This document shows positions 1 to 64,000 of a stretch of DNA of 64,000 bases, in pieces. A program made the position numbers and the translations under genes. Each line of letters opens with the position of its first letter. Within the stretch, counting starts at the first letter, position 1. The stretch covers positions 9,548,001 through 9,612,000 of the forward strand of contig OU015567.1 in NCBI GenBank assembly GCA_907165135.1. The letters are read 5' to 3'. This stretch comes from Oikopleura dioica (lineage: Eukaryota; Animalia; Chordata). The notes under the pieces are model-generated. The model was not told where the DNA came from, ran no database searches, and saw only the letters and a list, made by a program, of their open reading frames with translations.

Positions 1-2909
1 GTTTTAGCAGATTATGGCTTTTGCCCTTCCTTGTTATTTTCAAGTTAGATCATTGTTCGTGGAAGCTCTGTAATCATGAGGTTGAACCTTTGCTCTCACG
101 TGAGTGGTGGACCTTAAGAGTACGAGATACTGATAAGGGGGTGTAAATGGTTCTCGTTTGGGTGGTCGCCTGTGGTTTACGAAAATCGTTATCTGCGGAG
201 GGTGAACAAACTTTAGGAATTGCTGAAGTAACGATGATTTTTTCGATGTTCCATTTCAAGCTCAATACAGTACGTCTTGCGCAAGTGCTGACGACTTGTT
301 GAGTTGTATGTCAAAATAAGTTTAGGGCGTGCTGCGCGGATTGAAAATTGTAAAACAAATATTCGAAGCACCTGTCGAGGACGCCTTGCTTGATAAGTTC
401 GTTTTGGTTCTGCATTAATATCTTTATCCGCTCTACAGGAGCCGCGGATGTTTTCGACACGCATGCCGCGAAGCCTTAAGGAGCAGGGTTCAGAAATAAT
501 CGCATCTTCTAACTTAGGATCATATCTTTTAGCCAAGAACACTCTTTACTCAAATGTTTTCCTTTCGAAAATCGACTTCAATTAACGCTAGCTCGCCGGT
601 TTACTGGAAGACACATCCTGTCTTTCCTGCTCATGTTTTTGCCACTTATTTAATCAAAAGTGATTCGGAGCACCACTTGGTCAATTTTAAGGTCGCTATT
701 AACCCTTTCTTCTATCCTTTTTGCAGCGCTGGGGGGATTAAAATAAATTAAAAATTGCAACTCGTCAGAAGACGTAAACATGGGTAAGACCCTTAAGTTC
801 AAGTCGTTAGGTTTACCGACGAACTGATCCAGAACACTGTCTGTTTATTTCGACAACTTTTTATCCGAAAGAATTCCTTATCAGTGAAAATATTTGGACC
901 GCACAAGTCCTCTAAGTATACGACATGGCTAAAACAATACAATTCGAGGTGCGTTTTACTCCCTGCAACGCACGTGAAGCAGTTTACACGATGCATGTTG
1001 CAAATGTCAAGTACGAAAAAACTAGCGCTACCTTAAGTCAATTATAATTGATGTTAACTCAGCGGAGCACGAATTAATAGAGAGCCACTTATTGACAATT
1101 TATTTCTTGTTGACTTTACAAGCTCTTTGACGCCGATAACAAAATTATTTTCTTTTAAAATCGTTGTTTACAAGTCTAAATTTGTTCAAAAATGATGAAA
1201 TATGTCAAGCGTCGAATTCAAGAGAGCCCTACTAAGTCTTATCAGTTCATGGTTCAATATACCGAAAACACGCAGATAAGTAGCGACCCATTCCAATTAA
1301 TACCCATGCAGTTTTTTTCGTGGACCGATTTTCATCGCAAAAACAATGTAAAAATAAGGATAGAAGTTCAAATTTAAAAAAGATAACAGACCCTAAAGTA
1401 CCGGGCTTTGGTCAACGATAACGTTCGCCCTATCTAAATAAAACTACTCAGATAAGCACGGGTTTGCCAGACTTTGCCCTTGTGGCTAATATCAGGTCAC
1501 TCTAGGAAAACGCATGTTTAGACGAGTTCCGAAATCAAGCTGACAAATTCGAATATCAAAAAATTATACGCCGTACTTTTTTTTCCAAATTCAACCTGTT
1601 GCCAAATTATTTAATTAATCCGCAAGTCACAGTCTTGATTATTTCCGAACCCTGACGGAGAGGCCAAAGTTCTCGGCGGGTGACAGGCGTTTCATTCTAA
1701 TGAAGATTAATTTGAATTTCAGACGTCTTCCGCTTTTCACCAGGTCATGGTCAAGCCATTCAAATTTATTCGCAAACGTTCTCAAGAGACATTCTCTTGA
1801 TGCACAGCCGAGTTTGGTCACGAAGGAATTGCATATTCAATCTTTTGGCAGTAAAAAGTAATATGGCAGGGGAACATTTTTCTTCGTGAAATTTTCTCGA
1901 CTTCTGGTTTTTTGTTTGTTTTTGAACAAATAAGAGATTTTTCGATGGAATGCCAAAGTAAATTTAAAAAATGACCGGCATTCAATGACTAATTTCAAAA
2001 TTTATTTCATACTGTCGGAAGTGTTTTGATTTGCGTCCAACCAACGTGACTAGGGTTTATCATTTTATAAATCATTATTCTTCTCTATCATTTGTTTCCT
2101 AAACTAACCTTTGGTCAGACTAACCAATCCACAATGTTTTTCAAGAAGCACGACATGGTGATAAAACGACTCAGTTTTTATGATCCTCGATGAAAAAAAT
2201 CGTCAACCAATAAAAACAAAAAACCATGCCTAAAATTGTCTTCAGGGTCTGTGGCGTTTGAGATGATCGACATGGTCACGGTATGCCAGAGCATATGACA
2301 GATTTAGGTTGCTTTTAAAAGAGGTCCCAGAAACATCTCTTTTCTTCAGATTCCTGCGGTTTTCCATACATGCAAAACTCGCAATTTCTAGGGCCGTTAC
2401 TGATCCCCTGTTGAATAATTCTTGGTGGGCTCATCTTCAAACTATTTGGCGTAATAAAAGCATTGGAATTTGAAAGAAATGCAATCAAACGCCGCTTCTA
2501 TTTTGGCTAATCATGTGTTTCTTTATTCCATGAAAATGACGACCTGGGAGTCGATCCAGATTTTCGGTTTTATTTTGGATGCTCCTACCAAGAAAATCGC
2601 GTTTTCACGAAACCAAGCACCCGGACGACTCGAATCGTATAATCGGACTAGCCAGAAATCATATAATTATCGAGGAAACGAGCGCGTTCACAAGATATTC
2701 AGTAAATGTTTCTGCTTTAGTCACTGCTTTATATGAAACGAGAAGTTTTTAGAAAAAGAAAGTTTCGTTTCCGGGCCCGCTAATTCACGAGTTATTTACT
2801 TAACATCTCATCCCAGCAACCGCCTCTTTGTTACAACTGTACATTTTCATATAGTAAACAGGATAGTCTTGCACGTAATATCACTCGACTCCCGCGTGAC
2901 CCTCGAAAT

Positions 2910-5900
2910 TTACGAAACAACGATTCTTACTACGTTTTTCGTCTGAACCTTTTGTTGTGTCAGAGTCGAACTTATACTTTGGGATGTCACGACCTCGTGC
3001 CTTGGTGGAATGCCGACTTGGTAATCCTTCCTGTGGAGCATTTCGGCCCAGAAGGGGTGCTTCCGAAAAGGCTGAAGTTTGAAGTTTTGCATTTCCCAGA
3101 GCGAGATTCCAGCCGAATGAATGCAGCCGCCGCCTAGAAGGAACATTCTTCATTACGTCAAAAGAACAAGCCAGAGGGTCGTGGAGATTGTCTAATTCAA
3201 CTACTTGTACTTACCAACAAGGAGCATTTCCCCAGAAGGATCTTTGCCATCTTCCCAATCAATTCCATACTGCCCTTTCCGAATATAGATAGCAACGGGA
3301 TGCCCACGTGTTAAATTTACGATTGGCTTAAATTAGGGAAACGGAAACATCGTTGCGACTATCAGACTTGTTAAACCAGCAGATGCTCATCCTCTAACCC
3401 TTTCCTTGTCCATCCAGCAGAATATATGTTCGTCGATTTTTCTTATTGCAGCTTTATTTTGTTATTGAGAAGAACTAAACCATTAAATGGCAATTAAATT
3501 TCAATTTCATAATCTGTTTTGGCATAACAATTCCTGGTATAACGGGCGATCGATGATATAATCTGACAAAAACGGACAATACATCGTCCTCAGTTATCTT
3601 CAAAAGTCCATCGACTGGGAGAGATAAGTCCATTAGCGTGAAATTATTCGTGAACAGGGCTGGATGATTTGTCCCCGAACACGTTAACACGTCGCCGTTC
3701 GGAGATTTATCTGCACAAGTGGGATCAAAAGACGACGTAAAAATGATGATTCAAAAAAGATGATTTTTATGCAAGGCAGGGAAATTCATATTTTGCATAA
3801 TACTGCATTAGCTCAAATTGCTATGTTAACTAAGTACAAACATGCATATAAAACAAACAGCAGCTTGTTAGACTTCTCCAGGGCGAGAAAAATCGGCGCA
3901 AGTAGCAATTTAGAAAATTACAACATGGACGCAAAATCAGTTACCCACTAATGCCTCGAGTAAGCAAATGCAGGTGCTTCTCGTTCTCTTGAAACGGTTT
4001 TAGATGAGCTCCCCTTACGAAAAGCATTACTGGCTTTGATCGTGGATTAGCCGGATTCGGGAAGAGACGGAAATCTAAAGTTATTCTTCTTCAATCACTC
4101 GAAAGAAAAAACTGAGGGTCGGATCATTGAAATTGAGATACTCCTGGTCTTTTTATATGATTTTTTGGACGAAATGAGGGGAACCAGGAGTTCTCAATTA
4201 CTACTAACTATACTTTCTTAGTCAGCAATTTTGATATTTGTCCACATTTTTGTTCTAAATCAGCGCGTTTTTTCGATGTTCTTGCACGTTCAATGCAAGA
4301 TGGTTTTCTAGTGGCATGCTTCGATTGGCATTTTCAGCTATTCAGAGGAACAAGAAACATCTCAGGGTGGATTTTCACAAGCGCGCAGGCGGCGAATTCT
4401 TACGCGCTGAACAAAGTTGTAATATAAATACCAACTTGCTGAGCACGATCTTCTGCCGTTCATTTAAGCTAACTAGATTCATAAATTGGATGTTTCCACT
4501 GCGGAAATTCTTTAAGACAGACGTGAAAATGCTCCAACAAACTCTGCTCAAGAAGCAAGAATCAGCGAGTTTGACTAAAAGTGTCCAAGAAAGACTATCA
4601 GAATCTCTTAGCAGTCCTTGTTCAGGGTACTGATAAGGACCTTAGTGTTGATATGAGCATTTAATCGGCTTTCCGTGCGGCCGGTTGTTCGACAAGGACT
4701 GAGATACCGTGTCGAACGTGAAGGAAGAGAATCCTGTACTAGTGAAGGCGTGTTCCAAGTCTTGCAAATCGTATTTTGACCGAAGATAAATTATGACGCG
4801 GAAAAAGCTGATTAGTTTAACTCGAGAGCTAAAATGGTGAATGAGCGTCTTCCAACGAGAGAAGGAAGTAGATAAACTCATCGTATGAGCGATTATCCAG
4901 TAGCCGTTCTAGAGACATTTTAGAATCCTTCCTGCGCGATGATTTGATTAATAGAACTTTCATTTTTTGAACCATTTAAAATGAAAAAAAAAATACATCG
5001 GATTCAAAAAAGATAGTCTAGGTTAGAAGTGCGTGCATAAAAATGTCAAGAATTTTTCACTGAAATTGTGAATTCCGGAATTTGAATATCAAGAGCTCAC
5101 AAGGCTCGGCCATTCCATCTCTCTGATAATTTAAAACTTGGGAGAAATCAAGAGTACAGGGCACTTTTGCCCGCACGTTTTTACTGCAGATGATGATCCA
5201 CGTCCCTCGGAATCACATTAGACGAATCCAATAAAATTCACGAAATTAGCAGGCGGGTGATATTTGAAACCGAATCTGATTTTTACACCTTTCTAATCCC
5301 CTTGCTCAAATGATCAATGAGATTTGCCTTCCCTACCGTTCTAGCGGTTTTTATCTTTTTCTAGCGGTTCCCCCGGAAAAATTTTAAAAACAACTGTTTG
5401 TTCTGAAACATGCTCTACAAAGTTGACTCATTCAAAGGTGTCTTAAAGCAAGAAGTTACGAAAGATGAGTCCTAAGTCCGACCGATCCCCGAGTCTTGCT
5501 AAATCGCTCGGATCAAATCTATCTACCAAATAAAAGTCTAAGAGGCTTGGATCGTCGTATTAGTGGCTTGAAGATTGTATAACTTGCTGCTCGCACTGCG
5601 TCTGGCTTTTGATCCCCGACTACGACCGCAATTGGCCTCTTCCGATGGTTTCTCTCCTTCGTTTGAAACTTGGTCCGTTGGCCCACCGCAACGCCATAAA
5701 TCGGAAACGCGCGCTTCCCTGTGTGGAAGTTTAACAAGTCGCATCCCTGTGCTTTTATTTCAGTAGTAAAATATTATTTTAACTGAACGAGGGTTGACTA
5801 ATTCAATGTTCACTTTAGTTTGTGGCATGAACTTTATTGGAACTAAGATCATTATTTTAGCCATGTTCAGCTACTCGTAAGAAATTTAAGAAAGAAACGA

Positions 5901-8900
5901 ATAACAGTACCAAGAATAAGATATTTTAACTTTTTTTAATGTTTCTCTCAACGGTTCGAATTTAAATTACCTGCTTCAGCTTATTTTTGTTAATTGTTCC
6001 CAATAGATGAACAACTCGACGAATTATTTTCTACAACCTCTAACACTAATTAACTCAATGTTCCAAGCGCTTGTTAGACTATTCACTAGAAATTTTCCAC
6101 TGTCGATGTCGAAGATCTTCTTGCTGAGTCACGTGATGAGATTATTTGTTAACAAAACAGCTTATCTATCGCTAGAAATAATGTTTTGGCTCCTGTGGCA
6201 AGGCGGAGAAACAACATCGAATATTATCACAATTATTCTAAATGTGAGGCTTATTTTAGAGGATATGATGTCGCTTTAGAAGGACAGGATTCTTGCGACA
6301 TGTGTACGCCGGCAACATACGACCCGAGTTGGGTTTTGAAGGGTGTGCTCACAATAATCAAATGCTCTCGACGCAGTAAATTTGCTTCATAAATACGCTT
6401 AGGTTAAATTCGTCTTAGTGCTTAGGATCGTTGATAAAACACTTCATCATTCGAAAGAGTAGAGCACTGTTTCATTTGGAGCGAATAATCTTAAGCCTGA
6501 GCAGCTCGAAATTCAGAGCTTGAACTATTGAAGATGCTTCTCTTAATTATCGAGACATCTTTAAAAAATAAGAGCAACGTGAGGAAGTAAAGCGATACAG
6601 AATCTCGGATATGATGTTCGTTGAAAATGCCTTTGAAGCTCTTAAGATTAACCCTGCTCAGTCATCTTCGCGGGTCTAGACACGCGTGGCATGGAGATAT
6701 CTTTTGTCAGCGCTTGACCTGAACATTTTATCTGTATAGAAATGGAAAGGAAGAAAACGTTGCCACTGTTTTTCCTTTGTGTTTTTATAAAAGAAATCTC
6801 ATCACGTTCCTGAAAGGGTCGAAAAGATAATCAGACAAGAAATCTGACATGCGTCGCTTCCCAATAAAACACACTCCCATGCTTTCTTTCTTCATCGCCA
6901 AGTCTCCAAGTCCATGTTCGGTCGCAATCGCTTTCACCACGTTTTTATTCAACGAGCCTAGAGGAAACTCCACTATATTCTGGGTGTTCACTTTGGTCAA
7001 ATCCGAATTACTGTCACTTGTTCAGACAAGTGGAGAAAAATCGCTTACAACATTTTGAAAATTCTTTGGGCGCTTTACAGGAAATTCAGAACTAATCACT
7101 CGTACCAGATTTGAGCAAAATAACCATCAAATATAACATTACCGTGAGTTTGCCCAACATTTTCGCCAAAATGAGTAAATTACTGTTGTAGAAAAAATAA
7201 AGAAATGACCACTGCGAAAAATGATCAACATGCGTGATCAGAGCATGATGACATTTCTGTGGGTACTTATCGCTCCCAATGACAGTCATTTAACTTGGTG
7301 AGCACCCTAATCATTCTCGATCTGTGGCGCGCTAAGCCGTGAGAGATAGAACGTTTGGTCTTTGAGTGAATCGATGGATGGTGGGTTCGCAAATAAGCCC
7401 CTTCGTAGAAGAAGAGCATCTAATGTGGAATGTCTCCTAATTGACACTGCTCCCTTCCGACGAATTTTCGCTTGACTCTTTCTGACTCAGAAAGTATTAA
7501 AACTATGCTAATGCACGAGCGTGATTATAGACGACGCTGACGAGCATTATTATGTCTAACCACTGCTAATTGGAATGACTTTAATTTAAAAACATTGCGA
7601 ACCCACTTCTTGCTGTGGCAATCAGTTTCTGACCTCCCGGTTTCGCCTTCCTCAGACTCGCATAATGCCCCGTCGCTTATAGAGAGGACGCCACTTGATC
7701 AGTTTTTGCCTCCCTGTATAAAAAAGTGAACATTTTCGAATTCTTATTCGAGGGAATCGTAAGGACAAGGAATTTCTAGTACTTTGGGTGTTCGCTAGTT
7801 GGTAATTAGCGGGCTGAGTAAGATACTTATCGCAGTCATGAATGGACCGATTGCGGACATGTAAAAAAGGCACCCTCTGCAATCAATTCAAGAGACATCT
7901 GACTCAGAAAAAATTATGACGGATGAGTTTCTGCTCAATTTTTCGCAAAACGAGCTTTTTAATTCTCTTTTTATCGTGGGCATTAATATGATATAATTAT
8001 ATCCTTGTTTCGCCAGTATTTAACTTGTAAGTCCCTGGTCTTTCCGGAGATACTGCATAAATTCGAATTACGAGAATGAAAAGCAGCCATGATGATAGCA
8101 AAATATCCTTCCGTTGTAAAATGATATCAGAAGAGAAAGTTTGGTTGCTAAATTTGCACTTTGAATTCAACTTGACCAAAATTACATGCCCATCGACCGA
8201 GTAATTCCAGCTCCTTAACTTTAACGAGGCAAATTTTGAAATTTTGCGACCTAAAGCCATTTACTCATATAATTGCGGATATCCGTCACTAGAAGTTCAT
8301 GTTTCAAAAACATAATTATTTTCGATTTCCGATCAGGAGTGGTATTTTACCACAAATAGTTCGTCCCGTCCCGAATCGATCAAAATTAATTTGATTCTTT
8401 GCTAAATGTGAGTTGGACATAATTGAAGAAAGAATGAGTTTTTGTTGTACCTGATTACAGTTGTCCACTTCTCTCAAAGCAATTTGAGCAAATTTAATTA
8501 ATAAATTAATAAGTAAAACTCTTTTCACTGAGGATTCCTCAGAAAATTAAATAGCGAACCTTACGTTGAAATAATCATTATCCAATTAAACATTGTTATT
8601 TTCTAAATTATTTTTTTTTTCAAACGAAACCAAAAAATAATATTTAAAGATCTGTAACGTGTCTTTCCCTGTTTTTCATCAAAACAAAATCCGAATATTA
8701 AATTGTGTCCAAAATAAACTCTGTATTAAAATTTTTAAAAGGAAAATGATCCACTTACAAGAAACATCAATTTTGGCAATAAATTTAATTTCGCAGCGTA
8801 CAAGTCGACGAAAAAAAAGTCCAACCCGTTCCTTTCTTCAGCATCGCATCAAATTTAATCCGCTCATTGCATAGCTTTGTTAGGAATGCAAATTCCTGCC

Positions 8901-9661
8901 CTTCTAAAAACCAGAAGATACATACACACAGGCAGCACCTGATCGCAACAGCGCTAATCCTACTTTGAATTCGTTTAAAAATTTCAAAAAGAAGGAGCTG
9001 CGCGACGCGCTACTTCTCGGAAATTTGCATATCGGGCCTTGGACGTCGAGTTATTTAATAGAACCTTTATGAATTCGATTTTTCGCACCCTCGTGGAACT
9101 TGTCTGTGTTAACGGTTTCGCGTAAATTAGTCACGTGACAATTTTACATGTTTTAGAGATGACTTTAAGTGGCATGCAAAGCCGCTAGTGAAAACCTGTC
9201 AAAGGAAATCAGCATAAACTTATGACTCAATAACTCTTTCCTGATCGATATTAAAGCTACTGGCATTCTGTGTGCTTTCCAAAAAGGGTTCAAAAACTTC
9301 TGTCCAATATTCTTTCACACAGTTGAGTTCAACAAGCTCGATTTTAAGATGATCAGCGACAGCTCTGGCTGATTCAAAGTCCGCATCTGCCTGGCAAACT
9401 CCAAGCTCATCCTTGCCATCCCAATTTCGGGAGTGAACTCCAACAACCTCATGTCCCCGTTGCTTCATTCTTGGATAAGAGACAGTCGCTAGCCCTTTAA
9501 TAATAAAAATTGCTCAAGCGCAAATGGTAGCCAATTATTATCTATCGAAAAAGAAAGAATCTCAGTCCTAGCTTGAGCAAAATCGCTGCAACTGCGGAAT
9601 CAACACCACCCGACAATGCAACAGCAACACGCAATTTTCTCAATGAAACGAAGCGCATCAT
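2910..9661 (-). CDS. TRMU: Mitochondrial tRNA 2-thiouridylase (MnmA/TRMU), multi-exon, complete copy
   Basis: Ordered exons on the minus strand: [16 protein letters not shown] (from 9661), [14 protein letters not shown]...[32 protein letters not shown]...[37 protein letters not shown] (from 3710), [19 protein letters not shown] to the stop at 2910. Several internal exon boundaries are approximate. Confidence 0.9.
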
Positions 9662-9759
9662 TCTAATCCAAATTGGCGTGTCACTGTCTTTGTATTTTCA
9701 ACCGCACAAGCGTATTTTTGCTTTATTAACAAAAACAAAGCTTTGCAGGAAATTCACTT

Positions 9760-11124
9760 TCAGGCTCTCTTCTTCTTTCGTTTTCCATCTGGCGTTTTTC
9801 CGCCTTTGCGCTTCACCGGAGCATCTCCATTTTCAGCCTTTTTCTCCACTCGTTCTCGTCCGATAGAAATGTTCGCTACTGATTTTCGCGTTGACAATTC
9901 TTGCGACCAGTCGTTGTCATTTCCCTGGAAATAATATTTAGAATTGTTTCGAATTAAATCTTTTCTATTCGAAAATTTCGAAATGGACAATTTGGAAATT
10001 TTGAAATAATAAAATAAGCGCGAGCGTCATCGTTATTTAAGCTTATATATTCTTCAATAAAACTTATCTCAAGTTTATATAATCATGTCATTAATTTTTA
10101 AAGAAAACAGCTTGCTGGAATCAACAAGGAGAACCCAGTTTTCAACTCTTACTTTAATTTTATACTGCTGCAGTGCCTTGACCAATTCTTGCTTCTCCTT
10201 GGCCTGCTCTTCCTTGATTTTCGCTGCTTCTTCGTCCAGCACCGCATCGATTGCTCCTTCGTCTCCTTCTTCGATTTCCAGGTTCACCTTGGACTGTGGC
10301 AGATTAAGTTCTGCCTCAGCCTTGATCTAAATTATCAAACACTGATTCTTTGTTATTACAATTTTTGGTAATACCGTCTCTAATCTTTTGACTTCTTCGT
10401 TTATTCTAATAATAGCGCGCTTGAAATGACCCAGGATTTGACTTGAAGGCATCGGTGGTAGTTGAGAGGTAAGGCTGATTTCCGACAGCTCATCCACCTT
10501 ACGAAACAGTTTATGTAATGTATTCCATGCATAAATTATGCAGCGTAATGAAAGGTTAAAGATACTTATCCGCTAAATAAAGCAGCGAATCGATTGTTAT
10601 TAAAATAATTACCGATTTGTATTGAAGCCCAAGCGCGACTAAAATCGCTTTCTGCTGCACAGAGAGTCCCTTGATTGTGATTTCTCCGGTAAAAATCATC
10701 TTGACAATCTGCGGCAGGATATCAACAATCAAATGATAATCGACAACTCCTTTTCCATACAGCTCCATTCGCTCCAGGTCGTACGCAGTGAAATAGGTTT
10801 TCAAAAGACGCAATGATTCCGCATCTTCGGAGCTGGATTTACGACTGGTTTCGAGGATCTGCAAAGCCACAGCTGGCGAAAATCGACGAAATTCATAGCC
10901 GAGCAGCGAGGCGAATCGCCGACTCGATTCGGTTTATTATATTTGAAAAAGAGCAGAGTTTTTGTCCATATCATAATTGCGATAAAAGCTTGTTTATCAT
11001 AAAGCCGTTCCTGAAATCATCCTGGAATCCTCTCAGGTACGCTCCAGAGCCTCGGATTGATTTTAAAAACACAGTAGAATGCTCCCCAGTTGTATCGTTT
11101 GCGTTTTGACGCATGTAAACTGCC
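9760..11124 (-). pseudogene. NAT10: Duplicated 3' fragment of NAT10 (C-terminal exons only)
   Basis: Copy of 16677-18041 ([16 protein letters not shown] ... YDLERMELY ... KRKKKRA*). Upstream NAT10 exons are absent from this unit. Confidence 0.85.
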
Positions 11125-12527
11125 CTAAAAAGTTCATGAGTAAATAAAATTCATCGAGAATTTAAACAAGGACGCTTTTGATCGATATTTCTTATTCCGA
11201 GAAAAAGCCCTCGTCAAATATTTTTATGAGTTCTTTGGCTCTTTTTTAAAAAGAGATTCTTCGAAGTTCTTTTATTCATAATCACATTCGTCTTCCTTCT
11301 TTTAATGGCTGCCGAAAATCGAAGGTACTGTTCGAAGACAAAGTGTAACGAGGGCAAATTGATTATCGATAGCGTCATTTGACTGAGAGGGGTCAATATT
11401 TTTCTAGCACATTAATAAAACCTGGAGTAATAAGAGAAGAGGATTCTGAAGACATCATGCCCTCGATGACCTCAGATGGTGGTAACGACTGTGCCAAGAT
11501 GGGTCATTCTAAGTCTGCAGCTTCCCTCGAGGGTCAAGCCAGCGGATAGTTGCGCCAGAATGACGTAACACACTCCTAATCCTATTTTTCACAAAAAGAC
11601 CTCTCGTTAGACACTCACATTATTTCGCGAAAAACGAAGTCTGTTGAAAATCCCTTTTCGGGGAGGAAGGACAATCGATAAAGAAGAGCAAATTCGAGAA
11701 AAATTTTTATATCGAGATTCGTAATCGTGAAGCGCCATCGAATCGGAGAGGACAGAAGTTTATGTAATATTTTTGTAAGTAGATAAACTCATCGTATGAG
11801 CGATTATCCAGTAGCCGTTCTAGAGACATTTTAGAATCCTTCCTGCGCGATGATTTGATTAATAGAACTTTCATTTTTTGAACCATTTAAAATGAAAAAA
11901 AAAATACATCGGATTCAAAAAAGATAGTCTAGGTTAGAAGTGCGTGCATAAAAATGTCAAGAATTTTTCACTGAAATTGTGAATTCCGGAATTTGAATAT
12001 CAAGAGCTCACAAGGCTCGGCCATTCCATCTCTCTGATAATTTAAAACTTGGGAGAAATCAAGAGTACAGGGCACTTTTGCCCGCACGTTTTTACTGCAG
12101 ATGATGATCCACGTCCCTCGGAATCACATTAGACGAATCCAATAAAATTCACGAAATTAGCAGGCGGGTGATATTTGAAACCGAATCTGATTTTTACACC
12201 TTTCTAATCCCCTTGCTCAAATGATCAATGAGATTTGCCTTCCCTACCGTTCTAGCGGTTTTTATCTTTTTCTAGCGGTTCCCCCGGAAAAATTTTAAAA
12301 ACAACTGTTTGTTCTGAAACATGCTCTACAAAGTTGACTCATTCAAAGGTGTCTTAAAGCAAGAAGTTACGAAAGATGAGTCCTAAGTCCGACCGATCCC
12401 CGAGTCTTGCTTAATCGCTCGGATCAAATCTATCTACCAAATAAAAGTCTAAGAGGCTTGGATCGTCGTATTAGTGGCTTGAAGATTGTATAACTTGCTG
12501 CTCGCACTGCGTCTGGCTTTTGATCCC

Positions 12528-15500
12528 CGACTACGACCGCAATTGGCCTCTTCCGATGGTTTCTCTCCTTCGTTTGAAACTTGGTCCGTTGGCCCACCGC
12601 AACGCCATAAATCGGAAACGCGCGCTTCCCTGTGTGGAAGTTTAACAAGTCGCATCCCTGTGCTTTTATTTCAGTAGTAAAATATTATTTTAACTGAACG
12701 AGGGTTGACTAATTCAATGTTCACTTTAGTTTGTGGCATGAACTTTATTGGAACTAAGATCATTATTTTAGCCATGTTCAGCTACTCGTAAGAAATTTAA
12801 GAAAGAAACGAATAACAGTACCAAGAATAAGATATTTTAACTTTTTTTAATGTTTCTCTCAACGGTTCGAATTTAAATTACCTGCTTCAGCTTATTTTTG
12901 TTAATTGTTCCCAATAGATGAACAACTCGACGAATTATTTTCTACAACCTCTAACACTAATTAACTCAATGTTCCAAGCGCTTGTTAGACTATTCACTAG
13001 AAATTTTCCACTGTCGATGTCGAAGATCTTCTTGCTGAGTCACGTGATGAGATTATTTGTTAACAAAACAGCTTATCTATCGCTAGAAATAATGTTTTGG
13101 CTCCTGTGGCAAGGCGGAGAAACAACATCGAATATTATCACAATTATTCTAAATGTGAGGCTTATTTTAGAGGATATGATGTCGCTTTAGAAGGACAGGA
13201 TTCTTGCGACATGTGTACGCCGGCAACATACGACCCGAGTTGGGTTTTGAAGGGTGTGCTCACAATAATCAAATGCTCTCGACGCAGTAAATTTGCTTCA
13301 TAAATACGCTTAGGTTAAATTCGTCTTAGTGCTTAGGATCGTTGATAAAACACTTCATCATTCGAAAGAGTAGAGCACTGTTTCATTTGGAGCGAATAAT
13401 CTTAAGCCTGAGCAGCTCGAAATTCAGAGCTTGAACTATTGAAGATGCTTCTCTTAATTATCGAGACATCTTTAAAAAATAAGAGCAACGTGAGGAAGTA
13501 AAGCGATACAGAATCTCGGATATGATGTTCGTTGAAAATGCCTTTGAAGCTCTTAAGATTAACCCTGCTCAGTCATCTTCGCGGGTCTAGACACGCGTGG
13601 CATGGAGATATCTTTTGTCAGCGCTTGACCTGAACATTTTATCTGTATAGAAATGGAAAGGAAGAAAACGTTGCCACTGTTTTTCCTTTGTGTTTTTATA
13701 AAAGAAATCTCATCACGTTCCTGAAAGGGTCGAAAAGATAATCAGACAAGAAATCTGACATGCGTCGCTTCCCAATAAAACACACTCCCATGCTTTCTTT
13801 CTTCATCGCCAAGTCTCCAAGTCCATGTTCGGTCGCAATCGCTTTCACCACGTTTTTATTCAACGAGCCTAGAGGAAACTCCACTATATTCTGGGTGTTC
13901 ACTTTGGTCAAATCCGAATTACTGTCACTTGTTCAGACAAGTGGAGAAAAATCGCTTACAACATTTTGAAAATTCTTTGGGCGCTTTACAGGAAATTCAG
14001 AACTAATCACTCGTACCAGATTTGAGCAAAATAACCATCAAATATAACATTACCGTGAGTTTGCCCAACATTTTCGCCAAAATGAGTAAATTACTGTTGT
14101 AGAAAAAATAAAGAAATGACCACTGCGAAAAATGATCAACATGCGTGATCAGAGCATGATGACATTTCTGTGGGTACTTATCGCTCCCAATGACAGTCAT
14201 TTAACTTGGTGAGCACCCTAATCATTCTCGATCTGTGGCGCGCTAAGCCGTGAGAGATAGAACGTTTGGTCTTTGAGTGAATCGATGGATGGTGGGTTCG
14301 CAAATAAGCCCCTTCGTAGAAGAAGAGCATCTAATGTGGAATGTCTCCTAATTGACACTGCTCCCTTCCGACGAATTTTCGCTTGACTCTTTCTGACTCA
14401 GAAAGTATTAAAACTATGCTAATGCACGAGCGTGATTATAGACGACGCTGACGAGCATTATTATGTCTAACCACTGCTAATTGGAATGACTTTAATTTAA
14501 AAACATTGCGAACCCACTTCTTGCTGTGGCAATCAGTTTCTGACCTCCCGGTTTCGCCTTCCTCAGACTCGCATAATGCCCCGTCGCTTATAGAGAGGAC
14601 GCCACTTGATCAGTTTTTGCCTCCCTGTATAAAAAAGTGAACATTTTCGAATTCTTATTCGAGGGAATCGTAAGGACAAGGAATTTCTAGTACTTTGGGT
14701 GTTCGCTAGTTGGTAATTAGCGGGCTGAGTAAGATACTTATCGCAGTCATGAATGGACCGATTGCGGACATGTAAAAAAGGCACCCTCTGCAATCAATTC
14801 AAGAGACATCTGACTCAGAAAAAAATTATGACGGATGAGTTTCTGCTCAATTTTTTCGCAAAACGAGCTTTTTTAATTCTCTCTTTTTTATCGTGGGCAT
14901 TAATATGATATAATTATATCCTTGTTTCGCCAGTATTTAACTTGTAAGTCCCTGGTCTTTCCGGAGATACTGCATAAATTCGAATTACGAGAATGAAAAG
15001 CAGCCATGATGATAGCAAAATATCCTTCCGTTGTAAAATGATATCAGAAGAGAAAGTTTGGTTGCTAAATTTGCACTTTGAATTCAACTTGACCAAAATT
15101 ACATGCCCATCGACCGAGTAATTCCAGCTCCTTAACTTTAACGAGGCAAATTTTGAAATTTTGCGACCTAAAGCCATTTACTCATATAATTGCGGATATC
15201 CGTCACTAGAAGTTCATGTTTCAAAAACATAATTATTTTCGATTTCCGATCAGGAGTGGTATTTTACCACAAATAGTTCGTCCCGTCCCGAATCGATCAA
15301 AATTAATTTGATTCTTTGCTAAATGTGAGTTGGACATAATTGAAGAAAGAATGAGTTTTTGTTGTACCTGATTACAGTTGTCCACTTCTCTCAAAGCAAT
15401 TTGAGCAAATTTAATTAATAAATTAATAAGTAAAACTCTTTTCACTGAGGATTCCTCAGAAAATTAAATAGCGAACCTTACGTTGAAATAATCATTATCC

Positions 15501-16578
15501 AATTAAACATTGTTATTTTCTAAATTATTTTTTTTTTCAAACGAAACCAAAAAATAATATTTAAAGATCTGTAACGTGTCTTTCCCTGTTTTTCATCAAA
15601 ACAAAATCCGAATATTAAATTGTGTCCAAAATAAACTCTGTATTAAAATTTTTAAAAGGAAAATGATCCACTTACAAGAAACATCAATTTTGGCAATAAA
15701 TTTAATTTCGCAGCGTACAAGTCGACGAAAAAAAAGTCCAACCCGTTCCTTTCTTCAGCATCGCATCAAATTTAATCCGCTCATTGCATAGCTTTGTTAG
15801 GAATGCAAATTCCTGCCCTTCTAAAAACCAGAAGATACATACACACAGGCAGCACCTGATCGCAACAGCGCTAATCCTACTTTGAATTCGTTTAAAAATT
15901 TCAAAAAGAAGGAGCTGCGCGACGCGCTACTTCTCGGAAATTTGCATATCGGGCCTTGGACGTCGAGTTATTTAATAGAACCTTTATGAATTCGATTTTT
16001 CGCACCCTCGTGGAACTTGTCTGTGTTAACGGTTTCGCGTAAATTAGTCACGTGACAATTTTACATGTTTTAGAGATGACTTTAAGTGGCATGCAAAGCC
16101 GCTAGTGAAAACCTGTCAAAGGAAATCAGCATAAACTTATGACTCAATAACTCTTTCCTGATCGATATTAAAGCTACTGGCATTCTGTGTGCTTTCCAAA
16201 AAGGGTTCAAAAACTTCTGTCCAATATTCTTTCACACAGTTGAGTTCAACAAGCTCGATTTTAAGATGATCAGCGACAGCTCTGGCTGATTCAAAGTCCG
16301 CATCTGCCTGGCAAACTCCAAGCTCATCCTTGCCATCCCAATTTCGGGAGTGAACTCCAACAACCTCATGTCCCCGTTGCTTCATTCTTGGATAAGAGAC
16401 AGTCGCTAGCCCTTTAATAATAAAAATTGCTCAAGCGCAAATGGTAGCCAATTATTATCTATCGAAAAAGAAAGAATCTCAGTCCTAGCTTGAGCAAAAT
16501 CGCTGCAACTGCGGAATCAACACCACCCGACAATGCAACAGCAACACGCAATTTTCTCAATGAAACGAAGCGCATCAT
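12528..16578 (-). pseudogene. TRMU: Duplicated 5' part of TRMU, lacking the last exons
   Basis: Copy of 5617-9661. The exons at 2910-3710 lie outside the duplicated unit. Confidence 0.8.
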
Positions 16579-16676
16579 TCTAATCCAAATTGGCGTGTCA
16601 CTGTCTTTGTATTTTCAACCGCACAAGCGTATTTTTGCTTTATTAACAAAAACAAAGCTTTGCAGGAAATTCACTT

Positions 16677-19600
16677 TCAGGCTCTCTTCTTCTTTCGTTT
16701 TCCATCTGGCGTTTTTCCGCCTTTGCGCTTCACCGGAGCATCTCCATTTTCAGCCTTTTTCTCCACTCGTTCTCGTCCGATAGAAATGTTCGCTACTGAT
16801 TTTCGCGTTGACAATTCTTGCGACCAGTCGTTGTCATTTCCCTGGAAATAATATTTAGAATTGTTTCGAATTAAATCTTTTCTATTCGAAAATTTCGAAA
16901 TGGACAATTTGGAAATTTTGAAATAATAAAATAAGCGCGAGCGTCATCGTTATTTAAGCTTATATATTCTTCAATAAAACTTATCTCAAGTTTATATAAT
17001 CATGTCATTAATTTTTAAAGAAAACAGCTTGCTGGAATCAACAAGGAGAACCCAGTTTTCAACTCTTACTTTAATTTTATACTGCTGCAGTGCCTTGACC
17101 AATTCTTGCTTCTCCTTGGCCTGCTCTTCCTTGATTTTCGCTGCTTCTTCGTCCAGCACCGCATCGATTGCTCCTTCGTCTCCTTCTTCGATTTCCAGGT
17201 TCACCTTGGACTGTGGCAGATTAAGTTCTGCCTCAGCCTTGATCTAAATTATCAAACACTGATTCTTTGTTATTACAATTTTTGGTAATACCGTCTCTAA
17301 TCTTTTGACTTCTTCGTTTATTCTAATAATAGCGCGCTTGAAATGACCCAGGATTTGACTTGAAGGCATCGGTGGTAGTTGAGAGGTAAGGCTGATTTCC
17401 GACAGCTCATCCACCTTACGAAACAGTTTATGTAATGTATTCCATGCATAAATTATGCAGCGTAATGAAAGGTTAAAGATACTTATCCGCTAAATAAAGC
17501 AGCGAATCGATTGTTATTAAAATAATTACCGATTTGTATTGAAGCCCAAGCGCGACTAAAATCGCTTTCTGCTGCACAGAGAGTCCCTTGATTGTGATTT
17601 CTCCGGTAAAAATCATCTTGACAATCTGCGGCAGGATATCAACAATCAAATGATAATCGACAACTCCTTTTCCATACAGCTCCATTCGCTCCAGGTCGTA
17701 CGCAGTGAAATAGGTTTTCAAAAGACGCAATGATTCCGCATCTTCGGAGCTGGATTTACGACTGGTTTCGAGGATCTGCAAAGCCACAGCTGGCGAAAAT
17801 CGACGAAATTCATAGCCGAGCAGCGAGGCGAATCGCCGACTCGATTCGGTTTATTATATTTGAAAAAGAGCAGAGTTTTTGTCCATATCATAATTGCGAT
17901 AAAAGCTTGTTTATCATAAAGCCGTTCCTGAAATCATCCTGGAATCCTCTCAGGTACGCTCCAGAGCCTCGGATTGATTTTAAAAACACAGTAGAATGCT
18001 CCCCAGTTGTATCGTTTGCGTTTTGACGCATGTAAACTGCCCTAAAAAGTTCATGAGTAAATAAAATTCATCGAGAATTTAAACAAGGACGCTTTTGATC
18101 GATATTTCTTATTCCGAGAAAAAGCCCTCGTCAAATATTTTTATGAGTTCTTTGGCTCTTTTTTAAAAAGAGATTCTTCGAAGTTCTTTTATTCATAATC
18201 ACATTCGTCTTCCTTCTTTTAATGGCTGCCGAAAATCGAAGGTACTGTTCGAAGACAAAGTGTAACGAGGGCAAATTGATTATCGATAGCGTCATTTGAC
18301 TGAGAGGGGTCAATATTTTTCTAGCACATTAATAAAACCTGGAGTAATAAGAGAAGAGGATTCTGAAGACATCATGCCCTCGATGACCTCAGATGGTGGT
18401 AACGACTGTGCCAAGATGGGTCATTCTAAGTCTGCAGCTTCCCTCGAGGGTCAAGCCAGCGGATAGTTGCGCCAGAATGACGTAACACACTCCTAATCCT
18501 ATTTTTCACAAAAAGACCTCTCGTTAGACACTCACATTATTTCGCTAAAAACGAAGTCTGTTAAAAATCGCTTTTCGGGGAGGAAGGACAATCGATAAAG
18601 AAGAGCAAATTCGAGAAAAATTTTTATATCGAGATTCGTAATCGTGAAGCGCCATCGAATCGGAGAGGACAGAAGTTTATGTAATATTTCATAAGAAATT
18701 GATATAAAAGAAACGCTTTCAAATCGACTGAATTCATTTGGAGAAATTAACGGAAAATGAGTGAAAAATCGATGAACCAATTCACAACCGTACTCCGCGA
18801 CTGCCCAAAAGAAGCCGATTTAAAAGCCGCCCCAGAAAAGCTAGAAAATAACTGTATATTGAAAAAGTATGCAGAAAACCGGAAGGCTTCCCTTATCGGC
18901 CAGAAAGCGAGCAATACAGTTAAATTCTGTTCTGACCTCTATCCTCGCGGGGTTGACACTAGCGATTATGTCATCTTCGGTCAAAATGGTTCCGAAACTC
19001 CGAAAAAACGCAAGTCCGATTCTGACTCCAACTCTGAAGAAACCTCAAAAAAGACAAAAGTTGACACCACATCATTGATGAACAAACTTTGCGTCATTTG
19101 CTACTGTAGGCTCGCTGCATCACCTGGGAAAGATGGAGAAAATCCAGTCTTGATGACCAACTGTAGTCACATCTTTCATAAAAAGTGCTTAAATCAATGG
19201 ATCACGCATCAAAAGATCTGCCCTTGCTGCCGAAAAGATATTTAGAAAAAAGAAAACTGTACATTTTACCCTGTCCTGAAAACTTGAAAATATATTCACA
19301 TCATTCAAACCGATCGATATGATCACATCAGTCGAGGAAAACGCATCTTTGCGAGTGAATCTTATGTCAATGTTTCATAAACACCCGATATCAAGGAAGG
19401 ATGTACGATAGCAATGATAGAATCAATATAATTAATTTTACCTGTAACCAGAACGCGTCCAGAATCTCAGCAAATCCGAAGTCAACCCAAAGCTAACTCC
19501 AAGCCAGTCAAGAGGTTCCGCTCGTCTCTGATCAAGGCCATACATGATTGCGAGCTCTTTCTTTGGCTGGATCTTCTCGTGTAGCAAGTCGACTCCTTCA

Positions 19601-22600
19601 TCGATTTCCTCAACCCCTTCGGCTTCGATGTCGGGAAGATTGTCGGCGAGGGGGATCTTTCCGGCGTAGTATTCTTCCATTTGCCTGTAATCATATGATC
19701 AACTTTACATAATCTCCTTATGGGCGAATACGAATCGATATAATCTTATCGTGGTTCTGTATAAAGTTAAGAATCGAAATCATATTTTAAAATCAATACC
19801 AACTGAGGCAGAACGAATCCGAAAATACTTACCGCAAAGCTTCTTTGCCGTATCCCGCACGTTGGAAATCGGGATGTGTAGCTATTCTCACGACTCTCGC
19901 ACCTGAATAATATTTACGCCGGGGTTCTCATAAGACTATCACCTGAAAGTTCACCAAAGTCCAACTGTCGAAACTGTTCAGAAATCGTCCATGGGATAAG
20001 GTCGCCGGACGCCTTTCGACCTTCGCGAAGTGAATGCCTGATGCTTTCTTTTGCGATTTTTCCTTCATGAGCAACTTGTAGAACAACGAGTGGGACTGGA
20101 AGGCTGGTCTGTTCCGTGCTGACTGGGGCACAAAGAACGAACAAATGGTGGGCTGGGGCGTCGGAGAGAAGCTGGAGGTCGTTCGGTTGGTTTTTGTAAT
20201 GACTGAACATTGTTACAGTACACTTCAACGATCAATTCAGTACCTAGCGACATAAAGAGCCATCAAAGACGAAAGGAACTTCTCGGAGCTTTTGTTTCCT
20301 GAAAACAAAGCATCTCTGTTGACCCAGTACAAAGAGCAACTTGAAGGAGACGGAAGGGAAAAGGTTGCTCTAGGGATGTCACAATCCAGACAGAGAAGGC
20401 TGTTCAGCCAACATTCAACTGGGCAGTTAGGTGCGTAACGAATGGACTCGTCTAACGTCAGTTCGGATAGACTCCTTTGCCCAACTGCTGAACCGGATGT
20501 ATCTGCTTGACGCCTAGACAGAGTCAAAATAAGAATATTGATAATATTATATTGTGCTCTCATACCGTAAGTTATCCAGTAACTTCAAGCTCAACGATCT
20601 TCCAGTTCCTTCATATCCATTGACAGTGGATGACATGAAAACAAGATACGGTCCTAGTAGATTCTTCACGAGAGGCAAGGGAATCGCTGCTGCCTCGTCG
20701 ATGACAACTAATTCGGCTTGCGCAAGCATTTTATGGTCTGATGGGTCGATGTACTGTACTGTTTGGCGATGGTCACGCATCAAGTTTATTCTAACAATAG
20801 CTTTCTTCATGTCGTCTTGGGTCGATTGGATGATGTCGTAGTCCGAGTTTTGGTCGTATTTTAACGCATCCAATCCCTTGAGAACAAACTCAAAGAGAGT
20901 GCCCAAATTATCAGGCGACGGCGAAGTGACAAAGATATTCGCATATCCGTAAGCAAGAGCAGCAGCAATAGACAAACCGAGCGCAGCGGATTTACCACGA
21001 CCTCGAGCGGCAGTGAGAGAAACGGTCGTACGGAATTTCTTCTCGGTAATGATATCGATAAACTTGAGAAGCGCATTGCCTTGGTCGTAGGTTTTGCAAA
21101 GATTGAGAATAGATCCGATGGGTTGAGTATCCGCAAGGTCTTCTTTGATTTCCTTCAGTCTGTTGTCTGCTTCATTTGGTGGGGCTTTGCCTGTTTCTTG
21201 GTTGCAAAATATTGGATAAGAAAACCTGCGAAACGACATCAGATAAATCATTTATCATGAACGTAGTGTATTTTATCCTTCGAGTACAGAAATAATGCTC
21301 AGAAAAGTCATTTACTTATTTACATTCTTTACAGAGCGCAACTTGATTCTTGATAAAATCCCTACACGGGCATATTCTTCTTGCTGATGGTTCTTTTCCA
21401 GCACAACTGAACAGCAGCTTATCACCTTGAAAAACGCATGTTTTATCGTCATCGTCGAAGAAAGGAGAAATTATGTCAGATTCTTTTCGATAACTCAGGC
21501 AGTTGTGAGTCTGGGTAAGGATCATTTCTGTAGAATTCGTGATTGGAAACCAGCTTCGTTCGCACACTCGATGATGACTCTCGCAGACTTCATTACAGCT
21601 TTCACCTGGCTGGCCAAATTTAACCTTAACAGACGATCTCGGAGGCCAAGACGTCTCGCGTTCGCAAAAGTCTTGATGCTCCACATACGCGTGTATTCTT
21701 TGAAGCATGCCTTCGTGAGTGAATTCAAAAGGAACAAGCGGATCGATGCTCTTGGCTTTAACTTGGGTAAGCGCAGCTTTGATGTCCTCAGCATCGAATT
21801 GATTGTAGAAGAAATTGTAGGGGCGATCTAGACGTTCCATGTACGGATTCTGCGAGCTCAGACGTCGACTAATGATATTGATTTCTCATGAAAACGAAAA
21901 TTTCTACCTTGTCGGTTTCTGTTGCTGCTGGTATACATCTCGTTTTGGCCTAAATCTTGGCTGGATAAAGATTGCTCCATTAGCAACAGCTTCTAGTGCA
22001 GCAGGTCCTTCTGGAGGTGTTCCCAAACCCACATATGCTTTGGCAGACCTCAGAAGATCGAGAAAAGCACTCTGATTTACATATCCGTGATTTGTAATAA
22101 AATCTGGGACAGACGAAATGACGTCTTTGTTCTCTTCATCCTGTTTGCTCCACAAGGTCGCGTGAATTTCGAATTCTTGCTCACGTAACACTTTTAAAAT
22201 CAGCTTAGCTTCCGGCGAGTGAAGGACACTTTCTCGTTTTCCATAAAGGAGAACTCTATTTGCAACGCGTTTTTCAGCGTCGATTTTGTCCGCAGATATT
22301 CTGTGAACAACGAAGCCAACGAATGAATTGTCCATAGTGTGAGGCCACTGTGTCATGAATTGCTTTGTATCAAGAGAAAATTGTCCATATCCTTTTGGCA
22401 AATCATGTTTTCTTACGTATCCAGGGTGATTGTAAGCTGGCTCTGTCCCGAAGTTATCAAGGACTCGCAGGTTGCACTTGAATTTGGCCAAAGAGCCGGT
22501 CATTTGAATCATTTGTTGGAGGCCATGGACATCGGTATAGATAAGGTCAGCATCAGCAGGCCTCGCAAGGTGACATTGATCGAGGGCAGTGGAAGACGTT

Positions 22601-24431
22601 GTCATATAATTTTCCAGTGTTTTCTTAGACCAGGAAAGAATAAGTTTGTGCCCTAGGACGTAGAGCGATGAGATCAAATCGGACCACTGCACGAGTTCTC
22701 CAAGAGGGCCCCCGGAAAGCGCGCCCTTGCCGAAGTTGAGCCCGATCTCTTCTTCGAGGAGTCCCAGATGCAATAATATGACTCTCTTCGATCTCGGTTT
22801 ATGTTCAACAGTTCCGTCTTCCATGTGAACCTCGATCTCATCGTGAGGGAACATCTTGTCATAAGTTCTCTGCCATTTGACTTCATTCTCCTGAATTCTT
22901 CTGGCGATCCATTTGCAGACTTCGCCACAACGATCCAGCTGATTGTATAAACTTCCGAAATTCACGCCTTTGTGAGCTTGAGGAACATGTTTTTTAAAGT
23001 TATCGGAAATCTCTTTGGAGATATCAGTGCAGACGTCTTCGTGCTTGTAAAGATACTCGATGATTTGGCAGTCGGTGGAGTTTGGACGAAGACCATGTGA
23101 TTTGAAACACGATGAAGTGCTGTGATTCTCGCGGACTTGAGAAAGGCGGCGGAAACACTCTCGTTGAAAGCTTTACAGGATTTCGATTTCGCGTATTGTC
23201 CTAGTAAATAAAATCTTTGACGGACAAAGTCAGTTCATAAAATGATACAATTATGAAAGCGAAATTTCTATGAAAATGTATGTTCTGAGAGACAGTTGTT
23301 TTTATAATAGCTGGTCTGCCGTCAGCTGCTTCGGATAAGAAAGAAAACCCTTTCCTGATAACTTTGATTCCTTCGCACTCCATATCGACCTTCATCGACC
23401 TTGCTTCCGTGGGCGGTTTATGCTCGAAGAGCTCATGATTCAGCCTCGAAAAGAGCCAAAGCGTCACTCCAAGCCAGCAAAAAGCGATGAAGAAAAAAGT
23501 CTTGAAGAGGGACGAGCAGAATCCCATTTTTTAAAAGTCTTTCTTTTCTCTATATGTTAGTACAGTTTTTCATCTTTTGAATAAAGAAAAATTGTAAAAA
23601 TATTTGACAGCGGCAATATTATGTTGTTTAGCCTTAGGGCGGGCGCTTGAGCGCATAATGGGGTTGAGCGCGGCGCGGCTACGGGTTAAAGTTGAGCAGA
23701 AAATTTTGGCAACCAAGACCTATGGGCTGGACTTTCATGGCGTTGGAGATGGAGAGGAAGTTCCACTTGTCGTCAAGAAATATACAGTTGTTGTTCGACT
23801 TCAAAGACATGATAAATCGCTCGTTGAATCTTGGTTTGATGTGTTGGTGAGCTTCTGTTCTGTATCTCGCGTGTACGTCCATTGTGAGAGCATAGAGCTG
23901 TTTCATACTTGTCAAACTTTTTAGCAAGAAAACAATCATTCCGCCTCCTAAAAGATTGCTAACAAATTTTGAATCAAGGATGATTATTTAACCTTCAACA
24001 GTTTCGATAGTTCTAGCAAGCAAATTTGGCGTCATTGCTTCAAAATCTTGAAGGACGCACATTCCGAAAGTTTTACCCAACACCTTGTGAGTATCTTTGT
24101 AGTAGCACCAGCGAATGTCAGTGCCGCAGATGAAGAGTTCGAAGGGGTCATTTTCATTGATTTCTGTAATTCCATCCTTTAGCCGCTTCTCCAGCATCTT
24201 CTTTCGCTTCTTTCGGTGCGTCGAGAAGCCGAGCTCTTTTTTGTAACACCAGAGGACATTCGGCCTGGCTTTGACGGTCGCTTTCGAAAGAAAGTTGTGA
24301 AGGTGGACGACTTGATTCCTTCCCTGCTCGCCAACAAGACAGAGGACTGATCGCTGGCGAGTTTTGACGCAGTTTTCGATGAGTACTCGAAGACGATTGT
24401 CGAGCTTTATCCTCGTCTTTCCTCCATCCAT
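16677..24431 (-). CDS. NAT10: RNA cytidine acetyltransferase NAT10/Kre33, multi-exon
   Basis: [59 protein letters not shown], Walker [64 protein letters not shown] and a basic C-terminal tail. Confidence 0.97.
18757..19245 (+). CDS. Intronless RING-H2 zinc-finger protein nested antisense in a NAT10 intron (18042-19441)
   Basis: CVIC...CSHIFHKKC...CPCC is a C3H2C3 RING-H2 at the C-terminus of a 162-aa ORF. Confidence 0.85.
21316..23527 (-). CDS. MGAT5: Alpha-1,6-mannosylglycoprotein 6-beta-GlcNAc transferase (GnT-V), nested on the same strand in a NAT10 intron (21197-23719)
   Basis: N-terminal TM anchor, [92 protein letters not shown]. Confidence 0.93.
23550..23562 (-). promoter_or_regulatory. 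Branch-point and AG acceptor upstream of MGAT5 (candidate SL trans-splice acceptor)
   Basis: Minus strand reads TACTAACATATAG, ending 22 nt upstream of the MGAT5 ATG. Confidence 0.45.
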
Positions 24432-24547
24432 TCTTAAATTTAAATATTTTCTAAAAGCAGTATTGATTCAATGAGATGGCAGTTCTTTATTGAATCCGTG
24501 TTGTTGCCTTTAGTGATGAAGAAATTAGTGATAAAGAAATGAAGAGA

Positions 24548-26589
24548 TCAGGAGCTCTCTTTTCTACCGACTTCTTGATTTTCTTTCAATTTTGTGAGAG
24601 GCAACCCTGCCCAGTTGAGCTCAGGGCGGGTTTGAATGTGCAAGTGATACAGGCATTTCTTCGCAGCGTCATTTTCAGCATCATCTTGAGATCGTCCTCT
24701 GCCGATGACAGTGATAGGAGGCCGAGTAAAAGTCTTCAAAATGCACTGATACACAGAACGACTGTAAGGACGATTGATATTTGGCTGATTTTCTGAAAGA
24801 TCGAAGGACTGTTTTTGCTTTTCTTCGTCCTCACTTAAATAATTTTATTCGTATAACCGGAACTTCTAGGGTTCCGCACGATCGGAGGACCCAAATTTCA
24901 AAAACCAAAATTAACTATAAGAAATTTTGAAGTTTTAAGTGGGATTGAGGTTTTCGACTATGGCGAAGAAAATGACGATACTTATATTCTGATAACTCTT
25001 AAAATTCGCCGATTTATCTCGGTTTTTCCGGTATATTTCTGTCGCACACGTTCAGTCGCCCTCCCATTTAAAAGAACACCAAAAAATAATAGTTTTTGTT
25101 TTTAAATGAAATTATAACTCAGCGAACTTTTTGTGTGCTGATCAATTAAAGTTTTCAAAACTATTATCATTTTTATTTCCCGCGCGCTGATTGGTCGAAT
25201 TTCTGACTGTGTTGTTCAGATGGAAGAATCTTCAGTCTAGAAAAAGTCGCTTGCGCAGCTGACCAATCAGAGCGCATAAGCCTTTTAAACTTTATATTTT
25301 TAAATAGCTTTAAAATAACCAAAGAAATGGCATTGGGGGGAAACTAGGATCGGATATGGATTCTACTAGTCATTTTTAGTAGAATTTAAAAATTTTGGTA
25401 AATATAAAGTCTCTGTCCGAATCATGCGGAACCCTAGGAACTTCCTATCAGGAGGATGCATAATCAGATGATTTGCTCACCTTTCTGGCAGCTTGATTTC
25501 ATTTTTGCGCTTTAATTTGGGCCACAAAATGACGTACGAGAACTCGACATCCTTTCTGTTCTGGATTTCCTTCAGCTTATCTATCGGTTTCGGCACATAA
25601 TTCCTTAACAATCAAGTTATGAGAGTCCGTCAGACCGATCAATGACCCGCAAACATTGTGGCGCAAAGACAAAGTCCTATAGTTCCCGTGTGACGGCTGC
25701 GTCACAATGCTGATTCGGTAATGGGACAAGTTTAATCTTTCAACAATACCTTGATTCCGCTTCGTCTGTTTTCAAATCCTCGAATTCACCGTCTCTGATT
25801 TCTATGAAACGATTGCATCTGTTTCTGACGCCGTGGCAGAAGAGAATCTCGTCAAACTCCGGCTTTGAGTTCTTATTGTCAGTAACTTCAGCTTGTTTAT
25901 TCTTTGAATCACGATTTTTACGCTCTTGGTCGATTGCGTCTAAAATCAGCTGGGCGCAATTCTTAGCGGCTTGACGTTTTTCTGGAGAATAAGCCATCAA
26001 TACTTTTCCCTAAAGACGGCCCTTTTTAATCTTAAAAAATAACCCAAAATCATACCCTTAAACAGCCAAATTTAACTTTACTCGTATCTTTGAACTTGTA
26101 ATAGTACCGATGAATTTGACAACCCTCTCTCGACGTCATTTCCGAGCCGATTTCATAGTGTTCTTTCTCAACAAGCTTCTTATCTTTAAGGAATTTATCC
26201 ACTTCTCTTTTCGCATCCCCTCGATCCAAATCATATTTACTGCTTGGTAAGACTATGTCCATCAACGCGTCCTGTTCTCGCAGATGGATGAGAATTTTTT
26301 CGCCAAACTGATTTTTTAGCTTCTTCACATCTTTGCCTTTCCACTCTCCAAGAACATTTTCAGAACACTCTTCGAACATCTTCAGATCCTCGAACTCGGA
26401 TCTGCACTCTTTATGCAGTTTGAATTTCAGTTTAGTCTGGCCATCGTTTTCAATCTTTTCTTGGAGCTCGTAGTGCCAGCCGTGTTTTTGGTCCTTATCC
26501 GTTCTTCGAATCAGTGGCGGTTCATTCTTTCTACACCAATCTTCCCATAGTTTGAAGGGTTCTTTTAGCCAGAAATCATTGCTGTTCAT
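24548..26589 (-). CDS. dsRNA-binding protein with a TRBP/PACT/Loqs-like terminal dsRBM, multi-exon
   Basis: The last exon YQCILKTFTRPPITVIGRGRSQDDAENDAAKKCLYHLHI resembles dsRBM3 of PRKRA/TARBP2. The upstream ORFs (25740-26000, 26050-26589) are assigned to the same gene only tentatively. Confidence 0.6.
24867..25436. mobile_element. hAT-family MITE (570 bp), element A, in an intron of the dsRBM gene
   Basis: Imperfect TIRs TAGGGTTCCGCACGATCGGA and TCCGAATCATGCGGAACCCTA. Perfect 8-bp TSD GGAACTTC (24859-24866, 25437-25444). Subterminal homology to elements B and C. Confidence 0.93.
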
Positions 26590-26958
26590 CTAAAAACTTA
26601 CTGTAAGTGACCTCGATTCGAGTTGGAATGGTCGTATTAGCGTAAAACAAATCACATGATTCTCGATTCCGGCCACCTTCCACAATGTATACACGCAAGC
26701 GGATGCATTAAAATTACTGCTTTAGCAACTCGTGCATTTGCTGATAGATATCAGTAACGACGAGAGCAAATATGCAGGCTCTTATTCCTTTAAGTAAACA
26801 GACTATTGTACCGAGGGAAAGTGAATCGTTTATGTCAAATTGTTAACGTCACGACGTATCTTATTCTCTATCGCGCTAGATCGTTAATTTTTGGCACTAT
26901 ATAAGCAGCCTTCTGACAGCTCTGAGCATCAATCTTTAAAAAATACTCAAAGAAAAAA

Positions 26959-27990
26959 ATGAAACTTTTTGCTTCAACTCTCGTCGCCTCAGCTCTAGGA
27001 CATGGTCGCATGCTTGAACCTCCGGCACGAAGCAGCTACCTTCGGCTCTCAGGAGATCCCAACATCGACATGTCCAAAGTGACGCCAAATTATAACGATA
27101 ACGAGCTTTTCTGTGGTGGATTTCAGCACCAGGTTTCGAATGGCTACAAATGCGGTGTGTGTGGAGATAGCTATCTTCAAGCTCGACCGAGAGAGAACGA
27201 ATGGGGAGGGAAATATGGATCGTCAGGCCTAATCCCGCGAACTTACGAGTCCTCGGAAGAAATCCCCGTCACCATTCAGCTAACTGCTCATCACAAGGGC
27301 TTTTTCCAGTTCAAAATTTGCGAAATGACTCCTGAAATGTCCACCGAAGACGAAGATTGCTTCAACAGCCCCGAGTCGATCATGGAACTCGCTGACGGAT
27401 CAACCATCTGGGATGTTAACAACGGAGCAACAGGAACTTTCAACGGAAAGCTAAGGCTGCCAGATGACTTGTCCTGTGAGCACTGCGTGATACAGTGGAG
27501 ATATCATACTGGAAACTCCTGGGGGTGCGATGAAACTGGAAAATGTGGCCTTGGACTAGGAATGCAGGAGGAGTTTTACGGCTGTGCGGATGTTAAAATT
27601 AATCCTCGCACGGGTGGTCGTCCCACATCAACAGCTACATCTCCTAGTCCGTCTTCAACCGTTGAAAGTTCGACTAGCATGGTTTCCACTTCACCCCCAG
27701 AATCTACGACCGAACCGTTGACAACCACAACGTCTGGCACAAGATCAACTATAAAAACGACAACAAAGTCCACAACTGAAGATACAACAACTCCTAATAC
27801 AGAAAATTGCGAGGCCGCGAACTACTGCTCTAGCCCTTCCATACCCGCCGGAATCCACAAACACTGCTCAGACTGCTCTAAATTCATCCAATGCGCCAAC
27901 GGAATCACCTACATCAAGGACTGTCCTCCAGGACTACTGTTCAACGGAGAAACGAAAACTTGTGACTGGCCCTACAACGTCACCTGCTGA
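26959..27990 (+). CDS. Secreted AA15-type lytic polysaccharide monooxygenase with S/T linker and CBM14 chitin-binding domain (intronless)
   Basis: Signal peptide then His1 (G|HGRMLEPPARSS), TAHHKGFFQF, QWRYHTGNSWG, QEEFYGCAD, a Thr-rich linker and a six-Cys peritrophin-A domain. TATATAA at 26898-26904. Confidence 0.92.
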   Translation: MKLFASTLVASALGHGRMLEPPARSSYLRLSGDPNIDMSKVTPNYNDNELFCGGFQHQVSNGYKCGVCGDSYLQARPRENEWGGKYGSSGLIPRTYESSEEIPVTIQLTAHHKGFFQFKICEMTPEMSTEDEDCFNSPESIMELADGSTIWDVNNGATGTFNGKLRLPDDLSCEHCVIQWRYHTGNSWGCDETGKCGLGLGMQEEFYGCADVKINPRTGGRPTSTATSPSPSSTVESSTSMVSTSPPESTTEPLTTTTSGTRSTIKTTTKSTTEDTTTPNTENCEAANYCSSPSIPAGIHKHCSDCSKFIQCANGITYIKDCPPGLLFNGETKTCDWPYNVTC

Positions 27991-28110
27991 TTCCCAATCC
28001 GATGAACTCAAACTTCAAAATAGTTTTCAAACCATTTTCTGTGAAAAAAGCCATCTGCAGCACTTCCAAGCATGTTCTATTGAAAAAAATTGCACAATAA
28101 AATAGGAGTT

Positions 28111-29218
28111 ATGAAACTTTTTGCTTGTTTCTTCGTGTCAGTGTTCGGCCATGGCCGCATTCTCGAGCCACCAGGAAGATCGAGCTACAGACTTCTAAGT
28201 AAATATCACCAAAAATTATATCATAATTACTTTTTATCGCAGAGGATGATCCAAATATCGATCAATCTTTGATTGTACCAAACTGGAATGATAATCAATT
28301 GTTCTGTGGTGGCTACCAGACACAAATATCGAACGGGTACAAATGTGGCGTTTGCGGCGATGATTTTACTCAAGTAATACTGTAGATTTTTTATTTAAGA
28401 TTTAAACTCAGATCGTAGCCACGCCCACGAGACAATGAGTGGAATGGACGCTACGGTAGCTCTGGAATCATCCCTCGGACTTACGATCAAGGAGACATAA
28501 TTGATTTGCACCTTGATATTACTGCTCACCACCAGGGCTTTTTTGAATTCAAAATTTGCAAAATGGAGCCGTCTGATTTCACCGAAAACGCCGCCTGTTT
28601 CGATAGCGACGAGAGCATCATGACGTTAGCTGATGGAAACAATCAATGGGATGTTACTGGAGGTCAAACAGGGCAGTACTATGGAAAAGTACAGCTCCCG
28701 CAAGATCTCTCATGCGATCACTGCGTCATTCAGTGGAGATATCACGCTGGAAACACATGGGCTTGTGATGAAAATGGAAATTGCGGAACAGGTACCTATA
28801 ACTTATCTTAGATAAGTTATCAATGAGCCTGAATAATCTTTACTGATCACTTTTTCATCGAGGTATCGGGCCACAAGAAGAGTTCTACGGCTGCTCCGAC
28901 ATCTCCATCCGCCCCAAATACACAACAACAACATCAACTACCACTACTACTCCTTTCTCTACAAAACCAACAACAACTCGCGAGACATCTACCCATTTCA
29001 CGACCACAACCCCAAAAGAAACTACAAGCAGTCCCTCAAGTGAGCTGGATGATTTTTGCGAAGAAAAGCCAAACGGATTTTACTCGCACCCGGAATCTTG
29101 CTACATGTATATCGACTGTTACAACGGAAACGCTATGGCTAAAACTTGCCCATCTGGTTTAGCCTGGAACCCGGAGAAAAACTACTGCGATCGAGAGGAA
29201 AATGTGCAATCTTGTTAA
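28111..29218 (+). CDS. Second AA15-type LPMO with CBM14, three introns
   Basis: HGRILEPPGRSS, TAHHQGFFEF, QWRYHAGNTW, QEEFYGCSD. GT-AG introns at 28199-28242, 28374-28418 and 28792-28862 restore the frame. Confidence 0.92.
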
Positions 29219-29646
29219 AATTAAAATCGAGAACTACTTACTGCACAATTAAATTCTGTGATTCAACTCGAATGAACAAAGCGATCTTCTTTCTGAAAGT
29301 ATTTATTTCTTTATTCTTCAATTAAATTATTATATTTGACGAGTAAATCGATGAGGTATTCGAAATCGCTTGAAAGGGCGATTTTTCCTCTTAGGAAAAA
29401 GACAACTCTTTCAGACGGCTCAACTTTTCAATCGAGACATTACGATTTTGCCAAATAAAAGTAAGATAAGTGGGCCATAAATTGCTACTCATCATAAATA
29501 AAATGTTCTATTGGCCAGATCAATTAAAAATGGCAGCAAAAGTGGTGTTGTAATCATACGTGGTGAAGAAGTGGGAAGTATTTTCGACAGGAGAAAAAAG
29601 AGTCTAGATATATAAATATATTTCCTATTCTTTTTCTGGTGGACGA

Positions 29647-31196
29647 TCACCACTTCCATCGCTTGACGTCGCGAATAAATCCCTTCGAGTTCGATGCCTG
29701 CTCCATTGCATACGTGATTCCATAAGCAGCTGTGGCGAAAAATCCGACGCGACCCATGCCCGTCATGAAATTTAGCGATTTTGGCACGGTGCTTCCTTCT
29801 GCGCGGTAACGGTTCAATATTTTGCTCTCCAATAATTGATTCAGCTACAAATCCCGTCAGAAATAGGAATATTGGAGGATAAGCTTACCTGCCAAAATCT
29901 TGGGCCTTTATTATTATTATTTCTTAGCCATTCTTGCTCTTGCTTTAACAAACTCTGTCGCGTACGCTAAAGAACAGTCAATTATCTGATCGAATGAAGA
30001 ATACAAACATTCATATCTTTATGCCAAAATGGAGAGAGACCAAAGATCGCTCCGCCGAATGCCGAGCCGAATTTCGGGTCTACTGGAATTTGCTTGTCCA
30101 AAAACGCCCAACCAAGGGATGTGACAAAAGCTTTAGAAAAAAATAATACTTTTTTCGCTGCTATAGAAATTTTTGACTAAAATTGGCTTTAAAAAATGGA
30201 AATTTGCATTATATTTTTTATGAAAATCCTATGTTTGCTATATTTTCATTTTAATTAAGGGTATACCCATCTTAAAATGCATTTCCATCATAAAAACACT
30301 CAGAAAAACATAATCGAAGGCAGTTTTTTATGAAAAACTTAAAATTGAAATCTGTAAATTTGCCTTTTATTCGACTTATAAATTTTTAAAGGGGCTGTCC
30401 TCCTTAAGTTCGTTGACCAGAAGCTCTCAAAAGAGGAACGGTCGTAGCTTAGGGCCTTAACTTTATGCTGTAAAAAAATTAAGGGTATACCTCAACTTAA
30501 ATCCTAAAAAAAACTTTCACTAAGCAACTTTACCTTTAAGGGCCTGTATACCCTTAAATTTGTAATCGAGAGATTATCATAAGGGGAACGGTTGCAGCCG
30601 AGGGTTTGATCTAAAGGTAGCAAGTGAAAGTAAGGATCTACCTAAGATAGTTTCTGAGAAAAACTTTCACTAAACAGCCCCTTTTTCACGATTCTTGATG
30701 GGGGGGTCCTTATTTAATAAACAGATTTAAATTCAGTTACCGAAAGTGCCAGCTTTTGCGGACCAATCTCTGCAATTTGAAACGACGGCGGTAATACTTT
30801 CGGAACGTTTGATCGGATGTCTGAGGGATTTGAGTGTGAGGAAGCTTCTGTTGTGGAGGATTCTTGTTGCGCTGAGGACGCCGAAAGCGCCGCCTACTAG
30901 ACCGCCAGATCCGACCATGTTGAAGATGTGTCCTGTTCGCTCTCGTGGCTTGTTGTCTTCCTAAAACGAAATGAGCGTGTTTGAAATCAACAAGGAGTAC
31001 GTACACCCATGTACATCCAGTCGTCATCGTCCTGATCGAGCGCGGTTGACAAAAATTCGGGATTGATGGTTTTGTATGGATTGAACGATCCCTGCTTGCC
31101 TGTGGGGTTGATCTTTGTGAGTCCGCTCAGCGCGTCCATTTCATCGTCGGACAGTTCCGCTGTTGGCAGCTGACTCCTTTTCCCCAGCAAATCCAT
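29647..31196 (-). CDS. TIMM23: Mitochondrial inner-membrane translocase subunit Tim23-like
   Basis: FNPYKTINPEFL...PRERTGHIFNMVGSGGLVGGAFG...DWSAKAGTFG...FGSAFGGAIFG resembles the Tim17/23 family, with an acidic N-terminus. Confidence 0.7.
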
Positions 31197-31346
31197 ACTG
31201 AACGCGTTTGCTTGATTCTCCGCTTTATTTTCAAACTATTGTTTCACAGAAAGTGGGTGCGTAAGTCAGTAACTGAACTCAGAGAAATAAATAATTTAGA
31301 ATTTTCGAAACATAATTTTAACAGTTTTCTGTTTATAAATAAGGCT

Positions 31347-31759
31347 TTATTTGTTCTGCTGAGCGGCGAAGAGGAACGACTTGGGCATGATGTTGGGGTG
31401 GATCCACTCGGTATTGTGAGCTTTAAAAGTGAGAATAGAAGAGAATAGGTAAGCGAGGGTTACCTCGAAGTGCCATTTGCATGTCTCGTCCGTATTGGTG
31501 GTTCTCAACGGTGTATTCAAAGCCCTGGAAGGCACCACATGGAGGCTTCTTAGTTCCAGAGTTAGACCAGTTCAGGGGCCACCACCAGAGACCACCGGAA
31601 AGAGCACCCTTGTGGCTAAACAACGATAAAAATCGATAATAAAAAAGTTTCGTCAATAAATACTCACGTTCCAGCTTCATCAGTGTACATCTTGGCCATG
31701 TAGCCAAGGTAGAAAGTACCGAGCCAGACGCCAACAGTAGGAATAGTTTCAACCCACAT
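31347..31759 (-). CDS. Small single-TM mitochondrial protein, NDUFA1 (MWFE)-like
   Basis: MWVETIPTVGVWLG... and HQYGRDMQMALRG loosely resemble MWFEILP... and ...MERDRRISG. Short introns separate the exons. Confidence 0.45.
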
Positions 31760-32564
31760 TTCTAAAGCCAAAATATTCTGAGCAAAAATCGTAGAACAAA
31801 TAATTTTATTTTCGGACACAGAATGATATCCGTTGCGTTTTTTAATGATTGAAGTTGTAGCGTAAAATGTACGGGGAAACAAAAAAAAATGTAAGGCAAA
31901 ATAAAATAAAAAAAAACAAAATAAAAATTGGTAAATCAAAAATAAAATCGATGAAGGGGATAAAATGCTTGGAAACAAAAATATCTATGAACACCCGCCT
32001 GGGGGCACTACAGTGTGTGTATGTGTATTGTGCGAGAATGAGAGAGAGAGAATATGGGCGAAAGCAAATTTAACCTTATAAAAATATTGTTTAGGAAAAC
32101 TGATACTTTGAAACCTTTTATTCGAAATTTTGTTTTAAAATATAAATAGTAATAGTAAAATAGTAAAGTAGGATTGTTGTATGAATTGTTCTGATAATTA
32201 TAACTAGACCTATTTGTCAAAAACAATTTCGACAAAAAATCAAGGAAACAGAAATTGTACTTTAAAAAGTCTATAAATAGTACCTATAGTTCGAATAAAG
32301 CAATAGTAAATGGCATTTTTATATGCTGGATAATTGAATCAGTCATGGGGACAAAATAGATAGGCCAAGTGTTGTAAGTTGGAGCACAGAAATATCATTT
32401 TTTTTTAAGTAAATTGTTTGGAAACGGCACAGAATCGAATAACAGCAAAACGCGCTGGTAAAGTCATAAAGAAATCGCAAGAAAAAAGAACAACTAATAG
32501 ATTGGGAATAGTAACTTTTCTTTAGTAGGAAACACTGATTTCAAAAAAAAAACAAGAAACCAAA

Positions 32565-34940
32565 TCATCGGTTGCCGCGAATGAACTGTTTGAGAAGCAT
32601 GGATGAGCTTCCGTTGAACTCTGACTTGGGCAAAGTGGGCCATGAATTGCTCGTCGTCCATTGCGAGTTCATGAAGTGCGGCGGGCTAGTTGGATAAGCA
32701 GCATTCACTGTTTTCGCATCGCGAATGTTTCGCTGGTAGAACTCACGCGCCAGATCGCGACGTTGGTTTTCGCTTGTCTTTAGGAATGTCGTAGGATTTG
32801 CGCAGATAACATCAAACATACTAAACCATCAAAATAGGAACTTTGAAAAATCGAAGTGTGCTCACGATAAATTCTTGCCACCACATTGAACAGGTCCCAT
32901 CAGATCAGCACCGCTATAAATGAGCATCTGCGTTATCCTCACTTTCCTCTTACTCGCTGCGATGTAAACGGGAGGCTTAATGACGGTTCACTTGATTGTT
33001 GGTCACAATTGTAACTCTAAGAATATAATATGATATTATTAATATCGTTTGTGCTTCATGAACCGTTCCAAATTATACTGTGGCGTAACACCATTCACAT
33101 CTAGCCCGAAGACTTTTACGTATTTATTAACGAGTTCGACTTGATTCATTTCTACAGCTTTTTGAAGAGGTGTCATTACACCAGAGCAGATATCACTCGG
33201 AGTAAGGTCCTGCTTGATGATGTTACGTTCTCGCAAGACATTGTTGTAATATCGTAACGCGCGTTGGAGCCCTTCGAGGGTCTGAAAATGGATTGAGGAT
33301 AAAGAAATACTGAATGAATTACCTCAAGTTCGTGTAAAAAATACTCGAGCGCGAATTGATAGTGAGGATAGAACTTGGAGATTGCCTCGTGCGATTCTGT
33401 GTGATGTTTCAGTGGATTTTGGCCTATGGGAACTTGCTGAGAGTACTGATCCGAGAAGGTGTAGAAGCTGGATGTGTGGAACTCGCGGAAGAGGTACTTG
33501 ATGACGTCTTCATGGCCGAAGTCCAGGGCCAGACAGAGAAGGTCTTTGTTGACGACTTTGCCGTCCACGTCTCCCAAATAGATCGGAGTCACCAAGCCAG
33601 TCTTTAGTTGATTCAAAAATCATCAGATTTTGCTGTCTTACCTCGCTGAGGATGTGATCATCATCAAACTTCCATCCCTTCCTGACCATGACGTAGGCAA
33701 GTTGGTTCAGAACTTTGTCGCCAAGATGAGCAGGGAAGGAAGGACCGTCGTTTGTGATTGGTTTGAAGTTGTTGGCCCCGTTTTCTCGGAGATAGCGAGT
33801 GATGTTGTGCGAAATCGCATTTTGGAGGCTCTTCTTCAAGTGAATAAAGGGATTTGGCAGGAAGAAGCTTAGAATGTTGATGTCATGCCACTAAAAAGGG
33901 TAAATAGATGAATAGAATATATATGAGTACCGCTATTCTTCGTGTAAAAAGGTAGTGGAAAAGTTCATCAACTTCATCCACGAAAGGGCATTTTTCGCCC
34001 AAAAGGGGATCGTTCAAAGTCGGCAGCCATTGTTGGAGAAAGTCGTCGTCGATGGGCTCTTTGAACATTTGTACGGATCGCTTGAATGCAGCCAGCTGCT
34101 TTCGCAAATCCTCGAGTTGATTTTTGAAGACTTTTTTCAGTTCGTCGGGCTAAAAGGCGACTAAATTCAACGATCGCTCCATCAAGCGGAAATTACCTTT
34201 AGTAAATTATCGCTGACAATTTTCGTCATGTTGTTTCTCTTGTCGATTGAGTTTCTGTCTAATTGTTGCAGTCGGTCAACAACGCGCTGTCGAATCGAGC
34301 TACCGCCTCGCCACTGCTCAGTCAAGTTTAACGCGTCTGCCATTTCCGATATTGTATTCAATACGAGCCTTTTGTCCTCGAGCAACTAGCGAGAGAAGAA
34401 TAAGGGGATGAAAGATTGATTAATTTGCATGCAGAGGAACTCATTATTCATTCAATAGAAAGAATAGGCTCGATGTATCACTCTTACTCCACCCATCAAT
34501 TGGATAAACAATGAATCACTCTAGAATACATGCTGCGCGAAAGCGTCTAAACCTGGCGAACGACATCAAACTTGCACTCGGGCTGGAAGGCAAGTCTGAC
34601 GCTTTTGATCATCGGTGTGGATTGAAAGTACTCGAACTTGGATTGCAACTTGTCGTATTTGACGTTTCGGAAGACCTCTTGCTGCCCGTCGGGTAGACGA
34701 ACTTCCAGGTCGACCATTGAGCTGCCAAGTCTGGAAAGACTGTGAACGCGGAGAGGCGACTCGCGGTTCGACGGAGAGCTGCCATTCGGATAACCTAATG
34801 TGACGCCCGAGTCCGTAGAAAGTGCCTGAACGCAGCTTATAAAATAGTCGAAGTCCGGAAATCACCTCGAATTGAGTTGATAGACAGCTAGAGCTCCTCA
34901 TAACATCTGCCAAACTCGGGGGTTTCCATTCATCCATCAA
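32565..34940 (-). CDS. Ankyrin-repeat protein, possibly with an N-terminal BTB-like domain, multi-exon
   Basis: TPLQKAVEMNQVELVNKYVKVFGLDVN and LLCLALDFGHEDVIKYL are ankyrin-like. VDLEVRLPDGQQEVF...SKFEYFQS is weakly BTB-like. Confidence 0.55.
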
Positions 34941-35222
34941 AATGAAGTCCGGTAGCGGCTGAAAACAATCTCATAAGAACAAATATAATCATGCATTTTT
35001 GTATTTATTGCACGGTACAATACTGAACTCTGATTTCTATTACTTTGATGGACATAACAAGATATTAGTTACAGTACGTTTATTGCACGGCCAGAAGAAT
35101 GAATAAATGGCTTGAAGTAATTGGTGACATGAGTATTTTTGTTGAAAGATAAATGAAGAAAAAGGACGTAGATTGATAGAATCTTGATTTCGAGTACTAA
35201 AACGAAGATAGGTCGAAATTAT

Positions 35223-38200
35223 TTAGTTCAGAATAGCAGTAATTGCAGCTTGAAGAGTAGTTGATGAATCGGAGGATTGAGTTTTAAGTGAGACATTCAC
35301 CAGACCAGCGTTGATCTAAAAATATGAGTAAAATAATACTAGGAAGGTCGATTAACCTTGATCAACATCACGAATTTCTCCTGATTAGACGATAGCTGCC
35401 CGCAGATAGACGCACCATTCTGCGCTGACTGCACCAGGTAGCAACCACTAAATCGATACAGACACTCTTCCAGACTTGCCAGCTCAGTTTGGTACTGCTG
35501 CTCGACGGTGACCTCGAAGAATTTTTCGTGAATCAGATCCACGAGCTCGTCATCGCTGACTTTCCACTCGGTGAGATTGAAGAAAGGAGTGAAGATGTGT
35601 TCGAACTTGAGTTTCTTTTCTTTCGACGATTTAGATTTGGAAGAGATGGTGTAGCAAAGCTTGCCTTTGTAAACAATCTCATCGGTGCGTCTGAATGGGA
35701 AAGCAACTTCGCCCTGGCGCGGAAGATCTCGCTTTTCATCGAGGAATTCGAGCTCAGAAATGTCTCTCGATTTGTGCTTGTTTTGGACAACGAGCTCTAG
35801 GCTGTCCCGATCATTAAATTTGATTGAGACGGAAATGTCGACATTGTCAGCGACTGGCAAAAGGCCTGTAATCAGCGTTGGCTCGGAGACATGCGGAACT
35901 GCTTTAGGATTTTCTGGAACTGCGCTGCTTTCTTCGTCTGATGAGATGATTTCTTCGCTCTTGAGCTTCTTTGTTTTCTTCTTCTTTTTCGTCTTTTTCT
36001 TCTTCTGATCTACCTTTGGTGCTACTTCAACCTTTTTCTTGCTTTGAAGAAGATCAGAAACATCGATGTTGAAGCGTTTAGCATCATCGTCTTGGTCTGA
36101 TTCCACGGGAGTGTCTTCTGCGCCTTCTGGCATTTCTTCGTCCATCATGATTTCCACCGCTGGAGTGTCTTCTTCAGGCTCTGAGACTTTCTCACTCGCT
36201 TTTTTCTTCGATTTCTTTGTTTTCTTTCCTTTCTTTGGCTTCTTGGTCTTTTTTGGCAAGTATTTATCGGATCCGCCGATGCCTCCAAACACAGTGTTGA
36301 CATCTGATTCTGGGGAAAGAATTGTTTGATAGTCGGTCTCTGCTTCTGGCTTTTCGGACTTCGGGGATGCATCGTCGAGTTTTAAATAGTTAATATCGTT
36401 CAAGCGCATTTTTCCAAGCGGCAGTTTTTTCCCTGACGGCGAAGTTTTTCCGGAACCTATAATTGACCATTTTTTGCAGAAATTATCGCGAGAACTGACC
36501 ATTATTTTCGGCATAGTAATCCTTGAATGCGTCATCAATGTCTTCCTCGGGTTCTACCTCCTCCTCAGGCTCCTCTTCCTCATCGTCACTTTGCTCGAAG
36601 ATAAGTCCCTCTAAATCGAGTCCGTTTGGCAAGGGGACCTTTTTCTGCGCCTTTGGTCCAACTGGCTTTAGTTCCCCTAAGTTTTTGTAAAGTTTAACTT
36701 TCGTAGAAAATCTTTACCGTCGTGAAGTCCGTAGATTGTTTTTAAAAGAACATTATCCGATGCCAATTTCAATGTTTGAACAGCAAGGCTGGCACGTTCT
36801 TGAATCTCGATATTTGGGAAGGCCAGAAATTTGTCGAAAAGAGCGATGTGCTCCGAAATGTCGACATTTTCATCTGCTTCTGAAGATTAAGTTTCGATAA
36901 ATGTTCTGTGTCGTTCGTTATGTACCTTTGAGACCATGGGACAAGATCTTGAGGGCGTTTTGGAACATGACCGAGGTGATATCAACGGATAAATGACCAA
37001 ATTCCGCATTCATAATTGCCAAGAATAGATTTTTCGGATCGGTGACAAATTCCACGAACTCGCCGCAAATAACAGCAGCCGATCGAATGACATCAATGCA
37101 TCCGTTCCTGCCGAAGATAGTCGAAATGGCGCCGAGGTTTTGAAGAATGTGGGACATTTGGGCGACGGAGTATTCGCGAAGAGTTCGCACACTGAATTGT
37201 TATTAACGCTTTGGGCGATTGTGGCGTTTTTAAACGCCACGTGAACTTTGGCGGACCAAATTTCCATGAATTTCCCAAAGGATTGATAAATTTTTACTTT
37301 TCTGAAAAATTCGGACATTTTTCTTCATAAAAGCCGCTTCAAAATTAAATTTTCACAACAACAACTTCTTCCAAAATCAAAAAGAAAAAGTTCGACTCGC
37401 CCAAAATAGGCTTACTCATGCGCTTTTCCCTTCAGAGAGGGAAAGGAGAGAGAGAGAGCGCGATGCGCTGAGTGGTCTCCGTTTGCCCAAGTCGCCGTTT
37501 GCCCAACTTGGGCAGACGGAGATCTTAGGCAAACGGCGATGTGAATTTTTTTTAATTGATTGATCATAAAATGATAGAAGTAAGGCGACAATTTCATTAT
37601 CATCACTTAGTCTGCTGGTTGCGCTCTGATTTGCAGAAACTTTCAGGTGAAAACAAAGGTTGTCCTGTGATGTCTTTTGAACGGTTATTAACCGTGGATC
37701 CTTGACAAGACCACCACAATTTTCTTATATTGTTTTTCAATAGTTGTATCCGATTTTCGAATAAGTTCTTGAGCATAAACACATGAATAAGAGACGAAAT
37801 GAAAAAACAGTATGTGAAAAAACGGCGACTTGGGCAAACGGAGACCACTCCGATGCGCTCCCTGTTTTTAGGTCTTACTTTGCTGATCATTTATGGATAT
37901 TTAAGACTTATGAACAGGGGTGGATATTTTGAAATCAACCATTATGCCATTTTATTCTAGAGCAAATTTAGAACAATTTTAACGGAAGAGAATAGTTGCT
38001 GCACATAATAATATAAATAAAAATTTTATTCACTTCAGATATAGCTATATGACGAAAGACTATTTCCTTTACTTTAAACATTCCAATAAAAATATTTAAG
38101 ACTGAAAATGTCAAGAATCTCCGCTGTTTCATCGCTCTACGTAACCAGCTATGGACAACGGGGTCAATGTTCGAACTGTTTTAGGTAAGATACTCAGAAA

Positions 38201-41200
38201 ATTGGAATTTCCCTTGACTAATTGATCTAATTTAGAGCCTTTGAGTTCACAGCAATCGTGAAGGAGCGTCGTCTCTGTAAAAGCTGTGCAGAAAATTTTC
38301 ATGGTCGCCAGAACAATTGGCATGAAATCAAGCAGCGAACCGATGCTACCTTCAAGTGTGCTGCCACTCCACAAAGACCATCAGAAGTTGAAGGCTGTGG
38401 TGCAGAGAATCTCACGTACCGCGAGTATATGACAGGAAGCTGCTGCGATAATGCGGCGCGACGACTTCAAGCTGATTTCGAAAATCTGATGTCCGAAGAC
38501 GATCGATACCAGATTTTCAAAATCCTCGAAAAATACTACGACGATGACAAGGAAGATCTCGACGACTCGATTCATAACCTGAATGCCGCGAAAGAAGAGT
38601 CTCGAAAGGCTAAAGAAGAGAAAGACAAAGTTTGCCGAAAAATCAACAACAAGGAAAAAATAAAGGAGCGAATACTGGCCAGACTTGATGGAATTGAAAA
38701 GGAACTTGAAAATGACAAGAAAGATCTTGAAAGCAAGGAAAATCTCTTCAACGCGGCCAAAATGAATGAAGAGTTCAATGATAACCTCACGAAGGAGAAG
38801 CGGAATTCACTCAAACGGCTCGCGAAACCTCTCAATTTCCTTTCTGCAAAAGTCTTCAAGTTCGACCAAGGTAAACTCGATTATCAAAAAATATTTTCAA
38901 TATAAAGGAAGATTAGATGACAATGACACTAAAGGAGAAGCGTCCAAAGCCGCTGATGTCAAAACAGAATATTTCGAAGCTTAGAATCGCTCTATTTTAA
39001 ATTCTAACTTTTACTAGGGTTCCGCACGATTGGACCAAAATTTTTATTTTTAATAAAATTTGGAGATTCTACCAAAAATATGCCTGGGAATTCATTCCTG
39101 GCCTCTGTTTTTCCCGAAAATCCTCCCTTCAGCCCTTTTCAGGGCTTCAAAGTATATTTTGCCAAAGAGGCCTGCTGCACGCTGATTGGCTGGCGCTCTT
39201 CGCGGGAATATAAATCGAGTAATGCAACGAGCTGTCGCCCTGGAGTTGGCTGAGTGGTGAGCGCTTCTCTTCGCAAAGAGGAGATGGCGAGCTCGAAGCC
39301 AGCTCGAACGCACCCCCTTTTCCATGTTTGGCTTTCTAGCTTCAACATGGAAAACGCGGATGGGCCTCGAAAAAGAAAAATTCTTTTTTTGAGTTTCGAG
39401 CTCGTGCCCGTCCGCCAATCCTTTTTGAAGGACTGCGCTCACCACTCGGCCAACAACTATTTGCGGGATGGTTCAGTTTAGCGGATTTTGACTCGAAATT
39501 TCCGGAGTCAAATTTCCGGACATTCGGTGGAAAAATTAAAGAGCTATCATAGATCTTAATTTTGTCAGGAGGGAGTTTTCTTCCTCTTAGGTTTTTTTAA
39601 CAAAATTTTACCTAAAAGTTTTGATCTCGGTCGGAGTTCGCCCTAAAACTGGCTGTATTCCAAGGAATGTTTCCTGTAAACATGCATATTTTATATTTAT
39701 TAAAAGATCCCCCGATTTTCCGAAGTTTCAAAATCTCATTCAAAAGCTCGTCTTTAAATGAGCATATTTTGGTAAAATCAGCTTTCTATCTCAACATTTG
39801 CTTATGTATTAGAGGCCGTCAAATTGTATCTACTTTTATGTGGCCTTTTTAAATGCGAATCTTTTTAAATTGCGAGAAAGTTCAGACCCTAAACTCAATA
39901 TTCTGGAAGAATCAGCATGATCGGGTAAGTGAATAAAAAATTCTAGTTGTAAAACTTTTTGAAACCATTATTGGCGTTTTTTCGGTTTTTAAATGCTCTC
40001 TAGCCCCATTCATTGGCCGAAAATTCTAACGCGGTAATTATATTCGTTGATAAAAATTGAAGCCAAAAATTTTCTCGACAAGATTTCTAGCGCTCGTAAC
40101 TCGAAAACAACAAGTGATAGCAGCTTCTGTTAAATAACAAATGAAATTATGCGTTGAATTCGAACTAATGTCTTTGCGACAAAGTGATTTTCAAAATTTA
40201 TTTTTATAATTCAAAATTTACTGTGGGACAATGACAGATTTTTTAAATTTTCGCGGTATGAGCGCCAGTTCGCGCTGATCTTCCTGTAGGCTTCTTCTTT
40301 TTCTCTCTTCGCGCTGAGTTTTCTGGCTTTTAAAAGCTGCCAACAGCTTTGATTTTGCTTCATGTGGCTTCAGGTCATCAAGCCATTCGTTCAGCTTGTT
40401 GAATTTGGCTCGCCCGTTTTCGTACATCTTTTCGCGGCACAGATTTTGGATTGACTTCTCGAATCCCTTGAGTGTGGCAAAGGACGATTCTTAATTTAAA
40501 TTCAGATATGCTTTATTCAAAAAAGACTTACCGACTGCTCTGTTCGAACAACTTATTTTTCGATCGTCTGGCAAATCGAGATCCTTGAGAAGCCCGAAAT
40601 CCTTCACGTACTTCTTCAAACTTCCACCGACAACAGCAACAGCAACAGTGTTCAGTCGCTTGATTCTTGTTGCGGAAACCTTTTGGAATCTTTCCTCAAT
40701 CAATTCCACGGTTTTTTTAGACTCCTCGGATGAAGACATCAGAGCCGCCTTCTCCAAAAGACACGAATACGGCTCGTTTGAATCAACAATTGTCTTCATT
40801 CGCTGAATTACTGATTGGAACAAATCCTTCAACCCAAGGAAAGACAAGGCTTCGTTGTTCACTTTTGAGATCTTCTTGTGGAAATGATTAATGTTCGCGC
40901 AATAGTTCAGGAACAATGTTGCAGCGTCGAGCAAAACCCCATTATCTCGGCCGGAGCAAAGTTTGTGGATCTGGTGAAATTTGCTGTCCTCAAAGCTTCT
41001 TGCCATCATGTGTTTTGTCGCGTTCATAACCGTCGGGAAATGTCTCACAAGAGCGCCCGAGTTGCGACAGTCATTTCCAAAGCGCTTTCCTATTAATATA
41101 AATTAAGAAAAGTCATTTGAAGGAAAATTACCTAGATCGTGAGAGAAAATCTTTGTTCTGGTGCTTTCCATATCGTATTTGAGCAGCAGCTGTAGCGACC

Positions 41201-44200
41201 GGCGACCATCTTGTTGGACGTACCCAAATTTTTCTGGTTTTCCGAAGACACTCTTCACAAGTTCCAGTAAGGTGAACGCTTCTTCATTGACCTCTTTTAA
41301 CGCACAACGGCTGTTCTTGTCACAATTTGCGACGCAGTGCATCGCACAAAAGAGTGATGGAGGTGCGTCCTTGTTGATTTCCCGCGTCAGTTTTTCTGCA
41401 ACAACCGCGTTTGCGTTGATTTGAGCTGACTGCTGATCTGACATAAGGAGATCAATCTTCTCGCCGATTATTCGTCCCAAACCGGTTTTGTTGACGATCC
41501 CAATCATTTGGTCGGCGATTATCTGACTTGTACCTCCGATCGCAAGCTCGGTCCCGATGAGATGAAGCTTGCCAGACTCGTTTATGAGCCCGACTGAAAT
41601 CGTTTTTGATGCATCCAACATGGCTGCTCCGTCACTCGCGAGGTGGAATCGTTTGCCCTTGAGAATGACGTCTTTGGTGTGCTCTTCGTTCAAATACTTT
41701 AATGAATCTCGAAGTCGCTCAAACCAGTCAGGAGATGGAACTCTTTTTTCTTCGCCAAGAAGCTCGGGATAATACTTCGCTGTCGTTTTGAAGAAGTTGT
41801 GGATGCTGCTTGCGGTTTCTCCTTTTATCAGCATCTCCAGCGATAAGTTGATAAATTTGGGGCTCCAGGTTTTGTTATCTCCACCTTTACCGTAATTTGG
41901 GAGCCATGCGCTACGTAGAAAAATATCGTTTATTCCTCCAACTGCAATTCGTTTTTTCTCATCATTTTCGTTCTCAATTTCTTCTGCTCCTACGACTTCT
42001 ACCATTTCTATGGCTTTTCCAGCTTCTTCATCCTCATCTGATCCCGGCAGCCATTCTTCCTCTTGCTCACTTGAATCTTCAAGAAAAGCTTCATTCATCA
42101 AGCTTTCATTCGCCTCATTCTCTTCGTTGATTTCAGTCGCCTGCAAAACTTGCGACAGCCCAGTTGAACGCTTACCAAGTTCTTTTGCATCGAAATGAAT
42201 GGAATCTTCCTTGCAAAAAAACTCATTGTCGTCACGAAACCAGCGTTCAAGATCTCGCCGAACCTGATTCTTCTTCTTCGCAAGTTTCATCCCCTTTATG
42301 CAGTTGTCAAAGACACACTCAGGTTTCGCCGTGATAATATCTACGAAATTTTAAGCAAAGATCGGCGTATAAAACTTATACCTTCAAGATAAGGAATAAT
42401 CACTCGAGTAAATCCCGAAGAATTTCCGGAATTCTTTTCTGCAATCTTACGCCATTCTTCTGGATTCTCTAGAAGCGCGGAGATATTCTCTTGAGTAAGG
42501 CCCAAAAATCGAAATTTTTGCTCGTTGGCTGGACGATGAGTGGCGCACGGATGAATTTGACGAAACTACTCTTCGAAAAAGAAAACATATTCTTCCGACA
42601 AAAATACGAATAAAGATATCCGAATGATTCGAATTTACGAATGAGATTTCAATTTCCAAAGAGTAAGAGAAAAAAAGAGATCTAGAAAAGCGGAAGTCTT
42701 GAAATCTAGAAAAGATTTGATTCTCGAAAGAATGGAGAGTCTAGAAATTATTGAATACTTATTGTTTCGGAAACTTTCGTCTGAGAAACTTATGGCAGAA
42801 TCTTTTGGTAGACTGATTCTAGAGGTAGATTGCTTATGCATGTCACGGCCCTTAAATTCAAAAATCATGGAAAAGGGCTGAGACGGCCCGAAGTGGAAAA
42901 ACTGTGGAAAAAATTGCGATTATCACGCTCAGTACAATTTATATGCTTTTAACGACTTTTGAGGGCCAGAATTTCGGGTTAAAATGTTCGTAAAGGGGGA
43001 GTGTGATTCAACAAAATGATCCTCAGAATACCGGGAATCTAAACATGCCATAAAGAGACCTGTGATTAAGAGTTGAAAAAACAGGGGAAAATCCCTTAAT
43101 TTCAAAAACCAAGGAGCGAGGGAAGGAGGGGAATCGGCCATTCGGGCCGTCAAGCTCAATTAAAATTCAAGGCGAGGCAAAGGAATTATAACGACGGGCG
43201 GTTGAAAAAATTTTGTACGGGCATGGGCGCCCGCCGAAGACGAAAAACTTTTTCGTTGATTTCAAATTATCCAGCCCTGCGAAAAAGGCAAAGGAATTGA
43301 AAGCTGCGCAAGTTTCAAAAGTTCAAAATCGAAAACTCCCAAAGTGTATGGAACCGAAACGGCGAAAAACGCACTGGGATTATCTTCTGGACGACGTGAA
43401 GTGGATAGCCACGGAATTAACTGGCAAAAGCAAAATGACGCGGCTTTTAGAAGTTATTCGCAAGTGGGGGAATTCTTTAGGCGCGCTTTCTGAGTATCGC
43501 AATATTCTAATGACCATGAAAAACGAGGAAAAGAAGCTCAATCTTCGGCCTCTAACGCCAGACACAGCGGATGATAGATGTTTCGATCAGACGAATCACA
43601 AATCAAAAATCGAGCTATTGGAAGAAGACGCTAAAACTCTCCTGCACATGATTTGCGATTTGGACAAGCTTTACCCGGACGTAAAAGTCAAAAGATCGGA
43701 ACTTCCCAAAATTGCAGAAAAAGACCTTCGCGAAAAAGCAGCGAATCCAAGAACTTCAAATAATCAAAAACATCGAGCACAACTTTCGCTTTGACATTGA
43801 ACTAGCCCAGTACCAGCAACCGCTGATTTTTTTCATTGAAATCGAGTCCTGAGAATGTCTTCCATATCAGCCAATCAGAGCGCACCTCCTCAATTTTCAC
43901 AAAGTGATAAATAGCGGATAATTTTAAATGGACAGCACACAAAAACCTTGATTTTTTTTGCTCTTTTTTCAATAGATTTGTGATTTTTAGAATTGTTTTT
44001 ATCTACTGTGTTAAAGAAAAGTTTGTGCTGCCACTAGAAGTATGAAAAACCGAGAGAAATCGGCGACTCTGATGATGAATCGGAATTTAACTATCATCAT
44101 TTTTTTCGCCGTATTCGAAAACCTAAACTTTATAAAGAGTCTATTCTTAATACAATATGGATCTGGATTTTGAAAAATAAGGTCCTCCAATCGTGCGGAA

Positions 44201-45811
44201 CCCTAACTTTTACTGCCATAGATACCAAATATAAAAAATTGGAAAGCGCTTACCGGACTGTAATTTCCAGCAATTGCGTGGCAATCTTCGGTCCATAAGA
44301 CACCTTTGATTCAATCTTCGTCAGGTCCAGAAGCACATTCAAATACCACTCGAAATTCTTGATAAAAACGAATCCCTGCTGGCTGCACATGTCGATCATC
44401 TTCGAAACTAGCTCATCTCGGTAGATTGTATTTTCAGTCTTTCGTACGTGGTCGAGTAGTTTCGCTGTAATGTCCATTATCGTTGATTTCGTGACCATTT
44501 TACTAAATAAGCTTGGTACAGAAATAGTCAGAAAAGTCAAAAACCTGATGAGGTCTAAAGCTCGAAGCCGAATGCTTTCATCTTTGTCGTCAAGACACGC
44601 AAGAATTATGTCCTTGTGTTGGCTTACAATCTTCGGGTGCGATTCTGAAGGATAATATTCAATAAGGCTCTTTATTTTCTGCTTTTACCAAGAATCCGAG
44701 TCATTGAAAGAAGCCCAAGATACTTCAAATTCTGATCATTATCTTCAATAAGAATTCTAAGCTTATCCACGCAGAGTTGTATCAACGCTTCATTGTCATT
44801 TCCAGCAGGAGCGTATGTCTTCGCCTGGAAAAATAAATAACACTTATTTGACAGCGCGACTGTACCTGAATCAATGTATTGATGCATTCGTATAGCAAGC
44901 TCATTGCGCTGGTATTATTAATTAGCGTCTTCAAATTCTCTTCAATCTTCTTGCCCAGTCTTGGTTCGTGGGGAATCAAGCATCCGAATAATTTGATAAT
45001 TTTAATGAGCACCCAATTATTCGAACTCTTGGTCATCAATCGCATTAAAATCGGGCTCAAGAGCAGGTAGTTCTTTGGATTCTTCCTTGCAAGCTCGCAA
45101 ATGACATTTACAGCGGCAGATTGCACTCCTGGGTCCTTGTCTTCTAGCTTTTCTTTGAGACGAGGCATGGCAGCGCGCATCGCTTCTGGGTAGTGGTAGA
45201 ACAGTTTGTAAGTTATTAATGTAGCGCGTTTTCGAACATGAGGTCGGGTAGATGACATCAGCGAAATGACATCATCGGTCAAGTCTCGGGCAAGATCAGG
45301 CGTCATGAAACAGGATAGACCGCCGAGAGCAGCGCTAGCTTCGAATTCGGAACCTTTGAGGATGTCCTTCTTGATCAAATTCGTTGAGAGCATGAGAACA
45401 TCGGTCTCAGCGTTGAATGATTGAGAGGCAGCCCAGTAGCCCAAGCGCTTTTCGGTCAACTTTTTCGTGGTTTTCATTCGTCAAAAACACGTCCTAACTA
45501 TCATCTAAGTAAATTCAGTAATGAACCAGTTCCTTAGTCGAGGACATAACTTCAATAATATTAAAACTCGCCCAGCCCATCTCATATCCTAGCATGTGAA
45601 GGAAGCAGAGCTTCGAAATCGCCACCGATTTCACATCTAATTTCGGGTTCTTCAGCTCCTCCCTAATTTCCTCGACTGCTTCCAAAATGTACTCGCGTTC
45701 GTGACCTTTTGCGTTTCGAACTCCTCGGACGAGGTCTTGGAGGGTCTTGTCGAAAATGCGGTCGATGCCGGTTTTCACCTTCGACCCAACTTTTTTCATT
45801 GCCACATCCAT
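35223..45811 (-). CDS. AP3D1: AP-3 complex subunit delta
   Basis: IDRIFDKTLQDLVRGVRN, EKRLGYWAASQSF, LKEKLEDKDPGVQSAAVNVICELARKNPKNYL, DNDQNLKYLGLLSM, NFEWYLNVLLDL and AAVICGEF. A 7.06-kb intron (37192-44253) splits LEITVR|VRTLREY in frame. Confidence 0.96.
37470..37850. mobile_element. Mutator (MULE)-type MITE, 381 bp
   Basis: 31-bp perfect TIR GAGTGGTCTCCGTTTGCCCAAGTCGCCGTTT, 9-bp TSD CGATGCGCT (37461-37469, 37851-37859) and internal repeats of CGTTTGCCCAA. Confidence 0.88.
38108..38984 (+). CDS. Cys-rich (degenerate RING/TRAF-type Zn finger) coiled-coil protein nested antisense in the AP3D1 intron
   Basis: CSNC...CKSC...C...C...CC followed by a long E/K coiled coil. GT-AG introns near 38185 and 38870. 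Confidence 0.65.
40218..42841 (-). CDS. Spliced DDE transposase (hAT-like)
   Basis: FHLASDG (D1), LLMSDQ (D2), CAMH (CxxH), and SNRAVESSFA after splicing (catalytic E). Long stop-free exons at 41103-42290, 40491-41048 and 40218-40490. The start codon is uncertain. Confidence 0.8.
43213..43794 (+). CDS. Transposon-borne accessory ORF with an HSA-like motif of EP400/SRCAP/Domino type
   Basis: LPKCMEPKRRKTHWDYLLDDVKWIATE (43336-43416) resembles LPKLQE..RPK.HWDYLLEEM.W.A.D. The track start is TTG and the first in-frame ATG is 43348, so an upstream exon may exist. Confidence 0.7.
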   Translation: MYGHGRPPKTKNFFVDFKLSSPAKKAKELKAAQVSKVQNRKLPKCMEPKRRKTHWDYLLDDVKWIATELTGKSKMTRLLEVIRKWGNSLGALSEYRNILMTMKNEEKKLNLRPLTPDTADDRCFDQTNHKSKIELLEEDAKTLLHMICDLDKLYPDVKVKRSELPKIAEKDLREKAANPRTSNNQKHRAQLSL

Positions 45812-46070
45812 TCCGAGTCTGAACAGCTCAAACTTTTTTTCAATTAAAGATCAGTAAAATGAATAAGAAAAACCTGGTTTCTGTATTTGTATTCAACCAA
45901 TTGATTTGACATTATTTTTTCTATTTCTCGAAAAGATGGAATAAGAATGAACGAGAGAATCGCGGGTTGAGTGGTATAATTGCCGGCGATTTGGGCCGAG
46001 AGGGGCAGTGAGGCGATTATTATTTCAGAAAATAATTGATTTGCAATTTTATATCAGACTCAAATTCATT

Positions 46071-47443
46071 TTACAAAAGGGGTTCCAGCTCTTTGAACGA
46101 CGCATTCCGGTGGATTTGGATGTTTGTTTTGATCATTCGTCCGCCTTTCTTCTGAAACAATCTCTTTTTAGCAAAAATAAAAAAGGGGGTTGATACCTTG
46201 CCATTGCTGGTATCGACAGGATCGGCAGTAGTCATGCTGGAGTAGCCACTTGACTCGTTGTAACTGAACACCAAGTATCGATTTTGAAAAAGCAAGGCGA
46301 TTAATAAATCGATCAGTTTAGGGAGTATTCACAAATATTCCAAAATATATTGTTCTCACTAAGTAAGAAACTGTATAAATATTGATCGATATATTGAATT
46401 TGGAAAAAGAAGACTTACGCATTTTTGGCAGGGGGATTATTTATGAGTGGAACTTCTGGGGAGGGCGATGGATTGTCAGGGAAGATACCAGTATCTTCGA
46501 TTTCGTCGGTTGTATCTTCGGTTACTTCTTCTATTGAACACACCTCTCTAAATTAGCGGTAAGGGAAGAATTTCCTCAAAATCTAAAACTTTACCTTGGC
46601 GAGTCGCACTCTCTCGGTTCATCACTTTTATGTCTTTGGCATCCAGCAGCCACCAAAACGACAAAAACCGAGAGCGTTATAATGGCCACTAGAATCGGAC
46701 TAATCGGATCCTTCTTGCTCTTTGCTGACACTTGACAGTTTCCAAGAGGAGCGCAGGAATCGTCGCACATGACGCATAACGAGTAGTATTCGCATTTTGC
46801 AAAAGCCAGCGAAGGGCAGAAGTTTTGGGCACAGAAGGGGATGGAAGAATTGCTGCTGTATGGTTGGATTTGGGCGGGCACAGTGGATGTGACAGTCAAA
46901 TTGGGAGACATGACGATGAAATTGGAAGGAAAAGACGATAGGCTGAGAGAATCAGAAATATTGATGGCATCGTATTGGCTTTTAAAAAAGTCTTCTTTCT
47001 TTGAAGTTGACAGAACGTTTCCTAGCTCGTCGGTAAGAGCGCAAACGTCGGGAGAGCAGAGATGCAAGAGCTGCCATTTGAGCCACTTTTGGTCGAGGGT
47101 TTTGAAGGAATCCGGATCAGTGGCCATCCAGACTGACTCTTCGGCAAAAATGAGCTTCGGATAGGCGGTCGAGTTAGAGATACCAAGTTCAAGAGAGGTG
47201 GAGCAGTAGGAAATGTCGGGACATGAAGATGAAGTGTTTTTCGTCCCAAAAAACGGGGAGAAACATTCTGGTGATGAAAGGGGAACGCTAAAAAGGGATT
47301 AAATTGCATTCTCAATTTTAGAAAAGATACGGCCATCAAGCAAATTACCTTGTTTTGTTAAATTCTAGCTGCAGTTTTTCCTCAAAGTCTCTGATCCCGA
47401 AAGCACCGGCAAGTTGAGCATAAATCAGCTGGGTGATAAACAT
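46071..47443 (-). CDS. Uncharacterised type I membrane protein, multi-exon
   Basis: Signal-like N-terminus MFITQLIYAQLAGAFG, a Cys-rich ectodomain, TM ILVAIITLSVFVVLVAAGC and GT-AG introns. Confidence 0.6.
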
Positions 47444-47979
47444 TCTCTTTTCATTTTTTCGAAAATTTCATTCCACTCGAGATTGGTTCAATCCTTGTCC
47501 TTTCGAAATGGTTCGTTTTGGTTCAAGAAAGCAAAAATTTTAATAGCGCAGAGAAGCCAATCAGCGCGCCGCGCTCATGGAATTCAATAAAGTTGGAAAT
47601 ATTCCAGTAGAGTTAGTACTAGAATCTAGTGAGCAATTATTTATTGAAAATACCATCATAAATAATGGTAATTTATGATTACTGAAAGATGATGTTTTAA
47701 ATTTTTTCATACATCATTGATTCAACAATAATATGAGAAATAGCTTAATCCATTTGTCTCTATCTTAATTTCGTTGATTATCTCCGTTATTTCGCCGTCC
47801 AGCCGGATCTTTCCGTAGATCGTCCCGTCCGATAAGTTCCCAATAAAACTCAAGATTCAAGATCTTTCTCTTGCTGAAGTTTTTTCCTTCAGTCCAGCTC
47901 TTTTTGCTGAAAAATGCGACAAAAAAAAAACAAAAACGTCTTTTTTCGGCGGAATTTTTATTTAATCCTTGTTCTTTCT

Positions 47980-49214
47980 AGCACCACCACCAACTCGATG
48001 TACCGACATCAACACTTACAACCAGAACTTGACGGACAATGGCTTCCTGTTCGAGATTTTCGGAGAGAATTCTGCGGTAGAGAGAGACAACGAAGAGAAA
48101 TTCACCAGATTGATCACGTTTTTAGCTCATCAACATCAAGGAGATCCGAAAGGGACGAGGTTTGGACTACGACTGGGACGACCCAATGTACGGTGGCGAG
48201 CTCTACATGACTCCCAACAAGGGTTTCGGAGCCAGCGACGACATCAAGGGCGATATCATTCGACTTGAGTGCAAACATGGCGCAGCTTCCGCTACTGGAC
48301 AACTTTACACTGGCGCACAATGTGTTTGCGACGGAAACTCGACCTGTTCTATAACGTGAGTCCAGTCAGCCTTCTTAACTGCATATTTCATGGAAATTTT
48401 AGTCCTAACAACCCTGACTGGACCTGTGTCGATCAAGAAGTAGCACCTATTCCATTGTGGATGGGAGGAAAGTTCAACTTCGTCAAGGGAGTCGAAAGTG
48501 GATATGTTGTACTCAAAGCTCGTCTTGGCCAACTTATGGACATGGACAGTAATAATTCCCGTTTGAAATTAACATTAGGAGTATTTAAGGCTGGGACTAC
48601 AACCGATTCGATACAACGAACCACGCTGACTGGAAGGACCCTAACTACTGGAAGGGTAACGACACCTACACACCACCATTCACTCTCTTTGTCTTCTGTC
48701 CCTTTGATGTTTCCCTCGGTGGTCCTTCCAACAAAGAGGGTGCAATGACCTTCCCCGATTTCTACCCTGGCGTAAGTTAATGTCGAGTTCTTCTCCTCTT
48801 TGATTCCAAATTTTAGGAAAGCTCAAACGACGGAATGTTGTGGTCATTCCTCAGTCGAGACGGAACTCGATACTTTAAGAACCCCAAGCTCATCACTGAT
48901 GAAGTCACTGGCAACGTCACCATGAAGTTCCCATCTGTCTACTTCAAGGGATACATTGATCGATCTTCAGATGAGGCTCAGCAAGGTCCAATTATCTTCG
49001 ATCCAAATATGCAGGTAAGATATTTTGAAGCTCAAACTGTTTCGTATAACTCTTTCAGGTTGAGGAAGATTACACTTGCGAAATCGGTGTGATCCCAGGA
49101 CATCACCCCGACCACCTTGTCAAGCTTGCAGAGAACTACCCTGTCTTTTCCGACGATTTCCAGGCTATGGAAAAGTATCTCCGACAGCCACAAACCTGGG
49201 AAGATCAAAAATAA
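47980..49214 (+). CDS. Uncharacterised multi-exon protein, probably secreted; 5' end not resolved
   Basis: Consecutive coding-like exons (DYDWDDPMYGGELY..., YFKNPKLITDEVTG..., VEEDYTCEIG...*) separated by short introns. Confidence 0.5.
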
Positions 49215-49422
49215 AGCGCAAGTTTATGAATGTACAAAACAAAACCACATACTTTCTGCACCAACATTTTAGCTCCCGCGTTGAGGACTAATTTATCTTT
49301 TATTCAAAAACACTATCGCTAGACTGAGAAATAAAGCCCTGCTTGATATGCTATTTGAAAATTTAGATGTGTTGCTTTTATTTGAAGATAAATGTATCAG
49401 TGCGACAGATCAATTCACAGGT

Positions 49423-50599
49423 TCAGAGTCTTTCCCAGTCGAGGGGTTCTGATTTGTCGATCTTCCTTTCCCTCATGCCAAATTCTAGTCGCCCGATCAA
49501 GTAATCATAATTTGGCTAAAAGGAAGAATATAATTACGCTGAAGAAGATTTCTTACCTTGGTGTAGTAATCAAGGGATTCCAAATACTCCCGAAACGGCT
49601 TCAGTTCTTTTGGGACTCTTTCTAACTCGAAAAATCGCTTGTGGTCGAACCTCATTTTCGCATGTTTGATTCTCTCCGCTTCCCGAAGCGATCTCCATGG
49701 AAGCTGTCCGTATGTGATTTCGATCATGAGGTAGAAAAAAGACCATAGATCGTCGTGTCGACCGAGCTCCTGTCCGTTATGAGCATTCAGAGAAGCATAT
49801 CTTATTGGTATTGATTCAATAGGAAGGTGGAAACGAACCTAAGTGTGCCACGAAAAGGACATTTAGTATCCCTCGGCGGCCGAAGCATTCCTCTGTCATC
49901 AGCGAATTTTCTTGCGAGGCCAAAGTCGTAGATAAAAAGGCGTCTGCTGTGCCTGCCCATCCCGAGCGCGAAATTCGACGGCTTGACATCGCGATGCAGA
50001 TAGCCGACATCGTGGAGGCTTCTAATCGCGCGAAGCATCTGTACTCCAAGACGAAGGGCAGTAGATGTTGAAAAGTATCCTTACTTGAGCATTAGTTACA
50101 TTCATAAGAAGAAGACGTTACCTGAGTCAGTTGCTTTTCGTAATGCTGAAATGTTGTTGCCTTTAAGAGGGATTTATTTCCTTATTTTTCACAACAAAAA
50201 TCAGAAGAATTCACCCATTCCTAGTAAACTCATAATTATATAATTGAATTTTGATTCTCTGCCGCAACCGAAAAATTTGCAGATATATTTCGATTTGCCC
50301 TTCATTTTTTGAAGAACTTCTGCTTCCATTTTCAAAACCTAACAGTTCCTCTTAAAAATACAAATAATATGAAGGTTTACCTGTTTGTCATACTGAGAAG
50401 ATTCAACTTTGACCGCAGCACTTTCTCCTGATTTCATGTACTTTGCTTCGTAAATCTGGCCGAATCCTCCCATTCCAATCATTTTCACAATTATCCATTT
50501 TTCTTATTTTCAAGTAATTAATACAAATATGCATAATTTACCTTTGATAATATCTCCAGGCTTCAAAATGTCTTCAACATTTTTCTCTTTGTCGCCCAT
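49423..50599 (-). CDS. Tau-tubulin kinase / CK1-family kinase, kinase domain only
   Basis: IGMGGFGQIY, AVKVES, VLKMEAEVL, YLHRDVKPSNF, YDFGLAR, FRGTLR, DDLWSFFY and PLDWE*. Confidence 0.9.
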
Positions 50600-50748
50600 G
50601 AGGTCACAAAATTTGCGTTAAAATGCGAAAATATACCCGGATATAAATTTTCGATGCAACTTGTATCGATTATTGAAATTCATGTTTGTCTTGGGTGTTC
50701 CAGAGAATTTTCGTTCATTTTGCTGCAAAAAAATTTAAAATCTTCTAG

Positions 50749-51300
<552 letters not shown>

Positions 51301-51367
51301 GTTCGCCTAAGCTTAGTTAGGTGATCAACGTCCTTTTAAGGACAAATCGGACAGAGCGACTAAAACC

Positions 51368-51383
51368 GGCCCTTTTAAGGGCC
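51368..51383 (+). terminator. Replication-dependent histone mRNA 3' stem-loop
   Basis: GGCCCT-TTTA-AGGGCC, flanked by AAACC and ACAAA. Confidence 0.9.
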
Positions 51384-51604
51384 ACAAATAATTCCGGCTT
51401 TTCTTCTTCATGTTAGATTAAGACGCATAAATCGGTATTACCGATTGTAAAAGAATTCAACCGCAAAGAGTCTTATCAAACCCTCATCAGATCATTTTAT
51501 GGTCACTTGGTCGATATAAATTTCTTGGCACAGAGGTCAAACTAGGAAGAAAACAGATTTTCTAGAGAAACAGGTGACTATCATTTTATGCAAATAATTC
51601 TTTA

Positions 51605-52688
51605 ATGCAGCCAAATTATCCACTTGAGTAAATCTGAGGGGTGCCTTCGTAACGAAATTTAAAACAATTCAACCAAAGATAACCCAGCAATGATGGGAAA
51701 TTGTCATAACAACAGAATTCAGATGGCGTTTCTTGTTATAAAGAAGAGGAAAACTATTGAAGAGAAGAAAATTCTCAAAAAGAAGAGTCCCGAATTGTTA
51801 AACTCGATCTCGTCGGTATCTTTAAGAGTGACAGAGGATACTATCTCATTTTTGAAATAAAGAAGGACGATGTTCTTTCAACCGCAAAAGTTTCAATAAG
51901 AAATTTCAAGGAATACATAAAGACCCTGCTTTCAACCTGTTATCCTGGCTCCGCAGAAGAGTTGTCCTGCAAGATGATCAAGAAATATTTGAAGCATGTC
52001 ACTCCGAAAGGATCAACAAACGAGATGTTTGAAAGCGTCCAAAAGATTTCTCAAATTTTGAAGAGAGACTCGGCGATAAAAGAGTTAATTTACAAAGGTC
52101 CGATGCTGAATCAATTTAGGAAAAAAGTAGCTGATGCAGAAAAGGCGGCAGAGGGCTGCATTCTCTTCAAAATAAGTACGTCCTATGAAAAAAATCGATG
52201 TCAAGACAGTTTTAGTTGACTCTTCATCGGCCACGAGCACAATTGACTCCCCACAAGAAGACGAATATACTGTTGCTCAAACTTTCATTGCAGAATCTCC
52301 ATCCGAAGTGACAATAACGAAGGGAGAAACGGTAAAGTGCCTGTTTAAAAATGAGTCTGGCTGGTGGTTCCTCGAAAACCAGGCGGGCGATGCTGGATGG
52401 TCACCTGCTTCTTATGTAAGTTTTCGTCTGAAACTTGAAATAACAGGCTTTTAGTTGGCAATTAACGATGATATCGGTACAAGAAATCGACTTTCAAAAG
52501 ACATCGGAAGTACTTTTATTATGACCGAGTCTCACATCGCTCCATTTTTCAATACAAAAGAGCTGACTGTTCCAAAAGGATCCCTGGTGAAAATCCTTCA
52601 GGTGTCTGAATTCGGCTGGTGGACAGTAACGTACTCTGGAACTATTGGAATCGTTCCAAGACAAAAAATGCGAAAATATATTTTCTGA
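51605..52688 (+). CDS. PX-like plus two SH3 domains (p47phox/NOXO1-like architecture); start uncertain
   Basis: IVKLDLVGIFKSDRGYYLIFEIKK...FKEYIKTLLSTCYP is PX-like. The SH3s carry GWWFLEN...GWSPASYV and GWWTVTYSGTIGIVP. Confidence 0.6.
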
Positions 52689-52839
52689 AATCTTCGAAGA
52701 ATAAAGCAAAAGTCCTAAGGGTTTTGGCTTGTACTTATTGATGAGTGATACTTCTTTTTTGTGCTGAGAAAGAATAGAAGAGTACATGAACAGTCATATA
52801 TAGAGATTAATTACACAACGTAGTCAGACTTTAGATCGA

Positions 52840-53618
52840 TTAGCAGGAGACCATTCGCACGAATTCTTCAAAGTCGATTTCTCCATCTCCATCAGCGTCG
52901 GCTTAATTTTTCTTTAATCAATTTCAAAGTTGGCGCCTGTCTGGCTTCCCGAAAAAAAACGAAACTATTTGGCCCTGATTCTAAAGATAGTCCATCAATA
53001 AAATTCGCAATCTAATCGAGTCAACGAATTAGAAATCCTCTAACCTTCTTTGATCATCGCCTGAATCTGGCTATCAGTCAGATGATCTCCTAATTTCTCC
53101 ATAACTTGTTTGAGCTCTGACGATGAAATCTTCCCACTTCCGTCGGTATCGAACAGTTGAAATGTTTCCCGGAGAGTTTCTTCATGCGAGTTTTCTGTTT
53201 CCATCGCATCTTGCACTCTCATCATTTCAATAAACTGAAAAAATCAACAACCATTTGAACAAAATCTTTTACCTCATCAAAATCAATCGTTCCATCTCCA
53301 TCAATGTCTGCCAATTTCATCAATTCCTGAAGTTCTTCCTCGGTTGCTGGCTGCCCGAGTGAGCTCAGAACGATTTTGAGTTCTTCGATTTCAATTGTTC
53401 CATTTCCATCTTTGTCGAATAGTTGAAATGCCTCTCTGAAATAATAAATCTGCTGAGAAATCCATGAACTTATCATTCTTTTTGCTAGAATCAGATGATT
53501 TAAAGAGCGCTAATCCCTCGTTAACACCCAGTTCTACACGAGAATTATAGCCTTTCTTCTGAGAGAACCCTTGTTACCTATATTCTAGCAATCTTTCATG
53601 TGTAAGAGGCTTGTCCAT
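52840..53618 (-). CDS. Calmodulin-like protein with four EF-hands
   Basis: Loops DKDGNGTIEIEE, DIDGDGTIDFDE, DTDGSGKISSSE and DADGDGEIDFEE. Confidence 0.92.
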
Positions 53619-54922
53619 TATTCTCTTCTTCTTTTAATTTTGGATCTCTTCGTTGATTTCAGTAAGACTCTTTTTTCGTTTTCTTATTTAGCGATTTATG
53701 CGCGCGTTTGTATTCGTCAGGATCTTCTGGGGCGTCGCACTAATTGACGATTTACTAGTTTTCGAAAAAAAAAGAAAGAGAAAGGGTTCTTGTTTGCCAA
53801 GTAGGGAGAACTTGAACTTGGATTACGGATCCTTGTTCCCTAATCTTGATCGGGCCTGGATGATCCAGAGCTCAGGAGGATTTCTTTTGTCTACTTCTCT
53901 TTTCGGGGTGTTAAATTATTGGGGAAGAGTTTGAAATTACTGTACCAACTTAGTTTTTTTTCGGATATCTTTTCTCGATAAAATAAATTGACGTGTCCTT
54001 CTTGATCTGAAAGGGATGAAAAGTGAGGGAGTGTAAACCTCACTTTGCATGGTAATGACATTGTCTATGTCGACACCTGTCGATCGTAATTTATACCTCT
54101 GCGAAAATACTTTATCATCATACTTCCACTATAGCTGTAAATCACCTCCGTAGAATAACCTCAGTTTTACCTCGAATAGTTGTCAAGACTCTTATTTTTC
54201 AAAAGTTCACTCTCTCGACTTCAAAAGCAGGCTCTGCGAAGCCCTGGGTCTGGCAATCAGTTAATCAAGTGAAACATTTATGGAACAGCTTTATTTCTTC
54301 CGTGCAATTGACGCATGCGGCCTGCCTCTCGTTATAGCAGGGCAAATTAGAAATTTATACGAGTTTTTCTTTTCCAATTAAAGTACTCGACTTATTTTGA
54401 AAGACCAAAATCCACGTGATTAAGCTTTGCATTTTTAACAGCAATCCAGGCGGAGTTTAAACTTTTTTCCTTATGAAAATTACAGTAATTAAAAGATAAG
54501 GATTAACCCTAATAGCCAATGAGTAATAGAGCTTGGGTATTTAAAGGGTTCTCAAAAATATTTTTTGCAGAAAATTTATTATAAAATTTTTGAAAAAAGG
54601 CATACTCTCATAAAAACAAAAACCGATAAATTTATTTGAAAATGCTTGCTCGAAGGTCAACAAAATATTTGCCCTGAGCAAAAACGATCTCCGCTTGCGT
54701 TTTCTTTCATTTGATTGTCTCAAACGTCGTTACATTGTGTACCCAGAGAAGCTGCTAGAAAAGGTCGTTGTTTGATGGGGCGGAAATTGTGAGTCACTCG
54801 TAACTTTTTTGCGATTCACAATTCAGGAAATAACATAGTTATTTTAATCTTCTAGAGCCGTCGCAGCAACACTTTTCGCCGCGTTTTTGGTAAACAGATA
54901 CTTTACCCCTTGGTTTTTCGAG

Positions 54923-55573
54923 ATGGGTGCTAACAACTCAAGGTACAACGATTTTTTATTTTGATTTTGATTAAATTGGGTACAAGCTTGAAAGATGTCA
55001 AATTTGGCGATCTCGAGGCAAAAGACATTGATGGAGCTACAGTGAAAATGAGCGAGTTCCTTGGCAGTCCGACAATTGTTGTAAATGTTGCGTCGCAATG
55101 AGGCGTGACTGACCGAGAGTATACCCAACTTCAGGAACGGTTCTCAGCTCATGAATAAACAAGCTCTCATAACTCAGATGTGACCTAATTAAAGCAACTT
55201 AAAAATACTTTCGGCGACGACCTTAACATACTCGCTTTTCCCTGCAATCAATTTGGCAAGCAAGAGCCCGGAAGCGCCCAAGAAATCAAAGAATTTGTTA
55301 AAAAGTAAGTCCAAAAAACCTAGCCAAGTTGTCATTTTCTTAAGATATAATTTCACTGGCCGACTTTTCTCCAAAATTGACGTGAATGGAAACGATGCTC
55401 ATCCAGTATTCCAGTGGCTAAAAGCACAAAAAGCAGGGGCCGGAACACTGACTGACAATGTCAAGTGGAACTTCACGAAGTTTCTGCTCGATAAGCAAGG
55501 CAATGTCGTCGGCAGATGGGGCACTGTCACCGCCGCTGGAGATTTGGAAAAAGAAATTAGAAAGCTTTTATAA
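54923..55573 (+). CDS. Selenocysteine glutathione peroxidase (GPx4/PHGPx-like)
   Basis: VNVASQ-TGA(55099-55101)-[17 protein letters not shown] and [10 protein letters not shown]. One GA-AG intron (55135-55194). Confidence 0.92.
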
Positions 55574-55650
55574 GAAATCTCTGTTTGAAACATTTGAACG
55601 ATACTTTAGCTTGCAGATAACCAGCTGAAGGGTTTATTTCAAGCGTGCTC

Positions 55651-55726
55651 GGGATTTGATTTTGAACGAATGAAGGCTTTCATGAAACCAAAGTCTTGGA
55701 CAGAAAGATCTGACAAACTCAAAGTC
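55651..55726 (+). promoter_or_regulatory. Type II SECIS element in the GPx 3' UTR
   Basis: Helix I (GGATTTGATTTTG / CAAACTCAAAGTCT), ATGA...GA core, helix II AGGCTTTC / GAAAGATCT, AAA bulge and a CCAA/TTGG apical mini-helix. Confidence 0.85.
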
Positions 55727-55999
55727 TGTCCCGCAGCGCAAAAGTATTTTTCAATTGTTTTTAGAAATAAAGATTAAGAAAAAAAAAAAAGATTTTAACT
55801 TGATCTCCGTCGTTTTCTTCAAAAAAAGCATGCTGATATATTAAGAGCATAGTTAACTTGCATAAGTTGGTTTCGCAAATTTCACGGACGCCTCAATTGT
55901 TTACCGCTCTCAGCCGCAGCATTACTCTACTAGTTATCGAGCTCTTTTTGCTCGGCAAAAGCTTCATACTAGAATAGCTCCGAGTCCAAGTCGCACAAA

Positions 56000-57358
56000 A
56001 TGAAACTTTTAAGCATTTTTCTTGTCGCCGCTGTTTTTGGACAGGAGAAAGCTGAGAAGCCAGAGAATTGGTGGAAACTACAGAAGATCAAGCAAAACCG
56101 TCTAGAGAGAATGCAAAGGAAGCAGATGACATCGACAAAGGTCATTACAACAACCGAGGCACCAACAACTACGACATCTACAACAACCACAACGGCATTC
56201 GTCAAGCCTAGAAAGACCAATAAAAAGAAGAGAAAGAACCGCAAAAATGGCAAAAACGTTGACTATTCAACCTACTTCGATTTGAACACAGAAAATCTTG
56301 CCCTTGACGATGTCACTAACCCAAAATCACCAAATGACAAAAATAAAAGCATTTTTTCGATGGGCCGAAGTCAAGGAAAAGGTCAAGATAATGGCATTCA
56401 TCCGAATACGCGAAAGATAGCTGGAATGCTCAGGAACCGGTTGAAAAAAAACGACTCTAAAAATAGATACGGTTAATACTTTGAGTCATCGTTTCCAACT
56501 CTTACGATAAGACACCGAATGCTCGCAATGGGAATCCAAATTCGCTTCCTGGATTTACTTGGCTACGGGTGCTGGTGTTCATTCCTTATCAGACATGATT
56601 TACGGTATGCACGTTTCATAGTACGATATGCGCTTAATAAATATATCTATCGTTAGACCACGGAACAAGGAACCGTCGGATAAGATCGACGAAATCTGCC
56701 GCAAATGGTCAAAGTGCCACGAATGCTCCTCAATTGATAGCTACTATCAATGTTCTGCCCAAGGACACGATGTTTATCAAGTACAGGGAATAATTGCAAC
56801 GGGAAAATTTACATGCGCCAGTAAGTAAAAATCCTTTTGATTGATATTTTTTCCCAAACCAAAGTCCGGAACAGGCGATTCCTACGGGCTCCTGATTGAT
56901 ATACTAAGTCAGAATAGTAAGCTTATAATTTTCAGGTAACGAGGACAGTTGCGCTCTACGTGCATGCGAATGCGATACGGAACTTGTTTACAAGGTAATC
57001 AATCATTCAAGGAAGTTTGCTCACTAATTTTTTTGTCTTCAGCTTTCCGATCTATTGGCGAACGACCCGAAGAACTTTAACATAATGAACAGCTACGAAA
57101 AGGGCTTTAGTCCCTATTTCCAGTGCATCGAAAAAAGAATGATGACCGATAGAAAGTCTGATAAATGCTGTGGACAGTTTCCCGACCGGTAAGTCAATGT
57201 CTTAGTTTAAGCGGTACGAATAGTTCAGATTTCCATTCTGGTCAAATATGAGCCAAAAAGCCTGCTGCGGGTCCAAAACTTACGATGTCAACCTGTTTGA
57301 CTGCTGCCAAGGAGCCAAGCTTGTGCCAAAATCTATGACCTGCCCTAGACAATTGTAA
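56000..57358 (+). CDS. Secreted Cys-rich protein with a phospholipase A2-like domain
   Basis: Signal peptide, Thr-rich and basic N-terminus, LLGYGCWC...DKIDEICRKWSKCHEC...CALRACECD...KCCGQFP...ACCG, with GT-AG introns. Confidence 0.75.
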
Positions 57359-58029
57359 ATAACTCCCTGCTTGTTCTTTTTTAAAATACACATAACTTCG
57401 ATATCACCAGACTTTATTTAAATCAGATTCTTCAGGAATAAGAATTTCAAAGCGTTGTATTTGTTCATGGTTAGTAAAGTAACGAATAACGGCACGTATC
57501 TGTTGCTCAGAGATTTTTACAAAGGAAGGGAAGGGTTGAGCTACAGTTAGGTGGAAAAGATCTTCAGAAGAAGATTGTTGAATCTGGGTTGGCCGGCGGC
57601 GTGAAACGGAGGCTGGCGAGGTTCAAAACCGATTGTGAGCTTTGCCAGCCCCGGATTCACGAAAGAGTCACGCAGATGAATCTCGGAGAGTTTCACCACG
57701 TTAGGGGGCGCGCAAGCCTCCGCAGACGAAAATTGCGAATTTTGTTAGTAACTGTTCAAGAAGATAATGTTCAAATGTACTTTTGTACTCAGTAATTGAT
57801 ACCGCGATTTGGTAGAAAGAAAATTGTCTCGTGGGGCACCAGTTATGACATCTGGAGTTCAAATCGAAATTAATCGGAAAAGAAGAGCCTAAGCACTTGT
57901 TCGTTGAAACTCAGAATGTTGGTTTTCATTTTTTTAGTTTTGGTTAAAAGGCTAAAATTTAAAGCGATAGAGAAAATAAAGTAAGAGAGAAAGATAGCTT
58001 TCCCGATAATGACGAGAAAGATCCTCGAT

Positions 58030-61000
58030 TTACATCATTTGTCGGGCGAGAGCGAATCCTCGGCTTTGATCAGTGCCTGGTCCAACTGGCTCTCGGATTT
58101 GAGATACCTGTCGTTTCAAGACCTTAAAATGTTATTTCCTATTTTTGATAAGCTTTTGTACCTTTTCAGTAGCAAAACCAGGGCTAAGCTTTCCTGAGTT
58201 GTCATCTGAGATCTCTGAGAGATTGTCTCCATGTCCAGAATCTTGGCTAAACGAAGAGATAGGATTTCATTGTTAAATATCTAATTTACCAGGAGCCAGA
58301 AATGATAGATTTATCTAGGGTTCCGCACGATTGGAGGACCTTATTTTTCAAAATCCGAATCCTTATTATATCAAAAATAGACTTTGTATAAACTATGGGT
58401 TTTCGAATACGGCGAAAAAAATGATGACAATAATATTCCGATTCACCATCGGAGTCGCCGATTTCTCTCGGTTTTTCATACTTCTAGTGGCAGCACAAAC
58501 TTTTCTTTAACACTGTAGATAGAATCAACCCTAAAAATCACAAATCTGCAAAAACAAATTTAAAAAAATTCAAGGTTTTAATGTGCTGTCCATTTGAAAA
58601 TTATCCATTATTTATCATTATGTGAAAATTGAGGAGGCGCGCTCTGATTGGCTGATGAGGAAGACATTCTCAAGGGTCGATTTGAAGGAAGATTATTCTA
58701 AGCTTCCGCGATTTTGTCCTTGTTGGTGAATAAGCCCTTTCTCGATAAAATTTTAAATAGAAACCATAACAAAGTAAAAATCTTGGATAATTTGACTTTT
58801 AACAACAATGGGTGAGGGCGGGGTTGGGGACATAACTGAGATTGATCACCTCAGAGTCCAACGCCGATCTCAAGCCCCTTAAATTAAAAAATCAAGGAAC
58901 GGGGCTGAAACGGCCCGAAGGGCCGTCAAGCCCCTTAAATTAAAAATCAAGGAACGGGGCTGAAACGGCCCGAAGGGCCGTCAAGCCCCTTAAATTAAAA
59001 ATCAAGGAACGGGGCTGAAACGGCCCGAAGGGCCGTCAAGCCCTTAAATTAAAAATCAAGGAACGGGGCTGAAACGGCCCGAAGGGCCGTCAAGCCCCTT
59101 AAATTAAAAATCAAGGAACGGGGCTGAAACGGCCCGAAGGGCCGTCAAGCCCCTTAAATTAAAAATCAAGGAACGGGGCTGAAACGGCCCGAAGGGCCGT
59201 CAAGCCCCTTAAATTAAAAAATCAAGGAACGGGGCTGAAACGGCCCGAAGGGCCGTCAAGCCCCTTAAATTAAAAATCAAGGAACGGGGCTGAAACGGCC
59301 CGAAGGGCCGTCAAGCCCCTTAAATTAAAAATCAAGGAACGGGGCTGAAACGGCCCGAAGGGCCGTCAAGCCCTTAAATTAAAAATCAAGGAACGGGGCT
59401 GAAACGGCCCGAAGGGCCGTCAAGCCCCTTAAATTAAAATCAAGGAACGGGGCTGAAACGGCCCGAAGGGCCGTCAAGCCCTTAAATTAAAAATCAAGGA
59501 ACGGGGCTGAAACGGCCCGAAGGGCCGTCAAGCCCCTTAAATTAAAAATCAAGGAACGGGGCTGAAACGGCCCGAAGGGCCGTCAAGCCCCTTAAATTAA
59601 AAATCAAGGAACGGGGCTGAAACGGCCCGAAGGGCCGTCAAGCCCCTTAAATTAAAAATCAAGGAACGGGGCTGAAACGGCCCGAAGGGCCGTCAAGCCC
59701 TTAAATTAAAAATCAAGGAACGGGGCTGAAACGGCCCGAAGGGCCGTCAAGCCCTTAAATTAAAAATCAAGGAACGGGGCTGAAACGGCCCGAAGGGCCG
59801 TCAAGCCCCTTAAATTAAAAATCAAGGAACGGGGCTGAAACGGCCCGAAGGGCCGTCAAGCCCCTTAAATTAAAAATCAAGGAACGGGGCTGAAACGGCC
59901 CGAAGGGCCGTCAAGCCCCTTAAATTAAAAATCAAGGAACGGGGCTGAAACGGCCCGAAGGGCCGTCAAGCCCTTAAATTAAAAATCAAGGAACGGGGCT
60001 GAAACGGCCCGAAGGGCCGTCAAGCCCCTTAAATTAAAAAATCAAGGAACGGGGCTGAAACGGCCCGAAGGGCCGTCAAGCCCCTTAAATTAAAAATCAA
60101 GGAACGGGGCTGAAACGGCCCGAAGGGCCGTCAAGCCCCTTAAATTAAAAATCAAGGAACGGGGCTGAAACGGCCCGAAGGGCCGTCAAGCCCCTTAAAT
60201 TAAAAAATCAAGGAACGGGGCTGAAACGGCCCGAAGGGCCGTCAAGCCCCTTAAATTAAAATCAAGGAACGGGGCTGAAACGGCCCGAAGGGCCGTCAAG
60301 CCCCTTAAATTAAAAAATCAAGGAACGGGGCTGAAACGGCCCGAAGGGCCGTCAAGCCCCTTAAATTAAAAATCAAGGAACGGGGCTGAAACGGCCCGAA
60401 GGGCCGTCAAGCCCCTTAAATTAAAAATCAAGGAACGGGGCTGAAACGGCCCGAAGGGCCGTCAAGCCCCTTAAATTAAAAAATCAAGGAACGGGGCTGA
60501 AACGGCCCGAAGGGCCGTCAAGCCCCTTAAATTAAAAAATCAAGGAACGGGGCTGAAACGGCCCGAAGGGCCGTCAAGCCCCTTAAATTAAAAAATCAAG
60601 GAACGGGGCTGAAACGGCCCGAAGGGCCGTCAAGCCCCTTAAATTAAAAAATCAAGGAACGGGGCTGAAACGGCCCGAAGGGCCGTCAAGCCCCTTAAAT
60701 TAAAAAATCAAGGAACGGGGCTGAAACGGCCCGAAGGGCCGTCAAGCCCTTAAATTAAAAATCAAGGAACGGGGCTGAAACGGCCCGAAGGGCCGTCAAG
60801 CCCTTAAATTAAAAATCAAGGAACGGGGCTGAAACGGCCCGAAGGGCCGTCAAGCCCTTAAATTAAAAATCAAGGAACGGGGCTGAAACGGCCCGAAGGG
60901 CCGTCAAGCCCCTTAAATTAAAAATCAAGGAACGGGGCTGAAACGGCCCGAAGGGCCGTCAAGCCCCTTAAATTAAAAAATCAAGGAACGGGGCTGAAAC

Positions 61001-63890
61001 GGCCCGAAGGGCCGTCAAGCCCCTTAAATTAAAAATCAAGGAACGGGGCTGAAACGGCCCGAAGGGCCGTCAAGCCCCTTAAATTAAAAATCAAGGAACG
61101 GGGCTGAAACGGCCCGAAGGGCCGTCAAGCCCCTTAAATTAAAATCAAGGAACGGGGCTGAAACGGCCCGAAGGGCCGTCAAGCCCCTTAAATTAAAAAA
61201 TCAAGGAACGGGGCTGAAACGGCCCGAAGGGCCGTCAAGCCCTTAAATTAAAAAATCAAGGAACGGGGCTGAAACGGCCCGAAGGGCCGTCAAGCCCTTA
61301 AATTAAAAAATCAAGGAACGGGGCTGAAACGGCCCGAAGGGCCGTCAAGCCCTTAAATTAAAAATCAAGGAACGGGGCTGAAACGGCCCGAAGGGCCGTC
61401 AAGCCCCTTAAATTAAAAATCAAGGAACGGGGCTGAAACGGCCCGAAGGGCCGTCAAGCCCCTTAAATTAAAAAATCAAGGAACGGGGCTGAAACGGCCC
61501 GAAGGGCCGTCAAGCCCCTTAAATTAAAATCAAGGAACGGGGCTGAAACGGCCCGAAGGGCCGTCAAGCCCCTTAAATTAAAAATCAAGGAACGGGGCTG
61601 AAACGGCCCGAAGGGCCGTCAAGCCCTTAAATTAAAAATCAAGGAACGGGGCTGAAACGGCCCGAAGGGCCGTCAAGCCCCTTAAATTAAAAATCAAGGA
61701 ACGGGGCTGAAACGGCCCGAAGGGCCGTCAAGCCCCTTAAATTAAAAATCAAGGAACGGGGCTGAAACGGCCCGAAGGGCCGTCAAGCCCCTTAAATTAA
61801 AAATCAAGGAACGGGGCTGAAACGGCCCGAAGGGCCGTCAAGCCCCTTAAATTAAAAATCAAGGAACGGGGCTGAAACGGCCCGAAGGGCCGTCAAGCCC
61901 CTTAAATTAAAAAATCAATGAACGGGGCTGAAATGGCCATCCGTGTTTTCCAAGCTAGAAAGCTTTTGAAAAAAATGAGACACGGGTTGGATTCGAGCTC
62001 GCCATCTCGTCTGCGCGAAGAGAAGCGCTCACCACTCAGCCAACTCCAGGGTGACAGCGCAGTGCAGTACTCGATTCATATTCCCGCGAAGAGCGCCAGC
62101 CAATCAGCGCGCAGCAGGCCTCCTTGGCAAAATATACTTTGAAGCCCTTAAAAGGGCTGAAGGGGGATTTTCTGGAAAAACAGAGGCCAGGAATGAATTT
62201 CTAGGCATTATTTTGGTGGAATCTCCAAATTTTATTAAAATGAAAAATTTTGGTCCAATCGTGCGGAACCCTAGATTTATCGTCAGAAATAGAAGAACCA
62301 TCGTCAGATCCAAGCTTGCCCTGAGCAGCAAGTCGATCTTGTCTGTAAAGAGTTCTTCGCATTCGCGGTCCCAAAAGGGCCAATCTCATTCCAGTTTCAC
62401 TGAATAAAAACTTTAACCAGCCGTTGTTATCTTTTCCGGACTCACCAGAAATTCTCTTTGAGCTCTCTGACAGCCTTGAGGGCTGCTTCAGAGCTTTCAA
62501 AATCAACGACGGCGCAGAGGCTGTCTCCAATGTCCGGCACTTGGGTGGCGTAGTTGCGCAAGTCAGAAGGAACCTCCTTGCCTGGCCGGAGGAGTCGGAC
62601 GAGGCCGATGTCTCCGTACTCGCGGAACATGGTGGTGATCTGGTCAACGCTGTCGAACTCTGGAGGCACTCGGATCGCAACAACAGAAGTGAGCAGTCTT
62701 GGCTTTCGGAGGGTTTCCGGAAGGATGTCTCGTCGTTTGACACGGTACCCTTGAAGTAAAGACGTTATATCACGTTTATGGTCACTTTTGTTTTTCCGAA
62801 ATTTTGAGGTCTTTTTAGATTTCTATATTTTTATTATTCCAAAAATGAAAAATTTGGAAAAAAATATAAACACCAATTTTAACAGGCTTTTATGGTTATT
62901 TCTTAATCAATCATTACCTTCAGGTGAAACCTCCAGCTGCGGAGCTAATTTGAGAGCATGTCGAACAACTCGCCAGTCTCTTGTGAGCTTTTTGACCTTT
63001 TTGAAGCTTGTCATAAGCTTTTTTCTTGGTTCACAACTGAGCTTCTGTACTTAATTGATGTTGAATAAGAATAAATTTGCTAAAAAACTTCGAGAAATAA
63101 AAGTTAGGAACCATTCCTTGATGGAGATATAGCCCTCGGATTTGCATCGGATTTGTCGGAGGAGATATTTGTCTTTGGCAAGGTACTCGTCGGAAAGATA
63201 ATACTCCACCTGATCGATGATAGCTTCTGATTCTTCCTGAGTTGGCGCGTCGTAGTCGCCCTCGTCCGAGTACTGGATCACACCGGAATCATTCGACGAG
63301 CCACCTAGTTTTCAAAACAGTTACAATCTGGGGATTAGAAGATAGGAGCATCAGCGACTGATGCTGAACCTGATTCTCCAGAGTTGCGACGCTGTCGTGG
63401 AGATTTTGAGTTGTCGTTGATGCGCATGCGCTCTGCTTGTTGAGCGATTTCCTCAATCTCAGCAAGTTGAATGCTGCCGCGTTGCTTGATTGGGACGTAT
63501 TTGTTCTGAACAAGAAAGGTTATTTCATTTCCTTCGAACCATGTTCAATAGTGCTAGGCCTCATGATGAGCATTTTATCAAATCATTAAAATTCAGTTTT
63601 TTTCCTTACTCTCATTATTGGCGCGCTCTTATGGTGTTTACCTTTGAGGGAGATTTTCTTCCTCGTGAGTTTGATTTCTTGCCGCTGGAGTTGATAGAGT
63701 CACGTGAGTCGATGGAACTGTTGTGTGATTCAGTGCGAACGAGACCTTCGCCGTTGTGGCCCAGGAAAGCATCGGGATGGCCTCCTGCTGGGATAAAGAC
63801 GGGAATTTGTTCGGCTGGCCAGGGCATGAAGGGGTGATGGGGGCTCGGATGGGCCGAGTATGCTGGCACGAAGCCTCCCACAGGAGCATA
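58030..63890 (-). CDS. LARP6: La-related protein 6 (Acheron), 5' end beyond the resolved region, interrupted by element C
   Basis: La motif QVEYYLSDEYLAKDKYLL...GYISIK...LMTSFKKVKKLTRDWR, RRM YGDIGLVRLLRPGKEVP...CAVVDFE, and C-terminal LSA-like IREPVGPGTDQSRGF ending at the stop at 58030. Confidence 0.92.
58316..62273. mobile_element. Non-autonomous hAT derivative (3958 bp), element C, inverted relative to B
   Basis: Same 20-bp TIR and 8-bp TSD GATTTATC (58308-58315, 62274-62281). About 370 bp at each end is homologous to the opposite ends of B. Confidence 0.96.
58871..61934. repeat. Tandem satellite, about 55 copies of a 54-56-bp unit
   Basis: Unit CAAGCCCCTTAAATTAAAAATCAAGGAACGGGGCTGAAACGGCCCGAAGGGCCGT. 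Copies differ almost only in C- and A-run length. Confidence 0.98.
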
Positions 63891-64000
63891 TCTGAAAGGA
63901 AAGAAATGCTTATCTTGCGATAATTAATGAGAGAGTACATAAGTTGGCATCCAAAGTGGCGGCTATTTGCACGATTTGGCTCACTCTGAGCGTTTAGAAG

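Follow-up and report, generated by a model that had tools for sequence, protein, structure and literature searches.

Introduction

Cut-and-paste transposons are well known to capture gene fragments in plants and fungi, whereas few such captures have been documented in animals. The genome of Oikopleura dioica is among the smallest animal genomes. For the hAT elements, transduplication of histone H3 has been described in a complete fungal hAT (PMC6710886), and Pack-hAT elements are known in maize (PMC8903248). In this study, we analysed a hAT-like DNA transposon of O. dioica, element B, in a window of 64,000 nucleotides, by which we mean the whole stretch of DNA under study. A preliminary description had reported that this element carries, besides its transposase gene, an open reading frame (ORF) with an HSA-like motif of the EP400/SRCAP/Domino chromatin remodellers, and had proposed that its product might serve the element as a chromatin-targeting factor or decoy.

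Results

Element B spans positions 39015 to 44205 (5,191 bp) and matches chr2 of the Okinawa assembly OKI2018_I69 at 100%. It sits within one intron of the AP-3 delta adaptin gene, which is expressed from the minus strand. The left terminal inverted repeat (TIR), TAGGGTTCCGCACGATTGGA, occupies 39015-39034 on the plus strand and is complementary at 20 of 20 positions to the right TIR on the minus strand (44186-44205), a pair whose number expected by chance is 0. Immediately outside lies an 8-bp TSD, ACTTTTAC, read directly at 39007-39014 and found again at 44206-44213 with 8 of 8 letters the same. The consensus start of hAT TIRs is YARNG, which the left TIR of element B fits. The 8-bp TSD, identical on both flanks, and the short TIRs starting with TAGGG are both features of the hAT superfamily.

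The putative transposase gene lies on the minus strand at 40218-42560 and consists of exon-like blocks at 42290-41103, 41048-40491 and 40427-40218, together with an N-terminal exon near 42390-42560. Internal stops are absent from the coding blocks, and a homologue from Bergen aligns over residues 52-603 by tblastn; from its sequence, the gene looks intact and the element looks autonomous-type. The homologues of this transposase are restricted to Oikopleura and marine metagenomes. No Pfam family was matched in seven of them, and a profile search of PDB sequences with the transposase gave no match. The hAT dimerisation domain PF05699 was not found in the C-terminal exon blocks at E<=1 or in the homologues at E<=0.1, where an HMM miss is weak evidence for a family as divergent as this one. 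The AlphaFold model was poor (mean pLDDT 46), with a beta-beta-beta-alpha-beta-alpha-beta core at 298-397, and its best Foldseek match was the Hermes hAT transposase 2bw3 (E 1.9e-4, with a TM-score of only ~0.2). The protein-language-model neighbours of the transposase carry the FAM200/ZBED5 RNase-like and Dimer_Tnp_hAT families, which is a lead only. At the protein level, hAT identity thus finds at best weak support in Pfam, the PDB profile search and AlphaFold.

Between the transposase gene and the right end there is a family-specific internal region (42848-43160) with single units of a 55-bp satellite, the same satellite that fills element C; the word depth in the Okinawa DNA run X25 climbs to 59,488 at 42740-42926. 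The right subterminal region (43832-44205) is common to element C, with 87-88% identity, and fixes the right edge of the insert.

The ORF is located at 43213-43794 on the plus strand and contains LPKCMEPKRRKTHWDYLLDDVKWIATE. As had been described, it is stop-free over 193 codons, lies within the TIRs and TSD and is divergent from the transposase, whose blocks (42290-40218) run along the minus strand. It starts at TTG, in a stop-free run that opens at 43192. The first in-frame ATG is codon 46, which immediately precedes the conserved EPKRRKTHWDYLL motif; a Leu-to-Met change in the fragment made this ATG just ahead of the HSA remnant.

Against the Pfam HSA profile (PF07529), which has 71 positions, the ORF scored 22.7 bits with an E-value of 1.3e-4 and matched positions 2-27 only. 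The Pfam cutoff (gathering threshold) is 23 bits, and the host proteins scored 45-52 bits over positions 3-54. A phmmer search of the PDB with the ORF matched human EP400 (E 5e-6) and SRCAP (E 1.6e-3). The donor-gene protein is the O. dioica HSA-domain protein UniProt E4Y7E4, and the match of the ORF to it (phmmer E 9.9e-57) means that the resemblance is not due to chance. Judged by these comparisons, the HSA resemblance of the ORF is real but partial. The motif claimed earlier stands as far as descent from a bona fide HSA-domain gene is concerned, and falls short when membership is judged by score over the helix of ~70 residues. A word-indexed search of 5.8 billion proteins with the ORF, in which only proteins of similar length were candidates, found none; an exhaustive search of representative proteins then recovered the host gene.

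The captured fragment of ~600 bp (43222-43817, plus strand) corresponds to residues ~100-318 of this host HSA+SNF2 (p400/Domino-like) gene, which is intronless. The earlier proposal that the element captured a piece of a host p400/SRCAP/Domino-family gene is borne out by the protein match above and by homology at the DNA level, which consists of two blocks and a frameshifted continuation with tblastn matches in two frames. The identity by blastn is 81-88% to the L006 host gene and 75-80% to the Bergen host gene (L005), both from other lineages. The preliminary description also supposed a fusion to novel sequence, which can be discarded, as codons 4-174 and the 83 nt past the frameshift all come from the same host gene. 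Conservation of the post-HSA block extends from the host protein to more distant relatives. The Bergen host gene has no counterpart of an insert of 39 nt (43243-43281, plus strand), the 25-nt core of which is found again at 37915-37939; in the L006 host gene, a palindromic MITE-like insert of ~185 nt occupies the place of this insert. A search with the host protein found no Okinawa orthologue. In the Okinawa DNA run X25, a second contig has the intact parental gene of the same genome, with the HSA core and the 11 nt discussed below.

On both sides the fragment is flanked by family sequence, that is, by satellite seeds up to 43160 and by the subterminal region from 43832, both common to element C. 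Host-gene DNA is therefore enclosed between the element's own terminal sequences, as is the case in transduplication. The candidate explanation that the fragment is part of the adaptin gene was rejected, as the TIRs enclose the fragment and its strand is opposite to that of the gene.

The captured copy is truncated at both ends and carries several lesions. The HSA remnant, MEPKRRKTHWDYLLDDVKWIAT, comprises codons 46-68 (43348-43415, plus strand), and directly after 43415 a deletion of 100 nt removes the HSA core, into which the X25 host contig and RNA reads run on. The following 34 nt (43416-43449, plus strand) are host-derived and read out of the host frame as ELTGKSKMTRLL, and a 2-nt deletion after 43449 brings the frame back. 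After 43735, the loss of 11 nt brings a further frameshift and thereby creates the stop at 43792-43794; the ORF tail and stop are out of frame, and host homology continues as RIQELQIIKNIEHNFRFDIELAQYQ in the +2 frame (43735-43817, plus strand). Four host versions (L005, L006, L007, L008/L009) all retain the 100 nt of the HSA core as well as the 11 nt, and the Okinawa host contig of X25 differs from the fragment at the joint 43415>43450 and by 11 extra nt at 43734-43735. About 25 HSA residues, or ~6-7 helical turns, are left in the fragment, whereas the HSA helix of EP400 has about 22 turns and carries ACTL6A-ACTB and another ACTL6A (PMC11330486).

The assembly annotation has no gene model at the ORF, and no listed RNA run contains the fragment stretch. 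Three oligo-dT RNA runs of 2026 belong to another O. dioica lineage, with all reads <95% alike and most <90%, the adaptin flanking exon included. All of their reads over 43285-43817 stem from the host gene, and at the fragment breakpoints (43285, 43415 and 43817) they depart from the fragment and continue in host sequence. Since they come from another lineage, these runs are uninformative on transcription of the element B copy and map breakpoints only.

The fragment-specific codon changes were 17 synonymous and 11 non-synonymous, compared with 15 and 2 in the nearest host lineage, and the non-synonymous branch length was 0.057 for the fragment against 0.015 for that lineage. The fragment branch shows an excess of amino-acid change. 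The pairwise dN/dS of the fragment against other lineages was low (0.06-0.09), with synonymous sites saturated, and mostly reflects pre-capture constraint on the host gene. A three-taxon dS decomposition was rejected as unreliable because of this saturation (dS 0.8-2.7), and the substitution inference was restricted to non-synonymous and parsimony counts.

None of the four other copies examined has the fragment; they are two sister full-length copies (YSR) and the non-autonomous elements A and C of the window, which are bounded by the same TIR as element B. In element numbering, the YSR copies have 1-510, 1163-3675 and 5005-5191 of element B and are without 3676-5004. The candidate of a different host cargo in the YSR copies was rejected, as neither a coding signal nor a match to the window turned up in their variable region by blastn and six-frame ORF inspection. 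A metagenome DNA scan with a conserved 26-mer found intact host genes of other lineages only, and no further fragment-bearing element; the fragment-bearing copy was met once among the sequences examined. The depth of the fragment-specific DNA words (113-148) is roughly haploid, compared with ~303 for both Y copies combined, depth being a poor measure of copy number.

Discussion

Our results make it very probable that the ORF is a neutral, transduplicated host-gene fragment in a young, autonomous-looking hAT-like element, most likely inert passenger DNA. Neutral, Pack-type gene capture had been the fallback of the preliminary description, and it is the reading favoured by the lesions and by the absence of the fragment from other copies. 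It is proposed that ~600 bp of genomic DNA from the host p400/Domino/SRCAP-family gene (HSA and SNF2 ATPase) were copied into one lineage of the element family with the satellite-seed region on one side of the insert and the right subterminal region on the other. The mechanism would most likely be template switching during double-strand-gap repair after excision, and a similar process would have given rise to the relatives A and C with their internal deletions. The captured copy has lost 100 nt of the HSA-helix core, plus 2 nt and 11 nt. Only its youth and the shortness of its out-of-frame stretches would let it still read as a frame of 193 codons. Three points speak against this explanation, which are the unusual length of the ORF, the restoration of the frame by the loss of 2 nt after the loss of 100 nt, and the ATG made by the Leu-to-Met change. 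Chance could account for each of them, but taken together they leave slight room for selection.

The fragment may instead act as RNA, in which case ~600 nt antisense to the p400-like mRNA within the adaptin pre-mRNA could enter small-RNA pathways or lower the activity of the parental gene, an effect that has been proposed for some Pack-MULEs. The position of a plus-strand fragment in an intron of the expressed minus-strand AP-3 delta gene suits this role, as do the words of at least 31 nt shared with the Okinawa host gene, a sharing that follows from the collapse of the contigs between 43306 and 43347. However, intronic antisense RNA is short-lived, and at the roughly haploid depth of the element in the sequenced animal the insertion may not be fixed. 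We regard an RNA role as very unlikely.

The ORF could also be a working accessory gene, whose short pre-HSA/partial-HSA protein (e.g., from Met46) would target the element to chromatin or would interfere with the host TIP60/SWR1-type complex as a decoy or dominant negative. The 193 open codons with a second, frame-restoring deletion, the ATG directly ahead of the conserved motif and the good conservation of the post-HSA block with the host protein are in its favour. However, the actin- and ACTL6A-carrying helix is largely gone, reading in the host frame is truncated by the 11-nt frameshift, the excess of non-synonymous change falls on the fragment branch, and the single occurrence was at about haploid depth, which measures copy number poorly. 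The accessory or decoy role through binding of actin and Arp4, as put forward earlier, is not supported by an HSA core that is deleted, a frame that is broken twice more, the four copies without the fragment, and an ORF with neither a gene model nor a listed RNA run. The functional reading fails on three counts set in advance, as the HSA match is sub-threshold, the ORF is missing in other full-length copies and a transcript was not seen. We consider a working gene here very improbable.

It is hardly credible that long reads were mis-joined and the juxtaposition of host gene and transposon is an assembly artefact: the assembly is Nanopore-based with haplotypes merged (PMC8008620) and only one copy is known, but X25 short-read contigs cross both insert junctions with zero differences (42849-43335 and 43780-44037), the intact host gene has its own contig in X25, a second sample of the same study contains 0.67 of the words, and the fragment, having its own indels and substitutions, is not a pasted piece of the intact gene.

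As a long shot, either a Met46 product of ~148 aa (pre-HSA, the first HSA-helix turns and the post-HSA block) docks on a partner in a TIP60/SWR1-type complex, or the p400-like gene is disturbed by antisense RNA in the adaptin pre-mRNA. If this were true, the transposon would gain influence over chromatin control through H2A.Z and acetylation, in a genome where the pressure against transposons is extreme. On the preferred reading, neutral capture, the fragment reveals no new transposon accessory function, and it marks an abortive gap repair in a hAT-like family of Oikopleura that is apparently still active. Annotation of the ORF as a gene or as an HSA protein should be avoided. The value of element B is that it is a cleanly delimited young capture in a chordate, mapped as to its donor gene, its two junctions and the lesions that followed capture.

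Compared with the HSA domain (PF07529) of EP400/SRCAP/Domino/Swr1, the first ~25 residues (…PKxxEPxRxKtHWDYLLdEv.W.At) are matched in the ORF by descent from the host HSA gene, whereas ~45 further profile positions are deleted, among them the DFxxERkWK core and the helix segment carrying actin/ACTL6A. The plant Pack-TYPE elements (Pack-MULE, Pack-CACTA, Pack-hAT; PMC8903248, PMC5861414) are like element B in that a host-gene fragment lies inside a TIR transposon. Their fragments are mostly non-functional and truncated, with open frames sometimes kept, and the situation in element B is similar. However, Pack elements are non-autonomous by definition, while element B, with its seemingly intact transposase gene, is an autonomous-type element with cargo and is not a Pack element in the strict sense of a non-autonomous carrier.

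The Dothideomycete hAT with histone H3 (Pseudocercospora fijiensis, Pyrenophora tritici-repentis; PMC6710886, PMC3538342) is, like element B, a transposase-bearing hAT with a host chromatin gene as passenger, and the captured H3 copies of P. fijiensis are inactivated, as the fragment of element B most likely is. The fungal cargo is a whole histone gene present in tens or hundreds of copies and decayed by RIP, whereas that of element B is a fragment of a remodeller gene in a chordate host, seen in a single copy and damaged by deletions and frameshifts. Turmoil-1 of C. elegans (PMC2572040) is a rare animal case in which, as in element B, protein-coding sequence was transduplicated into a DNA transposon. 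The captures of Turmoil-1 sit in its terminal inverted repeats, whereas the fragment of element B is internal, between the promoter side of the transposase gene and the right subterminal region.

Structure of the carrier element

Element B (39015-44205; 5,191 bp) ends in perfect 20-nt TIRs (TAGGGTTCCGCACGATTGGA), and the same 8-bp TSD (ACTTTTAC) flanks it on both sides. The 193-codon stop-free ORF (43213-43794, plus strand) lies inside these boundaries and is divergent from the transposase, because the transposase-like coding blocks (42290-40218) are on the minus strand. Direct reading of the sequence confirmed the preliminary description on these points, including the HSA-like peptide that it quoted from the ORF. 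The ORF starts with TTG, and its earliest in-frame ATG is codon 46. The locus on chr2 of OKI2018_I69 is 100% identical to the window across the entire element, and the transposase-like ORF adjoining the 193-codon ORF showed 99% identity to an OKI2018_I69 chr2 protein, which places the window in the Okinawa assembly of O. dioica.

The 8-bp TSD and the YARNG-type TIR are consistent with a hAT element. Searches of Pfam and of PDB sequences with the transposase protein gave no match. Its structural model, which is of low confidence (pLDDT 46), has an RNase-H-like core, and the top structural match was Hermes (E 1.9e-4) with a TM-score of only ~0.2; the language-model neighbours of the transposase carry hAT-related families. 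Element B is here termed hAT-like, and hAT membership is not established at the protein level. Inverted copies of a CCAATCAGAGCGC(A/C) motif lie close to each end in the element family (39175-39200 and 43862-43885 in the window). The motif is retained in the diverged Y copies (YSR copy, Y2 position ~4330) and may serve the transposase as a subterminal binding site or a promoter as its CCAAT box.

The insertion splits the AP-3 delta adaptin gene (minus strand; 36918-37190 and 44250-45811), sitting 48 nt into an intron whose GT donor is at 44253. In the public annotation this gene stops at 44250, and RNA reads of another lineage are spliced onward from 44254. This onward splicing and an adaptin-like ORF at 36918-37190 (minus strand) imply a ~7-kb intron, which is very long for the O. 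dioica genome. At 44505-44547 of the same gene, the other-lineage RNA reads omit 43 nt and gain a single additional letter. The gap is one of the tiny introns typical of Oikopleura, and its boundary differs slightly between lineages.

Origin and state of the captured fragment

The HSA-like motif of the ORF stood as a resemblance, but not as a complete domain. In a phmmer search of PDB sequences, the ORF matched human EP400 (E 5e-6) and SRCAP (E 1.6e-3), the convincing stretch being residues 38-70, while the Pfam HSA profile gave 22.7 bits, below the gathering score of 23, over positions 2-27 of 71 only. Taken alone, the match is partial and borderline. The host HSA domains score 45-52 bits across profile positions 3-54.

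An exhaustive phmmer search against 1.84 billion representatives gave a single very strong match, P0008 (892 aa, E 9.9e-57), which is the O. dioica "HSA domain-containing protein" E4Y7E4, and weaker matches, P0009 and P0010, that span the C-terminal two thirds of the ORF. The E4Y7E4 gene is intronless, and its protein has the HSA domain followed by a SNF2-type ATPase region. The tblastn and blastn alignments place window 43222-43817 in collinear order with host residues ~100-318, the nucleotide identity being 81-88% with a metagenomic lineage of O. dioica (L006) and 75-80% with the Bergen gene (L005). The phmmer match and the collinear DNA support the capture of a host HSA-gene fragment by the element. 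The proposed fusion to novel sequence is not supported; because the P0008-P0010 matches extend into the supposedly novel part, that part is also host-derived.

The O. dioica p400/Domino/SRCAP-family protein (P0008 / L005:3001-5679; P0076, P0077) is itself unusual, being only ~790-910 aa and intronless, with weak or partial SNF2 and Helicase_C matches and with LADEKGLAKRTQ as motif I where GLGKT is usual. The protein may represent a remodeller that has degenerated or been strongly reduced.

Lesions in the captured copy were scored against the host versions L005, L006, L007, L008 and L009 and are the same relative to all of them. They are a 39-nt insert (43243-43281), a 100-nt deletion after 43415 that loses DFYQERKWK… and the remaining HSA core, a 2-nt deletion after 43449 that restores the frame, a 3-nt insertion (43579-43581), and an 11-nt deletion after 43735 that shifts the frame. 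Since the frame is restored only after 43449, ORF codons 70-81 (ELTGKSKMTRLL) are host DNA read out of frame. The final 19 codons and the stop are also out of the host frame, and by tblastn the host homology RIQELQIIKNIEHNFRFDIELAQYQ runs on in the +2 frame up to 43817.

The 39-nt insert lies at the exact site of a ~185-nt palindromic MITE-like insert in the L006 host gene, and it includes a 25-nt CAGGG… repeat terminus that occurs a second time at 37915-37939. The presence of this remnant points to copying from genomic DNA, not from mRNA. The capture route was likely template switching in gap repair following excision, a process that would also account for A and C, relatives with internal deletions. 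The L006 insert (L006:125-310), which has ~36-nt TIRs and lies inside the coding region of the host HSA gene, may be a transposon-derived intron.

Family copies and donor lineage

Two derivatives in the window have the same TIR as element B, namely A, a 570-bp MITE (24867-25436), and C, a 3.96-kb copy (58316-62273) filled with a 55-bp satellite. The word depth of X25, a DNA run from the assembly's own study, leaps to ~59,000 at 42740-42926, a single satellite-like unit within element B, so the satellite of element C is abundant genome-wide. Full-length copies of a sister subfamily were found in two Y-specific region (YSR) sequences (L002:8675-13333 and L003:8381-12876), with 84% identity to element B and 98% to one another; L003 also has additional partial copies. 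The transposase genes of the family annotated in the assembly number only three.

The YSR copies and element B have element positions 1-510, 1163-3675 and 5005-5191 in common, and element C has both the left end and 43832-44205 of element B. At the fragment-bearing positions 3676-5004, each YSR copy has its own ~1 kb of unrelated sequence instead; the ORF is therefore missing from them, and no coding signal was found in the ~1-kb variable segment of either copy. Family sequence thus brackets the insert: on the left lie satellite seeds, up to 43160, and on the right the subterminal region runs from 43832.

X25 contigs identical to the window span both insert junctions (42849-43335 and 43780-44037). 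The run also has another type of contig, in which the 11 nt are present (inserted at 43734-43735) and the sequence at 43415-43450 is different; it is the intact Okinawa host gene. Of the seven positions within 43297-43348 at which the other lineage departs from the fragment, two are also different in this host contig, and the host contig and the fragment have words of at least 31 nt in common. This identifies the Okinawa-lineage gene as the donor and points to a fairly recent capture. The word depth of fragment-specific contigs was 113-148, compared with ~124 and ~145 for single adaptin-exon alleles and ~303 for the Y-linked sister pair combined, which suggests one haploid copy, word depth being a poor measure of copy number.

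The three 2026 RNA runs come from another O. dioica lineage, with no reads at least 95% alike and most below 90%, the adaptin flanking exon included. All of their reads over the fragment have that lineage's letters and pass from the fragment into host sequence at precisely 43285, 43415 and 43817, continuing as …LGRPPKAK upstream, DFYQERKWKIE at the deletion and LQGIKWMITS downstream. Thus, the host gene is expressed and the reads mark the fragment breakpoints; these runs are uninformative on transcription of the fragment itself.

Possible function and comparison with known elements

Between-lineage synonymous sites are saturated (dS 0.8-2.7), so the pairwise omega of 0.03-0.09 is mainly a sign of the constraint acting on the host gene. 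Of the codon changes confined to the fragment, 17 are synonymous and 11 non-synonymous; L006, the nearest host lineage, has 15 and 2 of its own, and the non-synonymous branch lengths are 0.057 for the fragment and 0.015 for L006. The fragment changes strike conserved residues, such as WWNSLG to WGNSLG. This excess of amino-acid change and the three frame-affecting deletions indicate a pattern of relaxed constraint.

The assembly annotation leaves the interval from the adaptin gene to the transposase free of genes, a search of 5.8 billion protein clusters gave no protein of similar length, and the stretch is in none of the RNA runs listed; none of these is proof of absence. In human TIP60, the EP400 HSA helix has ~22 turns and bears ACTL6A-ACTB and one further ACTL6A (PMC11330486). 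The ~25 HSA residues left in the fragment are unlikely to bear these proteins. The suggestion of an accessory or decoy function is not supported, as the HSA core is deleted, the frame is broken and the constraint is relaxed; the fragment shows no sign of function.

Gene capture by such elements has been documented before. A catalogue of Pack-hAT elements exists for maize (PMC8903248), and, according to a 2008 paper, no protein-coding transduplication had been known in animals prior to Turmoil-1 (PMC2572040). In fungi, a complete hAT took up histone H3 and then amplified it (PMC6710886). Element B carries a piece of an unusual donor gene in a chordate. It is a clean chordate case of an already known process, transduplication, that is distinguished by its donor.

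Follow-up and report, generated by a model that had tools for sequence, protein, structure and literature searches.

The locus analysed here raises the question of whether a satellite can be born inside a DNA transposon, or whether the transposon merely takes up a satellite that exists elsewhere. The window, a stretch of 64,000 nt from Oikopleura dioica (contig OU015567.1), contains a transposon, element C, whose interior has been replaced by a tandem array, and a longer relative, element B, with degenerate copies of the same repeat unit. The original prediction was that the satellite had arisen within the transposon. Those parts of it that place the array in a structurally intact hAT-type element, recognise the motifs in B and describe the orientations as opposite were borne out; birth in this element was not, and the satellite was probably acquired as cargo.

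Structure of element C

Element C is 3958 bp long (58316-62273, no strand assigned). Its terminal inverted repeats (TIRs), TAGGGTTCCGCACGAT, are 20 bp long and perfect at both ends (58316-58335 and 62254-62273), and it is flanked by a perfect 8-bp target-site duplication (TSD), GATTTATC, at 58308-58315 and 62274-62281. Judged by these perfect TIRs and TSD, it is plausible that C is still mobile. Element B, a 5191-bp hAT-type element bearing a transposase gene (39015-44205, forward strand), has the perfect TSD ACTTTTAC at 39007-39014 and 44206-44213. Element A, which belongs to the same TIR family, is a 570-bp MITE (24867-25436, no strand assigned) with the perfect TSD GGAACTTC and no satellite unit. 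The sequence TAGGGTTCCGCACGAT was present with 0-1 mismatch at all six ends of A, B and C, giving 6 matches versus 0.25 expected by chance.

Both arms of C align with those of B in reverse orientation, C 1-375 corresponding to B 5191-4818 (87.5% identity) and C 3673-3958 to B 287-1 (92% identity). The left arm thus occupies 58316-58690 (reverse strand), homologous to the right arm of B at 44205-43832, and the right arm 61939-62273 (reverse strand), homologous to the left arm of B; BLAST covers 287 bp of the latter homology, and a separate alignment carries it from 39015 to about 39365 of B. A conserved subterminal CCAAT-like motif lies in the arms at 58640-58652 and 62099-62111. Between the left arm and the leader described below is a 56-bp stretch of unknown origin (58691-58746, no strand assigned), which matched nothing in B or in any fetched locus. 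No ORF in the interior of C reaches 60 aa. Sharing both arms with the transposase-bearing B while encoding no transposase itself, C is classed here as a Ds-like, non-autonomous element of an O. dioica (Okinawa lineage) transposon family in the hAT superfamily.

Insertion site

C interrupts a coding exon of a LARP-type gene. When the empty site is reconstructed, the ORF reads through it without a break, and La and RRM domains are present in the host gene. RNA reads (461) run straight across the empty site and RNA depth on C is zero; these values come from a single RNA run of a divergent lineage (90-95% identity) and do not bear on whether C is spliced or transcribed in the Okinawa strain. Contigs stop exactly at the insertion boundary; their end at 58315 in each of two runs is a hint of a filled/empty branch at the C locus. 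The presence of a 4-kb satellite-filled element in a LARP coding exon bears on how the genome tolerates such insertions, possibly by splicing.

Transposase and hAT assignment

The transposase gene of B (40221-42290, reverse strand) contains two in-frame stops, and pseudogenisation was therefore considered. It was rejected, since both stops fall within canonical 42-nt GT..AG introns (41090-41131 and 40490-40531), after removal of which the frame is intact; the intact-looking gene was counted in support of the original prediction. The product shares 47% identity with P0004, a protein of Norwegian O. dioica. The AlphaFold model of P0004 has a pLDDT of 77 (core above 90); a structure model built from 7 sequences only had a pLDDT of 44 and was too poor to use. 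When the P0004 model was compared with the PDB by Foldseek, the best 11 matches were all Hermes transposase (PDB 4D1Q, 2BW3; E-values down to 7e-7, probability 1.0, 400-440 aligned columns), at only 12% sequence identity and modest TM-scores (0.30-0.43), followed by the P element transposase (3e-5). The modelled fold is Hermes-like, with a predicted RNase-H-like DDE core interrupted by a large alpha-helical insertion.

None of the Pfam hAT models (Dimer_Tnp_hAT, zf-BED, DUF659/DUF4371), including those for the BED and hAT-dimerisation domains, matched the ORFs of B, the proteins P0002, P0004 and P0007 or 10 remote relatives, and a profile search against PDB sequences returned no match. The sole leads toward hAT family models were language-model scores of 0.78-0.84. 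As the sequence models gave no match, the hAT assignment is based on the fold together with the TSDs, which are 8 bp and perfect in A, B and C; the TIRs are short and of the (C/T)AG type that characterises hAT elements. The Norwegian O. dioica relative of the transposase (L004) lacks both the unit and a TAGGG TIR and bears no similarity to B at the nucleotide level.

The leader and the 55-bp hairpin satellite array

Between its arms, C consists of a leader of roughly 80-120 bp followed by 55 copies of a 55-bp hairpin-forming unit that are identical apart from homopolymer length. The array lies at 58870-61938 (forward strand) and ends in a diverged 46-nt unit at 61893-61938, in good agreement with the predicted interior of about 55 near-perfect units. 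Tandem Repeats Finder reported the same interval with a period of 55, 55.8 copies and 98% matches. Splitting the array at the unit start gave the unit count and revealed zero substitutions among all 55 full units, with variation confined to CCC/CCCC and A4/A5/A6 runs; the length and homogeneity of the array are those of a Nanopore-based assembly. Each unit junction carries the palindrome CGGCCC-GAA-GGGCCG, nested in GGGGC...GCCCC, and the unit dimer has a folding energy of -24 kcal/mol versus -14 +/- 2.5 in shuffles (z = -4). Stops are present in all frames of the unit, with a longest open stretch of 31 aa, and an Rfam search of C and of the L001 element described below gave no meaningful match.

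The leader (58747-58869, forward strand; core from about 58784) and the first unit, together 58747-58919, match positions 13458-13630 of another locus, L001, with 83% identity over 174 bp (E 5e-40). At the other end, the joint between the array and the right arm falls on GGCC common to both, a microhomology of only 4 bp.

Copies of the unit in element B and elsewhere

The degenerate unit copies predicted in B are real relatives of the unit. Seed 1 (42842-42893, forward strand) is one monomer, aligned to the array consensus over 52 bp with 86.5% identity (E 6e-11 within the window). Its identity to the L001 monomer is 90%, and it stops at CGGCCCGAAG, without the second hairpin arm. Its local alignment score of 67 compares with 14.8 +/- 2.4 in a dinucleotide-shuffle null. 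Seeds 2 and 3 (43092-43172, forward strand), by local alignment a decayed stretch of about 1.4 units with a unit-to-unit junction, score 48 versus 17.2 +/- 3.0, and appear from their sequence to be the relic of a short array. Each of the two scores was reached by 0 of 300 shuffles. Array and seeds match plus/plus in the window and the element ends plus/minus, so that the array does run opposite to the seeds relative to the element ends.

The transposase gene and ORF2 (43213-43794, forward strand) are divergently oriented, with the seeds in the interval between them. ORF2 encodes 193 aa with an HSA-like motif and had no homologs among 5.8 billion proteins. ORF2 and the seeds belong to a B-specific segment, at about 42690-43847, with no alignment to the YSR copies. 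This segment is absent from two other transposase-bearing copies, in L001 and L002, and in a third fragment (L002:599-806) the inter-seed spacer is conserved and the seeds are absent.

Outside the hAT element, the leader and a monomer 94% identical to the unit occur at L001:13458-13630 in the Y-specific region, 2.1 kb from the hAT copy there, which is the one extra copy of the cassette seen directly among the fetched loci. It lies within a 783-bp element bounded by 29-nt inverted repeats and unrelated to hAT. This single unit is closer to the array than are the B seeds, and it is accompanied by 123 bp of the pre-array flank of C; the B seeds have no leader-type flank of the kind that adjoins the C array. 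Monomers of the unit thus occur in two kinds of transposon setting, in B and in the L001 element, but the remaining hAT copies sampled have none. A monomer bounded in this way could equally be a progenitor or a collapsed array.

Abundance of the unit in reads

Three O. dioica DNA runs (X1, X3 and X5) were used to calculate depth, expressed as summed contig word depth. The single-copy flank had depths of 7.5, 145 and 74, respectively, and the array bins 23,000-58,000, 0.56-1.22 million and 0.78-1.5 million. The unit is therefore at 3,000-20,000 times single-copy depth in the three runs, with thousands of variant contigs, a figure that is an order-of-magnitude indicator rather than a copy number and may include a high-copy organellar or extrachromosomal source. 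The mitochondrial control region was considered as such a source; in O. dioica it is dominated by A/T homopolymers (PMC11384890) and does not fit the unit, although it was not formally excluded. Leader-bin depths were 203-661, 3,791-7,714 and 7,640-34,191, and the leader core is multi-copy (26-88 times single-copy depth in X1 and X3, 100-460 times in X5). The hAT arms reached only about 1-11 times the flank in X1 and X3 and 6-38 times in X5, counting arms up to 10% divergent; owing to this cut-off, the arm depth may understate the number of arrays in TAGGG-type elements.

From 1,640 to 10,259 distinct contigs mapped on the array, mostly covering 2.4 units at 90-100% identity. These variants outnumber what one homogeneous 56-unit array can yield, and the unit is hence a genome-wide high-copy family. 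Arranged head to tail in a tandem array and abundant genome-wide, it is satellite DNA. Loose contig ends at 58857 and 58870 represent other leader variants joined to the unit. Metagenome scans with a degenerate 44-mer and then a 24-mer of the unit gave 0 matches, as did a scan of viral contigs.

Origin of the array

Because the unit is a genome-wide high-copy family, the claim that the satellite was born in C, or in the intergenic region of B followed by inversion, is not sustained. Nor are the B seeds a convincing source of the array, given the closer unit with its 123-bp flank outside hAT and the two transposase-bearing copies without the seed segment. The suggestion that the units multiply transposase-binding sites is likewise unsupported, since the subterminal CCAAT-like hAT motif is absent from the unit and the only k-mers common to unit and arms are A-rich and of low complexity.

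We consider it fairly likely that C took in a leader-plus-satellite cassette as cargo and that the array was enlarged and homogenised in situ afterwards. A hAT copy would have lost its interior and acquired the cassette through a template switch while an excision gap was being repaired, a route suggested by the right junction on GGCC common to the unit and the hAT arm. The array may then have grown and become homogeneous through out-of-register synthesis (replication slippage or SDSA), a process likely to be helped by the GC hairpins of the unit junctions, and C would have transposed recently into the LARP exon. The B motifs, true members of the satellite family, would be older relics of it, acquired or retained independently in the B-specific accessory segment, and their opposite orientation would then need no inversion.

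Other histories were weighed against this one. That the satellite arose in the hAT lineage, in a B-like intergenic regulatory region, and was inverted, amplified in a deletion derivative and spread by hAT mobilisation seems unlikely: the highly significant seeds between the divergent transposase gene and ORF2, the 1.4-mer as evidence of a former short array in B and the status of C as a bona fide deletion derivative of B's family all favour it, but the leader is missing from B and present with a unit of higher identity in a non-hAT element, the seeds are missing from two further transposase-bearing copies, leader and unit are much commoner in reads than the hAT arm, and an additional inversion step is required. 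The cassette might instead be native to an L001-type element, with its 29-nt terminal inverted repeats and possible TA flanks, which inserted in a hAT copy and later lost its termini, along with the hAT interior, by deletion. Its leader and monomer do lie inside the 783-bp element, but C holds none of the terminal or other internal sequence of that element, of which one example was found, with family, TSD and copy number putative; we regard this origin, too, as doubtful.

Retention of the array for a function, as hairpin or small RNA, in removal of the element from the LARP transcript or in a chromatin or centromere-like role, appears quite improbable. The strong hairpin potential, the position of C in a coding exon, within a gene that looks functional, and the low share of array words in a few marine metatranscriptomes agree with it; against it are the lack of an Rfam family match, the zero RNA depth on C in the one divergent-lineage run and the absence of the hAT subterminal motif from the unit. 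Most improbable of all is that a Nanopore consensus over a shorter or more heterogeneous repeat has produced, as an assembly artefact, the array's size and its perfect homogeneity. The differences between units are indeed all in homopolymer length, a typical Nanopore error, and the array is too long for short-read contigs to span, but the unit, the leader-unit junction and both arms were found in independent short-read contigs from several individuals, and unique junctions bound the array inside an element with matching TSDs.

Relation to known systems

Transposon-borne satellites are well documented, and C adds another case to a known principle. Like C, DTC84 of Donax trunculus and the pearl/CvA-type bivalve MITEs are non-autonomous TIR elements built in modules (arms, a flanking module and a central satellite-like array), their units also form a genomic satellite and their modules are common to several element families; they differ in belonging to another superfamily, in arrays of up to about 5 units as opposed to 56 in C, and in giving no evidence of coding-exon insertion (PMC3879986). 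The Tetris foldback transposon of Drosophila virilis, a paradigm of a transposable element supplying building blocks for satellite DNA, is likewise a DNA transposon whose internal tandem repeats are an abundant satellite (PMC4079207). Its repeats lie within long foldback TIRs, in contrast to the central cargo between short hAT TIRs in C, and the transfer from transposon to satellite was argued from a genome census (PMC4079207), whereas for C the direction could be either.

In the Ac/Ds system of maize, non-autonomous hAT elements arise by abortive gap repair with filler DNA. As in B and C, the autonomous element and its internally replaced derivatives have only their ends in common, with 8-bp TSDs, TAGGG/CAGGG-type TIRs and junctions at short microhomologies. 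The filler of Ds is usually unique DNA and that of C a kilobase satellite array, and, unlike Ac/Ds, the B transposase is too diverged for any Pfam hAT model.

The presence of the leader-plus-unit module in two elements whose termini differ makes this a clean setting in which to study how cut-and-paste elements capture and spread satellites. We think it rather unlikely that the cassette is a discrete module moving between, and spread by, several unrelated TIR transposon families. If it were, transposons would be a vehicle seeding satellite arrays genome-wide, coding exons included, in the most compact chordate genome, and its thousands of copies might include the missing tandem repeat at the Okinawa centromere gaps. 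The O. dioica genome is 65-70 Mb, and no high-copy tandem repeat was found for centromeres in the published Okinawa assembly (PMC8008620), a result with which the thousands of copies of the 55-bp family indicated by reads stand in contrast.

Elements A, B and C belong to a divergent hAT family

Six copies of the 16-mer TAGGGTTCCGCACGAT, compared with a chance expectation of 0.25, were present in the window, arranged as three inverted pairs. These delimited element A, a short MITE (24867-25436, 570 bp), the transposase-bearing element B (39015-44205, 5191 bp), and element C, which carries a satellite array (58316-62273, 3958 bp). The 8-bp target site duplications (TSDs) were perfect in all three, being GGAACTTC, ACTTTTAC, and GATTTATC, respectively. 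The first 375 bp of C corresponded to the last 374 bp of B reversed (87.5% identity), its last 286 bp to the first 287 bp of B reversed (92%), and no interior ORF of at least 60 aa was found in it; C is therefore a non-autonomous derivative in the orientation opposite to B. A CCAAT-like motif, GCCAATCAG(A/C)GCG, was present once per subterminal arm as inverted pairs, at 25183 and 25262 in A, 39178 and 43870 in B, and 58640 and 62099 in C. These arms account for 6 of the 8 matches in the window (0.19 expected), and the motif represents a possible site for the transposase or for NF-Y.

The B-encoded protein matched Oikopleura dioica proteins of assembly OKI2018_I69. The one with 99% identity came from the locus containing B, so that the window maps to chr2 of GCA_907165135.1, and the remaining annotated proteins of this family in that assembly were all on the Y-specific region (YSR) OU015570.1. 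Within 11 kb at L002, a YSR locus, the transposase element is represented by a 4.5-kb copy, a derivative of 1.2 kb, and one additional fragment. Decay of the B transposase, considered because of two in-frame stops, was rejected, as both stops lie inside canonical 42-nt GT..AG introns (41090-41131 and 40490-40531). Since the spliced frame was also collinear with a Norwegian homolog, P0004 (607 aa), B may plausibly be autonomous.

Pfam searches with the B transposase and ten remote relatives returned no model matches, and a profile search yielded 159 relatives among 1.84 billion representatives. An AlphaFold model with 50 relatives aligned had a pLDDT of 77, with the core above 90, and its best 11 structure matches in the PDB were all to Hermes transposase (lowest E 7e-7). 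On the basis of this Hermes-like predicted fold, the 8-bp TSDs, and the TAGGG termini, assignment of the A/B/C family to the hAT superfamily is sound. The transposase family (P0004, P0007-P0154) is a sequence-divergent hAT clade missed by current domain models. ORF2 of B (43213-43794, + strand, 193 aa) showed an HSA-domain-like motif under the 23-bit Pfam cut-off (E 1.3e-4, 22.7 bits); it had no homolog among 5.8 billion proteins and was not present in either YSR copy of the transposase element.

The 55-bp array and its relatives in B

Tandem Repeats Finder detected a single large array in the window, at 58870-61938 (period 55, 55.8 copies, 98% matches). As originally predicted, this satellite lies inside an element with terminal inverted repeats (TIRs), the hAT-type carrier C with its perfect TSD. 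Split at unit starts, the array comprised 55 complete units followed by a terminal one of 46 nt (61893-61938). No substitutions were found among the complete units, which varied only in two homopolymer lengths (CCC/CCCC and A4/A5/A6); the terminal unit alone had two. Because the assembly is Nanopore-based, this length variation may come from noise in the reads, and the units may in truth be identical. A unit dimer folded at -24 kcal/mol, compared with -14 ± 2.5 for shuffles, the hairpin being a GC palindrome, CGGCCC-GAA-GGGCCG, across every unit junction, nested in GGGGC...GCCCC. The idea that the units multiply transposase sites was not upheld, since only A-rich k-mers were common to unit and arms and GCCAATCAG(A/C)GCG, the sole conspicuous motif conserved in the arms, was not in the unit.

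Two motifs in B, referred to as seeds, resembled the unit. Over 52 bp, the motif at 42842-42893 was 86.5% identical to it (E 6e-11, search within the window), with a local score of 67 vs a shuffle null of 14.8 ± 2.4, and 43092-43172, about 1.4 units spanning a unit-to-unit junction, scored 48 vs 17.2 ± 3.0. Both scores far exceed the shuffled controls, and the motifs are real relatives of the unit. Both lie on the + strand; the array matches them plus/plus while the arms match plus/minus, so the array is indeed opposite to the seeds relative to the element ends.

Unit and leader are more abundant than the hAT arm

For three DNA runs of O. dioica (X1, X3, and X5), Logan contigs were mapped to 57800-59000, comprising flank, left arm, leader (the pre-array flank left of the array), and 2.4 units. 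Summed word depth of the single-copy flank was 7.5, 145, and 74, respectively. Relative to it, depth was ~1-11x, ~1-11x, and 6-38x on the hAT arm; 27-88x, 26-53x, and 104-463x on the leader (58784-58865); and 3,000-7,800x, 3,900-8,400x, and 10,600-20,400x in array bins. The distinct contigs placed numbered 1,640, 3,791, and 10,259, the majority falling on units at 90-100% identity, and one homogeneous 56-unit array cannot yield so many variants. Summed depth differs from copy number and is used as an order of magnitude only; on this scale, the unit forms a family with thousands of copies across the genome, and the leader is repeated at least tens of times. Loose contig ends at 58857 and 58870 represented further leader variants joined to the unit. 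The repeat is unmentioned in two O. dioica genome papers (PMC8008620 and PMC11067885), the former of which reported that a high-copy tandem repeat marking the centromeres could not be found.

Origin of the satellite in C

The original prediction held that the satellite was born in C from the regulatory region of B. A closer relative was found at the YSR locus L001, where a monomer 94% identical to the unit follows 123 bp of leader homology (L001:13458-13630 vs window 58747-58919, 83% over 174 bp, E 5e-40), whereas no leader is next to the seeds of B. This leader and monomer are 2.1 kb away from the hAT copy at L001 and lie in a 783-bp element (L001 13139-13921) with 29-nt inverted repeats at its ends (TACCGAGAGCGAC...), which bear no relation to the TAGGG TIR. 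The element is possibly TA-flanked and also has a motif containing GGTCCTCC twice in its interior. The transposase-bearing copies L001:6675-11333 and L002:6381-10876 are without the B segment containing the seeds and ORF2 (about 42690-43847), and fragment L002:599-806 keeps the 210-bp inter-seed spacer at 70% without the seeds themselves; within this sample, the seeds do not characterise the transposon family. With both unit and leader commoner in reads than the hAT arm of C, birth in C as stated does not hold, and the evidence is more in favour of a widespread leader-plus-satellite cassette having been captured as cargo and then expanded locally. Associations of this kind are already well known, among them transposon-embedded satellites such as Tetris (PMC4079207) and modular repeat-bearing MITEs such as DTC84 (PMC3879986).

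At the right junction of the array, the last unit passes into homology with the left subterminal region of B, the switch point being GGCC common to both partners; at the left junction, a 56-bp stretch with no match in B or the other loci compared intervenes between hAT arm and leader. The first seed of B and the L001 monomer both end at CGGCCCGAA(G), just past the first arm of the hairpin, the array of C likewise terminates within this arm, and the second arm, GGGCCG, is present only where two units abut. Such ends fit the hairpin as a preferred site of strand dissociation and re-annealing, and fold-back copying in the first duplication. A monomer of this kind could equally be a collapsed array, so transfer may have run in either direction, from transposon to satellite or the reverse.

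Template switching during synthesis-dependent repair of excision gaps is the classic route to Ds-like elements. For C, we infer that the interior of a hAT copy was lost and the cassette gained by such switching. Out-of-register invasion or synthesis, recurring at the hairpin units, would then have expanded and homogenised the array, and each later excision would expose it anew to such repair. The B motifs would be older relics of the same satellite family, retained or gained independently, in which case the orientation of the array needs no internal inversion of the kind initially proposed.

C interrupts a La and RRM gene

Deleting C and one TSD copy (58308-58315 / 62274-62281) restored a continuous minus-strand reading frame, with upstream exons encoding a La domain (63051-63281, E 1.5e-12) and an RRM (62442-62669). 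C thus interrupts a coding exon of this gene (flank 62282-63281, - strand). One RNA run came from a divergent lineage of O. dioica, with reads 90-95% alike; of these, 461 joined 58315 to the sequence after the right TSD and none fell on C. The uninterrupted exon is therefore present, or expressed, in that lineage. In X1 and X3 DNA, the flank contig stopped exactly at 58315, not some 30 nt into the TIR, which hints at a branch between filled and empty sites. The perfect TIRs and TSD are consistent with a recent insertion of C.

Elsewhere in the window, 4866-8267 and 11777-15184 share at least two 300-bp stretches repeated at 100% (families D3 and D4), and their spacing of 6911-6917 bp suggests a tandem duplication or an assembly duplication of ~6.9 kb.

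Follow-up and report, generated by a model that had tools for sequence, protein, structure and literature searches.

In maize, exon insertions of Ac/Ds elements are reportedly spliced in part through cryptic sites in the element termini (work of Wessler and colleagues, 1987-1989). Members of the hAT superfamily have short TIRs that start with (T/C)AG, as in Ac/Ds. Zea has been listed under 'transposon insertion' in a survey of intron gains, which also lists this route as a proposed one in Oikopleura (PMC3443670). Introners are DNA transposons that give rise to introns, with the element and its TSD providing the splice sites (PMC11282704), and MITE-derived non-canonical introns have been described in Fritillaria borealis (Henriet et al., 2019, as described in PMC13326754 and PMC11282704). 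In Oikopleura dioica, approximately 11-12% of introns are non-GT-AG (PMC8008620), and GA donors have AG upstream and A downstream of the dinucleotide (PMC7072748).

Here we analyzed a transposon insertion in a coding exon of O. dioica LARP6, which lies in a 64-kb window (the whole stretch of DNA that was analyzed, 64,000 nt of contig OU015567.1; coordinates below are window positions). We found that a 19-nt terminus occurs 6 times in this window as 3 inverted pairs, where zero occurrences are expected by chance, and that each of the 3 pairs (copies A, B and C) lies between the two copies of a perfect 8-bp direct repeat. The copies and the parts of element C are as follows.

58316 to 62273, minus strand: element C, a predicted 3,958-bp non-autonomous hAT-type DNA transposon in exon 8 of LARP6, recognized by exact TIRs, an 8-bp TSD and ends resembling those of copy B.
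62255 to 62273, minus strand: 5' TIR in gene orientation, which holds the GG donor candidates and an out-of-frame AGG|GT.
58316 to 58334, minus strand: 3' TIR in gene orientation, whose end, joined by TSD base 1, makes up the candidate acceptor CCCTAG|.
62274 to 62281, minus strand: upstream copy of the 8-bp TSD, GATAAATC in sense.
58308 to 58315, minus strand: downstream copy of the 8-bp TSD; RNA reads and contigs depart from the window sequence exactly after 58315.
58870 to 61938, no strand: 55-bp satellite, 55.8 copies with 98% matches, the core of element C.
39015 to 44205, no strand: copy B, 5,191 bp with TSD ACTTTTAC, between two genes and outside exons, a probable autonomous relative.
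24867 to 25436, no strand: copy A, a 570-bp MITE-like relative with TSD GGAACTTC, at a site with no coding ORF across it.

The TIR of element C, TAGGGTTCCGCACGATTGG, is found at 58316-58334 on the plus strand and at 62255-62273 on the minus strand with 0 mismatches (chance expectation 0), and the TSD reads GATTTATC on the plus strand and GATAAATC on the sense strand. At the upstream edge the sense strand runs ...TCTGAC GATAAATC and then TAGGGTTCCGCACGATTGG..., and at the downstream edge it runs ...CCAATCGTGCGGAACCCTA and then GATAAATC TATCATT. Because hAT elements are marked by an 8-bp TSD and by TIRs that start with TAG, we assign element C, from its sequence, to the hAT-type DNA transposons as a putative non-autonomous member. 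The terminal 287-376 bp of element C are 87.5-92% identical to the ends of copy B, and its satellite unit is present inside copy B as a single 52-nt seed copy. When the two ORFs of copy B (395 aa and 185 aa) were searched against Pfam, we found no match and no transposase domain; all family-named matches in a protein Atlas feature search were hAT-type RNase-like (ZBED1, FAM200/ZBED5, DUF659 and DUF4371), with scores of 0.78-0.80 that make them a lead only. ARAGORN and Rfam found nothing in a tRNA-like subterminal segment. In the 64-kb window neither copy A nor copy B sits in a coding exon, and the family gives no sign there of tolerated exon insertions.

Element C interrupts exon 8 of the minus-strand LARP6 orthologue. 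We built the gene model by aligning two mRNAs to the locus: L003, which comes from the same lineage and encodes protein P0064, and L001. The 467-aa product of L001 matches Pfam La (2.9e-21), its best PDB matches are the La domain (2mtf, 2e-22) and the RRM (2mtg, 1e-10) of human LARP6, and it presents a La motif followed by a LARP6-type RRM. A reading of the letters alone (the sequence-only reading) had placed element C in a LARP6 coding exon, and the TIRs, the TSD and the Pfam La and LARP6 PDB matches all agree with it. Pfam SUZ-C was undetected in the Oikopleura LARP6 tail, but its final 30 residues can be aligned (E 2e-5) with the C-terminus of P0056, a LARP6-like ascidian protein in which SUZ-C is present; judging from the alignment, the LSA-like tail of Oikopleura LARP6 is probably real. 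The parts of the gene around the insertion are as follows.

63018 to 63116, minus strand: intron 5, GA..AG, 99 nt, atcaag|GAATGG, from the alignment of two independent mRNAs.
62400 to 62445, minus strand: intron 7, GT..AG, 46 nt, from mRNAs; the first exon base differs by a synonymous SNP.
62282 to 62399, minus strand: part of exon 8 upstream of the insertion, from mRNA alignments; with the TSD copy it reaches 62274.
58290 to 58307, minus strand: 18-nt part of exon 8 downstream of the insertion.
58247 to 58289, minus strand: intron 9, GT..AG, 43 nt, from 288 spliced reads and one contig.
58123 to 58161, minus strand: intron 10, GT..AG, 39 nt, from 290 spliced reads and one contig.
58042 to 58098, minus strand: LSA/SUZ-C-like C-terminal motif IREPVGPGTDQSRGFALAR, identified by alignment to the SUZ-C region of P0056 and absent from the read-through product.

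Exon 8 is 144 nt long, a multiple of three, and both flanking introns are in phase 2. The locus has ten true introns, 9 GT-AG and 1 GA-AG (63116-63018). That GA-AG intron, with AG before and A after the GA, has the same pattern as other O. dioica GA-AG introns (PMC7072748; PMC8008620). The earlier suggestion that this genome uses GA and GG donors therefore holds for GA, at an intron seen in two mRNAs; its own example at 55135 rests on frame and homology judged by eye. Introns 1 and 2 (1,637 and 592 nt), which we checked as possible older transposon-derived introns, contain no obvious TIR element.

To establish which form of exon 8 is expressed, we compared the site with RNA. In a raw oligo-dT RNA run (X24), mapped over 57750-58869 on the downstream side of element C, 461 reads reach 58315 and then continue with the sequence of 62282 onward, and a 1,735-nt contig of a metatranscriptome (X1) has the same empty junction, 58315 to 62282, so that exactly one TSD copy is kept. 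RNA depth inside element C is 0 across 58320-58869, in RNA sources that are not known carriers, and among the junctions and ends listed over 57750-58869, from reads that likewise are not from known carriers, there is no TIR junction and no extra junction or end at 58246. With a similarity of only 90-95% to the window, the X24 reads come from another lineage. L003, a Logan contig of the seawater metatranscriptome X1, is of the window's own lineage and is a full spliced mRNA with an intact site, and L001, a metatranscriptome contig of a diverged lineage, is a complete spliced mRNA whose site is also intact. The uninterrupted allele is thus the form expressed in a wild population of the same lineage and in a sister lineage, and the X24 and X1 reads show the empty allele, not splicing.

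The same form was found outside RNA. In a DNA run with the same species label (X25), contig 8 follows 58055-58315 without mismatch and then continues with 147 letters unlike the TIR, and genomic ORFs of other lineages (P0062, P0065 and P0066) have the uninterrupted site beside an unspliced 43-nt intron. RNA thus shows the empty site, and DNA probably does as well; our overall conclusion is that the empty site is ancestral, is present as DNA and is the expressed form. Because it is found in all RNA examined and in the same-species DNA contig, the insertion is not fixed. The insertion allele has been seen so far in the reference assembly only. A metagenome pattern scan built for three spliced forms (gaps of 1, 16 and 25 nt) returned one contig, L001, which has the empty-site form. 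In a collection of 5.8 billion protein clusters, searched in length windows of 257-817, 99-315 and 37-117 aa (37-817 aa overall) for a TIR-encoded tail, the six-residue deletion described below, an IISGS deletion and an NKS insertion, we found no TIR-encoded tail or alternative junction, and the six-residue deletion was present only in the annotation. Precise splicing of element C in the manner of Fritillaria was also considered and rejected, because the 3,966-nt gap can be placed in 11 equivalent ways, none of which yields a G-N..AG pair, and because the empty site occurs in DNA.

We then recomputed the reading frames. When element C and one TSD are removed, the frame is continuous through ...SISDDKSIISGS, the 43-nt intron and C-QDSG... 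to the LSA-like tail, as the sequence-only reading had it, and its 43-nt intron at 58247-58289 is the one crossed by 288 spliced reads. When element C is kept, the read-through is ...DDKSRVPHDWTK...NA, with 23 TIR-encoded residues, and the stop proposed at 62201 is indeed there and leaves out the LSA motif. The two signals that the read-through meets are these.

62231 to 62236, minus strand: AATAAA hexamer in sense, 38 nt into the element and upstream of the stop, a possible premature poly(A) signal.
62201 to 62203, minus strand: first in-frame stop (TAG) of the read-through.

For transcripts of the insertion allele we infer the following fate. The short flanking introns would likely still be removed and element C would be kept in a giant exon, whose frame would end 23 codons into the TIR, or the transcript may be cut early at the AATAAA (62236-62231). 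With either outcome the protein would lack its final 60 residues and, with them, the LSA/SUZ-C-like tail, which would make this a truncating or null allele. We consider it fairly probable that element C is a recent non-autonomous hAT-type insertion in LARP6 exon 8 on the OKI2018_I69 reference haplotype and that the allele is truncating or null. That carriers instead remove the 4-kb element through GT(62298)-AG(58315) or a GG donor of the TIR, which would make it a polymorphic newborn intron, seems to us unlikely though not negligible.

Splice sites supplied by the element and TSD that remove element C in frame do exist in silico: a GT at 62298 with the AG at 58315, and two GG options. The TAG|GG donor (intron start 62270) is in frame when joined to 58246, the CTA|GG donor (intron start 62271) is in frame when joined to CCCTAG| (intron end 58315), and the AGG|GT donor (62269) is out of frame with both acceptors; these three results reproduce what had been worked out from the letters. 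Two further possibilities were absent from the sequence-only reading: the exonic GT at 62298, a canonical donor that keeps the frame when joined to CCCTAG|, and skipping of exon 8, from the intron 7 donor to the intron 9 acceptor, which is also in frame. We count three or four in-frame removal routes for element C. To compare donors, we counted matches to CAG|GTAAGT over 9 positions. The seven true LARP6 donors inside the window have 5-7 of 9 matches, and every candidate donor scores below every one of them: the GT at 62298 has 4/9, TAG|GG 3/9, CTA|GG 2/9 and AGG|GT 3/9. From 62401 down to the native donor (58289), no donor-like site scores at least 6.

The GT at 62298 is the one used in the public annotation. 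By homology search we found CAG5112448.1 (P0006), the product of Oidioi.mRNA.OKI2018_I69.chr2.g6664.t1, whose locus on OU015567.1 of GCA_907165135.1 (OKI2018_I69 chr2, the Okinawa reference assembly) is 100% identical to window positions 56530-64000. Its model contains the following intron.

58315 to 62298, minus strand: g6664.t1 intron, GT..AG, 3,984 nt, donor gacgatg|GTTCTT, acceptor CCCTAG|; the rebuilt CDS translates exactly to P0006 / CAG5112448.1.

With this intron, element C is removed together with the upstream TSD copy, the 17 exonic nt before that copy and base 1 of the downstream TSD copy, and the 459-aa P0006 lacks DGSSIS relative to P0064. In an alignment of P0064 with P0006, 458 of 465 aligned columns are identical, and the others are one substitution and the six-residue gap.

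If carriers spliced this 3,984-nt GT-AG intron as annotated, they would make a 459-aa LARP6 without DGSSIS and with the LSA tail kept. The intron reproduces CAG5112448.1 exactly, in frame and with canonical dinucleotides, and its donor resembles that of intron 4 of LARP6 (cag|GTTCAG), a GTTC donor in use. AUGUSTUS took intron hints from RNA-seq, and these may have included reads in support of the 3,984-nt intron; the TIRs of element C can pair in the pre-mRNA (approximately -53 kcal/mol) and draw both sides together. Such pairing could join the flanks spatially, but it would also bury the splice sites in the TIRs. Against the annotated intron, its donor falls under every real LARP6 donor in the window, and its CCCTAG| acceptor follows a GC-rich tract with 2 T in 15, unlike most LARP6 acceptors. 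It also deletes DGSSIS, which is conserved in other O. dioica lineages, and across the protein collection (37-817 aa) no transcript or protein apart from the prediction itself has the six-residue deletion. We therefore regard a nascent intron of this form as unlikely.

AUGUSTUS produced the annotation with the help of intron and exon hints, for which the RNA came from a laboratory culture and not from the sequenced male (PMC8008620). If the culture RNA carried the empty allele, exons would be supported on either side of a non-canonical gap, and a predictor limited to permitted splice pairs would choose the nearest in-frame GT..AG. The annotated intron is most likely the result of the predictor bridging two well-supported exon blocks over an insertion that was missing from the pooled culture RNA. 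It is the most credible route by which the allele could be rescued, but it is probably a prediction artefact.

Skipping of exon 8 is a second way to keep the tail. The intron 7 donor (62445) would be joined to the intron 9 acceptor (58247), exon 8 and the element would be dropped and 48 residues would be lost. The length of the exon (144 nt, divisible by three) and the phase of both introns allow this, and both splice sites are strong and proven; however, with introns of 40-50 nt the genome probably defines introns rather than exons, which would favor their independent removal. Skipping would also delete the highly conserved ETGMRLALLGPRMRRTLYRQDRL block, and the skipped protein was not found in the protein collection, so we consider this outcome quite improbable.

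The sequence-only reading had offered removal of element C by way of a GG donor of its TIR, with a truncating allele as the other option. The truncating allele fits the evidence, and the GG donor did not gain support. In this alternative, TAG|GG or CTA|GG would be spliced to the native 58247 acceptor or to CCCTAG|. Both joins are in frame, GV-AG introns are known in this tunicate group (PMC13326754), and LARP6 itself uses a GA-AG intron. However, the GG sites match only 2-3 of 9 donor positions and have T at +3, off the published pattern of O. dioica GA donors, which have A downstream (PMC7072748). Beyond the normal 43-nt intron, no junction or end at 58246 was listed in reads that are not from known carriers, and the proposed comparison with exonic insertions of the same family found none to compare in the window, where copies A and B are outside exons. 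We judge splicing through a TIR GG donor to be very unlikely. Scarcely credible is an assembly artefact, in which no animal would have element C at this site: none of the read sets examined showed the filled junction independently and the filled-allele ORF is absent from the protein collection, but an exact 8-bp target duplication beside exact TIR termini is the signature of transposition and not of a chimeric join, and removal of the element with one TSD recovers the insertion-free sequence precisely.

A truncating or null insertion allele, our preferred reading, has consequences for how the reference is used. In the g6664.t1 model a transposon passes for a predicted 3,984-nt intron, and the protein is without six conserved residues. 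The reference represents one animal of a very heterozygous species (heterozygosity of OKI2018_I69 is approximately 3.6%; PMC8008620) and pooled or wild animals are the source of the RNA; when reference and RNA come from different animals, a private transposon insertion mimics a TSD-bounded "intron" on RNA mapping. If carriers do splice element C, the locus would offer a rare view, at the level of a population, of how an intron is born in a chordate, and a newborn intron that is still polymorphic would have been caught in O. dioica, a species with massive unexplained intron turnover.

Like the maize Ac/Ds cases, element C is hAT-type, has an 8-bp TSD and lies in a coding exon, with potential donors close to one end and acceptors either at the opposite end or farther downstream, and slightly altered in-frame products are possible; spliced RNAs of maize Ds have been shown experimentally, whereas the sites of element C are weak candidates known from sequence. 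Introners resemble element C in being elements with TIRs and a TSD in coding sequence, with an acceptor AG formed from the TIR end and a TSD base. They are, however, short, present as many intron copies in many genes and demonstrably spliced (PMC11282704), whereas element C is 4 kb long, mostly satellite and at most a candidate for splicing, and within the window the family does not occur as many intronic copies. Fritillaria borealis shares with the present case the animal class, a transposon-derived intervening sequence with direct repeats and a permissive U2 spliceosome; it has AG/AC and AG/AT intron ends, approximately 95% non-GT/AG introns and a duplicated U2AF, in contrast to LARP6 here, whose 9 GT-AG introns and 1 GA-AG intron are typical of O. 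dioica. The closest likeness is to an ordinary insertion polymorphism of a heterozygous reference haplotype, which is present in the assembly, missing from other DNA and RNA, and bounded by perfect TSDs and TIRs, and from which nothing in the evidence distinguishes element C.

In the spliced reads of X24 (raw oligo-dT RNA reads from another lineage), we found that about 38% carry a synonymous G>C (+ strand) at 58292, within the final codons of LARP6 exon 8. The aligner called this G>C in the X24 reads as a second apparent joint at 58247/58293, which does not represent alternative splicing. The G>C at 58292 is an allele of the X24 strain.

Within element C, the non-autonomous hAT-type transposon in LARP6 exon 8, we found one inverted motif near the ends:

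58639-58654 and 62097-62112, 16-nt inverted motif (CAGCCAATCAGCGCGC and its complement), subterminal in element C

The two copies lie approximately 170-330 bp inward from the two ends of the element, and may serve as a binding site for the transposase or as a promoter element (CCAAT-like). Another subterminal segment (~61990-62050, minus strand) contains look-alikes of tRNA box A and box B (TGGCTGAGTGG ... GAGCTCGAATCC), and neither ARAGORN nor Rfam found a tRNA there. In copy B, the probable autonomous relative, the second ORF (43213-43794, plus strand) matches Pfam HSA at E 1.3e-4 and 22.7 bits, which is below the threshold (cutoff 23).

A gene in the same window, together with its apparent intron, was picked out visually, using only frame and homology:

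55080-55300, plus strand, glutathione-peroxidase-like gene with an in-frame TGA (NVASQ-TGA-G)

The TGA is likely a selenocysteine codon. The apparent GA..AG intron starts at 55135 (cttcag/GAACGG ... ttaaag/).

The cluster of P0006, the public LARP6 protein, also contains P0063, a 54-aa JGI protein bearing the name 'xylulokinase'. Its grouping with LARP6 proteins probably reflects an oddity of clustering or naming. The LARP6 gene has two long introns:

L002 1523-3159 and 3236-3827 (66196-63892, at and past the window end), LARP6 introns 1 and 2

Neither contains an obvious TIR element. At 1,637 nt and 592 nt, respectively, introns 1 and 2 are very long compared to the genome median intron of ~49 nt.
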